From contig CBDCVQ010000009.1 in the NCBI GenBank assembly GCA_965223165.1, forward strand, positions 119,544 through 183,543: 64,000 bases of DNA, written 5' to 3'. Source of the DNA: Saprospiraceae bacterium. GTDB lineage: Bacteria > Bacteroidota > Bacteroidia > Chitinophagales > Saprospiraceae. Under the pieces are notes generated by a model, which saw only the letters and a program-made list of their open reading frames with translations, searched no databases and was not told where the DNA came from. The position numbers were made by a program, and so were the translations under genes. Positions 1 to 64,000 of the stretch are shown one piece after another (positions within the stretch are counted from its first letter, which is position 1; the number at the start of each line of letters is the position of its first letter).

Positions 1-624
1 GGCCTCCTGTGGGTGGGCTGGTTTGGCTTCAACGCGGGAAGCTCCGTGGAAAGTGGACTGAGCACCGCCCAGGCTCTGACGGCCACCCAAGTGGCTGCGG
101 CCGCGGGAGCTATCACTTGGATCCTCGTGGAAGGCTGGCATCAAGGAAAGGCCACGGCCCTGGGTCTGGTCTCGGGCATCTTGGCCGGACTCGTCGCCGT
201 CACCCCGGCTGCAGGTGTCGTGCAGCCCCTAGGGGCACTCGTGCTTGGAGCTTTAGCCTCCCTACTGTGCTACGGCAGTCTGCTGATCAAGAACCAGATG
301 GGATATGACGACTCACTAGATGCCTTTGGCATCCACGGGGTCGGTGGCATCGTTGGTGCTATCTTTTTAGTCTTCTTCATTCGTCCAAGTTGGATGGAAG
401 AAGCGGCCGCGCTGGCCGGTGGTAGTTGGACCATTTGGCAGCAGCTTTCGGTACAATTGGCCGCTGTCGGCATCGCCATTGTGTATGCGGCTGCATGCAC
501 CTGGATATTGTTGATACTTGTAAACAAGCTGGTCAAGTTCAGGTCACCCGCGGAGGTCGAAATGCAGGGACTCGATGGGGCTTACCACGGAGAGCACGGC
601 TATGGAATGTTAAATCCCAACTAA
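1..624 (+). CDS. amt: Ammonium transporter (Amt family), C-terminal part; the 5' end lies outside the window
   Basis: Frame 1 is open from base 1. Translation starts GLLWVGWFGFNAGS (Amt signature) and continues with several hydrophobic helices to TAA 622-624. A P-II gene follows 9 nt later, the classic amt-glnK pairing. Confidence 0.9.
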   Translation, partial: GLLWVGWFGFNAGSSVESGLSTAQALTATQVAAAAGAITWILVEGWHQGKATALGLVSGILAGLVAVTPAAGVVQPLGALVLGALASLLCYGSLLIKNQMGYDDSLDAFGIHGVGGIVGAIFLVFFIRPSWMEEAAALAGGSWTIWQQLSVQLAAVGIAIVYAAACTWILLILVNKLVKFRSPAEVEMQGLDGAYHGEHGYGMLNPN

Positions 625-633
625 TTAAGCACA

Positions 634-996
634 ATGAAACTAATCACCGCCATAATAAGAGAATCACTCCTGGACCAAGTGCGAGAGGCACTGATCGAAG
701 CAGAGATTTCACGCATCACGGTCAGCCGTGTCTCCGGACACGGGCGACAAAAGTCGGAAGAAATCTACCGGGGGAAAAAGGTAGTACCCAATCTCATCCC
801 CAAGATCAAGCTGGAAATTGCGGTCAACGACCATTTTGTAGACATCACGGTGGACACGATTATAGCTGCCGCCAAGTCGTACAAGAACGGCGGCGAGGAG
901 ATCGTGGGATCCATAGGCGATGGCAAGATCTTTATCACCCCATTGGAGGAGTGCATCCGCATCCGGACCAACGAGCGGGGCTCAGATGCTATTTGA
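634..996 (+). CDS. glnK: Nitrogen regulatory protein P-II (GlnK type, Amt-linked)
   Basis: 120 aa beginning MKLITAIIR. It has a T-loop-like GHGRQKSEEIYRGKK and a C-terminal GDGKIFITPLEECIRIRTNERG, typical of P-II. It sits immediately downstream of amt. Confidence 0.9.
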   Translation: MKLITAIIRESLLDQVREALIEAEISRITVSRVSGHGRQKSEEIYRGKKVVPNLIPKIKLEIAVNDHFVDITVDTIIAAAKSYKNGGEEIVGSIGDGKIFITPLEECIRIRTNERGSDAI

Positions 997-1016
997 GTGA
1001 TCGCCACGGCAGCCGC

Positions 1017-1373
1017 ATGACCGAGTTTCAAATATTGCTTGCCATCTCCATCTATTTTGGCTTGCAGGGTCTTATGCATTTCATTTTTGGCAAAAAGATG
1101 GAGAAGTACGCGGTGGAAAATGATTTGCTCAACGCCGAGGTAGCCGTCCGCATGAGTGGCGCGTGGCTCATCGCCGGCAGCGTGCTGCTACATTTGCCGG
1201 AGTACCGAGACTATGGGTTTTACGCATTATGCCTTTTTCTGCTGCTGTCCGCCGTCATCCTGCACAAGTTCTGGTCCAAGCATACGCTACTGGACCAGAT
1301 CCTCGAACTCCTGCACTTCGGCAAAAACATCATGCTGTGCCTTTTGCTATGGTACCTGCATGGTAAGGTCTAA
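1017..1373 (+). CDS. Small integral membrane protein (about 4 predicted helices, possibly DoxX-like)
   Basis: An in-frame ATG at 1017 inside the long ORF 426..1373 gives 118 aa that are hydrophobic throughout (MTEFQILLAISIYFGLQGLMHFIF...). The part upstream of 1017 overlaps glnK in another frame and is not credible as coding. Confidence 0.5.
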   Translation: MTEFQILLAISIYFGLQGLMHFIFGKKMEKYAVENDLLNAEVAVRMSGAWLIAGSVLLHLPEYRDYGFYALCLFLLLSAVILHKFWSKHTLLDQILELLHFGKNIMLCLLLWYLHGKV

Positions 1374-1450
1374 ATTGAGTCGGTCAGATTTGACAGTGAC
1401 AGTGTAGTGTTCGGTAAGTACTCTGACCTGGCCGATGACGAGTGCAGTGG

Positions 1451-2890
1451 TTACAATGGCTTAAAGATAGTTTCGGGATTCTCGGATGTGAGGCGACCGT
1501 AGAACTTGATGGCATACTTGTTTGTCATTCCTGCAATGAAATCGCAGATGATTCTCTTTTTACCCGATTTCTCCATTCGACTATATAGTTCTTGGTAATC
1601 CTGAGGCAACAGTTGATAATTATCATCGGTTGTGAGGGTATCGAACAATCTCTTAATGATCTCCTTCCCCCTAATTTCTGCTACCTTAAGTTTTGGGGAA
1701 AGTATCTGTGACTCGTAGGTAAATGTCTTCAGAACTTCCACCTCAGCGAGAATCTCCTCCTTCAAAAATGCCACGGACAGAGTTGGGTTTTCCTCATCTA
1801 ACCGAAGAGCCACGCCTCTAATGAACTTGCCAACCAATCTGGATGTCAGCTGTGTCCTCAAGGCGCCATTTGATGCAATATTCTTGGAATTCTGATACGC
1901 ATTGCCGGTGTAGAAATAAATTAGCGATTCTCTGTTCTCGCTGCTAAAGGGAATCTTTTCGATTTCCTCTGTTGATCTCAAGATGTCCCCGTAGATCGAA
2001 ATTAGAATCTCTGACACTTGGTCAGCATCGACGCTACACTGCCCTCTGTTGTTCACTGATGTAACCACTCTTTCCAGGAGACTTGAATCAGGGTAGAGCA
2101 TATCAATCGGTGAAAGAAATCCGGCCTTGAAGGAGTCCTCTAAATCATAATTTGAATAAGCGATATCGTCGGCAATGTCCATTATGTAGCACTCGATCGT
2201 CTTAAATGTGCTGAAACTGCTTTGATTGGGTGCTAGTGCTGCTTTGATGCTTCTGACTAGGTTTGCCTCTGACTCATAGTACCCTTTGACCGGCCTGAAA
2301 TCTTCGGATTTGGCTTTGTGATATGCTTCTCTTTCCTTCTTCGAAGGCGGAATTATATTGTCATACTTCAAAATCGATGCAATCGATCTGTAGGTCAGGT
2401 TGAGGCCAACGCGTTGGTCTAGCCCATTCGGTGCAATTCCGGATGGACATTCCGGGTCATATAATTTCTTCTCGATCTTTGTGAGTATCCTCAAGGTCTG
2501 TGCATTGCCTTCGAAGCCCCCGGAATTCCTCATACAATCATCCAAGGCTTCCTCTCCCTGATGTCCAAAAGGTGGATGACCTATGTCATGCGATATCGCA
2601 GCAAATGAGACCAAGTCTAGGTCAATATTGATGTCATATAGATGATTTAGGCGATTGGCTATCGATCTCGCAATCTGTGCTACTTCGAGTGAGTGGGTTA
2701 GGCGATTTCGAAAGAAGTCCGTCTCATTATTTGGAAAAAGTTGGGTCTTGCCGGTCAGTCTTCTAAAACTGGGAGAGTGCAATACCCTGGCGAAGTCTCT
2801 GGAAAAATCAGATCTGTATTCTTCATCTGGAAGATCTGAGGCAGCCTCGCTAGCTACTCTAGACAGGTCCTTATCATTGTAGATGGTCAA
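1451..2890 (-). CDS. dgt: dGTP triphosphohydrolase-like HD-domain protein (dGTPase family)
   Basis: 479 aa with N-terminal FSRDFARVLHSPSFRRLTGKTQ, HD-domain motifs RLTHSLEVAQIAR and ISHDIGHPPFGHQGE, and a C-terminal DFIAGMTNKYA. All are characteristic of Dgt-family dNTPases. Confidence 0.85.
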   Translation of the reverse strand: MTIYNDKDLSRVASEAASDLPDEEYRSDFSRDFARVLHSPSFRRLTGKTQLFPNNETDFFRNRLTHSLEVAQIARSIANRLNHLYDINIDLDLVSFAAISHDIGHPPFGHQGEEALDDCMRNSGGFEGNAQTLRILTKIEKKLYDPECPSGIAPNGLDQRVGLNLTYRSIASILKYDNIIPPSKKEREAYHKAKSEDFRPVKGYYESEANLVRSIKAALAPNQSSFSTFKTIECYIMDIADDIAYSNYDLEDSFKAGFLSPIDMLYPDSSLLERVVTSVNNRGQCSVDADQVSEILISIYGDILRSTEEIEKIPFSSENRESLIYFYTGNAYQNSKNIASNGALRTQLTSRLVGKFIRGVALRLDEENPTLSVAFLKEEILAEVEVLKTFTYESQILSPKLKVAEIRGKEIIKRLFDTLTTDDNYQLLPQDYQELYSRMEKSGKKRIICDFIAGMTNKYAIKFYGRLTSENPETIFKPL

Positions 2891-2907
2891 GTGGAAAACT
2901 TCTACCT

Positions 2908-3060
2908 CTAGGGCTGCGGCGCCAGGCGAGTGCCAGCTGAGGTCTTGATGGTCTTTACGTGAGACCTCAACTTAGGAGGAACATACACCATCTTTGCCGA
3001 GGCCTTTGTAGAGCGAGCTATAACTTTAGATGCAGCCGATTCAACTGATTTCTTTTCCAT
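2908..3060 (-). CDS. Hypothetical small basic protein (50 aa), below the ORF-track cutoff
   Basis: Hand translation of the minus strand from ATG at 3060 gives MEKKSVESAASKVIARSTKASAKMVYVPPKLRSHVKTIKTSAGTRLAPQP, ending at TAG (2910-2908). It ends 17 nt upstream of the dGTPase start on the same strand. No homology was recognised. Confidence 0.25.
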   Translation of the reverse strand: MEKKSVESAASKVIARSTKASAKMVYVPPKLRSHVKTIKTSAGTRLAPQP

Positions 3061-3194
3061 GACATGAAGATAACGAAATTAGAACATGCAAAGTTGCACT
3101 ATCCTCTGTTACAGATATATTAATTACGCGCATTATCCAGCGCTGCTAGGTACGTTGCCAGTAAGACATACATTCGGCAGTGAGGTGAAGTAAC

Positions 3195-4601
3195 CTAACT
3201 CCACAGTCGGTCCCAAGCCCGAATCTTGTTCCACTCCGGTGTAGGGGCAAAGAGCTTTTCGCCATCAATGAGATATTTTTCAACCACCTCTTCGTTGAGT
3301 TCTACTCCGAGTCCAGGTGTCTCTGGCACCGTGACGTAGCCATCTTCGACGATGGGCTTGTCAATGCCCGTGACCAGGTTCTCCCAATCGGGTTTGTCGA
3401 CCGCGTGATGCTCCAGCCACATGAAGTTTTCGGTAGCGGCAGCACTATGCACACATCCCAGGAAGGAGACGGGGCCCGCCGCGTGGTGATGCATAAAGCC
3501 AATGCCGTGCTTGGTGGCAAAGTCTCCGATACGCTTGGTCTCCAGGATGCCCCCCGCCGTATTTGGATCGGGATGCACGATATCGACCGCTCGCTTGGTA
3601 ATCAGCTCCTCAAATCCACCTTCTAAGCGATAGATATCCTCGCCGGTTTGGGTCGGAGTGGTACTCGACTGGGTGATCTCGCGCCACTGATCGGTGTACT
3701 GCCAAGGTATGATGTCCTCGATATAGGCCAGATTGTACTTCTCTGTTGCCCGGGCGATCTTTATTGCTTCATTGACGCCAAAGTGGCCCCAGTGATCCGT
3801 ACCCATGGGGATCTCATACCCAATCTTGGATCGCATGACATCCAGAAATTCCATGAGCCGATCCAGCCCTTTCTCGGTGATTTGAACGCGCGTAAATGGA
3901 TGCTTTGTCAACCGGTAATCCCGGTACTCGTTTTTCCACGGGGCAAGATCACCACGCGGATCGTTGACGACAGCACCCTCCATACCCTCGAGGAGACCGA
4001 TGCCGATATCCATTTTGAGTGCGGTGTACCCCATGTCGATCCGTGCCTGCATGCGCTCGGCATATTCATGCGGATCTTTCGACACCGTCGTGTCACAGTA
4101 GACACGCACCTTGTCGCGATACTTGCCGCCCAGCAGTTGGTAGACGGGTACATTGTAGGCTTTGCCGGCTAGATCCCAGAGCGCCATCTCAACGCCGGAT
4201 ACCCCACCCCCTTGTCTGCCATGATGTCCAAACTGGCTGATGCGCTTAAATAGACGCTCTACATTGCAGGGATTTTCGCCCAAAATGCGGCTCTTCAGAA
4301 ACAGCGCGTATTCTTTGGCAGCACCATCGCGCACATCGCCATGCCCGACGATACCTTGGTTGGTGTAAATCCGGACAATAGGTGTGCGAAAGACCACCCC
4401 CTTGCCAATCTCGGCAATCCGCATATCAGTAATCTTCAGATCGGTCGGACTGGAATTTCTATTTACTTTCTGGGTGACGTATTCGAGCCGCTCCTCGACC
4501 GACACAAACGGAAGCGCGGCCAGGCTCAGACCTCCCAGTCCCGACTTTTGCAGAAAGGATCTACGATCGGAATTCTTGGCTTGAAGTTTCTTGTTTTCCA
4601 T
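3195..4601 (-). CDS. Enolase-superfamily enzyme (mandelate racemase / sugar-acid dehydratase subgroup) with a twin-arginine signal peptide
   Basis: 468 aa. The N-terminus SDRRSFLQKSGLGGLSLAAL is a Tat motif. The body carries MR/MLE-like segments (VSGVEMALWDLAGKAYNVPVYQLLGG, KMDIGIG, YIEDIIP, DIVHPD). Confidence 0.8.
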   Translation of the reverse strand: MENKKLQAKNSDRRSFLQKSGLGGLSLAALPFVSVEERLEYVTQKVNRNSSPTDLKITDMRIAEIGKGVVFRTPIVRIYTNQGIVGHGDVRDGAAKEYALFLKSRILGENPCNVERLFKRISQFGHHGRQGGGVSGVEMALWDLAGKAYNVPVYQLLGGKYRDKVRVYCDTTVSKDPHEYAERMQARIDMGYTALKMDIGIGLLEGMEGAVVNDPRGDLAPWKNEYRDYRLTKHPFTRVQITEKGLDRLMEFLDVMRSKIGYEIPMGTDHWGHFGVNEAIKIARATEKYNLAYIEDIIPWQYTDQWREITQSSTTPTQTGEDIYRLEGGFEELITKRAVDIVHPDPNTAGGILETKRIGDFATKHGIGFMHHHAAGPVSFLGCVHSAAATENFMWLEHHAVDKPDWENLVTGIDKPIVEDGYVTVPETPGLGVELNEEVVEKYLIDGEKLFAPTPEWNKIRAWDRLWS

Positions 4602-4803
4602 GATTTTTGACTATTGCAGCATTATGATTTTGGCAAGACGCCGGATGAAGGCCCTTAAAATAAGCAAGAGCCTACAGACTTCCAGATCGCCATCGGATTA
4701 AACTTCGCTCATGACCGGAGGCCGTACCACAATAGGGCTGATCTACGTACCTTAGGAAGTGCAACCGTCGCAAGGACGGTGCCTTTCACATCTAATACGT
4801 AGC

Positions 4804-6267
4804 ATGCAAGCACACAACCTAATTATGACTCCGAGCCATTGTTGGCTCTTTTTCATCGCCGTCCTGGCCCTGGCATGTGGCAGCCCTCCTTCATCCAGTT
4901 CGGATCAACATGAAGGGCCGCCAAACATCATTTACATCATTGCGGACGACCTTGGCTATGGCGATCTCAGCAGCTATGGACAAACCAAGTTTGCCACACC
5001 CAATATCGATCGACTAGCTAGGCAGGGGATGAAGTTTACCAGACATTATTCTGGCAGCACGGTTTGTGCCCCTTCCCGGAGTTGTCTGATGACGGGCCTT
5101 CATACGGGCCACACCCAGGTTCGGGGCAACAAGGAGGTCCGACCAGAGGGGCAGGAACCCCTCCTCGACGAGGTGGTCACTGTTGCAGAACTGCTACAGG
5201 CCGCAGGGTATGCGACGGGGGCCTTTGGCAAATGGGGACTGGGCGCACCCGGCTCAGAGGGAGATCCGGTCAATCAGGGCTTTGATCGATTCTACGGATA
5301 CAACTGCCAGAGGCTGGCACACAACTACTACCCCCTGCATCTCTGGGACAATGATCGCAAAGTGGAGTTGCCCGAAAATGCCGGAGCATCGGAAGGCCTT
5401 TACGCGCCCGATCTGATCCAGGAGCAGGCGCTGGACTTCATCGACGAGAACAAGGATGGCCCTTTCTTTATGTTTGTCCCAAACGTCATCCCACACGCCG
5501 AGCTGAAGGTCCCGGAGAAATATATGGCCATGTACCGGGATAAGTTTTTGCCCGAAAAGGTCTACGAAGGTTGTGATCCAGGCTGTGCACGGTACAAAGA
5601 CGGGGGTTATGGCTCTCAGACGGAGTCGCATGCGGCTTTTGCCGGCATGATTCATTTGCTTGATGAGCAGGTGGGACAAATTCTGGACCGGCTCGAGCAG
5701 CTGAATATCGATGATCGGACCATCGTTTTTTTCACCTCCGACAATGGTCCTCACCTGGAGGGAGGGGCAGACCCGGATTACTTTGACAGCAATGGCCCAT
5801 TGCGGGGCTACAAACGCGATCTCTATGAAGGGGGCATCAGGGTTCCATTGCTAGCCCGCTGGCCGGGCAGAGTGCCCGCCGGAGCGGAAGCCAATCACAT
5901 CTCCGCCTTTTGGGACATGCTTCCCACGTTTCTTGAGATTGCAGAACAACCATCGCCGGGTACCGAGCTGGATGGCATCTCTTTCCTCCCTACTTTGACG
6001 CAGCATCGTACCCAAGACAAGCACGACTACCTCTATTGGGAGTTTCATGAGCGAGGGCATAAGCAAGCCGTGGTGATGGAGCAGTGGAAAGGGATTCGAC
6101 TCATTGACCGCGAGGGAGTGGTGGCCCCTACCCTGCTCTATGACCTTTCGCAGGACGTGGGTGAGGAAAAAAACATCGCAGACGAGCATCCGAACATCGT
6201 TCAGCAGATGGAGCAAATCATGGCCGAGGCACGGACTCCGTCGAGCGTCGAAAACTGGAATTTCTAG
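4804..6267 (+). CDS. Arylsulfatase (formylglycine-dependent sulfatase family), lipoprotein-type signal
   Basis: Sulfatase signature SGSTVCAPSRSCLMTGLHTGH (C-x-P-x-R) follows NIIYIIADDLGYGDL. The N-terminal LALACGSPP resembles a lipobox. The ATG at 4804 was chosen over the GTG ORF start at 4759; the start is uncertain. Confidence 0.85.
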   Translation: MQAHNLIMTPSHCWLFFIAVLALACGSPPSSSSDQHEGPPNIIYIIADDLGYGDLSSYGQTKFATPNIDRLARQGMKFTRHYSGSTVCAPSRSCLMTGLHTGHTQVRGNKEVRPEGQEPLLDEVVTVAELLQAAGYATGAFGKWGLGAPGSEGDPVNQGFDRFYGYNCQRLAHNYYPLHLWDNDRKVELPENAGASEGLYAPDLIQEQALDFIDENKDGPFFMFVPNVIPHAELKVPEKYMAMYRDKFLPEKVYEGCDPGCARYKDGGYGSQTESHAAFAGMIHLLDEQVGQILDRLEQLNIDDRTIVFFTSDNGPHLEGGADPDYFDSNGPLRGYKRDLYEGGIRVPLLARWPGRVPAGAEANHISAFWDMLPTFLEIAEQPSPGTELDGISFLPTLTQHRTQDKHDYLYWEFHERGHKQAVVMEQWKGIRLIDREGVVAPTLLYDLSQDVGEEKNIADEHPNIVQQMEQIMAEARTPSSVENWNF

Positions 6268-6397
6268 GTCGAAAGTGCGTCCATCTACGCTTGGCTGCCT
6301 AAAATATGGGTTACCCCAAACGTGTTATTTACGAGAGGCATTGTTCACAGCCCTGCCCCAATTTTGTTAGTTTCAGGCCCACAAATTCCATCTACAG

Positions 6398-9300
6398 ATG
6401 AAGAAGCTCGTTGTCGCTGTCGTCCTGCTCGTACTTGCGGGAGCGACCTCCCTGGTGGCCCAGGAAATTAACTTCGAAGATTTCAAACAAATCAAACCCC
6501 GCAATATCGGACCTGCGGGGATGAGCGGGAGGGTGACTGCCATTGATGTCGACCTCAGCAATAAGGACCGCATTTACATCGGTACAGCATCTGGCGGTGT
6601 GTGGTTGTCCGAGAATGGGGGCATTTCTTGGAAGCCCATCTTTGATAAAATGCCGACGCAAAGCATCGGAGCCCTGAAGATCAATCAAAATAATCCAAGC
6701 GAGATCTGGGTCGGCACGGGAGAAGGCAATCCCCGTAATTCGCAGAATAGTGGTGCCGGCGTCTACAAGTCCATCGATGGAGGCAAAACTTGGATATGCA
6801 TGGGACTTGAGGCCACCAAAGTCATCCACCGGATACTGATCGACCCCTCCCGCCACGATGTGGTCTATGTCGGTGCCCAGGGATCGGCCTGGGGCCCAGG
6901 CGAAGCACGCGGCGTCTACAAAACTATGGACGGTGGGGCCACATGGGAAAAGATCCTCTACGTCGACGCAAACACAGGAGTGGCTGAGATGGTCATGGAC
7001 CCCAGTAATCCCAGCAAGCTCATCGTGGCCATGTGGGAGTTTGGCCGCAAACCATGGACCTTCAACAGCGGCGGGCCCGGTTCGGGCTTGCATATCACCC
7101 ACGATGGTGGTAAGAGCTGGAAAAAAGTCACCGACAAGGAAGGCCTTCCCAAAGGTGATCTGGGTCGTATCGGCCTGGCCATCGCTCCTTCCAAGCCTTC
7201 CATCGTCTATGCACTGATCGAGGCCAAGGAAAATGCCTTTTACAAATCGACAGACGGAGGAGAAAACTGGAAGAAGGTCGGGGCCCATAGCAACATGGGC
7301 AATCGGCCCTTCTACTACTCGGAGATCTACGTCGACCCTCAGAACGAAAACCGGGTGTACTCGCTCTGGTCATACGTGTCCAAAAGCGAGGACGGTGGTC
7401 GCACCTTTGACGTCATCGCCGACTATGGCAACGACGTCCATCCGGATCATCACGCCTTCTGGATCAATCCGGACGATCCGGCTCACTTGATCGACGGCAA
7501 CGATGGCGGGCTGAACATTTCTTACGATATGGGTGGCAACTGGCGATTTATCAATAACCTGCCGGTGGGACAGTTTTATCACGTCAATTTAGATCGCGAG
7601 TTCCCCTACAATGTCTATGGAGGCATGCAGGACAATGGATCCTGGGTAGGGCCAAGTTTTGTCCTGCGTAGCGGCGGCATAACCAATCACGATTGGCAGG
7701 AAGTGTACTTTGGGGATGGCTTTGACGTCGCCCCCAAGCGGGATGATTCTAAGATGGTGTACGCCATGTCGCAAGGCGGCAATTTGGGCTTGGTGGATCG
7801 TATCACGGGAGAGTCGCGATTTATCCGGCCCAACCACCCCGACAGCACCCGCCTCCGCTACAATTGGAACGCTGCATTCGCCCTGGACCCTTTTGCCGAT
7901 TGCGGCGTCTACTATGGCAGTCAGTTCGTTCACCACACCAACGATTGCGGCCAGTCCTGGACCATACTATCCCCTGATCTGACGACCAATGATACCAGCA
8001 AGCAGCACCAGGACAAAAGCGGGGGTCTGACGATTGACGCCACCAACGCCGAAAACAACACGACGATCACGGCTATTGCCCCCAGCCCGGTAGCACAAAA
8101 CGTACTGTGGGTGGGCACCGACGATGGCCGCCTGCACGTCTCAGACGACGGAGGGTCCCAATGGCAGGACATCTACGACCGACTGCCCGGCGCACCTGCA
8201 GGGGGCTGGATCCCGCAAATCGAGGTATCAACTACCGATGCCAATGCGGCCTTTGTGGTGATCAACAACTATCGCCAGGATGACTGGTCAGCCTACTTGT
8301 ATCACACCTCCGACCTGGGCCAAACCTGGCAGCGGCTGGTCACCGACGACAAGGTGGATGCCTTTGTCACTTCTATTTGTCAGGACAGAGAAGAGCCCAA
8401 TCTACTCTTCCTTGGCACCGACGCTGGCCTGTACATGTCCTTCGACTATGGAGGCAGCTGGCACCAATGGGATCAGGGCTTCCCCGCGGTGCAGATCAGA
8501 GACCTGAAAATCCAGCCCGATTTTGGTGACCTGGTCATAGGGACCTTCGGGCGGGCATTTTGGGTGATCGATGACATCGGGCCGTTTCGCGCCCTGTGCA
8601 ACAACAGCTATGCAGAAAGCCACTTTGAGCTGGTCAGCATCTCTCCTGCTTACTTAAGTCAAAACCGATCCTATCAGGGTATTCGGTTTAGGGGACAGGC
8701 AGAGTTTGAAGGCGATAATAAGAGCACAGATGCCGTGATCTCTCTTTGGATAGCACCACAGGACGAGGAAGATGCAGATTCAGGCCAAGATGACGATGGG
8801 GACGAAAAGAGCGACAAGAAGTCCAAGAAGAAGCAAATCAAATTTGTTGTCACCAATCTCGAAGGAGATACCGTGCGAAACTTTAGCCGAGATGTCAAGG
8901 AGGAGGGGTTGCAGCGCGTGCGATGGAGTTTGGATGAGAATGGCCCGCGCCGACTACGCAGATCAGAACCCAAAGCCGAGGATGATCCACCCTCGATTGC
9001 CCGCGTATTGCCTGGTACCTACCGGGTGATTGCCACCTACCAAGAGGAGGTGGATTCTATGGAAGTCGATGTAAGAATGGATCCGCGTATGGATGTTTCC
9101 GAAAGCGACTTGGCTGCCGTCCGGGCAAATCGGAATGCCATCAAGGAGGTCATGGAATCCGCTGCCGACAGCTATGATCGCATTCGACAAGCTCGCAAGA
9201 GTCTGGCCATCGTCGAGAAACTTACCGAAACGGTGAAGGACGACTCACTGAAAAAGGAGCTCACAAAACTAAATAAGGAGCAAAAGAAAAAGCTGACCGA

Positions 9301-9559
9301 GTTGGATGAGCTGTTTTTCAATAAAGAGGGACAAAAGGGCATCCAAAGAAACCCCGAAGTACTGACCGCCTATCTGGGTGCCGCAAGAATATACCTGCGT
9401 GGTATGACCGTGGCCGGTCCCAATGCAAATCTCGCGTTGGGAAGAGCGCAAGACAAGACCAACGCTGTGCTAGAGCAGGTAGAGCAGTACTTCTCCGGCG
9501 ACTGGCAGTCCTATCGTGCCCGCATCGACGCGATCGACTTCACCATCTTTCAAGAGTAG
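6398..9559 (+). CDS. Secreted BNR/Asp-box repeat protein (sortilin/VPS10-like beta-propeller glycosidase-like)
   Basis: 1053 aa with a signal peptide (MKKLVVAVVLLVLAGATSLVAQ). About ten S-x-D-G-G-x-T/S-W Asp-box motifs are present (SENGGISW, SIDGGKTW, TMDGGATW, THDGGKSW, STDGGENW, SDDGGSQW, and others). Confidence 0.8.
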   Translation: MKKLVVAVVLLVLAGATSLVAQEINFEDFKQIKPRNIGPAGMSGRVTAIDVDLSNKDRIYIGTASGGVWLSENGGISWKPIFDKMPTQSIGALKINQNNPSEIWVGTGEGNPRNSQNSGAGVYKSIDGGKTWICMGLEATKVIHRILIDPSRHDVVYVGAQGSAWGPGEARGVYKTMDGGATWEKILYVDANTGVAEMVMDPSNPSKLIVAMWEFGRKPWTFNSGGPGSGLHITHDGGKSWKKVTDKEGLPKGDLGRIGLAIAPSKPSIVYALIEAKENAFYKSTDGGENWKKVGAHSNMGNRPFYYSEIYVDPQNENRVYSLWSYVSKSEDGGRTFDVIADYGNDVHPDHHAFWINPDDPAHLIDGNDGGLNISYDMGGNWRFINNLPVGQFYHVNLDREFPYNVYGGMQDNGSWVGPSFVLRSGGITNHDWQEVYFGDGFDVAPKRDDSKMVYAMSQGGNLGLVDRITGESRFIRPNHPDSTRLRYNWNAAFALDPFADCGVYYGSQFVHHTNDCGQSWTILSPDLTTNDTSKQHQDKSGGLTIDATNAENNTTITAIAPSPVAQNVLWVGTDDGRLHVSDDGGSQWQDIYDRLPGAPAGGWIPQIEVSTTDANAAFVVINNYRQDDWSAYLYHTSDLGQTWQRLVTDDKVDAFVTSICQDREEPNLLFLGTDAGLYMSFDYGGSWHQWDQGFPAVQIRDLKIQPDFGDLVIGTFGRAFWVIDDIGPFRALCNNSYAESHFELVSISPAYLSQNRSYQGIRFRGQAEFEGDNKSTDAVISLWIAPQDEEDADSGQDDDGDEKSDKKSKKKQIKFVVTNLEGDTVRNFSRDVKEEGLQRVRWSLDENGPRRLRRSEPKAEDDPPSIARVLPGTYRVIATYQEEVDSMEVDVRMDPRMDVSESDLAAVRANRNAIKEVMESAADSYDRIRQARKSLAIVEKLTETVKDDSLKKELTKLNKEQKKKLTELDELFFNKEGQKGIQRNPEVLTAYLGAARIYLRGMTVAGPNANLALGRAQDKTNAVLEQVEQYFSGDWQSYRARIDAIDFTIFQE

Positions 9560-9720
9560 GGACGTCTTCTATGCCAAGTCAGGCTTCGGTCGCTCAAGGC
9601 CGACGCCAGGCCACCCGGATGCTGGGACAGAAGGGGCTAGCTACCACCGGAGTCCGGTTAGCACTGCGCTCTCGTCGGGAGCAATAATCCCGGTGAATCT
9701 CTCAAGGATTCATAGCCAGA

Positions 9721-9930
9721 TCAAGTGGTCTTTTGAGAACAAGTGGACAAGCCAAAGGGGGCGTAGAGAGGACAGAAACTGACCAGGCTAGTCACGACAA
9801 AAACGGCTGCCAGTACTAACAGGACAATACCGAGGGTACCCGTTATGACGTCCGTAAAATAAAGGGCAGCAATAACTATGGCAATGACTACCCGAATTCC
9901 GCGATCTGTGCTTCCCATGTTTGCTTTCAT
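9721..9930 (-). CDS. DUF2892 (YgaP-like) small membrane protein
   Basis: 69 aa. It has N-terminal MGSTDRGIRVVIAIVI, two hydrophobic helices and a C-terminal FCPLY motif, as in DUF2892 proteins. Confidence 0.65.
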   Translation of the reverse strand: MKANMGSTDRGIRVVIAIVIAALYFTDVITGTLGIVLLVLAAVFVVTSLVSFCPLYAPFGLSTCSQKTT

Positions 9931-10240
9931 GTCATTGTGTTTTGTGTTAGAAAATCAACTTAGCCAAGTGGACCAACGCAGCAACTCCTGCCACGCATAA
10001 CAGGCAGACCAGGATTAACTTTGTTGCCTTGTTTCCCCTTCGCATGTCCCAAAACTAGCTACTGCAAACTACTGGTTTGGTGATCGTCGTCACTGACCGG
10101 AGAGATTAGCAGTCACCGGGAACTCCTGTGGCTGAAACCATTCATGCCATCAGATTCCGGGTCAGCCAGCCCATCAGATGGTGATTCACAGGGACTCAGC
10201 ACAGTCCAAGAGATTAGCTAAATTGGATCTGCAAGAATAA

Positions 10241-10822
10241 ATGCATAGGATGGACCGACGAAATGCGATACGCCAAGCAGCCTTATGGAGTGGCATAGCC
10301 GTCTCCGGATCGGTGGGTACCCTTGTCCTACAAGGTTGCCGCCCAAAGTTAGACCTGGCTTGGTCGCCCGCTTTTCTAGGGAAGAGGGAAGCCGCGGTCA
10401 TTGAGCGGATTTCAGACATCGTACTGCCCAAATCAGACAGTCCCTCAGCGACGGAACTGGGGGTGCCCGCGTTTGTCGACCAGATTCTAAGTGACTGCCT
10501 GACCTCGGAGGAACAACAGGATTTCAGCGATGGTCTGACCTCGTTCTTGTCCGCTTTTCGGGAGGAGCACTCGATGGAGTTTCACGCTGCATCGCCGGAT
10601 GCCCAGACGAACTACGTCAGGGAAATCGACGAGAAGGCATTCTCCAAAGGTTCGACGAGCAGCTTTTACCCTCTGCTGAAGCAGTACATCCTGCTAGGAT
10701 ACTTCACTTCTGAGCAGGTGATGACCCAACACCTGGACTATCATGCCATTGCACAGCGCCACGACGCCTGTATCCCTTACGAAGGTCAGGCCGTTTTCGT
10801 CGACAACAATGTGGCGGGATAA
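10241..10822 (+). CDS. Gluconate 2-dehydrogenase subunit 3-like protein (Tat-signal small subunit)
   Basis: The N-terminus MDRRNAIRQAALWSGIAVSG is a twin-arginine signal. The protein is about 190 aa and lies directly upstream of a GMC oxidoreductase, the usual pairing. Confidence 0.7.
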   Translation: MHRMDRRNAIRQAALWSGIAVSGSVGTLVLQGCRPKLDLAWSPAFLGKREAAVIERISDIVLPKSDSPSATELGVPAFVDQILSDCLTSEEQQDFSDGLTSFLSAFREEHSMEFHAASPDAQTNYVREIDEKAFSKGSTSSFYPLLKQYILLGYFTSEQVMTQHLDYHAIAQRHDACIPYEGQAVFVDNNVAG

Positions 10823-10859
10823 GCAAAATCAGTGGGTCAAAATGAAACAAACTTAAGCT

Positions 10860-12548
10860 ATGGCCAAGGCAAATGAGTATGACGCCATCGTAGTGGGATC
10901 CGGAATCTCGGGGGGATGGGCAGCTAAGGAGCTCTGCGAAAAGGGATTGAAGACCCTCGTCTTGGAAAAGGGACGCAGCCTTCCGCACGTGGGGGGATAT
11001 ACCACGGCAAATACACCCCCATGGGAGCTGGAGCACCGAGGCAAGAAGACCCGGAGCGACCGGGAGGACTATCCCATCCAAAGCACCGTATATGCCTTCA
11101 ACGAAGGCACCCGACACTACTGGGTAAAAGACAAAGAACACCCCTATGAGTCAAGTGCCGAAGGTCCGGAGTACCGCTGGATCAGGGGATATCATCAAGG
11201 CGGTAGATCCATCATGTGGGGTCGGCAATGTTACCGCTGGAGTGATCTGGACTTTGAGGCCAATGCCCGCGATGGTTATGGGGTCGATTGGCCCATCAGG
11301 TATCGCGACATCGCTCCATGGTACTCCTACGTGGAGAGCTTCGCAGGGATCAGTGGTAAAAAGGAGGGACTTGCCCAGTTGCCCGATGGCGAGTTTCTGC
11401 CACCCTTTGAACTAAACTGCGTGGAGCAGTATGTAAAAGAAGGGATCGAGGCGGCCTACCCTGATCGAAGGATGACCATCGGTCGAGTGGCCAATCTGAC
11501 CGTACCGCATAACGGGCGGGGCCAGTGCCAACGACGCAACCTCTGCTACCGGGGCTGTCCCTACGGTGCTTACTTCAGCAGCCAGAGTTCGACGCTACCC
11601 GCTGCCGAAAAGACGGGCAATCTTACGCTGATGACAGATGCGGTAGCTGAGTCGCTACTCTATGACCGAAATGCCAATCGCATCAGCGGCGTACGTGTCA
11701 TTGACGCGAACACCGGCACCAGCCAGGAGTATAGCGCGAAGGTGGTCTTTCTCTGTGCCTCGACACTCAACAGTACCTGGTTGCTACTCCACTCGAAGAA
11801 TGAGACTTTTCCTGACGGCCTCGCCAACAGCAGCGGAGCACTGGGAAAGTATCTCATGGATCACTCTTATCGAGCAGGAGCCCGAGCCATATTTGAAGGA
11901 TTCGACGATCAATACTATTTTGGAGGAAGACCCACCGGCATCTACCTCGCCCGATTTAGAAATGTGACGGAGCAGCATCCCGACTTTCTCCGTGGGTATG
12001 GCTACCAAGGGGGGGCGACCCGGGCAAATTCCAGCCGGGGAGGACACCAGGCCGGCATTGGTGCAGACTTCAAAGATCAACTGACCCATCCCGGCCCATG
12101 GTTAATGTCGTTTACGGGCTTTGGAGAGGTACTTCCTTATGAGGATAACTATATCGAGATCAATCAAGATGTGCTCGATGTACATGGCCTGCCTACCCTG
12201 AGAATCCATTGCAGCCACCGAGAGAATGAACGGAAACTACGTGAAGACTACAAAAACCAAGCAGCTGAGATGCTAGAAGCAGCAGGCGGAAAGCAAGTGG
12301 AGATTTATGATGGCGTGGACTATCCTGGTTTTGGCATCCATGAGATGGGTACCGCTCGCATGGGTAAGGATCCGAAGACCTCCGTGCTTAACAAGTGGAA
12401 TCAAAGCCACGACATTCCCAATCTCTTTGTGACGGATGGATCTGCTATGGCTTCCGCCTCCTGTGTTAATCCGTCCATCACCTACATGGCGCTGACCGCT
12501 CGAGCCTGCGACTATGCTGTCAAAGCACTGGGGCGGTCGGAGCTTTAA
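10860..12548 (+). CDS. GMC-family FAD-dependent oxidoreductase
   Basis: N-terminal FAD fold YDAIVVGSGISGGWAAKEL with C-terminal GTARMG and LFVTDGSAM motifs typical of the GMC family. No signal peptide of its own was seen. Confidence 0.9.
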   Translation: MAKANEYDAIVVGSGISGGWAAKELCEKGLKTLVLEKGRSLPHVGGYTTANTPPWELEHRGKKTRSDREDYPIQSTVYAFNEGTRHYWVKDKEHPYESSAEGPEYRWIRGYHQGGRSIMWGRQCYRWSDLDFEANARDGYGVDWPIRYRDIAPWYSYVESFAGISGKKEGLAQLPDGEFLPPFELNCVEQYVKEGIEAAYPDRRMTIGRVANLTVPHNGRGQCQRRNLCYRGCPYGAYFSSQSSTLPAAEKTGNLTLMTDAVAESLLYDRNANRISGVRVIDANTGTSQEYSAKVVFLCASTLNSTWLLLHSKNETFPDGLANSSGALGKYLMDHSYRAGARAIFEGFDDQYYFGGRPTGIYLARFRNVTEQHPDFLRGYGYQGGATRANSSRGGHQAGIGADFKDQLTHPGPWLMSFTGFGEVLPYEDNYIEINQDVLDVHGLPTLRIHCSHRENERKLREDYKNQAAEMLEAAGGKQVEIYDGVDYPGFGIHEMGTARMGKDPKTSVLNKWNQSHDIPNLFVTDGSAMASASCVNPSITYMALTARACDYAVKALGRSEL

Positions 12549-12567
12549 AAAAAACGAATTCAAACGC

Positions 12568-13308
12568 ATGTCGACATCCAGGCTTATTCAATCGCTATTC
12601 AAGGTATTGCTAATTAGCACGCTGATTATCAGCCCCCTATTGTTGCTATCTCAACCAAAAGGTAAACTACTCGTGCGAAAGACTCAAGACTTTGAATTGG
12701 ATGGAGCCGGCTCGCACGAAGCTTGGAATCGGACCAGCTGGGCGGAGATCACCGCACAGAGGAATCCTAGACAGAATACCAGGACGCAGGCTAAGGTCTT
12801 GTACTCCGACAGTGGCTTGTACTTCCTATTTGACTGTCAGGACTCGCTACTGACTGCGTCCATGACGGAGGACATGGCGCATCTCTGGGAGGAGGACGTA
12901 GTGGAGGTTTTCCTGTGGACAGACAAAAAGCATCCGATCTATTTTGAGTACGAAATATCGCCCCTCAACTACGAGCTCCCTATCCTGGTGCCTAATCTCG
13001 GCTCGAGATTTAGGGGCTGGGCGCCCTGGGATTACGAGGGAGACCGCATGACCCGACGTCAGACCTCCGTGCAGGGTGGCAGCAAGCGCACGGGTGCCAG
13101 CATCAGCAGCTGGCGGGCGGAATTCTTCATCCCCTACGAGCTACTCATCCCACTGACCAAGGTGCCTCCGACCAGCGGCACCAAGTGGCGAGCGAATATG
13201 TATCGGATCGACTACGATGACCCTGCCAACCCAACTTGGTTTACCTGGCAGGAGATCCGCACCAATTTTCACGATTACAAACGATTTGGAACATTCATAT
13301 TTGAGTAA
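12568..13308 (+). CDS. Carbohydrate-binding family 9-like (DOMON-like) secreted protein
   Basis: ATG at 12568 gives a signal-like MSTSRLIQSLFKVLLISTLIISPLLLLSQ. The body (LYFLFDCQD, WEEDVVEVFL, WRAEFFIPY, WRANMYRIDYD) resembles CBM9-like domains. Confidence 0.65.
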   Translation: MSTSRLIQSLFKVLLISTLIISPLLLLSQPKGKLLVRKTQDFELDGAGSHEAWNRTSWAEITAQRNPRQNTRTQAKVLYSDSGLYFLFDCQDSLLTASMTEDMAHLWEEDVVEVFLWTDKKHPIYFEYEISPLNYELPILVPNLGSRFRGWAPWDYEGDRMTRRQTSVQGGSKRTGASISSWRAEFFIPYELLIPLTKVPPTSGTKWRANMYRIDYDDPANPTWFTWQEIRTNFHDYKRFGTFIFE

Positions 13309-13503
13309 CCACAAGTCTTACTGAGTGTTGACCTTGCTCTAGGGGAGACCAGAAGTCCTCTCAGGCAAACTACCTCCTGGACTCAGAGCAGATTAAGACA
13401 TGGCTCGCTACCAACGTACTTACATTGGCGATCTAGTCAATTATTTTACCGATCTTATTCCCATTCTGACTTGTTTACCGCCACAAAAAACCAAAATGGG
13501 ACC

Positions 13504-15048
13504 ATGCCACTTTCGAAAGTCTTAGCCTTAGTTCTTGGAATTGTATTGACGGGTTGCAGCGCCTCTCGAAACGCCGCCACCCAGCGGGACAATGGTAACA
13601 TTGAAATCATTGTACTGCAGCTAAACGACGTGTATGAAATTGCACCCCTTCCCGGCGACAATCTCGGGGGACTGGCAAGAGTTGCGACCCTCAAGCGAAG
13701 ATTGATTTCGGAAAATCCAAACACATTCATGATCCTTGCCGGTGACTTCGTCAGTCCATCGGTGATAGGCACCCTGGACGATGAGAACGGAGAAGGCATC
13801 GACGGCAAGCACATGGTCGAAACGCTGAATCATGCAGGCCTAGATATTGCCATATTCGGCAATCACGAATTTGACATCAAAGAGGCGGACCTTCAGAAGC
13901 GCATAAACGAATCTGCATTTGATTGGGTTAGCTCCAATGTTTTCTATGTGCAAAATGGCCAGGTAGGTCCTTTTTACAAGGTTCGAGGCTCGGAAAGACA
14001 GTTTGTACCCAAAACGCTCATTCGCCAGTTTAGCGATGGCGACGGCACCGAGTTGTCCGTGGGTGTTTTTGCCGTGACTCTGGACGTCAAGGACGCCCCG
14101 CATGTCACCTATGAAGACCCAACGGCTGTGGCTCGCGCGATGTTGACTGAGCTGCAGGAGCAGCAGGTGGATCTGGTCCTGCCCATCACGCATTTGAACA
14201 TTGCAGACGACGAACTATTGGCAGAGCAGATCCCTCATTTTCGATTGATTATGGGAGGGCATGATCATCACCACATGGCGCAAAAAGTGGGCAAAACGAC
14301 CATCACCAAGGCCGACGCCAACGCCAAAACGGCATATGTGCACCGGATCTTGCACAAGAAGAGGAGAGGAAAAACCAAGATCCGGTCTACGCTCGTCACG
14401 ATCGACTCGACGATTCCATCGGATCCGGGTGTACAGGCGGTGGTGGACAAATGGCAGCAAATCGCTGACAGCGATCTCAAAAAGAAAGGATTTGACCCCG
14501 ATGCCCTCGTCACGACCTTGGACACGCCGCTGGATGGTCGTGAACAAACCGTACGTGGGGGCCAATGTGAGTTGGGTGCCATCATTACCGGAGCAATCTA
14601 CGAGGCTGCTCAGGGTCAACCCGATCTGGCCCTAACCAACAGTGGCTCGATTCGGGTAGATGATATCCTGACAGGAAAACTAACTCAATACGACATCATA
14701 CGGATCCTACCCTATTCAGGGGAGACCTGGGAAGTGACAATGACCGGCACGCTGCTCAAGCGGCTTCTCGAGGCGAGCGAGGCCAACGTAAATGAAGGCG
14801 CCTATCTACAAATGAAGAATGTCGAGATCGATGCCCCTTCTAAAACCTTCAGAATCAATGGAGAACTTGTCAAGGTGGATCGAAACTATCGCGTAGCGCT
14901 CAACGATTTCATGCTGGCGGGCTACGACTATAAGTGGCTGACCGAACAGACCGAGGGCATCGTACAAATCGACAAGCCCTCTGTGACCAGCCCAGACGAT
15001 GTACGGCTAGACATCAGAAAAGCCGTCATCGCCTACTTGTCTAATTGA
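13504..15048 (+). CDS. Bifunctional metallophosphatase / 5'-nucleotidase, lipoprotein
   Basis: Lipobox VLTGCSAS. Calcineurin-like motifs are present (LQLNDVYE, AGDFVSPS, GNHEFD, GGHDHH), plus a C-terminal 5'-nucleotidase substrate-binding domain. Start taken at ATG 13504. Confidence 0.85.
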   Translation: MPLSKVLALVLGIVLTGCSASRNAATQRDNGNIEIIVLQLNDVYEIAPLPGDNLGGLARVATLKRRLISENPNTFMILAGDFVSPSVIGTLDDENGEGIDGKHMVETLNHAGLDIAIFGNHEFDIKEADLQKRINESAFDWVSSNVFYVQNGQVGPFYKVRGSERQFVPKTLIRQFSDGDGTELSVGVFAVTLDVKDAPHVTYEDPTAVARAMLTELQEQQVDLVLPITHLNIADDELLAEQIPHFRLIMGGHDHHHMAQKVGKTTITKADANAKTAYVHRILHKKRRGKTKIRSTLVTIDSTIPSDPGVQAVVDKWQQIADSDLKKKGFDPDALVTTLDTPLDGREQTVRGGQCELGAIITGAIYEAAQGQPDLALTNSGSIRVDDILTGKLTQYDIIRILPYSGETWEVTMTGTLLKRLLEASEANVNEGAYLQMKNVEIDAPSKTFRINGELVKVDRNYRVALNDFMLAGYDYKWLTEQTEGIVQIDKPSVTSPDDVRLDIRKAVIAYLSN

Positions 15049-15174
15049 TGTCCTGATCCAGGGAAATGTATTGATCGCTTTGGGAGCCAGACGATTTCGA
15101 GCAAGTTCCGCCGAGTAATCGTGTGGTCTCGAATGATGATCACTAGCGACATAAACTCTAAAGATTCCAGTCTA

Positions 15175-15253
15175 TTCTAATAATTAGCGCTAAATACTCG
15201 AGTCCGTTCTAATAATTAGCACTAAATACTCGAACCCATTCTAATAATTAGAG
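15175..15253. repeat. 32-bp direct tandem repeat, about 2.5 copies (TTCTAATAATTAGCRCTAAATACTCGARYCCR)
   Basis: Copies at 15175-15206, 15207-15238 and a partial copy at 15239-15253, each containing the near-palindrome CTAATAATTAG. It lies between the convergent 5'-nucleotidase and cupin genes. Confidence 0.85.
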
Positions 15254-15332
15254 TTTAAGGTCTCGGTTCGCCATGCTTGCTCGCGCTACTTAGCCTCGCC
15301 AAACGTGACCGCTGGTGTCCAATCGAGCTGCT

Positions 15333-15653
15333 TTAGGCTGCCTCTCCGCCCTCCGGGCCGTAAAAGAAGACCCAGGTAGAGAAGTCCGTGCTAAAATCCT
15401 CAAAGCGGTGCACCTCTCCTGCCGGAACAAATAACACATCGCCAGGGCCACAAGGCATCCGCTCACCTTCATGAAAAAACGTACCCGAACCCGTGGCAAT
15501 CACGTAGAGCTCATCGCGTGTATGCGGTTGCTGATCGTCAACCAAGTCGGGCTTATAGATTTCCACGGACAAGGTACCATGGGTAAATAGCTCGAGAAAT
15601 GGACGTTCTGTCTCTTCAAGCTTAGCTAGGGCGCTGGCAACGGTAATTCGCAT
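15333..15653 (-). CDS. Cupin-domain protein
   Basis: Internal ATG at 15653 gives 106 aa with the cupin-like core DELYVIATGSGTFFHEG...GDVLFVPAGEVHRFE. The longer ORF start at 15737 adds an implausible Arg/Gly/Pro-rich leader. Confidence 0.7.
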   Translation of the reverse strand: MRITVASALAKLEETERPFLELFTHGTLSVEIYKPDLVDDQQPHTRDELYVIATGSGTFFHEGERMPCGPGDVLFVPAGEVHRFEDFSTDFSTWVFFYGPEGGEAA

Positions 15654-15802
15654 GGTATTTGATTTGATCGAAAATACCAGAAATTCCCTCGTACCGGGGT
15701 CATCTCCCGGGTCACATCTACCCCCTTGACTTCTCAATCAAAGTTACCGACCTTATTGTAGCCCACCTACCGAAGAGGTTCGCCCGTTCAAACAGTATAT
15801 AA

Positions 15803-16708
15803 ATGAATCGCCGTACTTTCATAAAAGTCAGCTCTTTAGCAAGCATCAGCGCCAGTAAACTGTTAAGTCCAAATCAAGCAATGCTACGCCGCACCATTCC
15901 CTCTTCAGGTCAAGCCCTACCTGTGGTAGGCTTGGGCACGTGGATCCAATTTGACGTTGACCCGGCTTCCTCAGAGGTCGAAGATCTCAAGGAAGTCTTG
16001 CGCACTATGCATCGCCATGGCGGCAAGATCATTGACAGCTCTCCCATGTACGGCCGCTCCGAAGGCATGATCGGACGTCTTACCAGAGAATTGAACCTGC
16101 AAGATGAATTCTTCTACGCCACAAAGGTCTGGACCTCTGGTCGAAGCGCCGGCATCCAGCAGATGGAGCAATCTATGCGTCTGATGGGTCGCCAAACAAT
16201 GGACCTGATGCAGATTCACAATCTAATGGACTGGGAAACACACATACGGACTCTCAAAGATTGGAAGGCAGCAGGCAAGATCAAATACTTTGGCATCACT
16301 CACTATACTGATTCGGCACACTCTCGGCTACAGAAAATCATTCGAAGCGAACCTGAACTTGACTTTGTACAATGCAACTATTCGATCAATGACCGGCACG
16401 CCGAAGATCGTCTCCTGCCCATGGCAAAGGATTACAACGTAGCCGTCATCATCAATCGGCCCTATGCCGGAGGCGCTCTATTCAGAAAAATTAGAGGCCG
16501 AGATCTGCCGGCTTGGGCTGCCGAATGTGACATCAACAGTTGGGGGCAGTTCTTTCTAAAGTATCTGTTGGGCAATCCGGCCGTCACCTGCGTTATCCCC
16601 GGCACGTCCAACCCCCAACACCTCGCCGATAACATGGGAGCGGCCACGGGACGCTTGCCCGACCAGGCCTTCCGAGCGCGCATGGTTGCCCACTTTCGAG
16701 GTATCTGA
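15803..16708 (+). CDS. Aldo/keto reductase with a Tat-like signal
   Basis: MNRRTFIKVSSLASISA is followed by AKR motifs (GLGTW, IDSSPMYGRSE, DLMQIHN, GITHY, IPGTSNPQHL). Confidence 0.85.
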   Translation: MNRRTFIKVSSLASISASKLLSPNQAMLRRTIPSSGQALPVVGLGTWIQFDVDPASSEVEDLKEVLRTMHRHGGKIIDSSPMYGRSEGMIGRLTRELNLQDEFFYATKVWTSGRSAGIQQMEQSMRLMGRQTMDLMQIHNLMDWETHIRTLKDWKAAGKIKYFGITHYTDSAHSRLQKIIRSEPELDFVQCNYSINDRHAEDRLLPMAKDYNVAVIINRPYAGGALFRKIRGRDLPAWAAECDINSWGQFFLKYLLGNPAVTCVIPGTSNPQHLADNMGAATGRLPDQAFRARMVAHFRGI

Positions 16709-16735
16709 TGACAGCGCTATCGTACCGTTGAAGAA

Positions 16736-17602
16736 ATGAGCGACCAAATAAACAACTTAACCCTCTCCGTGCTGATCTTTCTGGTTGCAGGATATTCTCC
16801 ACAATCCATCGCCCAAACCACTCAATCCTTTGATGGCGTAGAGATTAGCTATGATGTAAAAGGGACAGTTCAGCCTGCCTTGATTTTTCTTCATGGTTGG
16901 GCTGGCAACAGGAATCATTTCCAGCATATGGTAGATTATTTCAGCTCAACCCATCAAACAGTCAGTATCGACTTGGCCGGATTCGGAGAATCTGGGAGTG
17001 AAAGGGATGACTGGACAATGACGAATTTTGCTAAGGACGTGACTGCCGTTATGGATCAAGAAGAAGTGGGACAGGCAGTGCTGGTTGGCCACTCTATGGG
17101 AGGATTGGTCATTTTGGAGGTGGCTAAGCAAATCCCAGAGAGAATTATTGGGCTGATCCCTCTTGACATCATAACCAATACCACTATCAATTCCGAACTC
17201 ACTCAAATACAGATACAAGAGGGGGTCGATTATTGGATGGATTGGGCAACAAAGCCGACATACGAAAAGACCAGGAGGATCTTTTCCAATGACACCGATT
17301 CCTTAATTGTGACAAAGGTCGTCAATGACTTGATGGAAGCATCCAAGGTTGGATGGAAAAATTCCATACTTGAATCTCTGAACTATTTGAATGAACTAGG
17401 CAATTCCTTGACAGAGATTGGGGTTCCGATACATTGTATCAACACCTCAGCAAACAAGTTGGATATTGAGATGGCTAGAACGCATAAGCCGCATATTTCA
17501 GACTCAACTATTGCGAATGTTGGTCACTTCTTTCTCTGGGATGCTCCGGAAGAAACCAATAGATTGATACAATTGGCCATATCCAAACTAATGAGTAAAT
17601 GA
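16736..17602 (+). CDS. Alpha/beta-fold hydrolase, secreted
   Basis: Signal-like N-terminus, an HGW oxyanion region (LIFLHGWAGN), nucleophile elbow GHSMGG, and a C-terminal VGHFFLWD (catalytic His region). Confidence 0.8.
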   Translation: MSDQINNLTLSVLIFLVAGYSPQSIAQTTQSFDGVEISYDVKGTVQPALIFLHGWAGNRNHFQHMVDYFSSTHQTVSIDLAGFGESGSERDDWTMTNFAKDVTAVMDQEEVGQAVLVGHSMGGLVILEVAKQIPERIIGLIPLDIITNTTINSELTQIQIQEGVDYWMDWATKPTYEKTRRIFSNDTDSLIVTKVVNDLMEASKVGWKNSILESLNYLNELGNSLTEIGVPIHCINTSANKLDIEMARTHKPHISDSTIANVGHFFLWDAPEETNRLIQLAISKLMSK

Positions 17603-17658
17603 GCGAGCTTCACATGACCGCAGGCGCACGCTATTGTGCTGGTTGTACCCTTAGATCA

Positions 17659-18558
17659 TTACTTGATCACCTTCTCGAGTGAACTGACAGCCGAGACACA
17701 AAAGAAACCCAGCACGGGCTGATCACCCATCTGGACCTCGATGTTGGTCGGAGCATTGGCAATGGGGCTGGCAAAGATCGTGTTGGTGCCATTGAGAATC
17801 TGGTCGCGCATCGTCTCGATAAAGAAGAAAGCGTCTAAGGTGATCGAGTGAATTTCCACGCGTACCATGTCACCCACATCATAGGGTGATTCATCCGTGT
17901 CCAGGCTATCTGGCACCGGGTTTGCCAGCTCGCGAATCGGGGGTATAAATATCAGGCCATCGATCTCCGCGCCGGCATCAAAGCCTGCGTCGTAGGCGAG
18001 GTTGATCTCGCTCGGCTTGTTGAGAAAAGCGCTGTTTTTGAAGGTCTTGATCCAGTAGACATCCCCAAGGCCAATGGGATCCCTGGCGAAGAACTCGGCA
18101 TAGATGCCGTCAGGACCCAATTCATCCGTACGCAGCTCCTGCGAGATGCTATCTATGACCGGGACACGGTTCATTTGAGAGAATGCACGCAGCTCGGCAC
18201 CATCCACCTCGATGGTCAGCTCATAACGATCTCCCAACTTGCCAATGTCCTCGCTCGAGGTAGGCGTCCATTCATAGTTGCCGCCACCCGTCTCTTCAAA
18301 GTCGTATGTCTGCCCATTAGTCGATGTGATTTGTACCAATGCCCCAGTTATACCGGCGGCAAAATCATCATCAAAATAGGGCTGACTTTGGGTTAGCCTG
18401 ATGGTTTGCGTTTCCAATAAATTGGTAATCCAGGCATCCACCACGATTGCCGTGGGTGCTTCATCGGTCTGCACGTCGATGACATCTTCGCATGAGGCCA
18501 GCAGTGCCACCAGCAGGAGGCAACCGATCCAGCCATATGAACGCAGTGGTTTTTTCAT
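17659..18558 (-). CDS. DUF4249-like lipoprotein (partner of the upstream TonB-dependent receptor)
   Basis: Lipobox LLASCEDV. It is about 300 aa and overlaps the receptor stop by 4 nt, the usual TBDR-DUF4249 arrangement in Bacteroidota. The family assignment is from memory. Confidence 0.6.
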   Translation of the reverse strand: MKKPLRSYGWIGCLLLVALLASCEDVIDVQTDEAPTAIVVDAWITNLLETQTIRLTQSQPYFDDDFAAGITGALVQITSTNGQTYDFEETGGGNYEWTPTSSEDIGKLGDRYELTIEVDGAELRAFSQMNRVPVIDSISQELRTDELGPDGIYAEFFARDPIGLGDVYWIKTFKNSAFLNKPSEINLAYDAGFDAGAEIDGLIFIPPIRELANPVPDSLDTDESPYDVGDMVRVEIHSITLDAFFFIETMRDQILNGTNTIFASPIANAPTNIEVQMGDQPVLGFFCVSAVSSLEKVIK

Positions 18559-20930
18559 CGAAATTTGAAATTGTATGATACGGAGGGTATAAAGCTTCCA
18601 ACCACCGATAGACGCACTGCCTCCGTAGTGGTCGGCTGGTTCTCTCCCACCCGATCGGGATCCTGGCGGAAGAAAATCGAAAACGGATTACGTCGGTTGT
18701 ACAGATTGTAGACGGAGAAGACCCAATCTCCCAGCCACCTGTCCTTATCACTCTTGTAGCGGCCCTTGAGTGTGGCAGAGATATCCAGCCGGTGGTAATC
18801 GGGGATCCGGACGTTGTTGCGAGTGTCGAGACCATTGTGCGGCACCACATAGCCCTGCTGCTCATACCTGGTGGTGGCAAAGGTGGTCGGAGTGCCCGTA
18901 TTATAGACAAAGGAGGCGCTGCAAGACCAGCGGCTGTTGATATCATAAAAGCCGGAGAGGCTGAGATTATGCAGTTGATCGTAGCGGGCTGGGTACCAGT
19001 CATTTTGGTTGACTCCCGCCACCTGCCGCTCCGTCCGGGCCAGTGTATAACTCAACCAGCCCGACAACTTGCCCTTCACCTTCTTGGCCTGTAGTTCGAG
19101 CCCGTAAGCCCTGCCTTTCCCTACCAGCAGGTCTCCTTCGATAAATTCGTTTAGTAGAAGATCCGCTCCGTCGATATAGTCGACTAGGTTGCGGACTTCC
19201 TTGTAGTAGACTTCGCTACTAAACTCGTAGGTATTGTCGGCAAAATTGCGGAAGTAACCCAGCGCCACTTGATCTCCCTTCTGGGGCTTGATGTTATTCG
19301 TGCTGGGCATCCAAACATCGACGGGTGTCGATGCTGTCGTATTGGAAATGAGATGGATAAACTGCGTCGTGCGATTATAACTGGCCTTCATCGAGCTCAC
19401 GTCATCAAGTTGGTATTTGATGGACAGCCGTGGCTCCAGGCTTTGGTAGGTCTGGATCGACTCCCACTGATCAAAGCGCTCGACGTCCGTGACTGGCCGG
19501 CGTTTACCCAAGGCCGCTTCTCCGTATGTGTAGGCGTTGCCCTTGCCCGTATAGTTAAAGTGGGCAAATCTAAGTCCATAGTTGATCTTGAGCCGACCAG
19601 AAATATCCTGTTCGTTTTCGATATACAAGGCTGACTCAATCGCATACCTGTTTGGTAAGCTGATGTCACTAGTCTCCCCCTCGCTCACCCCAACCGCATT
19701 GCCGGGCTCGAAGGTGTATACGATGCCTTGGCCTCCAAAACGTAGGATGTTGCTCGGGTTAAGAAAGTAGGTAAATTCCGGCTTGAGGCTGTAATTTTCA
19801 ATATTGGCATTCCAATCAAATCGATTCACGGCGTCATCGCCAAATCTAAGCCGATAGTCGTAATCGCTGAAGTAGACGGTGAAGTTGCTGAATAGCCGCT
19901 CGTTAAAGAGATGATTCCATCGAAAGGTACCCGTACTGTTGCCCCAGTTGAACCCAGCGGCGTCCCCAAATCCAAAGTTGTCACGGCCAAAATAACCCGA
20001 CAAATAGATGCGATTCTTCTCATTGATGTTATAGTTGGCTTTTAGGGTCAAATCATAAAAATTGAGCACCGATCCATCGAGATCATCGCCCAGAAACGGG
20101 GCCGCTAAGACGTCGATGTAGGACCTGCGCCCTGCCACGATAAATGACGCCTTGTCTTTGACGATAGGAGCCTCCAGCGCCAGCCGGCTAAAAATGAACC
20201 CCACCCCGCCGTCCATGCTAAATTGCTTGTTGTTGCCTTCCTTCATGCGTACATCCAGGATGGACGAGATGCGGCCACCATACCGGGCCGGGATGCCACC
20301 CTTAAACAGCTTCACGTCTTTGATCGCATCGGGGTTGAATACGGAGAAGAAGCCAAACAGATGTGAGGAATTGAACACCGGGGCTTCGTCCAGCAATACC
20401 AGATTTTGATCAATGCTGCCACCCCGCACATTAAAGCCTGACGCCCCCTCCCCCACGGAGGTCACCCCGGGCAACAGCTGTAGGCTGCGGATCACCTCCA
20501 CCTCTCCCAACAAGGAGGGAATCGCTTTGATCGTCTGGATATCAAGTTTGTTGACGCTCATCTCAATCTCCGTAACGTTGCGGTCTTCTGCCTCGCCCGT
20601 CACGACGACCTCCGCAAGGTTGGTAGCCTCGGTCTCCATTTCGACGTTAAGTGTGGTACTCTCCACCAGGGACACTTCCACGCGCTGGGTCACGAAGCCC
20701 AGATACGCGTACTCTACCGTGTAGTCCCCTCCGGGCGCGGTAAGGGAGTAAAATCCATATTCATTGCTCGTAATTCCCTGATCCAGCTCGAGGATGTAGG
20801 CGGTCGCTCCAATCAACGTTTCGCCGTTGTCCGCATCCTTTATGTAGCCGCTCAACGTCACTCGGTCCTGGCCCAGGCCAGATATCAGAGAAGACAGCAG
20901 CAGGCTAAGGGTGAATAGTATTCTTGTCAT
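18555..20930 (-). CDS. TonB-dependent receptor with an N-terminal carboxypeptidase-regulatory-like domain
   Basis: Internal ATG at 20930 gives the signal MTRILFTLSLLLSSLISGLGQ, then VTLSGYIKDADNGETLIGATAY (CarbopepD_reg). A plug region follows (LLPGVTSVGEGASGFNVRGG), then a long beta-barrel ending in the aromatic terminus NFKFR. Confidence 0.85.
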   Translation of the reverse strand: MTRILFTLSLLLSSLISGLGQDRVTLSGYIKDADNGETLIGATAYILELDQGITSNEYGFYSLTAPGGDYTVEYAYLGFVTQRVEVSLVESTTLNVEMETEATNLAEVVVTGEAEDRNVTEIEMSVNKLDIQTIKAIPSLLGEVEVIRSLQLLPGVTSVGEGASGFNVRGGSIDQNLVLLDEAPVFNSSHLFGFFSVFNPDAIKDVKLFKGGIPARYGGRISSILDVRMKEGNNKQFSMDGGVGFIFSRLALEAPIVKDKASFIVAGRRSYIDVLAAPFLGDDLDGSVLNFYDLTLKANYNINEKNRIYLSGYFGRDNFGFGDAAGFNWGNSTGTFRWNHLFNERLFSNFTVYFSDYDYRLRFGDDAVNRFDWNANIENYSLKPEFTYFLNPSNILRFGGQGIVYTFEPGNAVGVSEGETSDISLPNRYAIESALYIENEQDISGRLKINYGLRFAHFNYTGKGNAYTYGEAALGKRRPVTDVERFDQWESIQTYQSLEPRLSIKYQLDDVSSMKASYNRTTQFIHLISNTTASTPVDVWMPSTNNIKPQKGDQVALGYFRNFADNTYEFSSEVYYKEVRNLVDYIDGADLLLNEFIEGDLLVGKGRAYGLELQAKKVKGKLSGWLSYTLARTERQVAGVNQNDWYPARYDQLHNLSLSGFYDINSRWSCSASFVYNTGTPTTFATTRYEQQGYVVPHNGLDTRNNVRIPDYHRLDISATLKGRYKSDKDRWLGDWVFSVYNLYNRRNPFSIFFRQDPDRVGENQPTTTEAVRLSVVGSFIPSVSYNFKFR

Positions 20931-21167
20931 TCGAAGGTCGGCCAAAAACAAAACATCATAACGAACGAACGTGGGTTTTTGTTTGGGGGTTTTCGACCAA
21001 GGCAAGGACTGGACAAACGATTGAAATACGCCACCCGATCGCAGGGGTCATTCCGCAATGGAGAGGGTGTCATAAAATGTATCGCCCAGCGTTGGGAACC
21101 CTTGCCCTTATGTGACTGCCTGCACCGGGAGAGTCAGGATTCTTTGCTAATATCGCATGCATCGAGC

Positions 21168-23012
21168 ATGACAAGTGAATCCCTCATTATTCTGGGTATA
21201 TCTGCCTACTACCACGATTCAGCTGCAGCACTGCTGATCGATGGTGAGATCGTGGCGGCTGCACAAGAGGAGCGATTTAGCCGCAAGAAGCACGATGCCA
21301 GCTTCCCCGTGGAGGCCATCAAATTCTGTTTGTCTTTCGCAAGTGTCGAGCTGAGCGATGTCGACGCGATCGCCTTTTACGACAAACCCTTTCTCAAATT
21401 CGAACGCTTGTTGGAGACTTACTATGCTTTTGCGCCACGTGGGCTTCGATCGTTTGTCACCGCTGTCCCAGTGTGGCTGAAGGAAAAAATCTTTCTGAAG
21501 CGGGAGATCTGGTCGGAGCTGCGCGACATTGGCACGGTGGACAAGAAGAAGATGAAGCTGCTATTTCCAGAGCATCACTTATCGCATGCTGCCAGTGCCT
21601 TCTACCCATCATCCTATCGCGAGGCCGCCATCCTGACCATCGATGGTGTTGGAGAGTGGGCCACTGCCCTGATCGCTCAAGGGCAAGACCACTCGATCGC
21701 TCCCCTCAAGCAGCTCGACTTCCCGCATTCCCTGGGCCTCTTCTATTCCTCCTTTACCTACTACTGCGGCTTCAAGGTCAATGCAGGAGAATATAAGTTG
21801 ATGGGCCTGGCCCCTTATGGAGATCCTGACGGAGCCCAAACCGGTCAGTTTATTGCACTGATCAAGGAGCACTTGATAGACATCAGGTCCGACGGCTCCC
21901 TGTTTCTTCATCAGTCCTACTTTCGCTATGCCACGGGCCTAAAAATGGTGTCCGAACGGAAATGGGAACGCCTATTTGGATTTCCTCGGAGACAGCCTGA
22001 GTCAGAGCTGACGGCTACCTATTGCAACCTGGCATTGGCCGCCCAACGAATTACGGAAGACGTGGTGTTGCTAATGGCTCGAGAGGCTAAGAGACTGACC
22101 GGCAGTGATCAACTTTGCCTGGCAGGTGGCGTCGCGTTAAACTGTGTGGCCAACGGCAAACTATCGGAAGCTGGCCTTTTTAAAGAGCTCTTCATTACGC
22201 CAGCGGCAGGTGATGCCGGTGGTGCTTTAGGCGCCGCTTACGCTGCTCACCACATCTACTACAAACAGGGAAGACAAATCTCCACAGAGCTGATGGACGC
22301 ATTAAAAGGGGCGTACTTGGGACCCAAATTTTCCCCTGCTGAGATACGAGCAGCGGCCCGAAGACATGGCGCCCATTTTATCCACATCACAGACGACGAG
22401 GAGCTGCTCGAAAAGGTCGCCGAAGATCTATCTCGGGGCAAGGTCATCGGCTGGTTTCAGGGCAGAATGGAGTTTGGTCCCAGGGCCTTGGGAGCTCGGA
22501 GTATTTTGGCCGATGCCCGCAATCCGGAGATGCAGCGCAATCTGAACCTCAAAGTCAAGTTTCGCGAGACTTTTCGCCCTTTTGCCCCCATCGTACTGGC
22601 CGAAGAAGTAGCGGATTATTTCGAACACCAAGGCAGCTCGCCCTATATGCTGCTGGCCAAGCAAGTCAAGAAGGCGCGGACGCATAGCTACCCCTCTGAG
22701 CTAGCGTTAGGGGACTGGGCACAAAGGCTTGCCTTCGTACGCAGTGACCTGCCCGCGGTAACCCACGTCGACTACTCTGCACGGCTCCAGACAGTGCATC
22801 AGCAGACCAATCCGAGACTGTGGCGACTCTTGCACAAATTCAAAAATCTAACAGGATACTCAGTCCTGGTCAACACGAGCTTCAACCTGAGAGGAGAACC
22901 CATCGTGCGGTCTCCGGAAGATGCTTACCAATGCTTTCAAAAATCTGGAATCGATGTTTTGGTGATGGAGAACTTTGTTTTTGAGAAACAAAGACCTCAA
23001 GATGCCGGATAA
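21168..23012 (+). CDS. Carbamoyltransferase (NodU/CmcH/SxtI family)
   Basis: From ATG 21168 the protein reads MTSESLIILGISAYYHDSAAALLIDGEIVAAAQEERFSRKKHD, the canonical N-terminus of this family. A C-terminal YrdC/Kae1-like part follows (VLVNTSFNLRGEPIV). The upstream part of ORF 20979.. overlaps the divergent receptor leader and was discarded. Confidence 0.9.
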   Translation: MTSESLIILGISAYYHDSAAALLIDGEIVAAAQEERFSRKKHDASFPVEAIKFCLSFASVELSDVDAIAFYDKPFLKFERLLETYYAFAPRGLRSFVTAVPVWLKEKIFLKREIWSELRDIGTVDKKKMKLLFPEHHLSHAASAFYPSSYREAAILTIDGVGEWATALIAQGQDHSIAPLKQLDFPHSLGLFYSSFTYYCGFKVNAGEYKLMGLAPYGDPDGAQTGQFIALIKEHLIDIRSDGSLFLHQSYFRYATGLKMVSERKWERLFGFPRRQPESELTATYCNLALAAQRITEDVVLLMAREAKRLTGSDQLCLAGGVALNCVANGKLSEAGLFKELFITPAAGDAGGALGAAYAAHHIYYKQGRQISTELMDALKGAYLGPKFSPAEIRAAARRHGAHFIHITDDEELLEKVAEDLSRGKVIGWFQGRMEFGPRALGARSILADARNPEMQRNLNLKVKFRETFRPFAPIVLAEEVADYFEHQGSSPYMLLAKQVKKARTHSYPSELALGDWAQRLAFVRSDLPAVTHVDYSARLQTVHQQTNPRLWRLLHKFKNLTGYSVLVNTSFNLRGEPIVRSPEDAYQCFQKSGIDVLVMENFVFEKQRPQDAG

Positions 23013-23079
23013 AACCTAATTTCAGCCTTCAGGCGGCTCGAGCCACAGACTGGACGACGTCACAAAAAATGGATCGACG

Positions 23080-23229
23080 ATGGAATTCTTGAGAGATCTC
23101 TGGTGGTTTGTCCGACACCGGAAGAAGTATTGGCTGGTGCCGCTGATCGTGGTACTGATGCTGCTCGGCATTCTAATTGTCATCGGTGGCAACTCGGCGG
23201 CAGCTCCCTTCATCTACACAATCTTCTAG
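23080..23229 (+). CDS. DUF5989 / SxtK-like small membrane protein (49 aa)
   Basis: Hand translation gives MEFLRDLWWFVRHRKKYWLVPLIVVLMLLGILIVIGGNSAAAPFIYTIF. This matches, from memory, the conserved small protein found after carbamoyltransferases. It is below the ORF-track cutoff. Confidence 0.6.
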   Translation: MEFLRDLWWFVRHRKKYWLVPLIVVLMLLGILIVIGGNSAAAPFIYTIF

Positions 23230-23234
23230 GCCAG

Positions 23235-23597
23235 ATGCAACGTAAAGAGTTGGAAACCATTCTGGTACTCGTGCTGGCACTGGGAGCTATCTATTGGTTT
23301 AGCGGCGATCCGGCGTGGCTCGGCGCGGCAGGCATACTCGGTGTTCTAGCCCTCCTCCTGCCATCGGCTCGGTATTGGATTCATGCGGGTTGGATGGGCC
23401 TGGCCAAGTTACTTGGATTTGTGATGAGCCGAGTTCTACTCAGTTTGATCTATTTGCTGATCCTAGTGCCGGTCGCCTTCCTAGCCAGGTGGTTTGGAGC
23501 CAAAAATCAGGTGCGGCGTAAGCTGCCCGAGAGCCAGTCCCACTATACCCAACGTTCGGGAGTCTACACCGGGGAAGACTTGATCCACCCCTGGTAA
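23235..23597 (+). CDS. SxtJ-like membrane protein
   Basis: Internal ATG at 23235 gives a 120-aa protein with three hydrophobic helices, 5 nt after the SxtK-like stop. The position and size fit the carbamoyltransferase/SxtK/SxtJ trio. Confidence 0.55.
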   Translation: MQRKELETILVLVLALGAIYWFSGDPAWLGAAGILGVLALLLPSARYWIHAGWMGLAKLLGFVMSRVLLSLIYLLILVPVAFLARWFGAKNQVRRKLPESQSHYTQRSGVYTGEDLIHPW

Positions 23598-23628
23598 GTA
23601 CGTGATGCTCTCACCACGGATCCCTCCG

Positions 23629-25575
23629 TTAGACCTGTGGTAGATCCACCTTTCGCACCAACGCCTGAAATCTTGGCAGATGCCGCATGGGGTCCCAGGA
23701 TGGGTTGATCGAGAGAAACACCACCGAGCCCAGACGATTTTCGTATGCCAGTTCTAGCTGATCCATTGCCAGATCAAAATCCCCCATGGCTTGATAGACG
23801 GCGGCATAGTCCAGGTAGAGCATCACATCAGGTTCTGCGTTCTGGCGGGCATCCAGTTTCTGCATGATCTGCCACACCTTAGAGGTCTCCTTCATCAGGC
23901 CATAGACGTATGCAAGGGGCACCCATCCTTTGTTGGCACTGCCAGTCATGGCTTGGTACTCTTCAAACTGGCGATGAGCTGCTTGCAGGTCCCCTCGCTG
24001 CACGTGAATTTGTCCCTTTGCTTCAATGGCTCCACGGAAGTCCGGGGCTAGGCGCAAGACTTCGTCTAGGATGTCCATCGCCCGGTCCAGCTGCTTGTCA
24101 TAAAACAGTGCCTGGGCCAAATAATAGAGTATGATGGGATTTAGGGGATCCACCGGGATGGCTTGGTCCATCACCGTCACCGCGTGAGCTGTCTGTCCTT
24201 GGGCAGATAGGTACATGCCGAGTGTGATGTAGTATTCAGGAGCCTGAGTGCTCGCAGCCTTTGCTTGCTGAAGATGCCACTCCACCGCTTGCCAATCCCA
24301 TTCATAGAAGAATGCAATCAAGGCCTTGGCCACATGGGCCGCTCCGTCTCCATGATCTTTCTCCAAGACAAAGTCGGCATGCTCCGAAGCCAATGCAAAG
24401 GCCTTGGCCGGGGCAACGGCTCCGACAGATCCGAGATAGGAGTAGATCGAGGCCATCTGCGACCGCGGCAATAAGAAGTTGGGTTCGACCAGACAGGCCT
24501 GCTCGAAGTAGCGTAGAGCCTTGCCTGCATCGGTGGGGTTAAACTTGTGGTAGTAGAATTTGCCCCGCAAATAATGCTCGTAGGCCTCCAGGTTGTCTGT
24601 GGGTGGAGATGTTCTCATACCCAGGCCGGGATCTGTGAGCTGCGCCCGCATCTTGGCGGCAATCTTGGCAGCGATTTCGTCCTCCACTGCAAAGATGTCT
24701 TCTAGATCCAGATCATAGGTCTCAGACCATAGGTGGGTGTCCTCGACCGCATTGACAAGCTGGGCGGTCACGCGTACTCTATTTCCGGCGCGTCGCACAC
24801 TTCCTTCCAAGATGGTAGTTACCCCGAGCTTGCGTGCGATCTCTCCCACATCTTCCTTGGTGCCCTTAAACGAAAAAGAAGACGTACGGGAGGTCACCTG
24901 AAGCCCTTCGAGTGGTACCAATGCATTGAGGATCGACTCCGTGATCCCATCACTGAAGTACTCATTCTCAGGATCGCTACTTCGATTGACGAATGGCAGT
25001 ACAGCCAAGGTGCGTCGTCTCAACTGGCCCTTGCCGGTTAGCTCCTTTGCTTCGGGCACTACCAGTCCGTCTGCCACGACGGCGCTGATACGGACGGGCA
25101 GCTGGACATTCTTGAGATCAAAGTTACCCAGGTCAGTCGTCGTGATATCAGGATGGTTGGCCAGCTCCCGCACGATGGCATCCGAAACCAGGATAGATCC
25201 CGGCACAGCCATGCCCTCGATCCTGGCAGCAATGTTAACCCCTTGTCCATAGACCCCTTCCTCCTCAAATACGATGTCTCCCAAATGGATGCCGATACGC
25301 AACGGAATCTGGGGCTTCTGCGCTAAATCCCGTTGGACGTCCACCGCAAAGTGCACAGAGGAAACCACACTGTCAAAAGTGATAAGGGAGCCGTCGCCGT
25401 AGTATTGAATGATCTCGCCTCCATGCTGCTTACTTCGCTGCTCAAGCGCCTGGCGATGCCTCGAACGCAACCCCTTAGCATGTTGTTCATTCTCGCCCAT
25501 CAAGCGAGTATAGCCCACCATGTCTGTAAACATGATAGCCGAGAGTCGACGATGAACGGTTTCTGAAAAGGACAT
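23629..25575 (-). CDS. Class III adenylate/guanylate cyclase fused to a TolB-N-like segment and TPR repeats
   Basis: From ATG 25575, the cyclase core is LSAIMFTDMVGYTRLMGE...IQYYGDGSLITF...IGIHLGDIVFEEEGVYGQGVNIAARIEG. It is followed by LAVLPFVNRSSDPENEYFSDGITESI and a long TPR-like C-terminus. Confidence 0.85.
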   Translation of the reverse strand: MSFSETVHRRLSAIMFTDMVGYTRLMGENEQHAKGLRSRHRQALEQRSKQHGGEIIQYYGDGSLITFDSVVSSVHFAVDVQRDLAQKPQIPLRIGIHLGDIVFEEEGVYGQGVNIAARIEGMAVPGSILVSDAIVRELANHPDITTTDLGNFDLKNVQLPVRISAVVADGLVVPEAKELTGKGQLRRRTLAVLPFVNRSSDPENEYFSDGITESILNALVPLEGLQVTSRTSSFSFKGTKEDVGEIARKLGVTTILEGSVRRAGNRVRVTAQLVNAVEDTHLWSETYDLDLEDIFAVEDEIAAKIAAKMRAQLTDPGLGMRTSPPTDNLEAYEHYLRGKFYYHKFNPTDAGKALRYFEQACLVEPNFLLPRSQMASIYSYLGSVGAVAPAKAFALASEHADFVLEKDHGDGAAHVAKALIAFFYEWDWQAVEWHLQQAKAASTQAPEYYITLGMYLSAQGQTAHAVTVMDQAIPVDPLNPIILYYLAQALFYDKQLDRAMDILDEVLRLAPDFRGAIEAKGQIHVQRGDLQAAHRQFEEYQAMTGSANKGWVPLAYVYGLMKETSKVWQIMQKLDARQNAEPDVMLYLDYAAVYQAMGDFDLAMDQLELAYENRLGSVVFLSINPSWDPMRHLPRFQALVRKVDLPQV

Positions 25576-25691
25576 TATATGCGCCACTATTCCTTGAGAT
25601 GGGCACTCCGGTGCAAGTAAATACAAAAATCTGGCGAAGTTGCATTATCCGTGCTTCGTCATAGCGGACGATGACTAGATGCGAAACCGGC

Positions 25692-28307
25692 CTAGTCTGA
25701 TCGCAAGGTAGTAGCCGGATTTATTGCCGCGGCCCTGGCACTCAAAAGACTAATGACGACGAGGCTCACCAATAAGATCATAAAGCACGCCAGGAGGAAG
25801 GCTCCCCCACCCAAGTGGATTCTATGCGCAAAATCTGCCAACCAGGCGCTAGTGACCGCATAACTTACCGGTATGGCTAAGGCAAAACTCAGCACGATGA
25901 TCAGCACAAAATCCTTACTTATCATACGGATGATAGACTGCGCGCTCGCGCCCAGGACTTTGCGTATACTGATCTCCCTCCTGCGCTGTTGCAGGGTCAA
26001 CGCCGTCAGTCCATATAGTCCTAGGACGCATAGAAGTAGACCGATCAAGGCAAAATATCTGGTGGTCCTGAGGAGCTTCTCTTCATCTTGGTACAGGGAG
26101 GCAAACCACTGGTCCACAAAATAAAATTCAAAAGGAGTTTTGGTGGCACTTTTGTTCCAGGCAGCCTCGATATGACTAAGACTGTTATCCAGGCTTTCGC
26201 CATCCAACTTGATCGAGGCATTCTGTACGTCATTTACACTGAGAAAAATGGCCATCGGTTCTACCGCCTCCGTAGCCAACGAGGCGTAGTGAAAGTCGTC
26301 GACGACACCGATAATCGGGTAGCCGGCATGCGCTCGATCTGGTTTGAGCCTTTTTCCCACCGGGTCCTCCCACTTTACGAAATCAATAAGGGACTGGTTG
26401 ACGATCACATGCATGCTATCGGCGATCGAATGGGTGAGAAAGGACCGGCCCTGATTGACGGTGAGACCGTAGGTCTCAAAAAAATCAGCATCGACCGAAA
26501 AAACTCGTGTGTTCACCTCCTCGTGCTGACCCTCCGGGATGAAGGTCGTCGAATAACTTCCTCCGCCAATCGCCGATCTTCCGATGGACACCGATAGTAC
26601 GCTCGGATGCTGCAACAAATCTGACTCGAAGACCTCTGCCTTAGCTCCAACCTCGTTGTACAGATCTACCACCACCACATTCTCCTTATCAAAACCCAAA
26701 GGCTTCTGCTGGAGATACGTCGTCTGCTTAATAATTACGATGGTGCATATGATGAGAATGGTAGCCATGCCGTACTGCACTCCTAGCAGCACCTTTCGGA
26801 TCAGACCGGCATCCTGCCACCCGCTCATGCTACCCTGGAGGATTCGAGAGGCCCGCGGTCGGGCCAGGATGAAGGCCGGATAGAGCCCCATCAACAGGCA
26901 GAAAACGAGATAGAGACTAAGCAGGGCAACAAAGGTGGAGGGCTGAAGTAGCAATCGGGGTGACAGATCCCTGCCGATCGTCTCGCCGACAGCTAGAAAA
27001 ACCTTGGGCAATATCGCATAGGCAATCATCGATGCCACCGTGAGATTAATGACCGTCTCGATCATGAACCGAACCATCAACTGAAAGCGCCCTGAGCCAA
27101 GGGCTTTACGCACTCCAATTTCCTTACGCTTTTCGAAGGCACGTGACAGGGTAATATTTATGTAGTTGACCACCACAATACACACGATGAGAAGGGTGGA
27201 CAAAATCAGCGAAGTCAGAAACCTCCTGCTGGTCAGATCCATTCCGCGCTGCGCCCTGATCTCGCTACCACGCAGATGAAGGGTTTGGAAGGGTTGCAGT
27301 CTAAGAAAATATTGATCGGCTCGCTCCGGGAAGAATCGCTCCATCATATCAGGCAGCTTGGCTTCCACAGAGGCTGGCACTGCTTGCGGATCCAACTCGA
27401 CGAAGGTGAGTAAGCTCTGTGCCAACCAATTGTTCATCCAGCCAAAGGACAACGGTCCAACGCCAGGCACGGTCGTGGACCAAGAGACCAGTGCTTCAAA
27501 TTGCAGGGTCGATTGTGGACCCGGATCCGCGATGACACCCTCGACCACAAATTCGATGTCATTTATACCGGTGATGGTCTGGCCCATGGGATCCGTGGAG
27601 GGGAAGATGCGCGTCGCCAGTTGCTCCGTAATCACCATCGACCGGGGGCTGCGTAAGACCTTGTCGGCATCGCCATGGAGCAAAGGGTAGTCGAACACAT
27701 CCAAAAATGAGGAGTCCACAAAGCACCAACCCGTCGTTTCGTGCATCTCATCATCCCGATATAGCCGGACCTTGTCCCACCAGGGGCAGATTCTCACCAC
27801 GCCTTTGATCTCAGGATATTCCCTCTTCATCGTCGGCCCCATCATTCCTGATGTTTCTGCCGTTAGGTGATCAATCTGCTCTCTTTCATTGAGATGCCTC
27901 TTGTACAATTGATAAATATGATCGCGCTTTTCATGGATCCGGTCATAATGGAGATCATGCCAGAGCAGGACAAAAGCAAACAGTGAGCAGGCGACGGCAC
28001 AGACCAGTCCCACTAGGTTAATAGCTGAAAATGACTTGCGTCGCAGCATCGATCGCCAGGCACTCACCCAATAGTTCACCAACATCCCAGAGGTCATGCC
28101 GCTGCTTCTATTTTGATTTCGAAAGCTCCAACGGAAAAAGCCCAGCGCCTGCCAAACATAAATCAGTCTTGCCAAGCGCACTCCGCGTCGCTGGACTTGT
28201 TGATGAAAACGCTCTTGCAGATCTCCCAGGATACCCTCTAGCAGATGTGGGTCGCAGAAGCGTTCCAGGAGTCTTACAATGACTTTCGGCGGTGCTGAAT
28301 TCTTCAT
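25692..28307 (-). CDS. Duplicated FtsX/MacB-type ABC permease with an N-terminal cytoplasmic 'prefix' domain (paralog 1 of 10)
   Basis: 871 aa. The prefix is PPKVIVRLLERFCDPHLLEGILGDLQERF. There are two FtsX modules (VNYINITLSRAFEKRKEIGVRKALGS and RRREISIRKVLGAS), each after a large extracytoplasmic domain. The C-terminus is NPATTLRSD. The start overlaps the padR stop by 4 nt. Confidence 0.9.
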   Translation of the reverse strand: MKNSAPPKVIVRLLERFCDPHLLEGILGDLQERFHQQVQRRGVRLARLIYVWQALGFFRWSFRNQNRSSGMTSGMLVNYWVSAWRSMLRRKSFSAINLVGLVCAVACSLFAFVLLWHDLHYDRIHEKRDHIYQLYKRHLNEREQIDHLTAETSGMMGPTMKREYPEIKGVVRICPWWDKVRLYRDDEMHETTGWCFVDSSFLDVFDYPLLHGDADKVLRSPRSMVITEQLATRIFPSTDPMGQTITGINDIEFVVEGVIADPGPQSTLQFEALVSWSTTVPGVGPLSFGWMNNWLAQSLLTFVELDPQAVPASVEAKLPDMMERFFPERADQYFLRLQPFQTLHLRGSEIRAQRGMDLTSRRFLTSLILSTLLIVCIVVVNYINITLSRAFEKRKEIGVRKALGSGRFQLMVRFMIETVINLTVASMIAYAILPKVFLAVGETIGRDLSPRLLLQPSTFVALLSLYLVFCLLMGLYPAFILARPRASRILQGSMSGWQDAGLIRKVLLGVQYGMATILIICTIVIIKQTTYLQQKPLGFDKENVVVVDLYNEVGAKAEVFESDLLQHPSVLSVSIGRSAIGGGSYSTTFIPEGQHEEVNTRVFSVDADFFETYGLTVNQGRSFLTHSIADSMHVIVNQSLIDFVKWEDPVGKRLKPDRAHAGYPIIGVVDDFHYASLATEAVEPMAIFLSVNDVQNASIKLDGESLDNSLSHIEAAWNKSATKTPFEFYFVDQWFASLYQDEEKLLRTTRYFALIGLLLCVLGLYGLTALTLQQRRREISIRKVLGASAQSIIRMISKDFVLIIVLSFALAIPVSYAVTSAWLADFAHRIHLGGGAFLLACFMILLVSLVVISLLSARAAAINPATTLRSD

Positions 28308-28630
28308 TCAAAGGCAATCTTTGGTATGGCATCCCACAGATCATTTCGCATGTTCCTGGCATGTGCCAAGGCCTTTTGCCCCGCCACGGTCACAGTAAAT
28401 AGGTGCTTTCGCCTTCCACCCCGCTCTGCGGTTTGACCCGCATATCGCGACTGGAGGTAGCCCTTTTTCTCGAGTCTAGCCAGGACCGCGTGCACCGTGC
28501 TGATGGCAATCGACCGCCCACAGCGCTCTTTGACAGCGTCTTGTATCGCTAGCCCGTAAGCTTCATCATATAGGAGTGCGGTAATCAGCAGCACTAGCTC
28601 CTCCAATTCTCCCAGATTCGTTCCCTTCAT
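28304..28630 (-). CDS. PadR-family transcriptional regulator (short, about 108 aa)
   Basis: Winged-helix PadR pattern: LGELEELVLLITALLYDEAYGLAIQDAV...STVHAVLARLEKKGYLQSRYAGQTAERGGRRKHLFTVT. Confidence 0.9.
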   Translation of the reverse strand: MKGTNLGELEELVLLITALLYDEAYGLAIQDAVKERCGRSIAISTVHAVLARLEKKGYLQSRYAGQTAERGGRRKHLFTVTVAGQKALAHARNMRNDLWDAIPKIAFE

Positions 28631-28714
28631 AAATGACTTATTACCCTACTTGGTGCTCACAGACAGCTTTTGGATACTTGCCGTCTCTCCCAAAATAGTA
28701 ATTTCTTTCGTATT

Positions 28715-28734
28715 TGTAGATTTTGATACCTACA
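28715..28734. promoter_or_regulatory. Candidate PadR operator: inverted repeat TGTAG-N10-CTACA
   Basis: Read directly as TGTAGATTTTGATACCTACA, 85-104 nt upstream of the padR start at 28630. A related TGTAG...CTACA palindrome precedes the second padR. Confidence 0.35.
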
Positions 28735-28801
28735 GCTGATGCGGCGACGCCAAGACGCCACGATCCAGATGCCCACAAGGGTTTGCGATTGGGTATGGGT
28801 C

Positions 28802-30136
28802 CTAATGAAGGGTCACGATAAACTCAGTGCCACCTTCTGGTGGAGAATAGGCAGATAGTGTACCGCCGTGCTGATAGATGATTTGGCGGCACAAGCTCAA
28901 CCCGATGCCTGAACCGTCCTTCTTGGTGGTAAAAAATGGAATGAAAATCTGGTCTAGTAATTCAGGAGGAATGCCGGGACCGCTGTCGATGATTCGGAAG
29001 ATGGTGCTTTCATCCCGTTTTTCGATAGAGATAATTATTTGACGCTCCTCGACTTCCTCGACCGCTTCTATCGCGTTTTTTATCAAATTGATGAATGTCT
29101 GCTCGAGCTGATCCGGGTCACCCATGAAAGGATATTCTTTCCCCTCATACTGCTTGATCAGATGGATCTCCCTGTCCTTGATCGCAGATTTCATCAGCAA
29201 CAAGATCCGATCCATGATCTCGGCGCCCTCCAGGGGCTCCTTTTGGGGTGGTGGTACTTTGGTCAGCTTTCGGTAGGTCTCGGTGAAATGCAGCAGCCCT
29301 TCGCTTCTCTTTTGAATCGCTCGGACCGCCGCCCGGATTTCCCCACGCACGTCTGGCGTCACTTCCACTTCCTGCGCCAGCAGGTCGTTGGTACTACCGG
29401 CCAATGACACGACGGGAGACACCGAGTTCATGATCTCATGCGTGAGGATTCTAATCAGTTTCTGCCAGCTGACAATCTCCTGTGCCTGCAATTCGGCATG
29501 AATATTCTGAAAGGAATAAATCAGATAAGTCAGGTCCTTGACACGCAGCTCTGTCTTTTGAATAGCCAGTTGGATGGTTTCTTGGGCCACGACTTTCTTA
29601 AACATCTGCTTATCGCCAGACTTCATTTCAAGCAGCAGGTCATGAAGGTCGTCGTCATACTTTCTAATGGATTCAAATGTCGGGAAAAATGATTTGTGCA
29701 GGGCCATCTGCAGCGCCTTGTTCATAAAGATCGTCTTTCCATTGTCCTCAAATCCGATCAAGCCAGTCTCTACCTTTTCCACCAGGGTCTGGAAATACTG
29801 AAATTGAATTTCCTTTTCCAGGCGAATATTCCGGAATTTCCCATTGATCATATTGAATGCGCCAAATAGGGCTTTCTCTGACTGCTCTTGTCCCGACTCT
29901 CGGTAATTGGTTTCGAAGTCATCGTATTTAATGCTCATCAGAAAATTGGCCAGATGGCGATTGGTCTGATTCACGACCCGAAAAAGACTGAAAATCGTGA
30001 AGACCCCCAGAACGACAAACAGCCCGCCCAGCAAAAAAGACTGCTGCTGAAAAATCAGGAACAACCCCCCCGCCAGCAGCAATACAAGCAGAGCGACGCG
30101 TGTAAAAACCTGCATCTTGAATTTCGTCAGCGTCAT
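28802..30136 (-). CDS. Membrane sensor histidine kinase
   Basis: Two N-terminal TM helices, H-box LTHEIMNSVSP, N-box INLIKNAIEA, and G-boxes IDSGPGIPPE and GSGIGLSLCRQI. It lies downstream of the response regulator on the same strand, after a 78-nt gap. Confidence 0.9.
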   Translation of the reverse strand: MTLTKFKMQVFTRVALLVLLLAGGLFLIFQQQSFLLGGLFVVLGVFTIFSLFRVVNQTNRHLANFLMSIKYDDFETNYRESGQEQSEKALFGAFNMINGKFRNIRLEKEIQFQYFQTLVEKVETGLIGFEDNGKTIFMNKALQMALHKSFFPTFESIRKYDDDLHDLLLEMKSGDKQMFKKVVAQETIQLAIQKTELRVKDLTYLIYSFQNIHAELQAQEIVSWQKLIRILTHEIMNSVSPVVSLAGSTNDLLAQEVEVTPDVRGEIRAAVRAIQKRSEGLLHFTETYRKLTKVPPPQKEPLEGAEIMDRILLLMKSAIKDREIHLIKQYEGKEYPFMGDPDQLEQTFINLIKNAIEAVEEVEERQIIISIEKRDESTIFRIIDSGPGIPPELLDQIFIPFFTTKKDGSGIGLSLCRQIIYQHGGTLSAYSPPEGGTEFIVTLH

Positions 30137-30214
30137 CGTGCCCTGGAGGATTTAGTCATCGGTGTCGCGCGTTTAATTTATGTGAAATTCCTTGAGATTG
30201 TCGTACTTCAAGGG

Positions 30215-31594
30215 TCAAATCCCATATTTTTCCAAACGGCGATAGAGTGAGGTGCGAGTCAGACCCAGTTCAGCCGCAGCCTTAGAGATATTGCCATTGT
30301 GCTTTTTCAGAGCCATGCGAATTAGTTTTTCTTCTGCAGCTTCCAGCGTGGTGGGCTCAGGATCAGAATCCACTAGTGATGCGGAAGATCGGTTGACACC
30401 AAGTGCAATATCATCAGGCAGGATCACCACACCCTCACACATGATAACGGCACGTTCGATGATGTGCCGTAACTCTCGCACGTTGCCCGGCCAGTGGTAC
30501 TGATCCAACTTTTGCAAGCTCTCGTCGCTGAGTTGCAGCTCGGGTTTCTTGTACTTCTTGCGGTACTGCTCAAGGTAAAAGTGGGTTAGCAGCTCCACGT
30601 CACCCTTCCTGTCTCGGAGGGCAGGCAACTGGATTTCGACCGTGTTTATGCGGTATAAGAGGTCCTGTCGAAATGTATTTTCTTTGACCATGTCGTAGAG
30701 CGGCATATTTGTCGCGCAAATGAGGCGAATGTCGACACGAAGCGGCTGATTGCTGCCCACCGGAATAATCTCGTGGCGCTGTAAGGCCTGCAACAACTTG
30801 GCCTGCGAAGACTGCGGCAGATTGCCGATCTCGTCGAGAAACAACGTCCCGCCTGAGGCCGCTTCAAAACGGCCGATACGATCTTGATGTGCGCCGGTAA
30901 ATGACCCTTTTTTATGGCCAAATATCTCGCTTTCAAAGAGGGATTCGGGAATGGCCCCCAGATCGACCGGAATAAAGATCGAAGCGTTGCGTTGCGACTT
31001 GCGGTGAATGGCTCGTGCGATCAGCTCCTTGCCTGTACCATTTTCGCCCAGGATCAATACATGCGCATCCGTATCTGCGACTTTGTCGATGGTGCGAAAG
31101 ACAGCCTTCATTGTAGCGGACTCACCTACGATATCCACAAAGGGCTGATCCACCGCCTCACTGAGCGCACGTTGTGATACCGCCAGCTTTTCCGCCTTCT
31201 TTTCTGCCTGCCTTCGGTCGAAGGCTGCGCGGATTGTTGCGACCATCTTCTCATTGCGCCAAGGTTTTTCCACAAAGTCTGTCGCACCAGCCTTCAGTGC
31301 CTCTACCGCGATCTTGACGTCGCTGTAGGCCGTCATAGTGACCACCGGCACAAATGGCTGAATCTCCTTGGTCTTGCGCAGCCACTCCAGGCCTTCCTCT
31401 CCGGAGTCCCTCCCCTTGCCAAAATTCATGTCGAGTATGACGACATCAGGCTGGTGTAAACGCAATAAGCGAGGCAGGTGATAGGGGTTGTGATCGGTGA
31501 AAACGGCTTTGAAATGTTGCTTGAGCAGGAACTTGAGTGAAAACAGAATGTCCTCCTCATCGTCGATAATCAATATCGTACCTTCCTTGGCCAT
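30215..31594 (-). CDS. Sigma-54-dependent response regulator (NtrC family: REC, AAA+, Fis-type HTH)
   Basis: REC domain (ILIIDDEEDILFSL...VVILDMNF), Walker A GENGTGKE, GAFTGA-type loop (HKKGSFTGA), Walker B LFLDEIG, the PGNVRELRH motif, and C-terminal HTH NISKAAAELGLTRTSLYRRLEKYGI. Confidence 0.95.
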   Translation of the reverse strand: MAKEGTILIIDDEEDILFSLKFLLKQHFKAVFTDHNPYHLPRLLRLHQPDVVILDMNFGKGRDSGEEGLEWLRKTKEIQPFVPVVTMTAYSDVKIAVEALKAGATDFVEKPWRNEKMVATIRAAFDRRQAEKKAEKLAVSQRALSEAVDQPFVDIVGESATMKAVFRTIDKVADTDAHVLILGENGTGKELIARAIHRKSQRNASIFIPVDLGAIPESLFESEIFGHKKGSFTGAHQDRIGRFEAASGGTLFLDEIGNLPQSSQAKLLQALQRHEIIPVGSNQPLRVDIRLICATNMPLYDMVKENTFRQDLLYRINTVEIQLPALRDRKGDVELLTHFYLEQYRKKYKKPELQLSDESLQKLDQYHWPGNVRELRHIIERAVIMCEGVVILPDDIALGVNRSSASLVDSDPEPTTLEAAEEKLIRMALKKHNGNISKAAAELGLTRTSLYRRLEKYGI

Positions 31595-31614
31595 ACCTCA
31601 AAGGTAGCCAATAG

Positions 31615-31630
31615 TGTACGATATCGTACA
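31615..31630. promoter_or_regulatory. Perfect 16-bp palindrome TGTACGATATCGTACA (candidate enhancer site for the adjacent sigma-54 activator)
   Basis: Read directly. It lies in the divergent spacer between the regulator (start 31594) and the adaptor gene (start 31746). Extra ATCGTAC(A) half-sites occur at 31574-31580 and 31656-31663. A 15/16 match is at 51447-51462. Confidence 0.6.
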
Positions 31631-31704
31631 TATAGTGCACGGTTCCGCACAGATTATCGTACACGCATTTGCACCCATACCTCTAATGTCTTGATTTACA
31701 ATAA

Positions 31705-31730
31705 CATATAGTTTTGGCATATATTTCTAT
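31705..31730 (+). promoter_or_regulatory. Conserved promoter box CATATAGTTTTGGCATATATTTCTAT (sigma-54 -24-like TGGCA; alternatively a Bacteroidota -7 box TAGTTTTG)
   Basis: 25 of 26 nt are identical to 51539-51564. TGGCA at 31715-31719 lies about 94 nt from the palindrome centre. The -12 region reads TCTA where canonical TGGCAC-N5-TTGC spacing predicts TTGC, so the sigma-factor assignment is open. Confidence 0.5.
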
Positions 31731-31745
31731 TACAGATACATAGAT

Positions 31746-32996
31746 ATGGATAGAAAAATCGAACGAAAGAAATGGCGATGGCAACGAATCCTACCGATTG
31801 TCATCATCGTAGGGATCTTGGGCTACGTGGGTCAGAGCGTCTATCGCAATAGCGGTAAGAGCAGGCTCAATGTCCAACCGGAGCGCCTACTCTTTGATAC
31901 GGTGCAGGAAGGTACCTTTCAAGAATTTATTCCTGTGACAGGGTCCGTCCTACCGATCAAGACGGTACTGATTGGGGCGGTCGAAGGAGGACGAGTCGAG
32001 AGCAAATTTCTGGAGGATGGCGTGCTGGTGAAGGCCAATCAGAAGATTCTCCAACTAAGCAATCCGGATCTCCAACTCAACTATGTGACGCAGGAGGCCT
32101 CTATCGTGGCTCAAATCAATCAAATCCGGAGCAACAGTCTCCTGATGGAGCAGCAGAGCCTACGACTCAAGGAAACTGCGCTGGACATCGACTATCAGAT
32201 TGATTTGTTGAGTAAGCGCGTGTCGAGAAATAAGAGCCTCTATGGCGATGGTGTCATTGCCGAAGTAGAATTTCAAGAGACGGAGGACGAATTTGAACAC
32301 CTCGAACGTCGAAAGCTACTACTGCAGGAGACCATTAAAAAAGATAGCGCCTCCGCCGAGCTGCAGCGACAACAGATGCAGAACACCCTGGACCTGATGC
32401 AACGCAACCTATCGATCGCCCGCAAGAGTCTTGAAAATCTCACCGTACGGGCACCGATAGATGGTCAACTTTCAGGCTTGGATTCAGAGCTGGGTGAACT
32501 GATCATCGAGAGCAGCCAAATTGCGCAGATTGACGACCTCTCCGATTTCAAAATACGCGTCCAGATCGATGAATTCTATATCTCTCGAGTTTTCGCAGGT
32601 CAATCCGGCTCATTTCAATTTGCGGGGGACACGTATTACCTAACCATTCAGAAAATATTTCCCCAGGTGATCAATGGGGCCTTCGCTGCTGACATGCTGT
32701 TTGAGGGCGAGACGCCCGATGGCATCAAGCGAGGCCAGACCGTCTCCGTCAAACTTGAGCTGAGTGCGCAGGAACGTGCACTGCTTGTCGCCAAAGGCGG
32801 ATTCTATCAGACGACCGGTGGCAACTGGGTCTATGTGCTTACGGCAGACGGAGCCGTTGCCACCAAGCGAGACATACGAGTGGGCAGGCAAAATCCCAAT
32901 TTTTACGAGGTGCTCAGCGGGCTCCAGAGTGGAGAGGTCGTAATCACCTCCAGCTATGAAAACTTTGGTGACAAGGATGAGCTTGTCATGAGATAA
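31746..32996 (+). CDS. HlyD/MacA-type periplasmic adaptor (membrane fusion protein)
   Basis: 416 aa with an N-terminal anchor helix (ILPIVIIVGILGYVG), a long coiled-coil middle, LTVRAPIDGQLSG (lipoyl/beta-barrel motif), and a C-terminal beta domain. It is the first gene of the ABC operon. Confidence 0.85.
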   Translation: MDRKIERKKWRWQRILPIVIIVGILGYVGQSVYRNSGKSRLNVQPERLLFDTVQEGTFQEFIPVTGSVLPIKTVLIGAVEGGRVESKFLEDGVLVKANQKILQLSNPDLQLNYVTQEASIVAQINQIRSNSLLMEQQSLRLKETALDIDYQIDLLSKRVSRNKSLYGDGVIAEVEFQETEDEFEHLERRKLLLQETIKKDSASAELQRQQMQNTLDLMQRNLSIARKSLENLTVRAPIDGQLSGLDSELGELIIESSQIAQIDDLSDFKIRVQIDEFYISRVFAGQSGSFQFAGDTYYLTIQKIFPQVINGAFAADMLFEGETPDGIKRGQTVSVKLELSAQERALLVAKGGFYQTTGGNWVYVLTADGAVATKRDIRVGRQNPNFYEVLSGLQSGEVVITSSYENFGDKDELVMR

Positions 32997-33091
32997 AAAG
33001 TAATTAGAAATGTAACTATATCGCTCGTCGTGCGTCCGTTTTTTGTGCGACCCGATTGAAAAATCAATTTAATCAACTTAACTAACCATTG

Positions 33092-33778
33092 ATGATAAAA
33101 ACTGACAAGCTCGTCAAGGTCTACACAACCGAAGACGTAGAGACCACAGCCCTTAACGAGGTCAATCTCGAAATCCAGGAGGGCGAATTTGTGGCCATAA
33201 TGGGGCCCTCAGGCTGTGGCAAATCGACCTTACTTAATGTATTGGGCATGATCGATAGCCCCACGGCAGGAGATTACTTCTTTCTCGAGCAAGAAGTAGG
33301 ACAACTGCCTGAACGCAAGCGGTCCAACGTACGCAAGCACAATCTTGGGTTCGTATTTCAGAGCTTTAATCTCATCGACGAACTGACAGTGTTTGAGAAT
33401 GTGGAACTGCCCATGTTATACACCAACACACCTAGTGCTGAGCGTAAGAAGAGAGTGGAAGAGCTGTTGGAAAACATGAAGATGATGCATCGGCGCAATC
33501 ACTTTCCCCAGCAATTATCGGGAGGACAGCAGCAGCGAGTCGCCGTGGCGCGAGCTATTGTCAATCATCCCAAATTAATTCTTGCGGATGAACCCACCGG
33601 TAACCTGGACAGTTCGAACGGCGATGATGTCATGAGGCTAATGGCCGATCTGAATGCTGCTGGCACCACCATCGTGATGGTGACACACTCGCAGTATTGC
33701 GCAGAGTTTGCCAACCGGATTGTGCGAATGCTTGACGGCCAGGTCGTTACGGAGAATGTGGTAAGACAATTCCTTTGA
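33092..33778 (+). CDS. ABC transporter ATP-binding protein (MacB/LolD-type NBD), copy A
   Basis: Walker A GPSGCGKST, Q-loop FVFQSFNL, signature LSGGQQQRVAVARA, Walker B LILADEPTGNLD, and H-loop MVTHS. Confidence 0.95.
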   Translation: MIKTDKLVKVYTTEDVETTALNEVNLEIQEGEFVAIMGPSGCGKSTLLNVLGMIDSPTAGDYFFLEQEVGQLPERKRSNVRKHNLGFVFQSFNLIDELTVFENVELPMLYTNTPSAERKKRVEELLENMKMMHRRNHFPQQLSGGQQQRVAVARAIVNHPKLILADEPTGNLDSSNGDDVMRLMADLNAAGTTIVMVTHSQYCAEFANRIVRMLDGQVVTENVVRQFL

Positions 33779-33852
33779 TTTAAAAAAAACAATATTGAGT
33801 ACTCGATGACCGGAGCGGATCAATTAAAACGCTCGGTACACCATTTATAACT

Positions 33853-34557
33853 ATGATCAAATTAATAAACATCGAACGCTATTATAAGAGCGGTCTTCAA
33901 AAGTCATGGGTACTCAGGGATATCTCTTTAGATATTGAGGAAGGTGAATTTGTCACGATTATGGGCCCTAGCGGCTCAGGCAAAACTACCCTCCTTAATA
34001 TCATTGGGATGTTGGATCAACCCAATGGGGGAGAATATTATTTCATAGATGAACCCGTACATCGCTTCAACGAGCGACGCAGAACAGATCTCCACAAGCA
34101 TTACATCGGATTCATATTTCAGGCCTATCACCTGATCGACGACCTCACCGTGTACGAGAATATCGAAACGCCATTGCTGTACAAGAAGGTAAAGCGCAGC
34201 CAACGGAAGGCTGTGGTCGCTGACATTCTCGATCGATTTAACATTGTGGCAAAGAAAGATTTGTTTCCCCATCAACTGTCTGGTGGGCAGCAGCAGCTTG
34301 TCGGGGTAGCACGTGCCGTGGTTGGCAAACCCAAACTGCTGCTTGCAGACGAGCCGACGGGAAATCTGCACTCCTCCCAGGGCAAAATTATAATGGACAC
34401 CCTCGCTCAATTGCACAAGGAAGGAATGACCATCGTACAAGTCACTCATGACGAAAAGAATGCGCTCTACGGGGACCGCATCATTCAACTTTGGGATGGC
34501 TTTATCAAGGACGACAAGATCGTCAGAGAGCGACAACAGGTGGAAAGTCCAGAATGA
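33853..34557 (+). CDS. ABC transporter ATP-binding protein (MacB/LolD-type NBD), copy B, divergent from copy A
   Basis: Walker A GPSGSGKTT, signature LSGGQQQLVGVARA, Walker B LLLADEPTGNLH, and H-loop QVTHD. Confidence 0.95.
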   Translation: MIKLINIERYYKSGLQKSWVLRDISLDIEEGEFVTIMGPSGSGKTTLLNIIGMLDQPNGGEYYFIDEPVHRFNERRRTDLHKHYIGFIFQAYHLIDDLTVYENIETPLLYKKVKRSQRKAVVADILDRFNIVAKKDLFPHQLSGGQQQLVGVARAVVGKPKLLLADEPTGNLHSSQGKIIMDTLAQLHKEGMTIVQVTHDEKNALYGDRIIQLWDGFIKDDKIVRERQQVESPE

Positions 34558-34716
34558 CCTGATCGCTGACGGCGGTATAGCGCAGACCGTCCCTACAGCC
34601 CCTGCACTGCGGAAGAGCATCCGGTTGGGCACGCTGAAGCATACTTACTCGACGGTCTCAAAGAGACATGTTGCATTTTATTGGGCTCGTAGCCAAAATA
34701 AATCTCATTTGACCCA

Positions 34717-37167
34717 ATGCTAAAAAATTACATTAAGATTGCTTGGCGCAACCTGGTGCGCAATAGAAATTATGCCGTCATTAATATTCTAGGGCTGGCC
34801 ATTGGCTTGGCTTGTTTCATGTTGATCATGAGCTATGTCCAAGATGAACTTAGCTACGACAAATTTCATGAAGATGGCGATCAGATCTACCGGATGGCAT
34901 TAGAACGCATCTATCCGGGGCGTTCTCGCCATTACGCCATCATTCCTCAATCCTACGCTGCAGCCGTAAAAAACGATTATTCGGAGGTAGAAGAATCCTG
35001 CCGTATCTTCTATTTTCAGGGAAACAATCTCGTATTTAAGGTCAACGACGAACCCTTTGAAGAGGAGTACTACCTATGGGCAGATACGACATTCTTCGAT
35101 CTATTCAAGATCCCGCTCATCGACGGCGATATCACTAATGCGTTGTCCAAGCCCAATTCGGTGGTCCTGACCCGCACTCAGGCAGAAAAATACTTTGGAT
35201 CTGAGGTAGCGGTCGGTAAAATGCTGGATTTTCCCCAAGCCCAGAATTCACTTACAGTGACCGGCGTCTGCGAAGACCTACCTGAGAATTCACACTTGCG
35301 TTTCAACATGCTGATCTCCTCCTCTTCACTGGGACAATTTCTCAGCACCCCAAATTATATCAACTTTAGTGCCTATACATACCTGAAGTTGCATCCCGAA
35401 GCTGATCCGCAGCAGCTGGAGGCAAAATTTCCAGAAATGGTCGTCAAATATGCCTCCGGCCCGGTACTCACACAATTTGGCGTCGACTACGCCGAGTACC
35501 AGCGACAGGGCAATGGCTATCGGTATTTTCTACAGCCGCTGCCCGACATCTATCTGGAGTCCAATCTCGAATCCGAGATAAAGCCCCCTGGCTCTAAGCA
35601 GCGAGTTTATTTCTTTCTCGCCATTGCCGTACTGATCCTTGCCATTGCCTGCATTAATTTCATGAATCTAGCTACGGCTCGCTCCACTGGCCGGGCACGT
35701 GAGGTGGGCATTCGAAAAACGTTGGGATCGGAGCGGCGACAAATCGCGCTACAGTTTCTACTGGAGGCCGTGATCATCAGCTTGGTCGCGGCCGGCATCG
35801 CACTGGTTATCAATTTTCTTGTGATCAACGGCTTTAATTCCCTCACGGGCAAAAACTTCTCGCCGAGCCACTTTGGAAGCATTAGTTATTTGGCCATACT
35901 GATTGGGATCGCCGGCCTAGCGGGTCTGTTGGCAGGTGCGTATCCGGCCTTTGCCCTGTCTTCATTCAAGCCCGTCGAAGTATTGAGCGGAAACCTCATG
36001 CAGAAAACAAAGGGTGCAGGACTAAGGAATGTGCTGGTCGTATTTCAGTTTGGTATTTCCGTATTTCTCATCATCTCAAGCCTCATTGTCTACCGGCAGT
36101 GGATGTATACCCAGGGCAAGGAACTTGGATTTGACAAAGACAGCGTCATCACGATCCAAGGCGCCGGCGGCATGGATATCCAACAGGGTGAAACCTTCAA
36201 GAAGGAGCTCGCTCTCATCCCTGGTGTTGAAGCGGTAAGTGGTTGCAACACGCAGCCCGGGCAGCAATATTTTGGTATGTCCTTCCAACCCCAGGGAGCA
36301 TTGGAAATGACCACGGGCAGTGGTCTTATCGTCGATGAAGGATACATCGAATGCATGAAGATGGATGTGGTGGCCGGACGGAGCTTCTCGAAGCAGTTTA
36401 TGGACACACTGTCGATCGTCATCAATGAAGCCGCAGCTCGGGAGATGGAGTTAACCGATCCGGTGGGCAAGACCATCACCAGCAACGATGGCTTTCTCAA
36501 TCCAGTGGAAGATCAGCAGTCGGTGTATACGGTGATCGGAGTCGTCAAAGATTTTCATTTTCAATCGCTGCACCACCCCATATCTCCCCTATTTCTCGTG
36601 CATAACCAGAGAAGCTTCAACCCTGGGGTGGACCAACAGGTGACCATTCGGGTGCAGGGCCAGGCTCTGCAGGGTGCACTAGCACGCATGGGCAACCTCT
36701 GGGCCGAGTTTCAACCAGATCTGCCCTTCCGCTACGCCTTTCTCGATCGAGAATGGGCGGCACTCTATGAAAAGGAGGTGACGACGAGGAAAGTATCGGG
36801 CCTGTTTACGCTCATCGCCATATTTATCGCCTGCCTAGGACTTTTGGCTCTGGCAGCCTATACGGCAGAAAGAAGGACCAAAGAGATCGGCATCCGCAAG
36901 GTCTTGGGGGCGTCTGTTGGCAATCTGGTCACTCTGCTGTCCAAGGACTTCCTAAAATTGGTCGTCATCTCGATACTTATTGCCTCACCCGTAGCATGGT
37001 ATGCTATGAACAAGTGGTTGGAAAATTTTGCATACCGAATTGAGATTGGGCCGGGCGTATTTGTGCTGGCTGCCGTCTTGGCCATCGTGATCGCCTTTCT
37101 GACCGTCAGTTTTCAAAGTGTCAAGGCCGCACTACTCAATCCCATGCATTCCCTACGAGATGAATAA
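34717..37167 (+). CDS. Duplicated FtsX/MacB-type ABC permease (paralog 2)
   Basis: 816 aa with N-terminus MLKNYIKIAWRNL. FtsX motifs are INFMNLATARSTGRAREVGIRKTLGS and RRTKEIGIRKVLGAS. There are two large extracytoplasmic domains and the C-terminus NPMHSLRDE. Confidence 0.9.
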   Translation: MLKNYIKIAWRNLVRNRNYAVINILGLAIGLACFMLIMSYVQDELSYDKFHEDGDQIYRMALERIYPGRSRHYAIIPQSYAAAVKNDYSEVEESCRIFYFQGNNLVFKVNDEPFEEEYYLWADTTFFDLFKIPLIDGDITNALSKPNSVVLTRTQAEKYFGSEVAVGKMLDFPQAQNSLTVTGVCEDLPENSHLRFNMLISSSSLGQFLSTPNYINFSAYTYLKLHPEADPQQLEAKFPEMVVKYASGPVLTQFGVDYAEYQRQGNGYRYFLQPLPDIYLESNLESEIKPPGSKQRVYFFLAIAVLILAIACINFMNLATARSTGRAREVGIRKTLGSERRQIALQFLLEAVIISLVAAGIALVINFLVINGFNSLTGKNFSPSHFGSISYLAILIGIAGLAGLLAGAYPAFALSSFKPVEVLSGNLMQKTKGAGLRNVLVVFQFGISVFLIISSLIVYRQWMYTQGKELGFDKDSVITIQGAGGMDIQQGETFKKELALIPGVEAVSGCNTQPGQQYFGMSFQPQGALEMTTGSGLIVDEGYIECMKMDVVAGRSFSKQFMDTLSIVINEAAAREMELTDPVGKTITSNDGFLNPVEDQQSVYTVIGVVKDFHFQSLHHPISPLFLVHNQRSFNPGVDQQVTIRVQGQALQGALARMGNLWAEFQPDLPFRYAFLDREWAALYEKEVTTRKVSGLFTLIAIFIACLGLLALAAYTAERRTKEIGIRKVLGASVGNLVTLLSKDFLKLVVISILIASPVAWYAMNKWLENFAYRIEIGPGVFVLAAVLAIVIAFLTVSFQSVKAALLNPMHSLRDE

Positions 37168-37230
37168 CCCCGGTGCAGAGATGGCGGGCTGACGCCGCCC
37201 AAGATCACTTAAAAGAAAAAGCATACAGTC

Positions 37231-39663
37231 GTGCTATTCAACTACTTAAAGATCATCAGCCGTACATTGATGAAGTATCGGTACTTCACTGCCATCCATG
37301 TGGCGGGGTTGTCCTTGGGTCTTACCTGCTGCCTGCTTATCAGCTTCTTCATCCGTCATGAGTTCAGCTTTGACCGTCATCACCTAAAAGGTGACCGAAT
37401 CTATCGCATCGGCGTCGTGGAGACGAGTCCTCACGGGATACGGCATTCGGGTGGCACACCATATCCATGTGGTGAGGCAATGCGCCTTGATTTTGAAGAC
37501 CTGGAGCAAGTGGTGCAGATCTACCAGGCAGGCGAAGTGGGGCTGAAATTACCAGGTGGTACACGTTATCCGGTCGAAAACATCGTGTTTGCGGAGCCGT
37601 CGTTTGTGGATGTCTTTGACATCAAGACCAGCCGTGGAGATATCTCACACTCTTTGAGCACGCCCAACCGCGCCGTCATTGATGAGACGACCGCTCGACT
37701 CCTATTTGGCGATGATGACCCCCTGGGTCAGGTGCTGAGCGTCAATAATGTCATCACTGTCGAAGTGGGTGCCGTCATGCAAGATTTGCCCACAAATACG
37801 CACTTGCCGGCATCCATCATGCTGTCACATGAATCACTCAGTGCCGAATTTGTGGGTATAGAAATAAAAAACTGGGGAGTGACTGTGGGCGGCGCCACCT
37901 ACGTCTTACTTCCTCCCGGCATCCCACCCTCCACCTATGAGGGACGACTCCAGGCATTTGCTGACAAATACATGAACAGTGAGGAAGACAGTGGCTTCTC
38001 GCATGCATTGACGCTTCAAGCTCTGGCCGACATTCACTTTCAACCCCACTACTCAAGTAATTCGCCCGTTACTCCGATCCGGCCCATCTACCTTTGGATC
38101 TTCGCTTGTATCGGCCTGCTGGTGCTGGCCATCGCATCATTCAATTTTATAAATCTTTCCACGGTCCAGGCCCTGAAGCGACATAAGGAGGTAGGCGTAC
38201 GTAAGGTGCTCGGAGCCAATCGCCGTCAATTGATGCAGCAATTTCTAGGAGAGGCACTGATCATAAGTTTTGTTGCGGGCGTCCTAGCCTGCGCCTTCGC
38301 CATGTTTAGCCTGCCCTATGTCAATGACTTACTTAACAAGCAGATCGACACGGCGATCTTTTCGTACCTACCTAATGGCCTGATCATCGTGGGACTACCG
38401 CTGCTGATCGGAATCCTGTCTGGCATCTATCCCGCGCTGGTACTTTCTCGTTACGAGCCAGCCAGCGCCCTGGTACCTTCCCACCGAAGGGGTCGCAGTG
38501 GAAGCCAGTGGTTGCGGAGATCGCTGGTCGTTGCCCAATACACCATCACGATCGGCTTAATTATAGGGACCATTGTCGTGTCGCGACAGGTCAGATACAT
38601 GGAAGGCAAAGACCTTGGATTTCAAAAGCAAGGCATTGTGATGCTGGACATCCCTCAGCAGGATCAACTGGAGCCGTTGCGCAGTGAATGGCTCAGAGAT
38701 CCTTCGATCCATCAGGTTACGTTCACGCTCGGCGCCCCCACCTCCGTCAACAACATAGGCACATCCTTCCATCCCAAAGGCATGGACCCAAGCGTACATA
38801 CCTACCGCATGGACCTAAAAACGGTGGACTATGCCTATGCGGACACCTACGACCTTGAATTAGTTGCAGGGCGGTGGATGACCAAAGAGGAGGATCGACG
38901 TGCGGCATTGGAGGTACCAAGCGAAGATAGATCATACGTCTTTGTCGTTAATGAAGCCCTTGCCAAGCAAGTGGGGCATGCAGACCCTGCAGCCATGGTG
39001 GGTCAACGCCTGATTACTGGCATCAACGACATAGAGGCTGAGGTCATCGGTGTGGTTAAGGACTTTCACTCCACATCACTGCACAATGAAATTGAACCCA
39101 CGCTGTTCATCCATTTCCCCCGGTTGGATTATCGAGCGGGACTGAAAATTGATCTCGCGGATACTAAGGCCACGTTGGCACATATTGAAGATGTTTGGAC
39201 ACGTCAGTTTCCGGATGATTATTTCAACGCCACCTTTTTGGACGAGACGATTGCACTGCTGTACGACAATGAGCAACGACTTTTTCAGCTCTTCCGGATA
39301 TTCACAACCCTGGCCATTGTCATAGGAGCACTTGGCCTGTTTGGCCTAGTCAGCTACATCGTGGAGCTGCGGACCAAGGAGATCGGCATCCGGAAGGTGT
39401 TGGGCGCCACCGTAGGAAGTATATTACTGCTGGTGTCCAAGGAATTTATCATGATTGTCGGCAGTGCCATCCTGCTCGCGATTCCGATGGCCTGGTATTG
39501 CATGGAACGCTGGCTGCAGAACTTTGCATTCCACATTAATTTGGGGCTAGGAATATTTGTGTTGGCCATATTGATCACTTTTTCGATCACAATTGGCGCT
39601 GTGGGATTTCAGAGCGCAAGGGCCGCATTGATGAATCCGGTGGATTCGCTGAGAAACGAATAA
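37231..39663 (+). CDS. Duplicated FtsX/MacB-type ABC permease (paralog 3), GTG start
   Basis: 810 aa. The N-terminus MLFNYLKIISRTL aligns with the other paralogs only if GTG 37231 is the start. Motifs are FNFINLSTVQALKRHKEVGVRKVLGA and LRTKEIGIRKVLGAT; the C-terminus is NPVDSLRNE. Confidence 0.9.
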   Translation: MLFNYLKIISRTLMKYRYFTAIHVAGLSLGLTCCLLISFFIRHEFSFDRHHLKGDRIYRIGVVETSPHGIRHSGGTPYPCGEAMRLDFEDLEQVVQIYQAGEVGLKLPGGTRYPVENIVFAEPSFVDVFDIKTSRGDISHSLSTPNRAVIDETTARLLFGDDDPLGQVLSVNNVITVEVGAVMQDLPTNTHLPASIMLSHESLSAEFVGIEIKNWGVTVGGATYVLLPPGIPPSTYEGRLQAFADKYMNSEEDSGFSHALTLQALADIHFQPHYSSNSPVTPIRPIYLWIFACIGLLVLAIASFNFINLSTVQALKRHKEVGVRKVLGANRRQLMQQFLGEALIISFVAGVLACAFAMFSLPYVNDLLNKQIDTAIFSYLPNGLIIVGLPLLIGILSGIYPALVLSRYEPASALVPSHRRGRSGSQWLRRSLVVAQYTITIGLIIGTIVVSRQVRYMEGKDLGFQKQGIVMLDIPQQDQLEPLRSEWLRDPSIHQVTFTLGAPTSVNNIGTSFHPKGMDPSVHTYRMDLKTVDYAYADTYDLELVAGRWMTKEEDRRAALEVPSEDRSYVFVVNEALAKQVGHADPAAMVGQRLITGINDIEAEVIGVVKDFHSTSLHNEIEPTLFIHFPRLDYRAGLKIDLADTKATLAHIEDVWTRQFPDDYFNATFLDETIALLYDNEQRLFQLFRIFTTLAIVIGALGLFGLVSYIVELRTKEIGIRKVLGATVGSILLLVSKEFIMIVGSAILLAIPMAWYCMERWLQNFAFHINLGLGIFVLAILITFSITIGAVGFQSARAALMNPVDSLRNE

Positions 39664-39799
39664 ACGTGGGTGCGACCCAAGGGCTGGCGCAGCACCATCC
39701 TGCATTGGGAGGGTAATCCCGAACGATTTTTTTAAGAAAAGTAGGTCGCCTAAACCAATCATTGGACTCATGGCTGCCACAACCGAAAGTACGATTACT

Positions 39800-42241
39800 A
39801 TGTGGAGAAATCATCTGATGGTGGCTATCCGGAGTCTCTCCAAAAAGAGATTCTACACGATCATCAACATAGCTGGCCTTGCCTTGGGATTAATGGCGGC
39901 CATCTTTATCTGGCAGGACGTCTCTTACGAACGGAGCTTTGACGAGTTCCATGACCACGCGAATCGAATTTTTCGATTGGCAACCGTCTTTGAGACCCAT
40001 GGGGGACAGTTGGAGAATGACGCCTCCAATGCCGCGCCTGTCGGGCCGGCCCTGAAGGCCGAATTTGCCGAGGTCGAAGATTTTGTCCGGATCTCGCCTG
40101 AGTACGGACGCATGGTCTTGCAATACGGGGACCAGACCCACGAGCAACACAAAGTCTATTATGTAGATTCTAATTTCCTTCAGTTTTTTGATCACGAAAT
40201 CATCCAGGGAGATCCGCATACTGCCTTGGTGGCCCCCTACTCCATCGTCCTGACAAGATCCGCGGCGGAACGCTACTTTGGCCCGCGCGAACATTGGACA
40301 GAGACCTATGTCGGTAGAAGCTTGCGGGTCAATCAAACCGCTGACTACCAGATCACCGCGATTATTGAGGACCCGCCCCCAAATACTCACTTTAGGTTCG
40401 GCTCCCTCCTTTCCTTTACCACCTTTCCGATCACCAATGGCGATCCCAGCAACGAATGGGAGTGGAATGATTTTTACACCTACATCCTTTTGGGAGAGGC
40501 TGCGCAAATGCACGACCTGGAGCCTAAGCTGCGCGCCTTTGCCGACAGACACATCAATCAAAAAGGAACCGAGGGCTATACCGTCTCGTACTTGCCTCAA
40601 TCCCTCAAGGGCATTCATTTAAATTCCAGGTTAGGGTACGAATTGCAAGCGAATGGAGATGCGACCACGACTAATTTCTTATTTCTAATCGCAGTCTGTA
40701 TTCTTCTGATCGCATGGGCAAATTACATCAACCTCTCCACCGCTCAAGCAGAGGACCGAGCTGAAGAAGTGGGTATTCGAAAGGTGATTGGGGCCAATCG
40801 GCGCTCGCTAATCACCCAATTTTTGATCGAAGCATTGGTGGTAAATACCAGCGCAGTAGCACTAGCAATATTATTGGTATTTCTCCTGCAGCCATGGATG
40901 AATGCGCTGACGGGCAAGACCCTCGAAGCCTTTGCCTATTTTCCCATTTCCGTGCCCGGTGTCTTTCTGCTCCTGTCCATTGGCAGCACCTTAATCTCGG
41001 GCATCTATCCATCCGTAGTCTTGTCTGGCTATTCACCGTCAAAATCCCTGCAACCTCAAATGCGCGGTGGTCCGCAGCAGTGGCTGAGGAAAGGCCTCGT
41101 GACCTTCCAGTATATGTCCTCGATCGTTTTGATCATTGGGACCTTTGTCGTTTTCAGGCAATTGGACTTTATGAAAAGCGCCGACCTTGGTTTCTCGGCA
41201 GATCACAAATTAATTCTCAATGCTCCATCCATCTATACGGATTCGGTGCACCACCTGCGCTACCAGACGTTCAAAACCAAACTTCTCCAGCATCCCACGA
41301 TATCCAGCGTCACGGCCTCATCAGCGATACCCGGCAAGTTTTACAACGACCTGGATAACTGGGGAGGCATCCGTATGCAGAGTGCCGACGACAGCCAAAA
41401 AGCGAGTTTTACCCTCTACCGGGTGGACGACCACTATTATGAGACCTACGGCTTGCAGGTCATCGCCGGCCAGGCCTTTTCCAATGAGACCACTGCTGAC
41501 GACCGCTCGCTGGCGGTCAATGAGGCAGCCCTTCAATTGCTCGGATTTGATGATCCAAAGGAAGCGATCGGCCAGAAAGTCCGTATGCAAAGTGATCGCC
41601 GCATATTTCCTATCTCCAACGTATTTCGAAACTATCACCACAAGTCGCTCCGTCACAATCACGAACCCACCATTCTTTGGAATTTCATTCCAGATCCCCT
41701 GTATTATTCCATCAAGTATCATGAAAGTGCCTCAGCCGAACCCAACCAACTGCTCCGCACGGTCTCGGAGATTTGGGAGGAAGTGTTTCCTGACAACCCC
41801 TTTGTACACACCTTCTTTGAAGACCAATACAATGACCAGTACACATCTGACAGCCGCCTGGGAAGGATCATAGCAGTCTTTGCCCTTTTTGCCGTTTTCA
41901 TCGCTTGTCTAGGCATCTTAGGCATGACTTCCTATATGATCGCCATGCGCACCAAAGAATTGGGCATTCGAAAAGTGCTTGGAGCCAGTGTCCGGAGCAT
42001 TGTGCTGGTCCTGTCAATGGATTTCGTTTGGCTAATTGTGCTTGCCTCACTCGTGGCTATTCCGATTGCCTTTGTCCTTGCCAGCAGGTGGCTCGAAAAC
42101 TTTGCCTACAAGACCTCTCTGGATTGGTGGCTATTTGCTACCGCTGGGGTGCTGACGCTGGTCACCGCGATGGTCACCGTCAGCTTTCAAAGCGTCCGAG
42201 CGGCCTTGAAGAATCCGATCGATGCCCTTCGTACCGAATAA
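39800..42241 (+). CDS. Duplicated FtsX/MacB-type ABC permease (paralog 4)
   Basis: ATG 39800 (MWRNHLMVAIRSL) was chosen by alignment with the paralog N-termini; the ORF is open from 39770. Motifs are ANYINLSTAQAEDRAEEVGIRKVIGA and MRTKELGIRKVLGAS; the C-terminus is NPIDALRTE. Confidence 0.9.
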   Translation: MWRNHLMVAIRSLSKKRFYTIINIAGLALGLMAAIFIWQDVSYERSFDEFHDHANRIFRLATVFETHGGQLENDASNAAPVGPALKAEFAEVEDFVRISPEYGRMVLQYGDQTHEQHKVYYVDSNFLQFFDHEIIQGDPHTALVAPYSIVLTRSAAERYFGPREHWTETYVGRSLRVNQTADYQITAIIEDPPPNTHFRFGSLLSFTTFPITNGDPSNEWEWNDFYTYILLGEAAQMHDLEPKLRAFADRHINQKGTEGYTVSYLPQSLKGIHLNSRLGYELQANGDATTTNFLFLIAVCILLIAWANYINLSTAQAEDRAEEVGIRKVIGANRRSLITQFLIEALVVNTSAVALAILLVFLLQPWMNALTGKTLEAFAYFPISVPGVFLLLSIGSTLISGIYPSVVLSGYSPSKSLQPQMRGGPQQWLRKGLVTFQYMSSIVLIIGTFVVFRQLDFMKSADLGFSADHKLILNAPSIYTDSVHHLRYQTFKTKLLQHPTISSVTASSAIPGKFYNDLDNWGGIRMQSADDSQKASFTLYRVDDHYYETYGLQVIAGQAFSNETTADDRSLAVNEAALQLLGFDDPKEAIGQKVRMQSDRRIFPISNVFRNYHHKSLRHNHEPTILWNFIPDPLYYSIKYHESASAEPNQLLRTVSEIWEEVFPDNPFVHTFFEDQYNDQYTSDSRLGRIIAVFALFAVFIACLGILGMTSYMIAMRTKELGIRKVLGASVRSIVLVLSMDFVWLIVLASLVAIPIAFVLASRWLENFAYKTSLDWWLFATAGVLTLVTAMVTVSFQSVRAALKNPIDALRTE

Positions 42242-42259
42242 GCAATTCCAAGATCGGAT

Positions 42260-42397
42260 CAATTTCAATGGCAATTTCAATTTCAATGGCAATGGCAATT
42301 TCGATGGCAATGGCAATTTCAATGGCAATGGCAATGACAATTTCGATGGCAATGGCAATTTCAATGGCAATGGCAATTTCAATGGCAATGACAGTGG
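42260..42397 (+). repeat. Hexanucleotide tandem array (CAATKK), 23 units, with an 18-bp higher-order unit CAATTT-CAATGG-CAATGG
   Basis: Parsed unit by unit from the sequence. Variants are CAATTT, CAATGG, CGATGG, CAATGA and CAGTGG. It starts 18 nt after the paralog-4 stop codon. Confidence 0.95.
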
Positions 42398-42502
42398 TCG
42401 CCAGGCCGTGTGATCATCCAGATATACCAAACACTAATCATTTGGCAGTAATGACAAGCTAACCTGGCGGCCTTCTACCTTGCTACGCTACCTTGTCAAA
42501 AA

Positions 42503-42892
42503 ATGCTGCTTATGAATGCCTCTCTTCCTCTTCAACTTGCACTGGCTGCCTACCACGGATTTGCCAGGGGCGACATGCATCCATTATTTGCCATGCTGGC
42601 AGAGGACATCGTCTGGACGAATCACAGCTCCAGTCCCTACTCGCCTTTTGCCGGTGTCCACTACGGCATTGAGGGAGTAAAATCCTATTTCAGCCATATG
42701 CCGGAGATCGATCAAGAGCGGTTCGCGATTCAGGCCATCGCTGAACAAAATGGATATGTGATGGTCACCATCGACCGAAAGGCCACCTACCTGGCTGCTG
42801 ATAAAATACATGAAGGGCAGATCGCCCACGTGCTCCACTTTGAGGAGGGCAAACTGCGACGTATGGATATTTACGAGCACCGGTACGGTTAA
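42503..42892 (+). CDS. SnoaL-like / NTF2-fold small protein
   Basis: 129 aa. Pattern LALAAYHGFARGDMHPLFAMLAEDIVWTNH...HVLHFEEGKLRRMDIY is typical of SnoaL-like/ketosteroid-isomerase-like domains. The start could be the ATG at 42512. Confidence 0.55.
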   Translation: MLLMNASLPLQLALAAYHGFARGDMHPLFAMLAEDIVWTNHSSSPYSPFAGVHYGIEGVKSYFSHMPEIDQERFAIQAIAEQNGYVMVTIDRKATYLAADKIHEGQIAHVLHFEEGKLRRMDIYEHRYG

Positions 42893-43025
42893 ACCATCTG
42901 CGAGACCATGGCGATCGCTCGCTCGTCTACGGCAACTGGTCCGGATACCTAGCATTCAGAGCGAGTCTCGTTGTGACTCTGGCAAAGTCGTGCTAACTTA
43001 AGGCTAGTCGAATCTCGATGACTAA

Positions 43026-44234
43026 ATGTCCATTCGCAATACCTGGCTTTCGATCCTGTGCATTTTCTGTTCTGGTTGCATACCGGAGGATGAAGGACTG
43101 ATGTATCCTGCGGATCCATTGGCAGACGCAGAAGCACGTAGCATCTGTGTCGTTCAGGAGGAATGGACCCAGCCCAACGACGGCGCTCTTTCCCTGGATC
43201 TGCTCTTTGTGATGGACGACTCCGAGTCGATGAGCGACAATCGAAATGCGATGGCCTCGGGCATTCCGCGATTCCTGGAGGTATTGGATTCACTTGGGGT
43301 AAACTACTGCACGGGCTTAATGCTCGCCTACGCCGATGAGCCTGAAAAGTCCGGTCGCTTTGTCGCAGCCGATGGCTCTGAACTCGTGCTTTGTCGAAAG
43401 GACTGGACCACCACTGAACTGACCGCTCGACTGCTGGAGAATATTCTTAGTGTCTCCACCAACAGCGTCACGGGAGAGGCTGGCTTGTACAGTCTGAAAG
43501 AGGCGGTCACGACTCACCTCGACGAAAATCAAGCACTGGGTTTCTTTGCCGATGGTGCCGCGCTGGCGATCGTCTTCATGAGTGATGAAAATGACATCAG
43601 TGAGTCCCGAGATCCGGGTGGATGCCCTACTGGACCCTATACCTTTCAACCCCAGGGTCGGTCGACCGTCGGCAATAATTGTGCGGAGGCCGAGGTGCGC
43701 CATAGATTTTATTCTTCCGAAGACGGTTTCCTTCGCTGGGGTTACCGACAGGTCTTTGGCAGCGTTCTGGATCTCAAAGGCAATGATCCCATTTTTGCTT
43801 CTTCGATCGTGCATCTGCCGGGGGACGACGTGCACGAGAGTGAAGATTACGGGTATGGCTATATCGAGTTTACCGAGCTGGCTCCGCAGGGACAATTAAT
43901 TAACCTAAACCTATTGGGCGCATCAGATTTGGATTCCTTCTATCAGGAGTTCATTCGATTTGCCGAATTGCTGGGCAGTATTACCTACCGACAAAGCGCC
44001 TTTCGACTCAGCCAATCAACCTGGCGAGGTTCGCCCAGAGTTTTTGTCGACGGAGTCCAGCTGCCTAAGGAGGCCGTAGGTGGCGACGAAGACACGGTGA
44101 TCCTTGACCCTAGATTTGTCGGTGGACCGGGCTCGCAAATCACGATATTTTATACGCCCAGACAGGGTTGTGATAATAAGCCCGCGCTGATCGAGAAAAT
44201 GGATCACAAGGGCTTCAAAAAGAAGCTGGGGTAA
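43026..44234 (+). CDS. Hypothetical lipoprotein with a vWA-like (MIDAS D-x-S-x-S) domain
   Basis: Lipobox IFCSGCIP, then LDLLFVMDDSESMSDN (MIDAS-like DxSxS), with a later IVFMSDEND. No closer family was recognised. Confidence 0.5.
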   Translation: MSIRNTWLSILCIFCSGCIPEDEGLMYPADPLADAEARSICVVQEEWTQPNDGALSLDLLFVMDDSESMSDNRNAMASGIPRFLEVLDSLGVNYCTGLMLAYADEPEKSGRFVAADGSELVLCRKDWTTTELTARLLENILSVSTNSVTGEAGLYSLKEAVTTHLDENQALGFFADGAALAIVFMSDENDISESRDPGGCPTGPYTFQPQGRSTVGNNCAEAEVRHRFYSSEDGFLRWGYRQVFGSVLDLKGNDPIFASSIVHLPGDDVHESEDYGYGYIEFTELAPQGQLINLNLLGASDLDSFYQEFIRFAELLGSITYRQSAFRLSQSTWRGSPRVFVDGVQLPKEAVGGDEDTVILDPRFVGGPGSQITIFYTPRQGCDNKPALIEKMDHKGFKKKLG

Positions 44235-44261
44235 GCGCATGGAAGCGCCCCCGCAAGAAAG

Positions 44262-45484
44262 TCAAACAGCTACCCTGGGCAGCGACGGATTAAGGTGCAT
44301 AAATAGATCATAGATCGAGACTCCGGTCTTGGTCGAAATCCAATTCGGATCGATCTCCGGCGAACCAGATCCTATCAGGGTAGCAATATCACCCACCCGC
44401 ACCGTTTGCTCTTGGCCGATCTCCAAGATGGTGTGACTGGCGGATACTGCGCCAATGACGGGATAAGTCTTGGATCCGATCGAGACAACCGCACCTTTGG
44501 TCGCTGCTCTGGGATAACCATCTGCGTGTCCCACAGGAAGGGTCGCCACCCACGTAGGCTCCGTTGCCACGTATCTCCTTCCGTAACTCACGCTATCTCC
44601 GGCCCCCAATCGCGCCACTCTCACTACCCTTGCTTTTAGTCGCACCGTGCAAGCCAGATCGGCTGATGGTCTCTGCCTGGCTGGGTCGTTTGGATAGCCG
44701 CCGTATAGCGCCATGCCGGGACGCACCATATCGAGATGCGCGGCAGACAAGTCGAAGACCGCACTGGAGGAGGCTGCATGCAGCACCCCAATGGCTACAC
44801 CCTGCGACCTTGCTTGCTCGGCCACCGATAAAAACCGATCCAACTGCTCGACATCAAAATCCGGATCTCCGTAAAGCCCATAAACATGCCCTCGATCGCG
44901 ACCATTCCTGCGTCGTGTAGTTTGGTGAGCCAGGGCAGGGCTTTGCGATAAGGCATACCCATGCGACTCATGCCCGTATCTAAGTACACTTGGGCTGAAA
45001 TGGGCGCTGCCTTTCGACCACTCATGGCTGCAATCAGATCGAAGTCGTCCTCAGAATAGAGACAAGGTTGAATATTTCGATGCACCAATTCGGCAGCGAG
45101 GGTTTGAGGCACCCGAGCCATCAGATGGATCGGTTTAGTAATCCCCGCATCTCGCAAAGCAAAAGCCGAAGCGGCCTTGACCACCGCAAAGCCAGCAATC
45201 TCAGGCCGAGACTCCAGATAGCTGCCTGCCTGGATCAGGCCTAATCCATAGGCATTGTTTTTTACCACCGCAAGAATGGGCCTGCCCCCTCCCAGGCGAT
45301 GCACCTCCTCTACATTGTGCCATAATGCTGCCCGATCCACCTCTATCCAGGGATCGAAACGGTCTTTATCGAGCTGTCCTTCCCCTACCATTGAGCCCTG
45401 ATGTCCAAGAAGAGAGCTGCCGAGGCCGGTCGCGGCCACAGATAGAGCCGCCTGTTTCATAAATGTACGTCGAGGTTGTGCCAT
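44262..45484 (-). pseudogene. alr: Alanine/amino-acid racemase (PLP, fold type III) with a Tat signal, interrupted by a 1-nt frameshift near 44867
   Basis: The N-terminal ORF runs from ATG 45484 (MAQPRRTFMKQAAL..., VVKNNAYGLG PLP-Lys motif ... GMFMGFTE). The C-terminal ORF ends at 44262 (FLSVAEQ...HAASSSAVFD...DMVRPGMALYGG...VSYGRRY). Inserting one base at GGATCTCC (44863-44870) restores ...GFTEDPDFDVEQLDRFLSVAEQ. Confidence 0.75.
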
Positions 45485-45669
45485 GGTATTGATGCAAATC
45501 AAGAAATGCGAGAAATGAGATGCCCTTACCAAATATATCAATTCCAACCTCAGGTAGAGGCCAGCCTTGGCTCCTGCTCGTACGCTAATTTGCTGGCTTA
45601 GACCACAACGAATCTTCCCCTTCCTGCAACCTTGACTCAGTTTTGTCCGTCCTTGATATATACCTGATT

Positions 45670-45695
45670 TGTAGTTTATTTTAATAATAACTACA
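45670..45695. promoter_or_regulatory. Candidate PadR operator: inverted repeat TGTAGTT-N12-AACTACA
   Basis: Read directly as TGTAGTTTATTTTAATAATAACTACA, 19-44 nt upstream of the padR ATG at 45714, in an AT-rich spacer. Confidence 0.4.
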
Positions 45696-45713
45696 TTTAA
45701 GGCAAATAAGCCT

Positions 45714-46046
45714 ATGAGTAGACATCACCTGGGAGAATTTGAAGAGATCGTCATGCTGACTGTAGCCATCCTGCACGGGGAGGCATATGGTATTGCCATC
45801 TTAAATGAAATCGAGGACCGTCTCCATCGCAAGGTGAGTATCGGCTCGCTTCAGACCGTGTTGCGGCGGCTCGAAGACAAGGGCTATCTCAGTTCTGAGC
45901 TTGGTGAGGCCACAGCGGTACGGGGAGGAAAACGAAAGCGATTCTTTCAGGTGACAAATTACGGAAAGAAAGTGCTGACACAGACGAAGGAGCAACGAAT
46001 GTCTCTTTGGAAAGCTATTCCTAAAATCGCCTGGGATCGCTCATGA
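45714..46046 (+). CDS. PadR-family transcriptional regulator (short, 110 aa)
   Basis: LGEFEEIVMLTVAILHGEAYGIAILNEI...GSLQTVLRRLEDKGYLSSELGEATAVRGGKRKRFFQVT. Its stop overlaps the next start (ATGA). Confidence 0.9.
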   Translation: MSRHHLGEFEEIVMLTVAILHGEAYGIAILNEIEDRLHRKVSIGSLQTVLRRLEDKGYLSSELGEATAVRGGKRKRFFQVTNYGKKVLTQTKEQRMSLWKAIPKIAWDRS

Positions 46047-48655
46047 GTACCAACCCCCGATATCCCGATGCCCCCAAATGGGCTGTGCGTTTCTTCCGCT
46101 GGTTTTGCCGGCCAGACATTGTCGAGGACATCGAGGGGGATCTGAGAGAAAGGTACCATGCAGTGCAGTTGCAGCAAGGACCTGCGAAAGCCACGCGGTT
46201 CCTATGGTGGCAGGTACTCTTATTATTTCGTCCGGGCATTATTCGTCCCATGGGACAACACCTTCAATTAATAAACACGATGATGATTTCTCACAATTTG
46301 CGACTAAGTTGGCGGCTACTCAACAAGAATAAAGGCTTTGCCCTGATTAATATCGGTGGCCTGGCGACCGGTATGGCCATCGCCATGTTTATTGCCATCT
46401 GGATCACCGACGAATTAAAGTATGACCGCTTTCACGAGAACGGCGATCTCCTCTTCAAGGTGATGCGGCATGTCTATTCCGGCAATGAGATCCATACCAG
46501 TGACCGGGTAACCTACAACATTGCCGCCCGGCTCAAGGAGGATTATGCCGAGGTAGCAAATGTGGCAGTGCTCTCTCGTCCGATCGAGCTCATTGCGATC
46601 CAGGATGACTTTTCGTTGAGGATGCAAGGGTATTTTGGTACGCCATCATTTGCCGACATGTTCTCCTGGCGCATCATAGCCGGCGATGGCAAGTCTCTGC
46701 TGGATGATCCAAGCTCCATGGTCATTTCTGCCTCACTCGCAAAGAAGTATTTTGGGGCTGATCGCTATGCCTCCCAGGATATCGTGGGGCGTACCCTCAG
46801 ACATAATCTCGACGGCCTTGCCGAGTTTACCATCGCAGGTATATTTGAAGATCTGCCCGCCCAAAGCAGTCTCCAATTTGATTATCTGCTTCCGTTGGAG
46901 ATCTATAAAAGCCGCAACCGCTGGCTTACCGACTGGAACAATAGCGGTCCGCACATATTCGCCCAGATGCACGATGGTGCCGACTGGCAACACGTGAGCG
47001 AAGACATGGTAAACATGCAAAACGAACATATCGAAGGATTTCGCAGTGACCTCTTTCTACATCCTTATCCAGATCAGCATCTATATGGGTCCTTTAAGAG
47101 TGGCGTTTTGCAGGGCGGCCGCATCCAATACGTCAGGATCTTTGGCCTGATCGGACTAATGATCATTCTCATCGCCTGCATCAATTTTATGAATTTGGCC
47201 ACGGCTCGGTCGATATGGCGTATTAAAGAAATTGGGGTACGTAAAACCGTGGGGGCCGGAAAGCGCTCATTAATTGTCCAGTTTATGAGCGAATCGGTCT
47301 TGCTTATTGCCATTTCCTATCTGCTTGCTCTTTCACTGGTCTTACTAGGACTGCCCTTCTTTAACGGCCTGACCGGCAAAATGCTCAGTTTGGCAGACAT
47401 TAATCCCCCGACCTTTGTCCTCTTTGGACTCATAGGTATCACGACGGCAGTGTTGGCCGCGACGTATCCATCCTTCTATTTGTCCTCCCTTTCGGTGATT
47501 CGCATGTTCAATAAATCAGCAGGCTCTGCGGGAAACAAGAACTCATTTAGGAGAGGTCTCGTCGTATTTCAGTTTGCCATGTCCTTTTTGTTGATTGTAG
47601 GCACATTGGTTGTCTACCGGCAAATGTCCTTTATCCATCAGAAAAATCTAGGCCTGGATCGAGCACATGTCGTGACCATGCCTCGAGAGGCTGCCTGGCG
47701 GGATCAGTACGAGGCCATGAAATCACAGCTTCAACAGCATCCATCGATTACTCAGGTCTCTTGTGCCAGTGAGACGCCGCTGGACATTGGATCAAATACC
47801 CACTCCGTACAGTGGAGCGGCAAGGATCCCCAAGCAGAAATCTCCATTAAAATTCTATCGGTGGGTTATGACTTTGTCGAAACACTTAGGATGCAATTGG
47901 CCGCCGGTCGATCCTTTGATCCGGCCCTTGACAATGAATCGGATCGGTATTTAATCAACGAAGAGGCAGCCGCCGTGATGGGGTTTGACGATCCGCTGGG
48001 ACAGCATCTAAAATTCTGGGGCGGGGAGGGACCCATTGTGGGCGTGGTCCGGGATTTTCACATGAGCTCATTCTATAGAGATATTGAACCCACCATTTTG
48101 CGCCTAAGACCTCGCAATGCCTCGGACATCTTTATTCGTGTAGCGGGCGAGCAAACCGAGGAGGCTTTGGCTGCCTTGGAGCAAGTACATACTCGATTTA
48201 ATCCCAATATCCCTTTCAGCTATGAATTCTTAGACGATCAATTTGCAAAGAAGTATGAGAGTGAGCAAGCCATCGGTCTGCTGTCATTTTGGTTTACGAC
48301 TTTTGCTCTCCTCATTGCGGCGATGGGTCTGCTTGGCCTGGCCATCTTCGCCGGGCATCAGAGACTCAAGGAAGTCAGTGTCCGTAAAATCCTGGGTGCC
48401 ACCACGTGGCAGGTCACGTACCTTTTGTCACGAGATTTTTTGCTCCTGATTTTTGTCGCCCTGTTGATCGCCTCCCCCATTGCCTATGTTTTTACGGAAA
48501 ACTGGCTGGGCAATTTCTCCTATCGGATTAATCTGGGAATGGATTTATTCGTACTCGCAGGTCTGGCAACGATGCTCATTTCTCTGACGATCGTAGGCCT
48601 ATATGCCCTTCGGATTGCATTCGTCAACCCTATTCAAGCACTGCGATCAGAATGA
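46043..48655 (+). CDS. Duplicated FtsX/MacB-type ABC permease with an N-terminal prefix domain (paralog 5)
   Basis: 870 aa. The prefix is PKWAVRFFRWFCRPDIVEDIEGDLRERY...LLFRPGIIR. Motifs are INFMNLATARSIWRIKEIGVRKTVGA and HQRLKEVSVRKILGAT; the C-terminus is NPIQALRSE. ATGA overlaps occur at both ends. Confidence 0.9.
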   Translation: MSTNPRYPDAPKWAVRFFRWFCRPDIVEDIEGDLRERYHAVQLQQGPAKATRFLWWQVLLLFRPGIIRPMGQHLQLINTMMISHNLRLSWRLLNKNKGFALINIGGLATGMAIAMFIAIWITDELKYDRFHENGDLLFKVMRHVYSGNEIHTSDRVTYNIAARLKEDYAEVANVAVLSRPIELIAIQDDFSLRMQGYFGTPSFADMFSWRIIAGDGKSLLDDPSSMVISASLAKKYFGADRYASQDIVGRTLRHNLDGLAEFTIAGIFEDLPAQSSLQFDYLLPLEIYKSRNRWLTDWNNSGPHIFAQMHDGADWQHVSEDMVNMQNEHIEGFRSDLFLHPYPDQHLYGSFKSGVLQGGRIQYVRIFGLIGLMIILIACINFMNLATARSIWRIKEIGVRKTVGAGKRSLIVQFMSESVLLIAISYLLALSLVLLGLPFFNGLTGKMLSLADINPPTFVLFGLIGITTAVLAATYPSFYLSSLSVIRMFNKSAGSAGNKNSFRRGLVVFQFAMSFLLIVGTLVVYRQMSFIHQKNLGLDRAHVVTMPREAAWRDQYEAMKSQLQQHPSITQVSCASETPLDIGSNTHSVQWSGKDPQAEISIKILSVGYDFVETLRMQLAAGRSFDPALDNESDRYLINEEAAAVMGFDDPLGQHLKFWGGEGPIVGVVRDFHMSSFYRDIEPTILRLRPRNASDIFIRVAGEQTEEALAALEQVHTRFNPNIPFSYEFLDDQFAKKYESEQAIGLLSFWFTTFALLIAAMGLLGLAIFAGHQRLKEVSVRKILGATTWQVTYLLSRDFLLLIFVALLIASPIAYVFTENWLGNFSYRINLGMDLFVLAGLATMLISLTIVGLYALRIAFVNPIQALRSE

Positions 48656-51279
48656 GTGAGAGAAATCCAACAGGCGAATTCAAAGATCCTCCCCAGGGGC
48701 CACTCCGCTTCTTTCGCTGGTTTTGTCGAAGGGACATTCAGGAAGATATCGAGGGTGATCTACGTGAGCGTTACCAGGAGAAAGTGGCGCAGCGAGGTGC
48801 GACCCGTGCGGGACGTTTCCTTTGGTACCAGGTAATTTTACTTTTTCGTCCGGGCATCATCAGGCGCTTTGGTGAAGGAAGCAACTTTGTGATGATCGCT
48901 CAAAATTTCAAAGTCAGCTGGCGTGCCTTGAAGCGAAGAAAGATCCATGCACTAATCAACATAGGTGGCCTTGCACTAGGCCTCACTGCCTGCCTCATGA
49001 TTGCCCTTTGGCTGTATGACGAACTCTCCTTTGACTCGCTTGTCCCAGATCGAGACCGCATCGCTTATGTCATGCGTCACCAGCAGTTTGGCGATGAGGT
49101 CAGAACCTGGTACGGACAACCTATGCAGCTGGCACCGGTACTACGCGAACAATACGGGCAAGATTTCGAACGGGTAGTGACCGCTACCTCGTCGACGACG
49201 CGGCTGCTCAGCTGGGAAAATCAGAAGCTGAGACGGTCCGGACGATTTGTCGAACCCGGCTTTCTGGATCTGTTTGCCATCCGTCTGCTGCGCGGCTCGG
49301 CTGATGAGCTGCATGATCCTTCGGCCATCTACTTATCTAGCCTGACGGCGACGGAGATGTTTGGCGACCAAGATCCCATAGGCCAGACACTCCGGATCGA
49401 CAATCGCATGGACGTCCAAGTGGCGGGCCTATTCGCGGATCTGCCGGACAACAGCACCTTTGCCGGGCTGGACTTTGTCGCGTCATTCGAGCTGCTAAAG
49501 CAAGCGGACAACCTCGAGCAGCGGGTGGGATGGGGCAATAACTGGTTTAATCTATTTGTTTTGCTTCCCAGAGGCAGTGATATTGATATGGCTGCCGCCA
49601 AAATCAAGTATCTCACGCGTGACTATGTCCCGCCTGAAATCCGTGACCGCAATCAGCCGGAGTTATTCTTGCACCCAATGAAAAAGTGGCACCTCCATAG
49701 TCGCTTCGCAAATGGTGTCAACACAGGAGGTCGGATCGAATATGTCTGGATTCTCGGGATTATCGGACTATTTATCCTCGCGATTGCCTGTATCAACTTT
49801 GTCAACCTGAGCACAGCTCGGTCAAGCCAGCGAGCCCTTGAGGTCGGCATCCGGAAGACCATTGGGTCCAATCGATCCCAGCTCATCACTCAGTTTATGA
49901 GTGAGTCCTACATCGTCGTAGCATCGGCCTATGTCATTGCCCTAGGACTTGCCAGATCGAGCCTCCCCCTCTTTAATCTGGTGACGGATAAGCAAATGTC
50001 GTTGCCGTGGGCAGATGGCTATTTTTGGTTGGCATCTCTCGGTGGTGTCTGCCTGATCGCTAGTCTGGCAGGTATTTATCCCTCCTTCTATTTATCTTCC
50101 TTTCGGCCCATCAGCGCATTGCGAGGAGCTAGGCAGCATACTGGCCAGACCTTCACGTTGCGTCGCGTTCTCGTCACCTTTCAGTTTGTGATTTCGGTCG
50201 CACTCATCATTGGCACCTTGGTCATCCTTCGTCAAATACAATATGCCAAGAACCGTCCCATCGGCTATAAGCAGGACCACATTATCTCTGTGCCCATCCG
50301 CACCTCTGAGGTGGTAGATCACTACGAAACGATCCGTCAGGAACTGCTAGCCACGGGAGCCGTCACCCATGTGACTGCATCCGACGTGGTGGTTGCCGCG
50401 ACGAATACCACCAATAGTGGATTTGATTGGCAGGGCAAAGATCCGCAGATGCGGGATGAGTTTTATACGTTGCGAGCCACGCACGGCTTTGGCGAAATGA
50501 TCGAATGGGAGATCAAGGAGGGTCGAGATTTTTCTCGCGAATACGGGACCGATTCGCTTGCATTTATTCTCAATGAGACCGCCGTTGAATACATGGGGTT
50601 TGATGACCCCATTGGCCAGCAGGTGCGTTGGGGCAGAAACGGCATATTTCATGTCGTGGGAGTAGTCAAGGACATGATCACCCGATCTCCCTACCACCAG
50701 ATTAAACCGATGATCTACACATTGCACTACGGCCGATTTATCCGCTATCTAAATCTAAAACTGCACCCCGAAAACAGTGCTGCAGATGCCCTCGACAAGA
50801 TCAAATCGGTCATGGCACAGCATGATCCCGCCAATCCTTTCGAATATCAATTTATGGATGAACGGTATGCAAAAAGATTTGGCAATGAAGAGAAGGTGGC
50901 CAAGCTGGCCGGATACTTTGCTATCCTGTCGATCCTCATCTCCTGTGTGGGACTGCTGGGCATTGCCATCCTCGTGACCGAGCAGCGACAAAAGGAAATC
51001 AGTGTGCGAAAAGTACTGGGCGCCTCCGTCCAAAATCTCTGGGTCTTGCTATCTAAAGAATTTGTCCTGCTCGTGCTGTTGGCTACCTGCTTAGCGGTCT
51101 TGCCCACGCACTATTTGATGGGCAAGTGGTTGGATCAATTTGGGCTCCGCATTGGCCTCCCCTGGTGGATATTTGCATTGTCTGGCATGGCTGCCCTTTT
51201 CCTAACCGCGCTGACCGTAAGCATTCAAACGATCAGAGCCGCTTGGGTCAATCCGTCCCAAGCCCTGCGGAGTGAGTAG
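48652..51279 (+). CDS. Duplicated FtsX/MacB-type ABC permease with an N-terminal prefix domain (paralog 6)
   Basis: 875 aa. The prefix is PQGPLRFFRWFCRRDIQEDIEGDLRERY...LLFRPGIIR. Motifs are INFVNLSTARSSQRALEVGIRKTIGS and QRQKEISVRKVLGAS; the C-terminus is NPSQALRSE. Confidence 0.9.
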   Translation: MSERNPTGEFKDPPQGPLRFFRWFCRRDIQEDIEGDLRERYQEKVAQRGATRAGRFLWYQVILLFRPGIIRRFGEGSNFVMIAQNFKVSWRALKRRKIHALINIGGLALGLTACLMIALWLYDELSFDSLVPDRDRIAYVMRHQQFGDEVRTWYGQPMQLAPVLREQYGQDFERVVTATSSTTRLLSWENQKLRRSGRFVEPGFLDLFAIRLLRGSADELHDPSAIYLSSLTATEMFGDQDPIGQTLRIDNRMDVQVAGLFADLPDNSTFAGLDFVASFELLKQADNLEQRVGWGNNWFNLFVLLPRGSDIDMAAAKIKYLTRDYVPPEIRDRNQPELFLHPMKKWHLHSRFANGVNTGGRIEYVWILGIIGLFILAIACINFVNLSTARSSQRALEVGIRKTIGSNRSQLITQFMSESYIVVASAYVIALGLARSSLPLFNLVTDKQMSLPWADGYFWLASLGGVCLIASLAGIYPSFYLSSFRPISALRGARQHTGQTFTLRRVLVTFQFVISVALIIGTLVILRQIQYAKNRPIGYKQDHIISVPIRTSEVVDHYETIRQELLATGAVTHVTASDVVVAATNTTNSGFDWQGKDPQMRDEFYTLRATHGFGEMIEWEIKEGRDFSREYGTDSLAFILNETAVEYMGFDDPIGQQVRWGRNGIFHVVGVVKDMITRSPYHQIKPMIYTLHYGRFIRYLNLKLHPENSAADALDKIKSVMAQHDPANPFEYQFMDERYAKRFGNEEKVAKLAGYFAILSILISCVGLLGIAILVTEQRQKEISVRKVLGASVQNLWVLLSKEFVLLVLLATCLAVLPTHYLMGKWLDQFGLRIGLPWWIFALSGMAALFLTALTVSIQTIRAAWVNPSQALRSE

Positions 51280-51446
51280 TCGCCCTAGGACAGGTTAAGC
51301 AGTGCTCGTCTGCCTCCGAATGCGGTCGATCGACGTTGCGATCCCTGACTGTATCGAAGGCCAGGGACCCTCCACTCGAAGATCGAAAGCTGTCGCTCGT
51401 AGCGTTCCTGGGCAGATCAGTCGAAATGTGTCTGCTTCGTTAGCAG

Positions 51447-51462
51447 TGTCCGATATCGTACA
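51447..51462. promoter_or_regulatory. Near-palindrome TGTCCGATATCGTACA (15/16 match to 31615-31630), second candidate enhancer site
   Basis: Read directly. A CGTACA half-site follows at 51478-51483. Its centre lies about 95 nt upstream of the TGGCA at 51549-51553, the same spacing as at the first site. Confidence 0.55.
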
Positions 51463-51538
51463 GTTTCTGACCGCTGGCGTACAATCTTGGGGGCGCTTGA
51501 ACCGGTCTTTCATTCTCTATCTATCTGGTTATCAATCA

Positions 51539-51564
51539 CATAGAGTTTTGGCATATATTTCTAT
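51539..51564 (+). promoter_or_regulatory. Second copy of the conserved promoter box CATAGAGTTTTGGCATATATTTCTAT
   Basis: 25 of 26 nt are identical to 31705-31730, while the roughly 80 nt between palindrome and box are not conserved. It is 104 nt upstream of the paralog-7 ATG at 51668. Confidence 0.5.
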
Positions 51565-51667
51565 AGCTTATATAAAGGAGCGCCCTCGGCTTGCATGGAA
51601 TCAGTTGACAATCAAGGAGTAAGCAATGCCAGGGGAGCTCAGATCAAACTAGACGAATTAGCACCTT

Positions 51668-54115
51668 ATGTTTCGAAATAATCTGAAGATCGCATGGCGA
51701 AACGTCCTTCGCCACAAACTGTACAGCTTGCTCAACGTGCTTGGGCTGGGATTTGGCATCGCCTGCTTTCTCTTCATAGCACTATATGTCATCGATGAGT
51801 TAACCTTCGACCGATTTCACCAAAAGTCGGATCGGATATATCGACTCGTCCAACATCGTGAATCGCCCGAGGAGGGTGTCCAAAAATTTGGAGCCGTTTC
51901 TTACAATGCCGGCGTAGCTGCGCGCGAGGAGATCGCCGGCGTGGAAAGCAGTACCCATCTCTTCATGTTTGGTCGGGCCGTCCTGCGCAATCCGGCCAAC
52001 CAAAATGCCTTCTATCAGCCATTCTTAACGGCTGAGCCCACTTTTTTTGATCTCTTTGATTTTGCGTTCATCTCAGGAGATCCATCTACGGCTCTGGCAG
52101 AACCAAACACGGTCGTGTTGGAGCAAGACCTGGCTCAAAGACTCTTTGGCGACCTTGACCCCATGGGACAAATACTACGTAGCGATCGGGGCATGGATCT
52201 GGAGGTTACCGGTGTGCTGAAAGACCTACCTTCCAATTCGCATATTCAATTTGAATCCTTGATCTCACAGGCTACCCTCGAAGCGGTACCCTTTTGGGAG
52301 AGGAATATGCCCGGCGATTGGTCCAGCCAGAACTTTGGCACCTACCTGGCACTGCACCCCGACCAGGAGCCTGCAACGATCGGTGCGCAATTGACGGATT
52401 TTGCCCGGGCCCGAGCAAGGGAAGAACGGCCTTTTACGGGCCATTTGGAATTGCAACCCCTCACCGACATTCACTTTGGATCCGAGGGATACCAGCGCGA
52501 ATTAAACGAGCAGAAGAGCACCTATACTTATCTCTACATATTTAGTTTGATCGGACTTTTTATTGTACTCATTGCTTGTGTCAACTATGTAAACCTGGCC
52601 ACCGCACGTTCGTCCAAGTACAGCCGAGAGGTCGGCGTAAGAAAGGTGGTAGGTGCCGGTCGCCGACAGTTGTTCGCTCGCTTCCTTTCTGAAAGTGTAG
52701 TGTTGACGCTGTTGGCTTTCTTCCTGGCCGTGGCCTTGACCCAGGCAGGCTTACCTCTGTTTAATGAATTTACCGGCAAAGCACTCACTCTCAATTTATT
52801 TGCCTCTGGCTGGACCATCCCCACCATGGCTGCGATCATTTTCCTGGTCAGCCTATTGGCCGGTAGTTATCCCTCGATCTATCTCTCTCGATTTCGGCCA
52901 TCCGTGGTACTCAAGGGCGTACAAAACACGGAAAAGGGTAAGCATGGTCTGTTGAGGCGAGGACTGGTCGTACTTCAGTTTTCGATCTCCATTCTGATGA
53001 TCATCGGCACATTGGTCGCGTGGCGTCAGGTAAGTTTCGTGATGCATCGTGATCTGGGTTTTGCCCAAGACCAGCGTATCGTAGTAGATATAAATAGTGG
53101 TCGGGTGCGGCAGGGATTTGAAACCATCAAGCATGGCTATGAGCAATTGCCGGACGTAAGATCGGTTTCTGTGAGCAGCCGCGTCCCCGGCGAATGGAAG
53201 ACTCTACTGCAGGCGGAGATCCGACCGGAAGGCAAGTTTGCCGAAACGGGGCCTACCCCTTGGTTTATTGGTGCGGACGAGGATTTTCTCGAGACCTTTG
53301 AAATCGATCTGATCAGCGGGCGAAATTTTGATCCGCAGCGTCCCATGGATTCCGCATCAATCATTCTCAATCAGCAAGCGGCAGCGGTCTTAGGCATCGA
53401 TGCTGCCGCGGGACAGTCCGTGCAAGTGGTCAGCCGAATTGCCAATGGTTCAGAGCGGATGTTTGACGAACCATTTCGGGCGCAAGTCATTGGCATCATG
53501 GAGGACTTCAATTTTCAGTCGTTATACGAGCCCGTTACTCCACTGGTGCTGGCATACCGCAGTAATCCGGTGCAAGCCATCGATTATTTTACCGCCCATG
53601 TATCCGGTCAAAACACCGAAAGGACGATCCAGCAGATGACCGAGATCCTGCACTCCGTCGATCCTGAACAATTATTCGAATATCACTTTTTGGACGAGCA
53701 GATCGATCAATTTTACGAGGCAGACGTCCAGCGCTCACAGCTCTTTTCTACCGCAGCCCTCTGTGCCATCTTTATTGCGTGCCTGGGGCTCTTTGGTCTC
53801 GCCGCATTTATGGCCGAGCAACGCACCAAGGAAATTGGCATACGGAAAGTGCTGGGATCGAGTACCGTTGGCATCGTCCAACTGCTGTCGAAGGATTTTA
53901 TCAAACTGGTACTGATTGCGCTGTTGGTGGCCTCTCCCCTTGCCTATCACTTCATGGAGCAATGGCTGCAGGGGTTTGCCTACCGCATTAGCATCGCCTG
54001 GTGGATGTTTGCGGTAGCCGGTGCCTTTGCCGCTACCATCGCTTTGGTGACGGTAGGATATCATAGTATTAGAGCCGCTACGTCCAACCCGGCAGAAGCA
54101 TTGCGGAGTGAATAG
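51668..54115 (+). CDS. Duplicated FtsX/MacB-type ABC permease (paralog 7)
   Basis: 815 aa with N-terminus MFRNNLKIAWRNV. Motifs are VNYVNLATARSSKYSREVGVRKVVGA and QRTKEIGIRKVLGSS; the C-terminus is NPAEALRSE. Confidence 0.9.
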   Translation: MFRNNLKIAWRNVLRHKLYSLLNVLGLGFGIACFLFIALYVIDELTFDRFHQKSDRIYRLVQHRESPEEGVQKFGAVSYNAGVAAREEIAGVESSTHLFMFGRAVLRNPANQNAFYQPFLTAEPTFFDLFDFAFISGDPSTALAEPNTVVLEQDLAQRLFGDLDPMGQILRSDRGMDLEVTGVLKDLPSNSHIQFESLISQATLEAVPFWERNMPGDWSSQNFGTYLALHPDQEPATIGAQLTDFARARAREERPFTGHLELQPLTDIHFGSEGYQRELNEQKSTYTYLYIFSLIGLFIVLIACVNYVNLATARSSKYSREVGVRKVVGAGRRQLFARFLSESVVLTLLAFFLAVALTQAGLPLFNEFTGKALTLNLFASGWTIPTMAAIIFLVSLLAGSYPSIYLSRFRPSVVLKGVQNTEKGKHGLLRRGLVVLQFSISILMIIGTLVAWRQVSFVMHRDLGFAQDQRIVVDINSGRVRQGFETIKHGYEQLPDVRSVSVSSRVPGEWKTLLQAEIRPEGKFAETGPTPWFIGADEDFLETFEIDLISGRNFDPQRPMDSASIILNQQAAAVLGIDAAAGQSVQVVSRIANGSERMFDEPFRAQVIGIMEDFNFQSLYEPVTPLVLAYRSNPVQAIDYFTAHVSGQNTERTIQQMTEILHSVDPEQLFEYHFLDEQIDQFYEADVQRSQLFSTAALCAIFIACLGLFGLAAFMAEQRTKEIGIRKVLGSSTVGIVQLLSKDFIKLVLIALLVASPLAYHFMEQWLQGFAYRISIAWWMFAVAGAFAATIALVTVGYHSIRAATSNPAEALRSE

Positions 54116-54307
54116 CAATTTCAATGGCAATAGCAATTTCAATGGCAATTTCAATGGCAATGGCAATTTCAATTTCAATGGCAATGGCAATGGCAATTTC
54201 AATGGCAATAGCAATTTCAATGGCAATGGCAATTTCAATGGCAATAGCAATTTCAATGGCAATAGCAATTTCAATGGCAATTTCAATGGCAATGGCAATG
54301 GCAATTA
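54116..54307 (+). repeat. Hexanucleotide tandem array (CAATTT/CAATGG/CAATAG), 32 units, starting at the base after the stop codon
   Basis: Parsed unit by unit. The stop TAG is at 54113-54115 and the first CAATTT is at 54116. A recurring 18-bp super-unit is CAATTT-CAATGG-CAAT(G/A)G. Confidence 0.95.
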
Positions 54308-54356
54308 GCAGTGAACAATTAGCAATTAGCAATGAACAATTAACAATGAGCAATGA
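54308..54356 (+). repeat. Heptanucleotide tandem array (RCAATKA), 7 units
   Basis: GCAGTGA ACAATTA GCAATTA GCAATGA ACAATTA ACAATGA GCAATGA, read directly and contiguous with the hexamer array. Confidence 0.85.
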
Positions 54357-54430
54357 GCAGTTTATTAGGATCGTAGAGCACGGACGCTTTGCGGGAGTGA
54401 TCTGCGAGCCGCAACCAGGGATACAACTAG

Positions 54431-54528
54431 CAGTGAACAATTAGGCAATGGCATTTCAATATCAATAGCAATGTCAATGACAATGTCATACAGTGCACAA
54501 ATCAACAATTCAACATCTACACAATTCC
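54431..54528 (+). repeat. Degenerate CAAT-core repeat tract
   Basis: CAGTGAACAATTAGGCAATGGCATTTCAATATCAATAGCAATGTCAATGACAATGTCA...CAACAATTCAACATCTACACAATTCC. It mixes decayed 6-8-bp CAAT units between the heptamer and octamer arrays. Confidence 0.7.
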
Positions 54529-54728
54529 ACCATAAAACCATAAAACCATAAAACCATAAAACCATAAGACCATAAGACCATAAGACCATAAGACCATAAG
54601 ACCATAAAACCATAAAACCATAAAACCATAAGACCATAAGACCATAAGACCATAAAACCATAAAACCATAAAACCATAAAACCATAAGACCATAAAACCA
54701 TAAAACCATAAAACCATAAGACCATAAA
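54529..54728 (+). repeat. Octanucleotide tandem array (ACCATAAR), 25 units, ending 2 nt before the ATG of paralog 8
   Basis: Parsed unit by unit. With A = ACCATAAA and G = ACCATAAG the order is AAAA GGGGG AAA GGG AAAA G AAA G A. It is exactly 200 bp, followed by AT then ATG (54731). Confidence 0.95.
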
Positions 54729-54730
54729 AT

Positions 54731-57103
54731 ATGTTTAGAAATCACATGAGGGTGGCCTGGAGGAATTTGATTAAATATCCCTCCTATTCATTGGTGAATC
54801 TTTGCGGATTGGCGCTCGGTATCTCCGCCTCCTTCGTGCTGCTGCTCTATGCGATTCAGGAGTTGAGCTATGATCGGCATTTTGCTGATGGCGATCGCAT
54901 CTACCGCATCGCTGCGGACTTCTATAATATGGGTGGCTTCGCCAAGAGCCAGGAGGGGCTGTTGGATCATCTGCCTTCCGAGTGTCCCAGCATTGCGCAG
55001 TATACGCGATTTGACAAGGGAACCGCTTTGGAGCTGACAGTGGATGATCAGCCTTATGTGGAACGAGATTTCCTTTATGTCGACTCTCTTTTCTTTCAGA
55101 TGTTTCCTTACACATTCGTAGAAGGAGAGGCCGGCGAGGTGATGACCACGCCTCATGAGATCATTCTCTCGGAAAGGCTTGCCCGCAAATATTTTGGAAA
55201 AGAAAGCGCACTCGGCAAGTACGTGGAAATCGGAGAAGATGGACTATCGTATCGCGTATCAGGGGTGGTACAGTCTACGACCAAGAAGACTCATCTAAAG
55301 TCTGATCTCTGGCTCCCCGTATACAATAGACATGAGAAAAATCCACATTGGACCAATGTCACCTACTATAATTACGTAAAACTACATCCATCTGCGGGGG
55401 CGCATGATCTTGAGATTGCGCTGGAGGAGTTGCGGCGAAAGAAAGTGCATCCTTCGATCGCACCTAATTCTAGCTTTGAGGAGTGGTCACAGAGTGATTT
55501 TGCCGTCAAATTCTTCGTACAGCCGCTCCATGACATTTATTTGCACTCCGACTTTGCCATGATGGAGACGATACCCGGCGGCAATCCTACGCAAATTTAC
55601 ATCCTCGGGATCATAGGTATATTCATCATTCTGATCGCCGGATCCAATTACATAAACCTCACCACGGCTCGATCGTCCCTTCGCGGAAAGGAAGTGGGTA
55701 TCCGCAAGACCTTGGGCGCGGAGCGTCGGATGCTCGTCAAACAGATGCTGACCGAGTCCATTCTGTTTAGCCTGTTGGCCGCGGTGATCGCAGCTGGCTT
55801 GGTCGAAATCCTGCTCTTGGCCTTTAAGAAGATCAGTGGGACAGCCATTCTATCGACGCTGCTCAGCGGCTGGCAATACATTGGTCTGCTATTGTTATAC
55901 TCCTTGCTATCAGGAGTATTCGCGGGCATTTATCCTGCGTTTTATCTGACGGCCTTCCGACCTGCACGCACGATCAAGGGCAACTTTACGGCCAAGGGCA
56001 ACAAGCGTCTTCGCGGCGGACTAGTCAGCCTACAGTTTTGCATCGCGATCGCCTTGATTGTATCCAGCCTAATCGTCTACCAGCAATTAAGATATCTCCA
56101 GACCAAGGATACGGGATTTGAAATGGAGGGAGTGGTAGTAGTGGATAATGTGGTCGACCTGGGTGGGCAGGAGGAAGCGTTCAGACAAAAATTAAGGACG
56201 CAGCCGCAGTTGCAGTTATCTAGCTTTGCGCAGCGATTACCCGCTGGCAACAGCATGTGGATGAGTTCTTACCGTACGCCGGAGATGAGTGAGACGGTAA
56301 CGATCCAGACCTTTCCGGTAGACGCCGACTACATACCTGTGATGGGTATGCGATTGGAGTCCGGTCGAAACTTTGACCGCCAACTGGCGACTGACTCCAA
56401 TTCGGTTATTATCAACGAGATGGCCGCCAAGAAGCTGGGGCTTACTCAGCCAATTGGTTCGGTACTCAACGGCAATCTGAAAGTGGTTGGCCTGGTACGC
56501 GATTTTAATTTCCAATCGTTTAGAGACCAGATCGCTCCTGCCGTCCTGACGATGGGAAAAGAGATGGGTAGACTACTCATTCTCAAACTCCATGGCACCG
56601 ACATCAGTAGCTTCTTAACCTATATGAATGAAACATGGCTCGAATTCTCCAGTGAGGAGCCGATACAGTATCATTTTCTCGAGGAAAATTTTGCAACCCT
56701 GGTCCAGAACGAACGAACCTTGAGTCAAGCCATCGGTTTTTTCACTCTTTTGGCATTGATCATCGCCTGTCTGGGCCTTTACGGCTTGGCATCCTTCACG
56801 GCAGAGCAGCGGACGCGAGAAATCGGCATTCGCAAGATCCTAGGTTCGTCGACGTTTGGTATCGTCAGTCTACTTTCACGGGACTTCCTCAAACTCGTCC
56901 TGATTGCTTTAGTGGTGGCAGCCCCGATTGCCTACGTCTTAATGAATCAATGGCTGCAGGGCTTTGCCTTTCGGATTCAGATATCGTGGTGGACCTTTGC
57001 CTTAGCGGGCCTAGCGGCTATGGCTATTGCATTTCTCACCGTAGGATATCAAAGTCTGAAAGTAGCCCTTACAAACCCTGCAGATTCGCTACGAAATGAA
57101 TGA
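54731..57103 (+). CDS. Duplicated FtsX/MacB-type ABC permease (paralog 8)
   Basis: 790 aa with N-terminus MFRNHMRVAWRNL. Motifs are SNYINLTTARSSLRGKEVGIRKTLGA and QRTREIGIRKILGSS; the C-terminus is NPADSLRNE. Confidence 0.9.
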   Translation: MFRNHMRVAWRNLIKYPSYSLVNLCGLALGISASFVLLLYAIQELSYDRHFADGDRIYRIAADFYNMGGFAKSQEGLLDHLPSECPSIAQYTRFDKGTALELTVDDQPYVERDFLYVDSLFFQMFPYTFVEGEAGEVMTTPHEIILSERLARKYFGKESALGKYVEIGEDGLSYRVSGVVQSTTKKTHLKSDLWLPVYNRHEKNPHWTNVTYYNYVKLHPSAGAHDLEIALEELRRKKVHPSIAPNSSFEEWSQSDFAVKFFVQPLHDIYLHSDFAMMETIPGGNPTQIYILGIIGIFIILIAGSNYINLTTARSSLRGKEVGIRKTLGAERRMLVKQMLTESILFSLLAAVIAAGLVEILLLAFKKISGTAILSTLLSGWQYIGLLLLYSLLSGVFAGIYPAFYLTAFRPARTIKGNFTAKGNKRLRGGLVSLQFCIAIALIVSSLIVYQQLRYLQTKDTGFEMEGVVVVDNVVDLGGQEEAFRQKLRTQPQLQLSSFAQRLPAGNSMWMSSYRTPEMSETVTIQTFPVDADYIPVMGMRLESGRNFDRQLATDSNSVIINEMAAKKLGLTQPIGSVLNGNLKVVGLVRDFNFQSFRDQIAPAVLTMGKEMGRLLILKLHGTDISSFLTYMNETWLEFSSEEPIQYHFLEENFATLVQNERTLSQAIGFFTLLALIIACLGLYGLASFTAEQRTREIGIRKILGSSTFGIVSLLSRDFLKLVLIALVVAAPIAYVLMNQWLQGFAFRIQISWWTFALAGLAAMAIAFLTVGYQSLKVALTNPADSLRNE

Positions 57104-57104
57104 G

Positions 57105-57158
57105 CAATGGCAATTTCAATGGCAATTTCAATGGCAATTTCAATGGCAATAGCAATAC
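57105..57158 (+). repeat. Hexanucleotide tandem array (CAATGG/CAATTT alternating), 9 units
   Basis: It starts 1 nt after stop TGA 57101-57103: CAATGG CAATTT CAATGG CAATTT CAATGG CAATTT CAATGG CAATAG CAATAC. Confidence 0.9.
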
Positions 57159-57169
57159 GGAGGTCAGTT

Positions 57170-57217
57170 CAACAATTCAACAATTCAACAATTCAACAAT
57201 TCAACAATTCAACAATT
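57170..57217 (+). repeat. Octanucleotide tandem array (CAACAATT), 6 perfect units, ending 14 nt before the ATG of paralog 9
   Basis: Parsed directly. It is followed by CGACACCATAACAC then ATG (57232). The ACCATAA just before the start echoes the 54529 array unit. Confidence 0.9.
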
Positions 57218-57231
57218 CGACACCATAACAC

Positions 57232-59610
57232 ATGATTAGAAATTACTTCATCACGGCATATCGCAATTTGTGGCGGAACAAAATGGTGTCCGCGATCAGT
57301 ATTGTAGGACTATCCATTGGTATAGCTGTCGGGCTGCTCAGTTATCTTCATATCAGATACGAACTTAGCTTCGATGGATTTCACGATAAGAAAGACCGGA
57401 TCTATCGCATCGTCACCGGAGACGTCAAGTCCGGTCAAGGATGGGTGGGGATTTCGGCACCCATTCCTCCGAAATTAAAATCGGATATTCCCGAGATTGA
57501 AGATTTTGTGCGTCTGACCAAGCTGGACCGAGATGGAAAGGTCGTTGTCCACCACGACAACCAAAGTTTTAACGAGGCCAATTTCTTTCTGGCGGATGCC
57601 TCCCTGTTCTCCATTTTTGATTTTTCCTTTATTCATGGACAGCCCGAGCAGGCCTTTCAGACGCCCGATGGCATAGTCGTCACGGCTAGCAGGGCCGAAA
57701 AGTTGTTTGGGGCAAGTTCACCCCTGGGTAAGATTGTCAAGATCAACGACAAACACGAGTTTCGTGTCAGCGGTGTCATCGAAGATCTGCGGCCTAACTC
57801 GCACCTCGCGTTGGACATGATTGTTTCCTTCGAAAACTTGGAAACGCTGCTTCCGTACGCCAGCTTGGACGGCAACTGGGGACAATACAATTACTATGGT
57901 TATGCCCTACTCCGTCAAGGAGCCGATCTTGCTGCTGCCGAGCGCAAGATAAAAGCGATCGAAGTGCCCCTCAAAGATTACACGCATACTTTTGAACAGC
58001 TGGGGCTGCAGCCCATGACCGACATTCACTTCGAACACAATCGGGGGAATATGAAGGCCTCTTATGATCGTAAATATTTGTACATCTATGGGGCCTCTGC
58101 CCTTGGGCTCATCTTTATTTCTTTGGTCAACTTCATAAATCTGAAAACGGCTGGGTCGTCCAAACGCATCCGCGAGGTAGGCGTGCGAAAAGCGATCGGG
58201 GCAAGACGCGGCGAACTCGTGGTGCAGTTTGTTGCCGAGGCCTTCCTTCTTTGCCTGGTCTCGTTGGCCCTCGGCCTATTTATCATGAACACCTGGCTCC
58301 TGCCCTACGTCAATAATTTACTGGGTGCCGACCTCCAGTTTCACCTATTTGACCTCCCCAATGCCAGTCTTGGCCTCCTTGGCCTTCTCGTGATCAGCCT
58401 ATTGTCAGGTACCTATATCGCCCAATTCATCACGTCCTTCTCACCTATGGAGGCCCTCAAGAGTCAAATTAAGACCAGCTCAGGTCGTGGATTGAAGTTT
58501 CGTGATGTGCTGCTCGGCGTCCAGTTTTTTGTGTCTCTGATTTTGATCATTGGCAGCTTGATCATCACCCGCCAAATGCAGCATGTCTCCGATATCAACT
58601 TAGGTCTCAATCCGGACCAGGTCCTCAACATCCCGCTCTATGTCGAAGTGGAGAAGGAGAAGCGATCGGTCCTGAAGAACGAGTTGAACTCCCTACCCAA
58701 CGTCACCCACGTGTCACTCAACAGCTTTAATCCCGGTCAGGCCAATTGGAATCAGACCACCTGGTGGGAGGGGCAGGAAGAGGACGAGAGCATGTTTATC
58801 ATCAGTGTAGATCCTGACTTCTTTGAAACGGCCGACGTCAAATTAATCGAAGGTAGCCTTGACCACATCAAAAGCAACCTCAGCGAACGCTATACCTATG
58901 TGCTCAACCAGTCGGCCAGGCAACACATCGGATGGGAGCAGGCGGTGGGACGGCAAGTATCACCCTTTGGCGATGACGCCCGAAAGCCGGTAACCGGAGT
59001 GATCGAAGACTTCACCTTTCAGTCCCTGCACGATCGTGTAAAGCCATGCCTCCTGGTCGTAGGTGATCTTACCCCGTCCCAACTGTATGTAAAGGTCAGG
59101 GCACAAGATGTGCAGGCGACCGTAGCAGCCGTCGAGGACAAGTTGGCAAGCATTCTGCCGGCACTGCCCTTTGAATATGCGTTTTTGGATGATCTCTTCG
59201 GTCAGTTATATTTGGCAGAAACGCAAGCTAGAGAAATCAGTCTATTCTATACCATCGTTTGCATACTGCTGGCCTTATTCGGCTTATATGGGATTCTGAC
59301 GTTTGAAGTCACCGAACGAGCCAAAGAAATCGCCATTCGCAAAGTGATTGGGGCCAAGGTATTGCACATCGTGGGTCTACTTTCTCGCGACTTCTTAAGG
59401 CTCATCCTGATCGCACTCGTCTTGGCCTCTCCCATCGCCTATTTTATGATGGATGGATGGCTCCAGGATTTTGCCTACCGCATTGACATTCCGTGGTGGA
59501 TTTTTGTCGTCGCAGGTCTGGTGGCGGCGCTCATTGCCCTGGCAATTGTCGCACTCCAAGGTGTGCGTGCAGCTCTACTAAATCCCGTACACGCATTAAG
59601 AGGAGAATAA
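57232..59610 (+). CDS. Duplicated FtsX/MacB-type ABC permease (paralog 9)
   Basis: 792 aa with N-terminus MIRNYFITAYRNL. Motifs are VNFINLKTAGSSKRIREVGVRKAIGA and ERAKEIAIRKVIGAK; the C-terminus is NPVHALRGE. Confidence 0.9.
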   Translation: MIRNYFITAYRNLWRNKMVSAISIVGLSIGIAVGLLSYLHIRYELSFDGFHDKKDRIYRIVTGDVKSGQGWVGISAPIPPKLKSDIPEIEDFVRLTKLDRDGKVVVHHDNQSFNEANFFLADASLFSIFDFSFIHGQPEQAFQTPDGIVVTASRAEKLFGASSPLGKIVKINDKHEFRVSGVIEDLRPNSHLALDMIVSFENLETLLPYASLDGNWGQYNYYGYALLRQGADLAAAERKIKAIEVPLKDYTHTFEQLGLQPMTDIHFEHNRGNMKASYDRKYLYIYGASALGLIFISLVNFINLKTAGSSKRIREVGVRKAIGARRGELVVQFVAEAFLLCLVSLALGLFIMNTWLLPYVNNLLGADLQFHLFDLPNASLGLLGLLVISLLSGTYIAQFITSFSPMEALKSQIKTSSGRGLKFRDVLLGVQFFVSLILIIGSLIITRQMQHVSDINLGLNPDQVLNIPLYVEVEKEKRSVLKNELNSLPNVTHVSLNSFNPGQANWNQTTWWEGQEEDESMFIISVDPDFFETADVKLIEGSLDHIKSNLSERYTYVLNQSARQHIGWEQAVGRQVSPFGDDARKPVTGVIEDFTFQSLHDRVKPCLLVVGDLTPSQLYVKVRAQDVQATVAAVEDKLASILPALPFEYAFLDDLFGQLYLAETQAREISLFYTIVCILLALFGLYGILTFEVTERAKEIAIRKVIGAKVLHIVGLLSRDFLRLILIALVLASPIAYFMMDGWLQDFAYRIDIPWWIFVVAGLVAALIALAIVALQGVRAALLNPVHALRGE

Positions 59611-59618
59611 CGTAAAAA

Positions 59619-61286
59619 ATGAATCGCGTCATGAGATTTCGAATCATACACATTTTGATCGCTGCCATCTGCCTATCGCCAGCACCCATTTACGGCCAGC
59701 AGACGCTGACGGCCACACAGTGGCAAGAAGATCTGATCTATCTTAAACACAAAGTGCAAAGCGAGTACCCCTTCCTCTTTAAAAAGGTTACGGTCAAAGA
59801 GTTTGGAGAGGAAGTGGAGACCCTACATCGCTCGATTCCCGACCTTGCCGATCACGAGATCATCGCTGGGTTTGCACGCATCATCTCTCTTTTCAAATAT
59901 GGTCATACGAGGATGGGATTGCAGGGTGGTCCGGTCACTTTCCGCACCCTCCCGATAAACATCTATCAATTTAAGGACGGGTTTTATGTAGAGGGTACCC
60001 ATCGGGATTACAAACAGGCCCTCGGAGCACGTATTGTGCAAATCGAGGGAATGCCCGTAGCGGAGGCACTGCAAAAAATACGGCCGGTCATTCCTGCAGA
60101 AAATGATCAATTTGTGAAGGCTTACGGCCTCAGCTACCTGAGAGTTCCTGAAATCTTGCATGCCCAAGGCGTAACCAAAGAGCTCAAATCAGAGATCCGC
60201 ATGACGCTGGATAAAGACGGCCAATCGATCGATGTTACATTCACGGCCGGTACGGAACGGGCACCTACCCAGTACGGTTTTGTAGAGGAGGAAGACCCAT
60301 GGCTTAGCATGCGAAACCAAGAGGCTACACCTCGCTACCTCAAGCACCTGGACAAGATCTATTATCACGAATACCTACCTGAGCACAAGGCCCTCTATGT
60401 ACGACATAGTCAGATCCAGGACGATCCTGCCAAAGACATACCCGCGTTTTATGAAGAGGTATTTGCCTTTGTTGAAGACAACGACGTAGAGCGGTTAATT
60501 CTTGACGTCCGACTCAACGGAGGTGGCAACAATTACAAGAACAAGCCCATCGTCACCGGGGTAATAAAAAGTGACAAGATCAATCAACCCGGTCAATTTA
60601 TCGTCATCATCGGCCGGCGCACTTTTTCGGCCTGCCAAAACCTAGTTAACGAACTCGACAATTATACGCAGGCCATCTTCATAGGCGAGCCTACCTCTGA
60701 AAACGTCAACTTCTACGGTGATAATCGGCGGGTGGAACTACCAAATAGTAAAATGTCTGCCTACCTGTCCTTTGCCTGGTGGCAAGACAAGCCCCCATGG
60801 GAAAATGCCCCCCACCTTGCGCCACATGTCGCCGTGGAGATGAGTGCCGCAGAGTATGCTGCTAATGCGGATCCGGTGCTGGATCTTGCCTTGACGTACT
60901 CGTCCAAGGACTTCGTGAGCGACCCCATGGCGCACCTCACCAAACTATTTGAGCAAGGTAAGATTGCAGAAGTCGAATCAGCGGCCAGACGTTTTGTCGC
61001 TGACCCCAGATATCAGTTTGTCGACTTCGAGGACAACTTCAATCGTGCTGGGTACAATTTAATGCAAGGCGATCGCCTCGAGGAGGCACTATTTGTTTTC
61101 CGCCTGAACAATGAATTGTTTCCCGAATCTGCTAACACCTGGGACAGTCTGGGTGAGGCGTTACACAAGGCAGATCGAAGGGACGAAAGTATAAGCCACT
61201 ATAAGAAGGCCATCGAACTGGATCCGGACGGTCCGGTGGGCGAAAACGCTCGAAAAATGCTGGCCGAGATCGACACACAAGACTGA
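59619..61286 (+). CDS. Secreted S41-peptidase-like protein with C-terminal TPR repeats
   Basis: Signal peptide (ILIAAICLSPAPIYGQQ). LILDVRLNGGGN and GRRTFSACQNL resemble the S41 D-x-R-x-N-x-GG and Ser-nucleophile regions. The C-terminal TPR-like part reads NTWDSLGEALHKADRRDESISHYKKAIELDP. It starts 8 nt after the paralog-9 stop. Confidence 0.55.
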   Translation: MNRVMRFRIIHILIAAICLSPAPIYGQQTLTATQWQEDLIYLKHKVQSEYPFLFKKVTVKEFGEEVETLHRSIPDLADHEIIAGFARIISLFKYGHTRMGLQGGPVTFRTLPINIYQFKDGFYVEGTHRDYKQALGARIVQIEGMPVAEALQKIRPVIPAENDQFVKAYGLSYLRVPEILHAQGVTKELKSEIRMTLDKDGQSIDVTFTAGTERAPTQYGFVEEEDPWLSMRNQEATPRYLKHLDKIYYHEYLPEHKALYVRHSQIQDDPAKDIPAFYEEVFAFVEDNDVERLILDVRLNGGGNNYKNKPIVTGVIKSDKINQPGQFIVIIGRRTFSACQNLVNELDNYTQAIFIGEPTSENVNFYGDNRRVELPNSKMSAYLSFAWWQDKPPWENAPHLAPHVAVEMSAAEYAANADPVLDLALTYSSKDFVSDPMAHLTKLFEQGKIAEVESAARRFVADPRYQFVDFEDNFNRAGYNLMQGDRLEEALFVFRLNNELFPESANTWDSLGEALHKADRRDESISHYKKAIELDPDGPVGENARKMLAEIDTQD

Positions 61287-61299
61287 ATCACAGAGCAAG

Positions 61300-63735
61300 A
61301 TGTGGAGAAATTATTTGAAGATTGCCCGGCGCCAGATGCGCAACAAATGGCAGCTTTCCGCGCTCAAAATACTGGGCTTGGCATCTGCAGTTTCGGCCAG
61401 TCTGCTACTGATTAAATACGTCTCCTGGCAGTGGACCTTTGACCGCTTTCACGAGCAGGCAGCACATATTGTCAGAATTCAGAATGACCACCACGATGTG
61501 GAAGGGCGATTAAGTCGCAGTGCCAAGACCTACAGCGGTGTAGCTGTGGTGGCTAATGATCGATTTCCGGCGGTGCACGACTATGTGCGGATGGGGCGCT
61601 GGATTGCCAACGATGTGGTGTTTAGATTTGAGGAACAGATGTTCCGTGGAAGGGACGTATTCTTTGTCGATTCTTCTTTCTTTGATGTTTTCAGCTTTGA
61701 GCTGGTCAGAGGCGATCCTCAGAATGCACTTGCGGAGCCAAACAGTGTCGTGCTCACAGAAAAGGTCGCCCGTCAACTCTTCGGCGATCGGGAAGCCATC
61801 GGAGAGGAAATTATTTTCGAAAATCGACGAAATTTTCACGTAACCGGCATAGTGGCGGATCCTCCCAAGGAATCTCACATCCAATTTGACATTCTTGCAT
61901 CTCTGTCCACTTTTCACAGCTGGGGATTTCAGGTATACGGAGATGCACAATTACGACAACCCTATGTCTATAGCTACCTCTTGCTAGAACCGGGCACCGA
62001 TGTCCCGGAACTCGCTACCCAATTGACCCGTGAGATTAGTTCACTGAAGGTTGACATTCCCGGATCAGACGAATTCGACTTGCAGCCCCTCACCGAGATT
62101 CACCTCTATTCCAACCTAGAGCAGGAATTATCAAGTACTGGTCAGGGAAATAATATCTGGATCCTCAGTGGAGTCGCTCTGCTGATTTTGTTGCTTGGAT
62201 GGATCAATCATTTTAATCTGTTTACCGCCTCAGCCCTGCAGCAGTCAGAGTCGCTGAGCATCCGAAAGATCATCGGTGCTGAGCGAAAACACTTATTCGC
62301 CCAGATCGCCATCGCAGGTAGTATCTATGGCATGCTCAGTCTAGCCCTTGCCGCTGTCGTTGTTGAGGTTGTTCAGCCCTTGATTTCAGCCAACTTCGAT
62401 GTGCCTTTGGCAGAAGTTCCGTTGGTAAATTGGCAAATTTCCAATCCCGCATTTATCTTATTGATCCTTCTCGTCGTCGGTACCGGCCTTAGTATTTGGG
62501 GGCCCGCCATCCTACTGTCGGAAATCCGGCCCAAGCACCTGCTCAGTCGCAAGCTATTTTTCAATCCGGGCGGTTGGCACTTCCGACGTGTCCTGGTGGG
62601 CTTCCAGTTTACGATCATCATTTGCTTACTCGCATGTACAATCGTGGTCTTTCAGCAGACGCGATATATGCAGCGGCAGGATCCGGGACTTGCAGTTGAT
62701 GACGTGCTGGTTTTAAGAGCTCCCCTGGGCATTGGCTACGAGAATCTAAGGGGCAGTTTCCCCGGATTTAGAGATGACGTGATGAGCCGAGGCGAAGTGC
62801 TCCAAATGAGCCTTTCTCATTCCATCCCTGGGGAGGAATTGGAGCTAATAAATAAAGTTGAGCACAACGGCAAGACCTATAGCTTCAGTTTTTATCGCAA
62901 TTATGGCAGCCTGGATTATTTCGACAGTTATGATATCGCCTTTCTGGAGAAATCAGATGTCCTTTCTGCACCCGCTGCCGCCCAAGGCTCCGATGAGCTT
63001 CGTCGCTCTGTGATTAATCAAAAGGCCTCGCAACTGCTTGGGTTTGCCTCACCTGCCGAGGCAATCGGTCAAAAGATCAGACGGTGGGAGCAGGACCAAG
63101 TGATCGTTGCGGTGGTGGACGATTATCATCAGCGCTCGTTACACCACGCCCAGGCTCCCATCATCTACGACATTATCGCCAACGATCTGATCGAAGATGG
63201 GTACTATTCCTTTGAGTTAAATCATCCTGACGAGAGGACATTGTTGCTCACGCATCTTCAAGATGCCTATCAAAAGGCATTTCCCCATACCGTTTTTGAA
63301 CCCGTTGATCCCCAGGAGCAATACGCGCAGCAGTATGCACAAGACAATCATTTTGCTCAACTCAATATGGCCTTTACTGTCCTCGGCATTTTGATCGGCG
63401 TACTTGGGCTCTTGGGTCTGATGATCATTGTGGTTGAAATGCGAACCCGGGAAGTCAGCGTCAGGCGAATACTCGGTGCAACCTACTGGCAGATCATTTC
63501 TACGCTGTCACATCAGCTGGTTAAGGCAGTGATCATAAGCTTTTTGATCGCCCTGCCCGTGGGATATTATTTAATGGGAAAGTGGTTGGATAATTTCAGC
63601 TACCACGTTGCTGTGGATTTTGGCGCTTTCGCGATCTCTGGCATGGTAGCTCTCCTATTGGTGCTACTGACAGTCGCCTATCACGGCATCAAGGTGGCCA
63701 AACTTAATCCCGCGGATGTGTTGCGGGAGGAGTGA
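61300..63735 (+). CDS. Duplicated FtsX/MacB-type ABC permease (paralog 10, most divergent)
   Basis: 811 aa with N-terminus MWRNYLKIARRQM. Motifs are INHFNLFTASALQQSESLSIRKIIGA and MRTREVSVRRILGAT; the C-terminus is NPADVLREE. Confidence 0.85.
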   Translation: MWRNYLKIARRQMRNKWQLSALKILGLASAVSASLLLIKYVSWQWTFDRFHEQAAHIVRIQNDHHDVEGRLSRSAKTYSGVAVVANDRFPAVHDYVRMGRWIANDVVFRFEEQMFRGRDVFFVDSSFFDVFSFELVRGDPQNALAEPNSVVLTEKVARQLFGDREAIGEEIIFENRRNFHVTGIVADPPKESHIQFDILASLSTFHSWGFQVYGDAQLRQPYVYSYLLLEPGTDVPELATQLTREISSLKVDIPGSDEFDLQPLTEIHLYSNLEQELSSTGQGNNIWILSGVALLILLLGWINHFNLFTASALQQSESLSIRKIIGAERKHLFAQIAIAGSIYGMLSLALAAVVVEVVQPLISANFDVPLAEVPLVNWQISNPAFILLILLVVGTGLSIWGPAILLSEIRPKHLLSRKLFFNPGGWHFRRVLVGFQFTIIICLLACTIVVFQQTRYMQRQDPGLAVDDVLVLRAPLGIGYENLRGSFPGFRDDVMSRGEVLQMSLSHSIPGEELELINKVEHNGKTYSFSFYRNYGSLDYFDSYDIAFLEKSDVLSAPAAAQGSDELRRSVINQKASQLLGFASPAEAIGQKIRRWEQDQVIVAVVDDYHQRSLHHAQAPIIYDIIANDLIEDGYYSFELNHPDERTLLLTHLQDAYQKAFPHTVFEPVDPQEQYAQQYAQDNHFAQLNMAFTVLGILIGVLGLLGLMIIVVEMRTREVSVRRILGATYWQIISTLSHQLVKAVIISFLIALPVGYYLMGKWLDNFSYHVAVDFGAFAISGMVALLLVLLTVAYHGIKVAKLNPADVLREE

Positions 63736-63736
63736 A

Positions 63737-64000
63737 CGATGGCAATGGCAATGGCAATGGCAATGACAATTTCAATGGCAATGAACAATGAACAGTGAAC
63801 AATGAACAGTGAACAATGAACAGTGAACAGTGAACAGTGGCAATGACAATGACAATGGCAATGACAATATCAATGGCAATGAACAATGAACAGTGAACAA
63901 TGAACAGTGAACAATGAACAATGAACAGTGAACAATGAACAGTGAACAATGAACAGTGAACAATGAACAGTGAACAATGAACAGTGAACAATGAACAGTG
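63737..64000 (+). repeat. Composite tandem-repeat tract of alternating hexamer (CAATGR/CAATTT) and heptamer (ACAATGA/ACAGTGA) blocks, running off the window end
   Basis: Parsed directly as hexamers 63737-63784 (8 units), heptamers 63785-63840 (8), hexamers 63841-63882 (7), and heptamers 63883-64000 (16+, mostly the 14-mer ACAATGAACAGTGA). It starts 1 nt after stop TGA 63733-63735. Confidence 0.95.

Follow-up and report, generated by a model that had tools for sequence, protein, structure and literature searches.

Tandem arrays of 6-, 7-, and 8-base units fill the spacer between two MacB/FtsX-type permease genes of a Saprospiraceae bacterium

The 613-base spacer between two MacB/FtsX-type permease genes of a Saprospiraceae bacterium is a real pile-up of tandem repeats with units of 6, 7, and 8 bases, extending from the upstream stop codon to 2 nt short of the next ATG. 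We analyzed this spacer within a window of 64,000 nt. It is probably a compound short-tandem-repeat tract (VNTR, STRR-like) that arose by slippage and carries no dedicated sequence-specific signal. Long simple repeats are usually scarce in bacterial genomes and, to our knowledge, their function has never been explained in repeat-rich lineages, the cyanobacterial STRR sequences being the classic case.

The upstream gene, paralog 7 (51668..54115, + strand), encodes an 815-aa MacB_PCD/FtsX permease according to Pfam and ends with a TAG codon at 54113-54115. The hexamer array (54116..54307, + strand) comprises 32 CAATNN units; it adjoins this stop codon and is in phase with it, and TRF placed the start of the array at 54111. 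The 32 hexamers of this spacer differed at the NN positions only (16 CAATGG, 11 CAATTT, 4 CAATAG, and 1 CAATTA), and the array contained 19% G and 17% C and showed a higher-order periodicity of 12 and 18 nt. It is followed by seven heptamers (54308..54356, + strand), namely GCAGTGA and six copies of RCAATKA, and by a unique island of 74 nt (54357..54430, + strand) with a GC content of 54%, compared with 30-35% in the arrays. The island is flanked by an imperfect direct repeat, CAAYTAGCAGTGAACAATTAG, at 54302-54331 and 54424-54453. The next segment is a degenerate CAAT tract (54431..54528, + strand), in which CAATNN hexamers (54457-54488) precede approximately two degenerate copies of TTCAACAA (54497-54527). 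The octamer array (54529..54728, + strand) consists of 25 ACCATAAR units (15 ACCATAAA and 10 ACCATAAG; A 58%, C 25%, and G 5%) and ends 2 nt before the ATG of paralog 8 (54731..57103, + strand), which encodes a 790-aa MacB_PCD/FtsX permease. The 235 nt preceding this ATG at 54731 contained no ATG, GTG, or TTG. The database homologue P0001 is called from the second ATG, at 54746; gene callers placed starts wrongly inside such arrays in the relative L206 and possibly in P0001.

TRF recovered the same arrays as unit counting. The four repeat families and unit counts described in an earlier note on this DNA were thereby borne out almost to the base, as were its boundaries at the TAG codon and 2 nt before the ATG. 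Its heptamer count was also correct, with the proposed consensus RCAATKA fitting six of the seven units, and its TTGCGG...CCGCAA stem is present in the island, with the second arm ending at 54415, not 54414. The description of the spacer as a G-poor, A/C-rich linker applied to the 3' half, where the octamers are located, and failed for the hexamer half. The repetition far exceeded chance: three CAATNN units followed by CAAT occurred 56 times in the window, always on the + strand, and ACCATAARACCATAAR occurred 24 times, whereas shuffled sequences (100 shuffles for the former) gave an expectation of 0 for both. As in SSR/VNTR loci, short units are thus joined head to tail beyond chance (32 x 6, 7 x 7, and 25 x 8 nt), and the tract is non-coding, lying between the stop and start codons of Pfam-supported genes.

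Two trivial explanations were weighed against this evidence. The 200-nt octamer run and the 192-nt hexamer run are longer than typical short reads, and the tract or its length could be a product of short-read mis-assembly. This is very unlikely. The four arrays in the window end flush with intact ORFs, and the variants within them follow irregular patterns with no periodicity; the same array classes were also found in isolate assemblies of Flavobacterium profundi, F. palustre, and Flavilitoribacter nigricans and in three separate Lewinellaceae-like assemblies. Doubt arising from the assembly is limited to the exact copy number. That the repeats encode small repetitive peptides, such as (MAIS)n at 54124-54444 or a 42-aa ORF at 57107-57235, is hardly credible. 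Such ORFs are present mechanically, and the stop codon of the latter overlaps the following start codon as ATGA, an arrangement expected by chance in one of three cases. However, each heptamer or octamer shifts the frame and every frame contains stops there, different frames are open in different spacers, and the (MAIS)n translation found no match among 5.8 billion protein sequences (E <= 1e-3).

Three further spacers in the window draw on these unit families, likewise on the + strand, and each has another sub-array expanded. An array of approximately 21 CAATGG/CAATTT hexamers (42242..42390, + strand) starts 18-24 nt past the stop codon of the last permease gene of the first cluster. The spacer at 57104..57231 (+ strand) contains nine CAATGG/CAATTT units, a short unique piece, seven copies of TTCAACAA, and one ACCATAA before the ATG. 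The spacer at 63736..64000 (+ strand) contains CAATGG/CAATGA hexamers and then CAATGAA/CAGTGAA heptamers of the same family as those at 54308-54356; it extends past the window end, and the count of more than 32 heptamers at 63779-64000 is a lower bound. Accordingly, ACCATAAR was present in 25 copies in the 613-base spacer and in one copy at 57232, TTCAACAA in approximately two copies in the 613-base spacer and in seven at 57168, and CARTGAA in seven copies in the 613-base spacer and in more than 32 at 63779. The octamer unit corresponds to a single-copy, start-proximal leader, ACACCATAA, at 57232 and at 15120 in the relative L120. The amino-acid identity among the flanking paralogs was only 23-38%, yet identical 22-mers were common to the four spacers, indicating that the arrays are far younger than the genes. 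Inheritance of the spacers with recent gene duplications was rejected on account of the same low identity. Derivation of the units from the amplified last codons plus stop of a permease gene (GAATGA/GAATAG-like) was unsupported (p = 0.13), as the longest common substring between units and gene ends was 3.42 compared with 3.27 +/- 0.12 in permuted pairings.

The same layout was found in Lewinellaceae relatives, in which a stop codon is followed by a G-containing array, a GC-rich core, a G-free array, and an ATG. These orthologous or analogous spacers are built of unrelated units (GTGCATTG, GGTGTAAA, and AAGGAGTG), and here too the GC-rich core is the sole unique piece. In L206 (12368-12594), for example, the stop codon is followed by 19 copies of GTGYATTG, a GC-rich core, 13 TCAA/TCAT units, and the ATG. 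The orthologous spacer contains two copies of GTGTATTG in L120 and none in L122, and the flanking genes of the three relatives are approximately 83% identical. The copy number at one orthologous spacer was therefore 19, 2, or 0, indicating turnover between species. Two Flavobacterium species with near-identical flanks differed by a 24-nt alignment gap, corresponding to four hexamer units, and otherwise at NN positions only within the array. In two near-identical metagenome pairs (99.6-99.99% identity, approximately 0.3% divergence), short arrays showed no change, which speaks against slippage; L138 and L188 differed by 41 SNPs and 0 indels. Exact-protein look-ups retrieved no second genome of the source species, and the best match in the metagenome scan was 48% identical. 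The 613-base spacer locus itself is presumably hypervariable. Taken together, the shared architecture with different expansions, the youth of the arrays relative to the genes, and the copy turnover in relatives support an origin by slippage.

The predicted folding energy of the sense RNA (615 nt) was -74 kcal/mol, whereas dinucleotide shuffles gave -101 +/- 7 (z = +3.8 to +4.6), and a search of 54050-54800 for inverted repeats returned none. Both results agreed with the earlier note, which had described an essentially structure-free linker with no self-complementarity. In contrast to the window spacer (z = +4.6), the spacers of the Lewinellaceae relatives are predicted to fold into hairpins (z = -2.4 to -13). 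Equally weak folding was obtained for 16-26% of arrays in which the positions of the same units were permuted, and for this reason the weak folding does not count as a sign of selection for a structure-free sense RNA. The in silico accessibility of the start codon was 0.66 for the native tract, 0.65 with three octamers, and 0.57 without octamers; three copies would suffice in this model, and a need for all 25 was rejected.

The island had been proposed as the only place for a conventional signal. It is indeed the sole non-repetitive piece, but no promoter, terminator, or Rfam match was detected in it. Its predicted fold prefers another, imperfect 15-bp hairpin (54368-54410; z = -1.1, not significant), which continues into AACCAGGGAT and lacks the combination of GC-rich hairpin and U-tract of an intrinsic terminator; none was found in the scan of 54116-54730. 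Neither a sigma-70 nor a Bacteroidetes-type promoter was found in or beside the spacer. A search of 41000-64000 against Rfam 15 (E <= 1) gave nothing but a chance snoRNA match, located outside the spacer. The island matched nothing else in the window and none of 208 retrieved loci, and the octamer, TTCAACAA, and heptamer units were likewise unmatched in all 208 loci. That these searches revealed neither inverted repeats nor a promoter, a terminator, or an Rfam match, and that the length is not needed for start accessibility, argues against a dedicated signal.

The base composition of the 3' half bears on a possible effect on expression. RNA in rut regions is characteristically untranslated and unstructured, rich in C and poor in G, and carries YC dimers at regular intervals. 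The untranslated 3' half of the tract resembles such regions: segment 54496-54573 contains 23 C and 1 G, a C>G excess within the top 0.1% for 78-nt segments of the + strand, the density of YC dimers is 12.5 per 100 nt, and 54496-54728 fits the profile over the approximately 80 nt expected. In contrast, rut sites are not tandem repeats, and the hexamer and heptamer parts do not fit; the C/G counts of the hexamer arrays (32/36) and of the heptamer array at 63736+ (40/60) are not C>G. A 613-nt untranslated C>G stretch within an operon should provoke Rho termination, and the tract may not be expression-neutral.

One reading built on this likeness is that the transcribed repeats act as a copy-number rheostat, that is, a contingency locus that tunes the downstream permease paralog or paralogs. 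More octamers would provide a longer unstructured, C-rich, and G-poor RNA, which would increase Rho loading or mRNA decay and thereby strengthen polarity, and slippage would generate cell-to-cell differences in the permease paralogs that accompany a shared ABC ATPase. The promoter searches of the spacer were negative, implying that paralog 8 probably depends on read-through. Moreover, tandem arrays followed 21% of permease stop codons compared with 4% in other co-directional spacers (p = 5e-5, approximately fivefold), an enrichment that, like the G-polarity described below, rests on naive gene calling. A precedent exists in Haemophilus influenzae, in which the transcribed heptamer array (ATCTTTC)n lies in the leader before the start of hmw1A/hmw2A and its copy number sets expression, that of hmw1A being inverse to the repeat number of its 5'-UTR (PMC12721329). 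The present tract likewise ends just before an ATG. However, the hmw mechanism requires a long hairpin, formed by the repeats and a G-rich arm, and RNase III, whereas a complementary arm is missing from the window tract; the hmw repeats have a known promoter on their upstream side, but none was found in or beside the tract. In addition, the Rho model covers only the part of the arrays that is C>G, and short arrays elsewhere were stable at approximately 0.3% divergence. We regard this reading as unlikely, though worth keeping in mind.

Similar arrays are widespread in the phylum. Among the matches listed, 28 of 31 mixed CAATNN arrays belonged to Bacteroidota compared with 7 of 71 pure arrays (p = 2e-15), and degenerate CAATNN arrays recurred in two Bacteroidota classes. 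They were mostly co-oriented with genes (26:7, p = 0.001), often began 0-10 nt past the stop codons of unrelated genes, and in many cases preceded an inverted (NNATTG)n partner, resulting in strong predicted hairpins (z = -14 in L005, -5 in L048, -4 in L056, and -4 in L016). Saprospiraceae loci contained up to 8 arrays per 8 kb, and such abundance of the class in this lineage speaks for the slippage reading. The distribution of the CAATNN arrays, together with the restriction of variation to NN in the 32 hexamers of the spacer, could point to sequence-specific recognition, in which the CAAT core at 6-nt spacing, in DNA or sense RNA, would be a platform for a Bacteroidota-specific protein; the same units elsewhere would form the arms of 3'-end hairpins serving as terminators or stabilizers. 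However, the pattern used in the genome scan demanded CAAT, and the conservation of the core outside the window is partly ascertainment. The arrays of the window lack an inverted partner, CAAT alternates with CAGT in the heptamers, the Lewinellaceae spacers use unrelated units, and no candidate binding protein is known. Such recognition is distinctly unlikely.

The arrays also differed in composition according to their position. By naive gene calling, stop-abutting arrays had G and C fractions of 0.34 and 0.10, respectively, and start-abutting arrays had fractions of 0.08 and 0.27 (p = 1.6e-4). A mutation bias acting on the whole strand cannot explain why the skew is reversed from one end of a spacer to the other. 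Translation-initiation regions in Bacteroidetes lack a Shine-Dalgarno sequence and show low structure and AUG depletion (PMC6847099), features that the polarity of the arrays matches. Bacteroidota have also been reported to be STR-dense (PMC12699852). A literature search on CAATGG arrays or Saprospiraceae tandem repeats returned nothing relevant; gene spacers built of repeats, a class frequent in Bacteroidota, have scarcely been described.

Mazel et al. (1990) reportedly distinguished STRR families with defined consensus heptamers. The units of the present spacer (CAATNN, RCAATKA, and ACCATAAR) follow no such consensus, and the host is a Saprospiraceae/Lewinellaceae-like bacterium, not a heterocystous cyanobacterium. 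Cyanobacterial STRR heptamers located between hupS and hupL have been proposed to act in transcript stability or translational coupling (PMC2670836). Like the window tract, STRR sequences form arrays of approximately 7-nt units in intergenic or intercistronic spacers, are lineage-specific, and are dispersed over many loci. The intercistronic position thus fits, and the STRR hairpins look like the repeat-built hairpins of the Lewinellaceae relatives. In contrast, the window tract belongs to another phylum, has unrelated units, combines 6-, 7-, and 8-nt families, is much longer, and forms no hairpin. Flavobacterium psychrophilum, a member of the same phylum, has intergenic VNTRs with 7-8-nt units, which vary in copy number from isolate to isolate and serve as MLVA markers (PMC4501049). 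These heptamer and octamer arrays resemble the window tract but are typing markers only, with single unit families and modest copy numbers, and the paper reports no stop-to-start filling, compound architecture, or link to paralog arrays. Although the earlier note did not recognize the organization, such intergenic SSR/VNTR arrays (PMC2670836, PMC4501049) are precedents for it, and the architecture recurs in relatives. In Geobacter metallireducens, families of 7-8-nt repeats occur as tandem runs of 4-5 copies at dozens of loci, often in opposite-strand pairs, and a role as regulator sites or RNA elements has been proposed for them (PMC2700814); their copy number is low and fixed and they are conserved whole, whereas the window arrays are long, variable, and compound. 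REP/BIME, MITE, and CRISPR elements are also repetitive extragenic DNA and were rightly set aside in the earlier note. The absence of inverted repeats in 54050-54800 excludes both the imperfect palindromes of approximately 35-40 nt of REP/BIME and the terminal inverted repeats that, with a target-site duplication, define a MITE; the only flanking direct repeat itself belongs to the heptamer array. CRISPR arrays have repeats of 24-48 nt with unique spacers of about the same length, whereas the 6-8-nt units are contiguous.

The most probable history of the tract is as follows. Replication slippage and unequal exchange would have acted on a short ancestral spacer between co-directional permease genes, amplifying seeds in place: CAATNN by the stop codon, CARTGAA, TTCAACAA, and the native A/C-rich leader ACCATAA by the start codon. 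The GC-rich island would be a remnant of the unique spacer, and the unit families may have been exchanged or homogenized among the four spacers of the gene array. The tract probably shares a transcript with the genes on either side, in which it would form an untranslated linker with almost no structure. Selection appears to limit only placement, keeping start-adjacent arrays G-poor, unstructured, and without start codons, a constraint that would fit Shine-Dalgarno-independent initiation in Bacteroidota, and copy number and exact sequence would be free to drift. However, pure drift leaves three features unaccounted for: the constancy of the CAAT core next to a variable NN, the recurrence of mostly co-oriented CAATNN arrays in two Bacteroidota classes, and the excess of arrays after permease stop codons.

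These observations indicate that Saprospiraceae-like Bacteroidota make entire gene-to-gene spacers from short repeats according to visible rules: stop and start codons anchor the arrays, the units that follow stops contain G and those that precede starts are free of it, and copies turn over between species. They also suggest that Shine-Dalgarno-independent initiation limits which repeat grows where. In practice, short-read assemblies may mis-size such arrays, and gene callers may misplace starts. If copy number tunes downstream expression, it would provide cheap heterogeneity among dozens of transporter paralogs. A wider reading, which is rather unlikely and offered tentatively, is that arrays of 6-8-nt units are a Bacteroidota-wide class of transcribed intercistronic or 3'-UTR elements that set the polarity of neighboring genes; anchored at stops and starts, they would set relative expression through slippage of their copy number or through a hairpin with an inverted partner. 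The degenerate CAATNN family would be the most widespread member, and the choice among alternative MacB-type permease paralogs sharing one ABC ATPase would be the clearest case. If true, free-living Bacteroidota would possess a contingency system in these arrays, which would be the functional counterpart of the STRR repeats that have long gone unexplained in cyanobacteria.

The upstream gene, an 815-aa permease (paralog 7; 51668-54115, + strand), ends in a TAG stop that is directly followed by 32 hexamers (16 CAATGG, 11 CAATTT, 4 CAATAG, and 1 CAATTA) and then by seven heptamers, six of which fit RCAATKA, the first being GCAGTGA. A 74-nt island (54357-54430; GC 54%) comes next and is separated by a degenerate CAAT tract (54431-54528) from 25 octamers (54529-54728; 15 ACCATAAA and 10 ACCATAAG), which stop 2 nt short of the ATG that opens the following permease gene (paralog 8; 54731-57103, + strand). 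TRF recovered identical arrays, and the hexamer and octamer patterns matched 56 and 24 times in the window, all on the + strand, versus 0 in shuffled windows. The feature is real, and the unit counts, order, and boundaries in the earlier note were accurate. The tract contained 43% A, 21% C, 15% G, and 21% T (GC 36% versus 51% window-wide). Its description as G-poor held for the 3' half only (G 5% in the octamers versus 19% in the hexamers), and the reported lack of self-complementarity was borne out by finding no inverted repeats in 54050-54800.

No Rfam family, sigma-70 or Bacteroidetes-type promoter, or intrinsic terminator was found within the tract. The island had been proposed as the only place for a conventional signal; it was indeed unique, with no match elsewhere in the window or in the fetched loci, but it carried no promoter, terminator, or Rfam match, and its best hairpin (54368-54410) was not significant (z = -1.1). 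When both strands were folded, as had been suggested, the sense RNA was predicted to fold very weakly, at -0.12 kcal/mol per nt and with z = +3.8 to +4.6 relative to dinucleotide shuffles, and the antisense RNA was ordinary (z = +0.95). However, 26% of unit-position-permuted hexamer arrays and 16% of permuted whole tracts folded as weakly, so weak folding follows simply from repeating a unit that is poor in G and not self-complementary. We therefore rejected it as a sign of selection; the "structure-free linker" was right as a structural inference but over-read. The segment 54496-54728 ranked among the top 0.1% of windows for C>G and was rut-like; the hexamers were not C>G, nor were the heptamers from 63736 onward. 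A peptide-coding role is very unlikely: mechanical ORFs exist, but their frames differ among spacers, and in the 7- and 8-mer arrays every frame is closed by stops. The (MAIS)n translation had no match among 5.8 billion proteins.

The two genes beside the tract belong to a set of nine duplicated MacB_PCD/FtsX permeases (~800 aa) in the window. The first co-directional cluster, preceded by a sigma-54 activator on the opposite strand, comprises an HlyD-like protein, two ABC ATPases, and three permeases; the second comprises PadR, permeases, an S41/TPR protein, and one further permease. The PadR stop overlaps the first permease start (46043-46046). Across 31746-63735, one HlyD-like and two ABC ATPase genes accompany at least nine anciently diverged permease paralogs, and this "few ATPases, many permeases" arrangement recurs in five fetched loci (L120, L122, L125, L206, and L207). 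Paralog 8 had one database homologue at 100% identity; the next best, from Lewinellaceae, Phaeodactylibacter, and Saprospiraceae MAGs, reached only 55%, which makes the source one of the Saprospiraceae-like Bacteroidota, with no near relative sequenced in the collections. The 100% match (P0001, 785 aa) begins at the second ATG, 54746, rather than at 54731, and a permease in L206, a Lewinellaceae-like relative, was called at 12490-15000, 35 codons upstream of its true start (12595) and into a GTGCATTG array; automatically called start codons thus fall inside or beside repeat arrays.

CAAT-family arrays also followed the stops of three other permease genes (42242-42390, 57104-57231, and 63736 to beyond 64000), on the coding strand in every case. 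The spacers shared one layout, namely CAATKK hexamers, CARTGAA/CAATTAG heptamers, a unique piece, TTCAACAA, ACCATAA, and ATG, and a different sub-array was expanded in each: ACCATAAR was present 25 times in the tract versus once at 57232, TTCAACAA about twice versus seven times at 57168, and CARTGAA seven times versus more than 32 times at 63779. A single copy of ACACCATAA preceded the ATG at 57232 and a permease ATG in L120; the octamer unit is the native start-proximal leader. With protein identities of only 23-38% among the nine paralogs, the near-identical arrays must be far younger than the gene duplications; either spacers acquired them by spread or homogenisation, or the arrays arose repeatedly. 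A 42-codon ORF (57107-57235) starts 4 nt past the upstream stop and crosses the whole 128-nt repeat spacer, and its terminal TGA overlaps the next ATG (ATGA). Coincidence, expected in 1 of 3 cases, may account for this, or the ORF may bridge the two genes for termination-reinitiation. Elsewhere in the window, at 15158-15251, 2.9 copies of a 32-nt unit unrelated to the CAAT arrays, CTAAATACTCGAGTCCATTCTAATAATTAGCA, are flanked by genes for a 5'-nucleotidase-like protein (13471-15048) and an aldo/keto reductase (15803-16708).

The Lewinellaceae-like L120, L122, and L206 carried the same HlyD-ABC-permease arrays, with genes about 83% identical among the three. Their spacers were also built of 7-8-nt tandem repeats, with units unrelated to those of the window (GTGCATTG, GGTGTAAA, AAGGAGTG, ACGGGTAC x20, and TCTCCCAA x12). 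One orthologous spacer in L206 read stop, GTGYATTG x19, GC-rich core, (TCAA/TCAT) x13, and ATG, matching the architecture of the tract, while L120 had GTGTATTG x2 and L122 none at the same place; repeat turnover is directly visible here. In many of the relatives' spacers, a 5' array and a complementary 3' array formed strong predicted hairpins (z = -2.4 to -13), and the four spacers of the window folded worse than shuffled versions of themselves (z = +1.7 to +4.6). Between permease paralogs of L133 (3365-3458, 5900-5993), L201 (2655-2800), L120 (9777-10000, 14908-15119), and L122 (9895-10000, 20004-20340), the hairpin occupied the whole intercistronic spacer, its arms were complementary tandem 7-8-nt arrays (for example, AAGGAGGA x4.6, loop, TCCTTTCC x5.6), and the stop-side arm was always the G-rich one. 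An octamer resembling the CAATGAA of the window, AATGAACT/AATGAACC, lay just upstream of permease starts in four unrelated metagenome contigs (L134 462-495, L149 5119-5149, L153 8085-8118, and L204 4001-4071).

Across 86 loci around homologous permease arrays (L120-L205 and the window), arrays of 5-12-nt period occurred in 24 of 115 co-directional spacers after a permease stop versus 5 of 125 others (p = 5e-5). This roughly fivefold excess after MacB_PCD/FtsX permeases is a lead rather than a result, since genes were called naively and the paralogs do not count as independent cases.

A scan for CAATNN arrays of at least six units, with one genome per species, returned at least 119 loci. Among the matches listed, Bacteroidota (Flavobacterium, Saprospiraceae, and Flavilitoribacter) accounted for 28 of 31 arrays with three or more unit types versus only 7 of 71 pure single-unit arrays (p = 2e-15). 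The mixed arrays listed were intergenic, often 0-10 nt past the stops of unrelated genes (multicopper oxidase, CobU, deformylase, RecN-like protein, and others), often had an inverted partner, and were mostly co-oriented with genes, 22:7 (p = 0.008), or 26:7 including the window (p = 0.001). Two Flavobacterium species differed in an almost identical spacer by a 24-nt (four-unit) hexamer-array indel and by changes confined to the NN positions; short arrays were invariant in near-identical metagenome contigs. In L005 (4978-5075) and the Saprospiraceae MAG JANQPA01 (L053, 55-196), (CAATNN)n follows each stop of two convergent genes on its own strand; the pair forms a near-perfect long hairpin (z = -14 in L005) and looks like a bidirectional 3'-end element. 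In two Flavobacterium MAGs (L011 5619-5978 and L090 1422-1600), CAATNN hexamers share a spacer with a second family, AACTCAC/AACTCAT heptamers, which follows them and extends to the neighbouring gene; the spacer is thus compound in the manner of the tract, in a different Bacteroidota class. A survey spanning the tree of life noted Bacteroidota as unusually STR-dense among prokaryotes (PMC12699852).

Arrays abutting a stop codon contained G (G 0.34, C 0.10) and those abutting a start codon were poor in it (G 0.08, C 0.27; p = 1.6e-4), and the tract obeyed this polarity. No mutation bias acting on the whole strand can make a single spacer G-containing at one end and G-poor at the other; the contrast points to a constraint from the start-codon region. 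ATG, GTG, and TTG were absent from the 235 nt upstream of the paralog 8 ATG, compared with 5-86 nt for other genes, and this leader is consistent with published findings that Bacteroidetes start sites without a Shine-Dalgarno sequence are depleted of AUG and low in structure (PMC6847099). The paralog 8 start had the highest predicted unpaired probability in the gene array; over -20 to +20 the value was 0.66 natively, stayed at 0.65 when only three octamers were kept, and fell to 0.57 when all were removed, implying that 25 copies are not needed for an open start.

The tract has the structure that defines SSRs/VNTRs, and it failed the tests for REP/BIME, MITE, CRISPR, intrinsic terminator, and Rfam family, in agreement with the earlier note's exclusion of REP, BIME, MITE, and CRISPR. 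The claim that the organisation lacks precedent did not hold. Its nearest counterparts are the STRR heptamers of cyanobacteria, which lie between cistrons, form hairpins, and have no assigned function (PMC2670836), the 7-8-nt VNTRs in intergenic DNA of F. psychrophilum (PMC4501049), and hepta- and octanucleotide repeat families of Geobacter (PMC2700814). The literature searched, which is incomplete, yielded no account of CAATNN arrays, of stop-to-start spacers made of repeats, or of the polarity of such spacers; this is no more than absence of evidence.

The account that assumes least treats the tract as a compound VNTR. Several seeds of a short ancestral spacer, native leader included, would have been amplified by slippage and unequal exchange; arrays would then be exchanged among spacers, and copy number would drift, as seen between species in the relatives and in Flavobacterium. 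Copy number at the tract itself may likewise be hypervariable. Since arrays growing in short spacers are bounded by coding sequence, stop/start anchoring is trivial, and the one non-trivial regularity left is the opposite G content at the ends of one spacer. Drift leaves three observations unaccounted for: the CAAT core is conserved and restricted to Bacteroidota, the arrays are co-oriented with genes, and they are in excess after permease genes. Two functional readings therefore stay alive alongside the compound VNTR. By analogy with the hmw1A heptamer repeat of H. influenzae (PMC12721329), copy number could act as a rheostat through Rho polarity or mRNA processing; alternatively, the arrays may be a putative sequence-specific binding or hairpin element. 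What we rate as new here is that arrays resembling STRRs and VNTRs occur in a further lineage, where their architecture is distinctive in being both compound and polar.

What the first reader, a model, noticed from the sequence alone, without database searches (positions are those of the whole stretch)
54529..54733. (ACCATAAR)x25 abuts a start codon and shows a run-structured two-state A/G pattern
Seen: exactly 25 octamers differ only at position 8, in runs AAAA GGGGG AAA GGG AAAA G AAA G A, followed by AT and the ATG of paralog 8. A related situation occurs at 57170-57217, where (CAACAATT)x6 and then CACCATAACAC precede the ATG of paralog 9. The run structure suggests stepwise local duplication of blocks rather than random point mutation. 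Established: Bacteroidota largely initiate translation without Shine-Dalgarno pairing and favour unstructured A-rich leaders. Unit-number changes in promoter-proximal or leader repeats are a classical phase-variation mechanism in other bacteria. Inference: either the array acts as a ribosome standby or enhancer leader, or its length tunes or phase-varies expression of individual permease paralogs. An 8-bp unit also changes helical phasing at each step.
Basis: partly seen in the sequence, partly recalled or inferred. Interest (0 to 1): 0.7.

Follow-up and report, generated by a model that had tools for sequence, protein, structure and literature searches.

The report
Octamer repeat leader of permease gene
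Twenty-five copies of an eight-letter DNA word sit directly in front of a transporter gene in a Bacteroidota genome; this is a slippage-prone repeat of a known general kind that gives the gene an open leader with no start codons, and nothing yet shows that its length controls the gene.

Summary
Window 54529-54728 is 25 perfect ACCATAAR octamers (position-8 pattern AAAAGGGGGAAAGGGAAAAGAAAGA), followed by AT and the ATG at 54731 of a 790-aa MacB/FtsX-type permease. Homologue N-termini confirm that ATG, although the public gene call uses the next ATG.

The array is the last third of a 615-nt spacer that is 81% tandem repeats. Related hexamer and heptamer arrays follow three other permease paralogs in the window.

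On the sense strand the array has no ATG, GTG or TTG, has TAA in all three frames and is predicted to be fully unpaired. It supplies A at -3, -12 and -13, which fits Shine-Dalgarno-independent initiation in Bacteroidia.

The nearest relatives (49-55% identity) have short, non-repetitive spacers. Arrays of the same octamer in metagenomes differ in unit number between copies of one locus with 97-100% identical flanks, in 6 of 9 groups.

My best reading is a slippage-generated variable-number repeat that is tolerated as a permissive leader. Unit changes leave the initiation context unchanged, so on/off phase variation is unlikely. Graded tuning is neither excluded nor shown.

This is a new member of a known kind, of moderate interest.

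The parts
54529..54728 (+). (ACCATAAR)x25 octamer array, the finding itself. It forms positions -3 to -202 relative to the start codon.
   Evidence: Composition A115 C50 G10 T25. Sense strand: 0 ATG/GTG/TTG and 25 TAA spread over all three frames. Antisense strand: 25 ATG and 0 stops. Fully unpaired in the predicted RNA fold.
54729..54733 (+). AT linker plus the ATG start codon of the permease paralog
   Evidence: The start is confirmed by the register of homologue N-termini. A at -3, -12 and -13, U at -6.
54731..57103 (+). 790-aa MacB_PCD/FtsX double-module permease ('paralog 8'), intact
   Evidence: Pfam MacB_PCD 3.9e-28 and FtsX 1.7e-22. 100% match to P0001; the next best hit is 55%.
54111..54359 (+). 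Arrays that follow the upstream stop codon: CAATGG/CAATTT/CAATAG hexamers, then 7/14/21-nt CAATGAA/CAATTAG-type units. The upstream gene's TAG is part of the first unit.
   Evidence: TRF rows; sequence
54360..54455 (+). The only non-repetitive core of the spacer. It contains a small predicted hairpin and no U-tract.
   Evidence: No terminator-like or sigma-70-like site.
54456..54515 (+). Short CAATGT/CAATAA and ACAAATCA arrays between the core and the octamer array
51668..54115 (+). Upstream 815-aa permease paralog. It is probably co-transcribed with paralog 8 (inference).
   Evidence: No promoter or terminator motif lies between the two genes.
51544..51564 (+). 21-bp element AGTTTTGGCATATATTTCTAT. 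An exact duplicate lies at 31710-31730, just upstream of the HlyD gene. This is a candidate promoter/operator for the operon that includes paralog 8.
   Evidence: 2 exact copies, 0 expected. TAGTTTTG at 31709 matches the Bacteroidetes -7 motif. A promoter role is an inference.
57099..57222 (+). Sister spacer: a (CAATGGCAATTT)n array after the stop codon, then a (TTCAACAA/CAACAATT)x6-7 array before the next start, then CGACACCATAACAC and the ATG at 57232
   Evidence: Fold z = +2.6.
42260..42390 (+). CAATGG/CAATTT array 19 nt after the stop of permease 39770-42241
   Evidence: Fold z = +3.1.
63731..64000 (+). CAATGG/CAATGA hexamers and CAATGAA/CAGTGAA heptamers that start at the stop of permease 61300-63735 and run off the window
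   Evidence: Fold z = +2.1.

Best explanation
The array is a variable-number tandem repeat made by replication slippage or unequal exchange of 8-bp units. It lies inside the transcribed spacer between two co-directional permease paralogs.

It persists because, in this orientation, it is harmless to translation and possibly mildly helpful. As RNA it is an unpaired, A/C-rich tract with no AUG and many stop codons. It runs right up to position -3 and itself supplies the Shine-Dalgarno-independent initiation context of paralog 8 (A at -3, -12 and -13).

Gain or loss of units changes spacer length in 8-nt steps, but changes neither the reading frame nor the sequence next to the start codon. Any effect on expression should therefore be graded and indirect (distance from the upstream cistron, mRNA decay or polarity), not an on/off switch.

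Shown: the anatomy, the start codon, the lack of predicted structure, the absence of the array in relatives, and the hypervariability of the same octamer elsewhere.

Inferred: co-transcription with the upstream paralog, slippage as the mechanism, and near-neutrality.
For: 1. Seven of the eight unit positions are invariant across 25 units, and the only variation is one A/G state at position 8. That is the mark of recent unit propagation, not point mutation.

2. In same-locus groups of ACCATAAR arrays from metagenomes, unit number differs in 6 of 9 groups although the flanks are 97-100% identical. Examples: L091 has 4 units and L146 has 7 with 100% identical 400-nt flanks on both sides; L098 has 5 and L171 has 6; L110 has 11 and L174 has 8; L135 has 10 and L164 has 5.

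3. The array is not conserved. The closest permease loci (Saprospiraceae/Phaeodactylibacter MAGs, 45-52% identity) have 12-205-nt non-repetitive A/T-rich spacers. In a Lentimicrobiaceae-like organism the SLT-to-rsmA spacer carries six ACCATAAG units, but it is a plain 30-76-nt spacer in genomes whose RsmA is 81-83% identical.

4. Leader properties. The array is fully unpaired in the MFE and centroid folds. There is no ATG in the last 247 nt before the start, and the array has no ATG/GTG/TTG. A at -3, -12 and -13 matches the determinants measured in Flavobacterium johnsoniae (PMC6847099).

5. The spacer has no sigma-70-like promoter, no intrinsic-terminator-like site and no TAnnTTTG motif. The nearest promoter-like element is at 51544.

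6. Rfam has no match in 41500-64000. The mechanical ORFs through the arrays hit no Pfam family.
Against: 1. Arrays are not randomly placed in the window. They occupy 4 of 7 spacers downstream of permease genes against 1 of 28 other spacers (Fisher P = 0.003).

2. The same CAATGG/CAATTT family follows four paralogs that are only 23-38% identical. That points to a directed process, gene conversion or selection.

3. In coding-dense metagenome contigs the octamer is biased to the sense orientation. The ratio is 36:17 relative to the gene on its 5' side (P = 0.013). By my count from the lists it is 12:2 for arrays within 60 nt upstream of a start codon. This fits selection at the RNA level. The loci are not all independent, however, and a bias linked to the replication strand is not excluded.

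4. Twenty-five units is long for a neutral bacterial repeat.

5. Low predicted structure is expected for any tandem repeat whose unit is not self-complementary, so it is not evidence of selection either way.

6. No second genome of this species was available, so variability at this locus is untested.
Confidence: 0.55

Rival explanations
1. Rheostat-type phase variation. Slippage changes unit number at high frequency, and array length tunes expression of this single paralog, as repeat number in the 5' UTR tunes the Haemophilus influenzae HMW1A adhesin.
For: The same octamer is hypervariable in natural populations. The array lies between the upstream gene and the start codon, like the hmw1A (ATCTTTC)n repeat, whose length is inversely proportional to expression (PMC12721329 and PMC8262952). 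Many tandem paralogs with individually different spacers would suit paralog-by-paralog tuning.
Against: The hmw mechanism needs a long hairpin between the repeats and a complementary G-rich arm, processed by RNase III. Here the array has no pairing partner, and the whole spacer folds worse than its shuffles (z = +4.8). Unit changes do not alter the initiation region or the reading frame. No promoter motif was found in the spacer. The array is absent from relatives. There are no population data for this locus.
Confidence: 0.15
2. Selected translation enhancer or ribosome standby platform. The long single-stranded A/C-rich tract recruits 30S subunits (for example through protein bS1) to an internal cistron that lies 615 nt from the previous stop codon in an organism that does not use Shine-Dalgarno pairing.
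For: The array is unpaired and free of AUG, with A at -3, -12 and -13. Mutating the A-rich -14 to -11 region lowers translation in F. johnsoniae, that region is predicted to lie near ribosomal protein S1, and AUG is depleted near Bacteroidetes start codons. The arrays next to the two start codons in the window (ACCATAAR, TTCAACAA) lack ATG, whereas the arrays that follow stop codons are full of ATG. Sense-orientation bias of 12:2 near start codons.
Against: One or two units would already supply the known determinants, which lie at -3 to -14, so 25 units are unexplained. Homologous genes and orthologous spacers manage with 12-200 nt of ordinary sequence. In metagenomes the octamer more often sits next to the upstream stop codon than next to the downstream start, and sometimes lies between convergent genes, where it cannot be a leader.
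Confidence: 0.15
3. An RNA-level site for a trans-acting factor. One possibility is a Rho loading (rut) site: 200 nt of untranslated, unstructured RNA with 25% C and 5% G that would impose length-dependent polarity on the downstream paralogs. Others are a multivalent site for an RNA-binding protein or a ribonuclease entry site.
For: The composition (C 50, G 10 of 200 nt) and lack of structure match the general description of rut sites, which I take from established knowledge and did not test. The array lies in a long untranslated gap inside a probable operon.
Against: The accompanying arrays (CAATGG/CAATTT here; GACCGTAA/GAGCGTAA in the Lentimicrobiaceae-like organism) do not have more C than G, so this explanation does not generalise. 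The array ends at a start codon, where loading ribosomes would compete with Rho. There is no experimental handle here.
Confidence: 0.08
4. A DNA-level element: a binding-site array for a regulator, or a spacer whose 8-bp steps rotate an upstream promoter or operator relative to the gene.
For: An 8-bp unit does change helical phase at each step. A PadR regulator gene lies in the cluster.
Against: No promoter-like motif of either the sigma-70 or the Bacteroidetes type lies in or upstream of the array within the spacer. The unit is not palindromic, unlike typical PadR operators (my own knowledge). The strand bias of such arrays relative to genes points to RNA rather than DNA.
Confidence: 0.04

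Closest known systems
Haemophilus influenzae hmw1A/hmw2A (ATCTTTC)n repeat in the 5' UTR (PMC12721329, PMC8262952)
   Same: It is a short non-triplet unit (7 vs 8 nt) repeated 10-30 times between the upstream region and the start codon, outside the coding sequence. It is slippage-prone. Its length can in principle act as a rheostat rather than a frame switch.
   Different: The hmw repeat works through a long 5'-UTR hairpin with a G-rich partner arm and RNase III cleavage. The array here has no partner and is predicted to be fully single-stranded. The promoter position is unknown here. The gene is an ABC-type permease paralog, not an adhesin. No expression or population data exist.
Intergenic VNTRs with 6-9-bp units, as used for MLVA typing of bacteria (general class; recalled from my own knowledge apart from the MLVA paper listed)
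   Same: These are head-to-tail, near-perfect short units in non-coding DNA. Unit number differs between close strains while the flanks stay identical, as found for this octamer.
   Different: Most described VNTRs are isolated loci. Here a 615-nt spacer is 81% built from five or six different arrays, the array touches the start codon, and related arrays follow several paralogs.
Cyanobacterial STRR (short tandemly repeated repetitive) heptamer sequences
   Same: These are short tandem arrays in spacers inside operons and are transcribed. Their function is still unknown, with proposals of transcript stability or translational coupling (PMC2670836). The window also has heptamer arrays (CAATGAA/CAGTGAA, 63779-63997).
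   Different: STRR arrays belong to a different phylum, are often described as hairpin-forming and are dispersed genome-wide. The arrays here are unstructured. Within the 64 kb seen, all but one lie in the permease cluster.
Shine-Dalgarno-independent, Kozak-like initiation regions of Bacteroidia (Baez et al. 2019, PMC6847099)
   Same: A at -3, -12 and -13, low secondary structure and no nearby AUG are the measured positive features, and the array supplies all of them.
   Different: Those features span about 20 nt of ordinary sequence. Nothing in that work involves tandem repeats or leaders of 200 nt. Position -6 is U here.
Hairpin-type spacers between the same permease paralogs in Cytophagales and other Bacteroidota (seen here; I know of no description)
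   Same: They occupy the same gene family and the same position (stop codon to next start). They are also built from low-complexity or tandem units, and the arm that follows the stop resembles the gene's last codons.
   Different: Those spacers are long, near-perfect inverted repeats (z down to -15.6; 32 of 59 below -2). The window's spacers are the opposite (z from about 0 to +4.8).

Membership tests
Intergenic VNTR / simple sequence repeat (slipped-strand hypermutable locus) | Head-to-tail, near-identical copies of a short unit in non-coding DNA | tested here: met
   25 units, 7 of 8 positions invariant, TRF score 332. The ORFs through the array are mechanical and hit no Pfam family.
Intergenic VNTR / simple sequence repeat (slipped-strand hypermutable locus) | Unit number differs between closely related genomes at the same locus | tested here: inconclusive
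   Not testable at this locus. The only public copy of the protein is P0001, on one contig, and neither look-up of encoding contigs found it. For the same octamer at other loci the feature is met: 6 of 9 same-locus groups differ in unit number with 97-100% identical flanks.
hmw1A-type 5'-UTR repeat phase variation | The repeat is transcribed as part of the 5' UTR, downstream of the promoter | tested here: inconclusive
   No promoter-like motif in the 615-nt spacer. The array is probably transcribed by read-through from about 51544, but there are no transcript data.
hmw1A-type 5'-UTR repeat phase variation | The repeats pair with a complementary arm to form a long hairpin cleaved by RNase III | tested here: not met
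   The array is unpaired in the MFE and centroid folds. The whole spacer has z = +4.77, and 20 of 20 shuffles fold better.
hmw1A-type 5'-UTR repeat phase variation | Expression varies with repeat number, and unit number is heterogeneous within a population | not testable with these tools
   Needs reporter fusions and deep long-read sequencing of a clone.
Classical contingency locus (frame-shifting or promoter-spacer repeat) | The repeat lies inside the coding sequence or between the -35 and -10 promoter elements, so that a unit change switches the gene on or off | tested here: not met
   The array ends 2 nt before the start codon and is outside the ORF. No promoter hexamers flank it.
Cyanobacterial STRR | Heptanucleotide unit | tested here: not met
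   The unit here is 8 nt. Heptamers do occur nearby, at 63779-63997.
Cyanobacterial STRR | Dispersed at many intergenic sites across the genome | tested here: inconclusive
   Only 64 kb is available. Five spacers carry arrays, four of them in the permease cluster.
Bacteroidia Shine-Dalgarno-independent initiation region | A at -3, -6, -12 and -13 | tested here: met
   A at -3, -12 and -13; U at -6. That is 3 of 4, judged against PMC6847099.
Bacteroidia Shine-Dalgarno-independent initiation region | Low secondary structure, and AUG depleted from -21 to -1 | tested here: met
   Unpaired. No ATG from 54484 to 54730.
Rho utilisation (rut) site | An untranslated, unstructured RNA tract of about 80 nt or more with more C than G | tested here: met
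   C 50 and G 10 of 200 nt, and unpaired. This is a matter of composition only.
Rho utilisation (rut) site | Rho-dependent termination downstream | not testable with these tools
   Needs Rho inhibition or depletion together with transcript mapping.

The most novel reading that the evidence does not exclude
In some Bacteroidota, which initiate translation without Shine-Dalgarno pairing, spacers between cistrons would be actively built from sense-strand short tandem arrays seeded at stop codons, much like the cyanobacterial STRR arrays. In this reading the start-proximal arrays, which have no AUG and no structure, such as (ACCATAAR)25, are selected leader modules of adjustable length. They would set the expression of individual paralogs in multi-permease operons, and would be the unstructured counterpart of the hairpin spacers that the same gene family carries in Cytophagales.
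Probability: 0.12. Interest if true: 0.65.

Novelty: new member of a known kind. Interest (0 to 1): 0.4.

Why it matters
If the array is only a tolerated repeat, it is still a useful natural experiment. It shows that a Bacteroidota gene can keep an initiation region made entirely of repeat units, and that 200 nt of sequence with no AUG and no structure is compatible with an intact gene.

It also gives a ready-made series of 8-nt steps for testing how leader length and distance from the previous cistron affect Shine-Dalgarno-independent initiation.

If length does tune expression, this would be the first repeat-based rheostat I know of in this phylum, which is better known for invertible promoters. 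It would also suggest how large families of permease paralogs are individually dosed.

The wider pattern seen in passing may be the more rewarding lead. Spacers between these paralogs are long hairpins in many Bacteroidota but unstructured arrays here, and both kinds appear to be seeded from the genes' conserved last codons.

Tried and rejected
- Look-up of the exact 790-aa protein and of the public 785-aa version on contigs: nothing on record. No second strain could therefore be compared. The protein search confirmed a single public copy, with the next relative at 55% identity.
- Conservation of the array among relatives: rejected. No array lies upstream of the closest homologues.
- Inheritance of the arrays through tandem duplication of gene plus spacer: rejected. 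The paralogs are 23-38% identical, while the arrays are near-perfect.
- A coding role for the arrays: rejected. The sense strand has TAA in all frames. The antisense ORFs and the hexamer-array ORFs are mechanical and match no Pfam family.
- A known RNA family: none in Rfam at E <= 1, apart from one chance snoRNA hit inside a gene.
- A sigma-70 promoter or intrinsic terminator in the spacer: none. A Bacteroidetes TAnnTTTG -7 motif in the spacer: none.
- Pairing between the hexamer arrays that follow the stop codon and the octamer array (the hairpin model seen in Cytophagales): not found.
- The run structure as proof of block duplication: only P = 0.067.
- Rho loading as a general explanation: the companion arrays do not have more C than G.
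- Literature searches for FtsX or Bacteroidetes intergenic tandem repeats: no relevant paper.
- Not attempted: testing whether ACCATAAR is commoner than permuted octamers.
- Caveat on the metagenome set: some hits are eukaryotic telomere-like repeats (L172, L154, L159, L173, L107), and the coding-density filter may not have removed all of them.
Full report
**Observation**

The sequence is exactly as described. Window 54529-54728 holds 25 head-to-tail octamers ACCATAAR. Positions 1-7 never vary, and position 8 reads AAAAGGGGGAAAGGGAAAAGAAAGA. AT and ATG (54731) follow. TRF reports period 8, 25.1 copies, score 332.

The companion observation also holds. 57170-57217 is (CAACAATT)x6, followed by CGACACCATAACAC and the ATG at 57232.

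The run structure is only weakly non-random: 9 runs against 13 expected, exact one-sided P = 0.067. The better argument for unit propagation is that all ten variant units share one base at one position, while the other 175 bases carry no change.

**The gene and its start**

54731-57103 encodes an intact 790-aa permease with two MacB_PCD/FtsX modules. It is one of nine such paralogs in a cluster with an HlyD-type protein, two ABC ATPases, a PadR regulator and an S41/TPR protein.

The only public copy of the protein (P0001) is 785 aa long, because it was called from the second ATG at 54746. However, 86 of 119 homologues start exactly nine residues before the W/L-R-N motif, with the consensus M[LF][KR]N[HY][LFI]K[IL]A[WL]RN. 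The first ATG gives MFRNHMRVAWRN in the same register.

The first ATG also has the better context, with A at -3, -12 and -13 and no upstream AUG. The second has C at -3 and an AUG 15 nt upstream. The array therefore really does abut the start codon.

**Surroundings**

The array is the last third of a 615-nt spacer between two co-directional paralogs. TRF arrays cover 81% of that spacer:
- CAATGG/CAATTT/CAATAG hexamers, which begin within the upstream gene's TAG stop codon.
- 7/14/21-nt CAATGAA/CAATTAG-type units.
- A unique core of about 95 nt with a small hairpin.
- Two short arrays, then the octamers.

Arrays of the same hexamer family start 0-19 nt after the stop codons of three other paralogs, at 42260, 57099 and 63731. 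Within the window, arrays occupy 4 of 7 spacers downstream of permease genes against 1 of 28 other spacers (Fisher P = 0.003).

The paralogs are only 23-38% identical. The near-perfect arrays are therefore much younger than the gene duplications.

The spacer has no sigma-70-like promoter, no terminator-like site and no Bacteroidetes-type TAnnTTTG motif. A 21-bp element, AGTTTTGGCATATATTTCTAT, occurs exactly twice, at 31710 upstream of the HlyD gene and at 51544 upstream of permease 51668. I infer, but cannot show, that paralog 8 is transcribed from about 51544 as an internal cistron.

**Properties as RNA**

The array has 115 A, 50 C, 10 G and 25 T. On the sense strand it has no ATG, GTG or TTG, and 25 TAA spread over all three frames. 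The antisense strand would carry 25 ATG and no stops. The last ATG before the start codon is at 54483, which is 247 nt upstream.

The array is completely unpaired in the MFE and centroid folds. The whole spacer folds worse than all 20 dinucleotide shuffles (z = +4.77), and the sister spacers behave the same way (z = +2.1 to +3.1). Any tandem repeat whose unit is not self-complementary will score like this, so the result describes the RNA and does not prove selection.

These features match what is established for Bacteroidia. Their ribosomes ignore Shine-Dalgarno sequences. Initiation is favoured by A at -3, -6, -12 and -13 and by low structure, and AUG is depleted near start codons (PMC6847099).

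**Relatives**

The source genome is not among the species representatives. The nearest loci are Saprospiraceae, Lewinellaceae and Phaeodactylibacter MAGs at 45-55% identity. Their spacers are 12-205 nt long, A/T-rich and non-repetitive. The array is lineage-specific.

**The same octamer elsewhere**

A metagenome scan for four or more units found 105 stretches. Some are eukaryotic telomere-like repeats, but many are coding-dense prokaryotic contigs. In those contigs:
- The arrays are intergenic and often fill the spacer from stop codon to start codon.
- They are biased to the sense orientation, 36:17 relative to the gene on the 5' side (P = 0.013).
- By my count from the lists, the bias is 12:2 for arrays within 60 nt upstream of a start codon. 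The loci are not all independent.

Unit number is hypervariable. In 6 of 9 same-locus groups the count differs while 400-nt flanks are 97-100% identical, for example 4 vs 7, 5 vs 6, 11 vs 8 and 10 vs 5 units.

One organism in sample Ga0209628 has composite spacers very like the window's. After the stop codon come GACCGTAA/GAGCGTAA/GACCATAA octamers, then CACTAAT/CACTAAC or TTGAACTT units, then the ATG. These spacers lie next to ordinary genes such as rsmA, and next to three permease homologues. Its RsmA is 81-83% identical to those of Lentimicrobiaceae and Bacteroidales MAGs. In those related genomes the orthologous SLT-to-rsmA spacer is a plain 30-76 nt. Arrays of this kind are therefore dispensable, recent additions.

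**Mechanism**

I conclude with about 55% confidence that (ACCATAAR)25 is a slippage-generated variable-number repeat in a transcribed spacer. It is tolerated, and perhaps mildly favoured, because in the sense orientation it is an open leader with no start codons and many stop codons, and it provides the gene's initiation context itself.

The array reaches position -3. Adding or removing units therefore leaves both the initiation region and the reading frame unchanged. This argues against an on/off switch and leaves only graded, indirect effects.

**Rivals**

- Rheostat like H. influenzae hmw1A (0.15). That system's defining hairpin with a G-rich arm and RNase III cleavage has no counterpart here.
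- Selected enhancer or standby platform (0.15). This does not explain why 25 units are needed when relatives use ordinary short leaders.
- Rho loading or another RNA-factor site (0.08). The composition fits, but the idea does not extend to the companion arrays.
- DNA-level spacing or binding site (0.04). No promoter motif was found.

**Comparison with known systems and novelty**

The array belongs to the general class of intergenic VNTRs and simple sequence repeats.

It resembles the hmw1A 5'-UTR repeat in position and unit size, but fails that system's structural requirement.

It resembles cyanobacterial STRR arrays, whose function is still unknown, in being a short transcribed array inside an operon. 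It differs in unit length, phylum and lack of hairpin potential.

I found no description of such arrays in Bacteroidota, although the searches were limited. I rate it a new member of a known kind, with interest 0.4.

**Seen in passing**

In 59 spacers between large co-directional ORFs in the 80 related loci, the median fold z-score is -2.3. Thirty-two are below -2 and none is above +2. Many are long, near-perfect low-complexity hairpins that run from the stop codon to 10-25 nt before the next ATG. The window's lineage does the opposite.

In both kinds of spacer the sequence just after the stop codon echoes the family's conserved last codons (...R-N/S-E-stop). Examples are AGTGAATAG|CAATTT and AATGAATGA|GCAATGG here, and GGAATGA|TATAGTGAATCGTGAATGG in L010. 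This suggests that the arrays are seeded by slippage at the genes' 3' ends.

Noticed in passing
L011 8419-8532, L036 3416-3519 and 5908-6000, L019 8413-8521, L017 5683-5772, L062 5693-5769, L033 5742-6000 and others: Spacers between tandem permease paralogs in Larkinella, Spirosoma, Fibrisoma and other Bacteroidota are long, near-perfect hairpins built from low-complexity or tandem units. The 5' arm starts at the stop codon and the 3' arm ends 10-25 nt before the next ATG. Across 59 such spacers the median z is -2.3, 32 are below -2 and none is above +2 (minimum -15.6). The window's spacers are the opposite. Translational coupling or transcript stabilisation are possible roles.
   Followed up: partly
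window 54098-54130, 57086-57120, 63779-63997; L062 5681-5720; L010 9034-9080; L011 11155-11230: The repeat units just after the stop codon resemble the conserved last codons of the permeases (...R-N/S-E-stop: AGTGAATAG, AATGAATGA). CAGTGAA/CAATGAA heptamers occur here, AATGAAC/AATTAAC in Larkinella terrae, GTGAATG in L010 and TGAATAT in L011. This suggests the arrays are seeded by slippage at the gene's 3' end, which would explain their association with this gene family.
   Followed up: partly
window 42260-42390, 54111-54306, 57099-57156, 63731-63888: The same CAATGG/CAATTT hexamer family follows four paralogs that are only 23-38% identical, while 27 of 28 other spacers in the window have no array. 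Independent seeding, gene conversion between spacers, and selection all remain open.
   Followed up: partly
window 31710-31730 and 51544-51564: An exact 21-bp duplicate, AGTTTTGGCATATATTTCTAT (0 expected by chance), lies upstream of the HlyD gene and of permease 51668. The first copy overlaps a TAGTTTTG match to the Bacteroidetes -7 promoter motif. It is probably a shared promoter/operator of two operons.
   Followed up: partly
window 54731 vs 54746: The public gene call for this protein (P0001, 785 aa) starts at the second ATG. Several homologues in the database are also visibly truncated at the N-terminus (P0024, P0038, P0040, P0041). Start codons in this family seem to be mis-set often.
   Followed up: yes
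L081-L160 contigs named Ga0209628_*, L186, L187: A Lentimicrobiaceae/Bacteroidales-like organism carries composite arrays of 8-nt and 7-nt units in many spacers, including upstream of rsmA and of a gene whose N-terminus I read by eye as NadC-like (not scanned). Related genomes have plain 30-76-nt spacers at the orthologous rsmA site. This looks like a genome-wide, lineage-specific tendency to build repeats.
   Followed up: partly
L060 796-880 and 1328-1429: Two successive spacers carry complementary octamer arrays: (ATGTGTTG)n after one gene and (CAACACAT/ACATCAAC)n before the next but one. They could pair over about 500 nt of mRNA or reflect an inversion.
   Followed up: no
window 45714-46046 and 46043: A PadR-family regulator gene overlaps by 4 nt (ATGA) the start of an 870-aa permease with an N-terminal extension. 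The next permease (48652) overlaps that one in the same way. This part of the cluster is tightly coupled, in contrast to the repeat-filled spacers further on.
   Followed up: no
window 42503-42892: A 129-aa SnoaL-like gene lies between the array at 42260-42390 and the next large ORF. That array therefore precedes a small unrelated gene rather than a permease.
   Followed up: no
window 15158-15251: A 32-bp unit repeated 2.9 times (CTAAATACTCGAGTCCATTCTAATAATTAGCA) lies in a spacer outside the permease cluster. It is the only other tandem repeat of note in the window.
   Followed up: no
L172, L154, L159, L173, L107: Some metagenome hits to the octamer sit among CCCTAAAA-type units or next to other long simple repeats in GC-rich contigs. 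They look like algal telomeric or subtelomeric variants rather than bacterial DNA.
   Followed up: no
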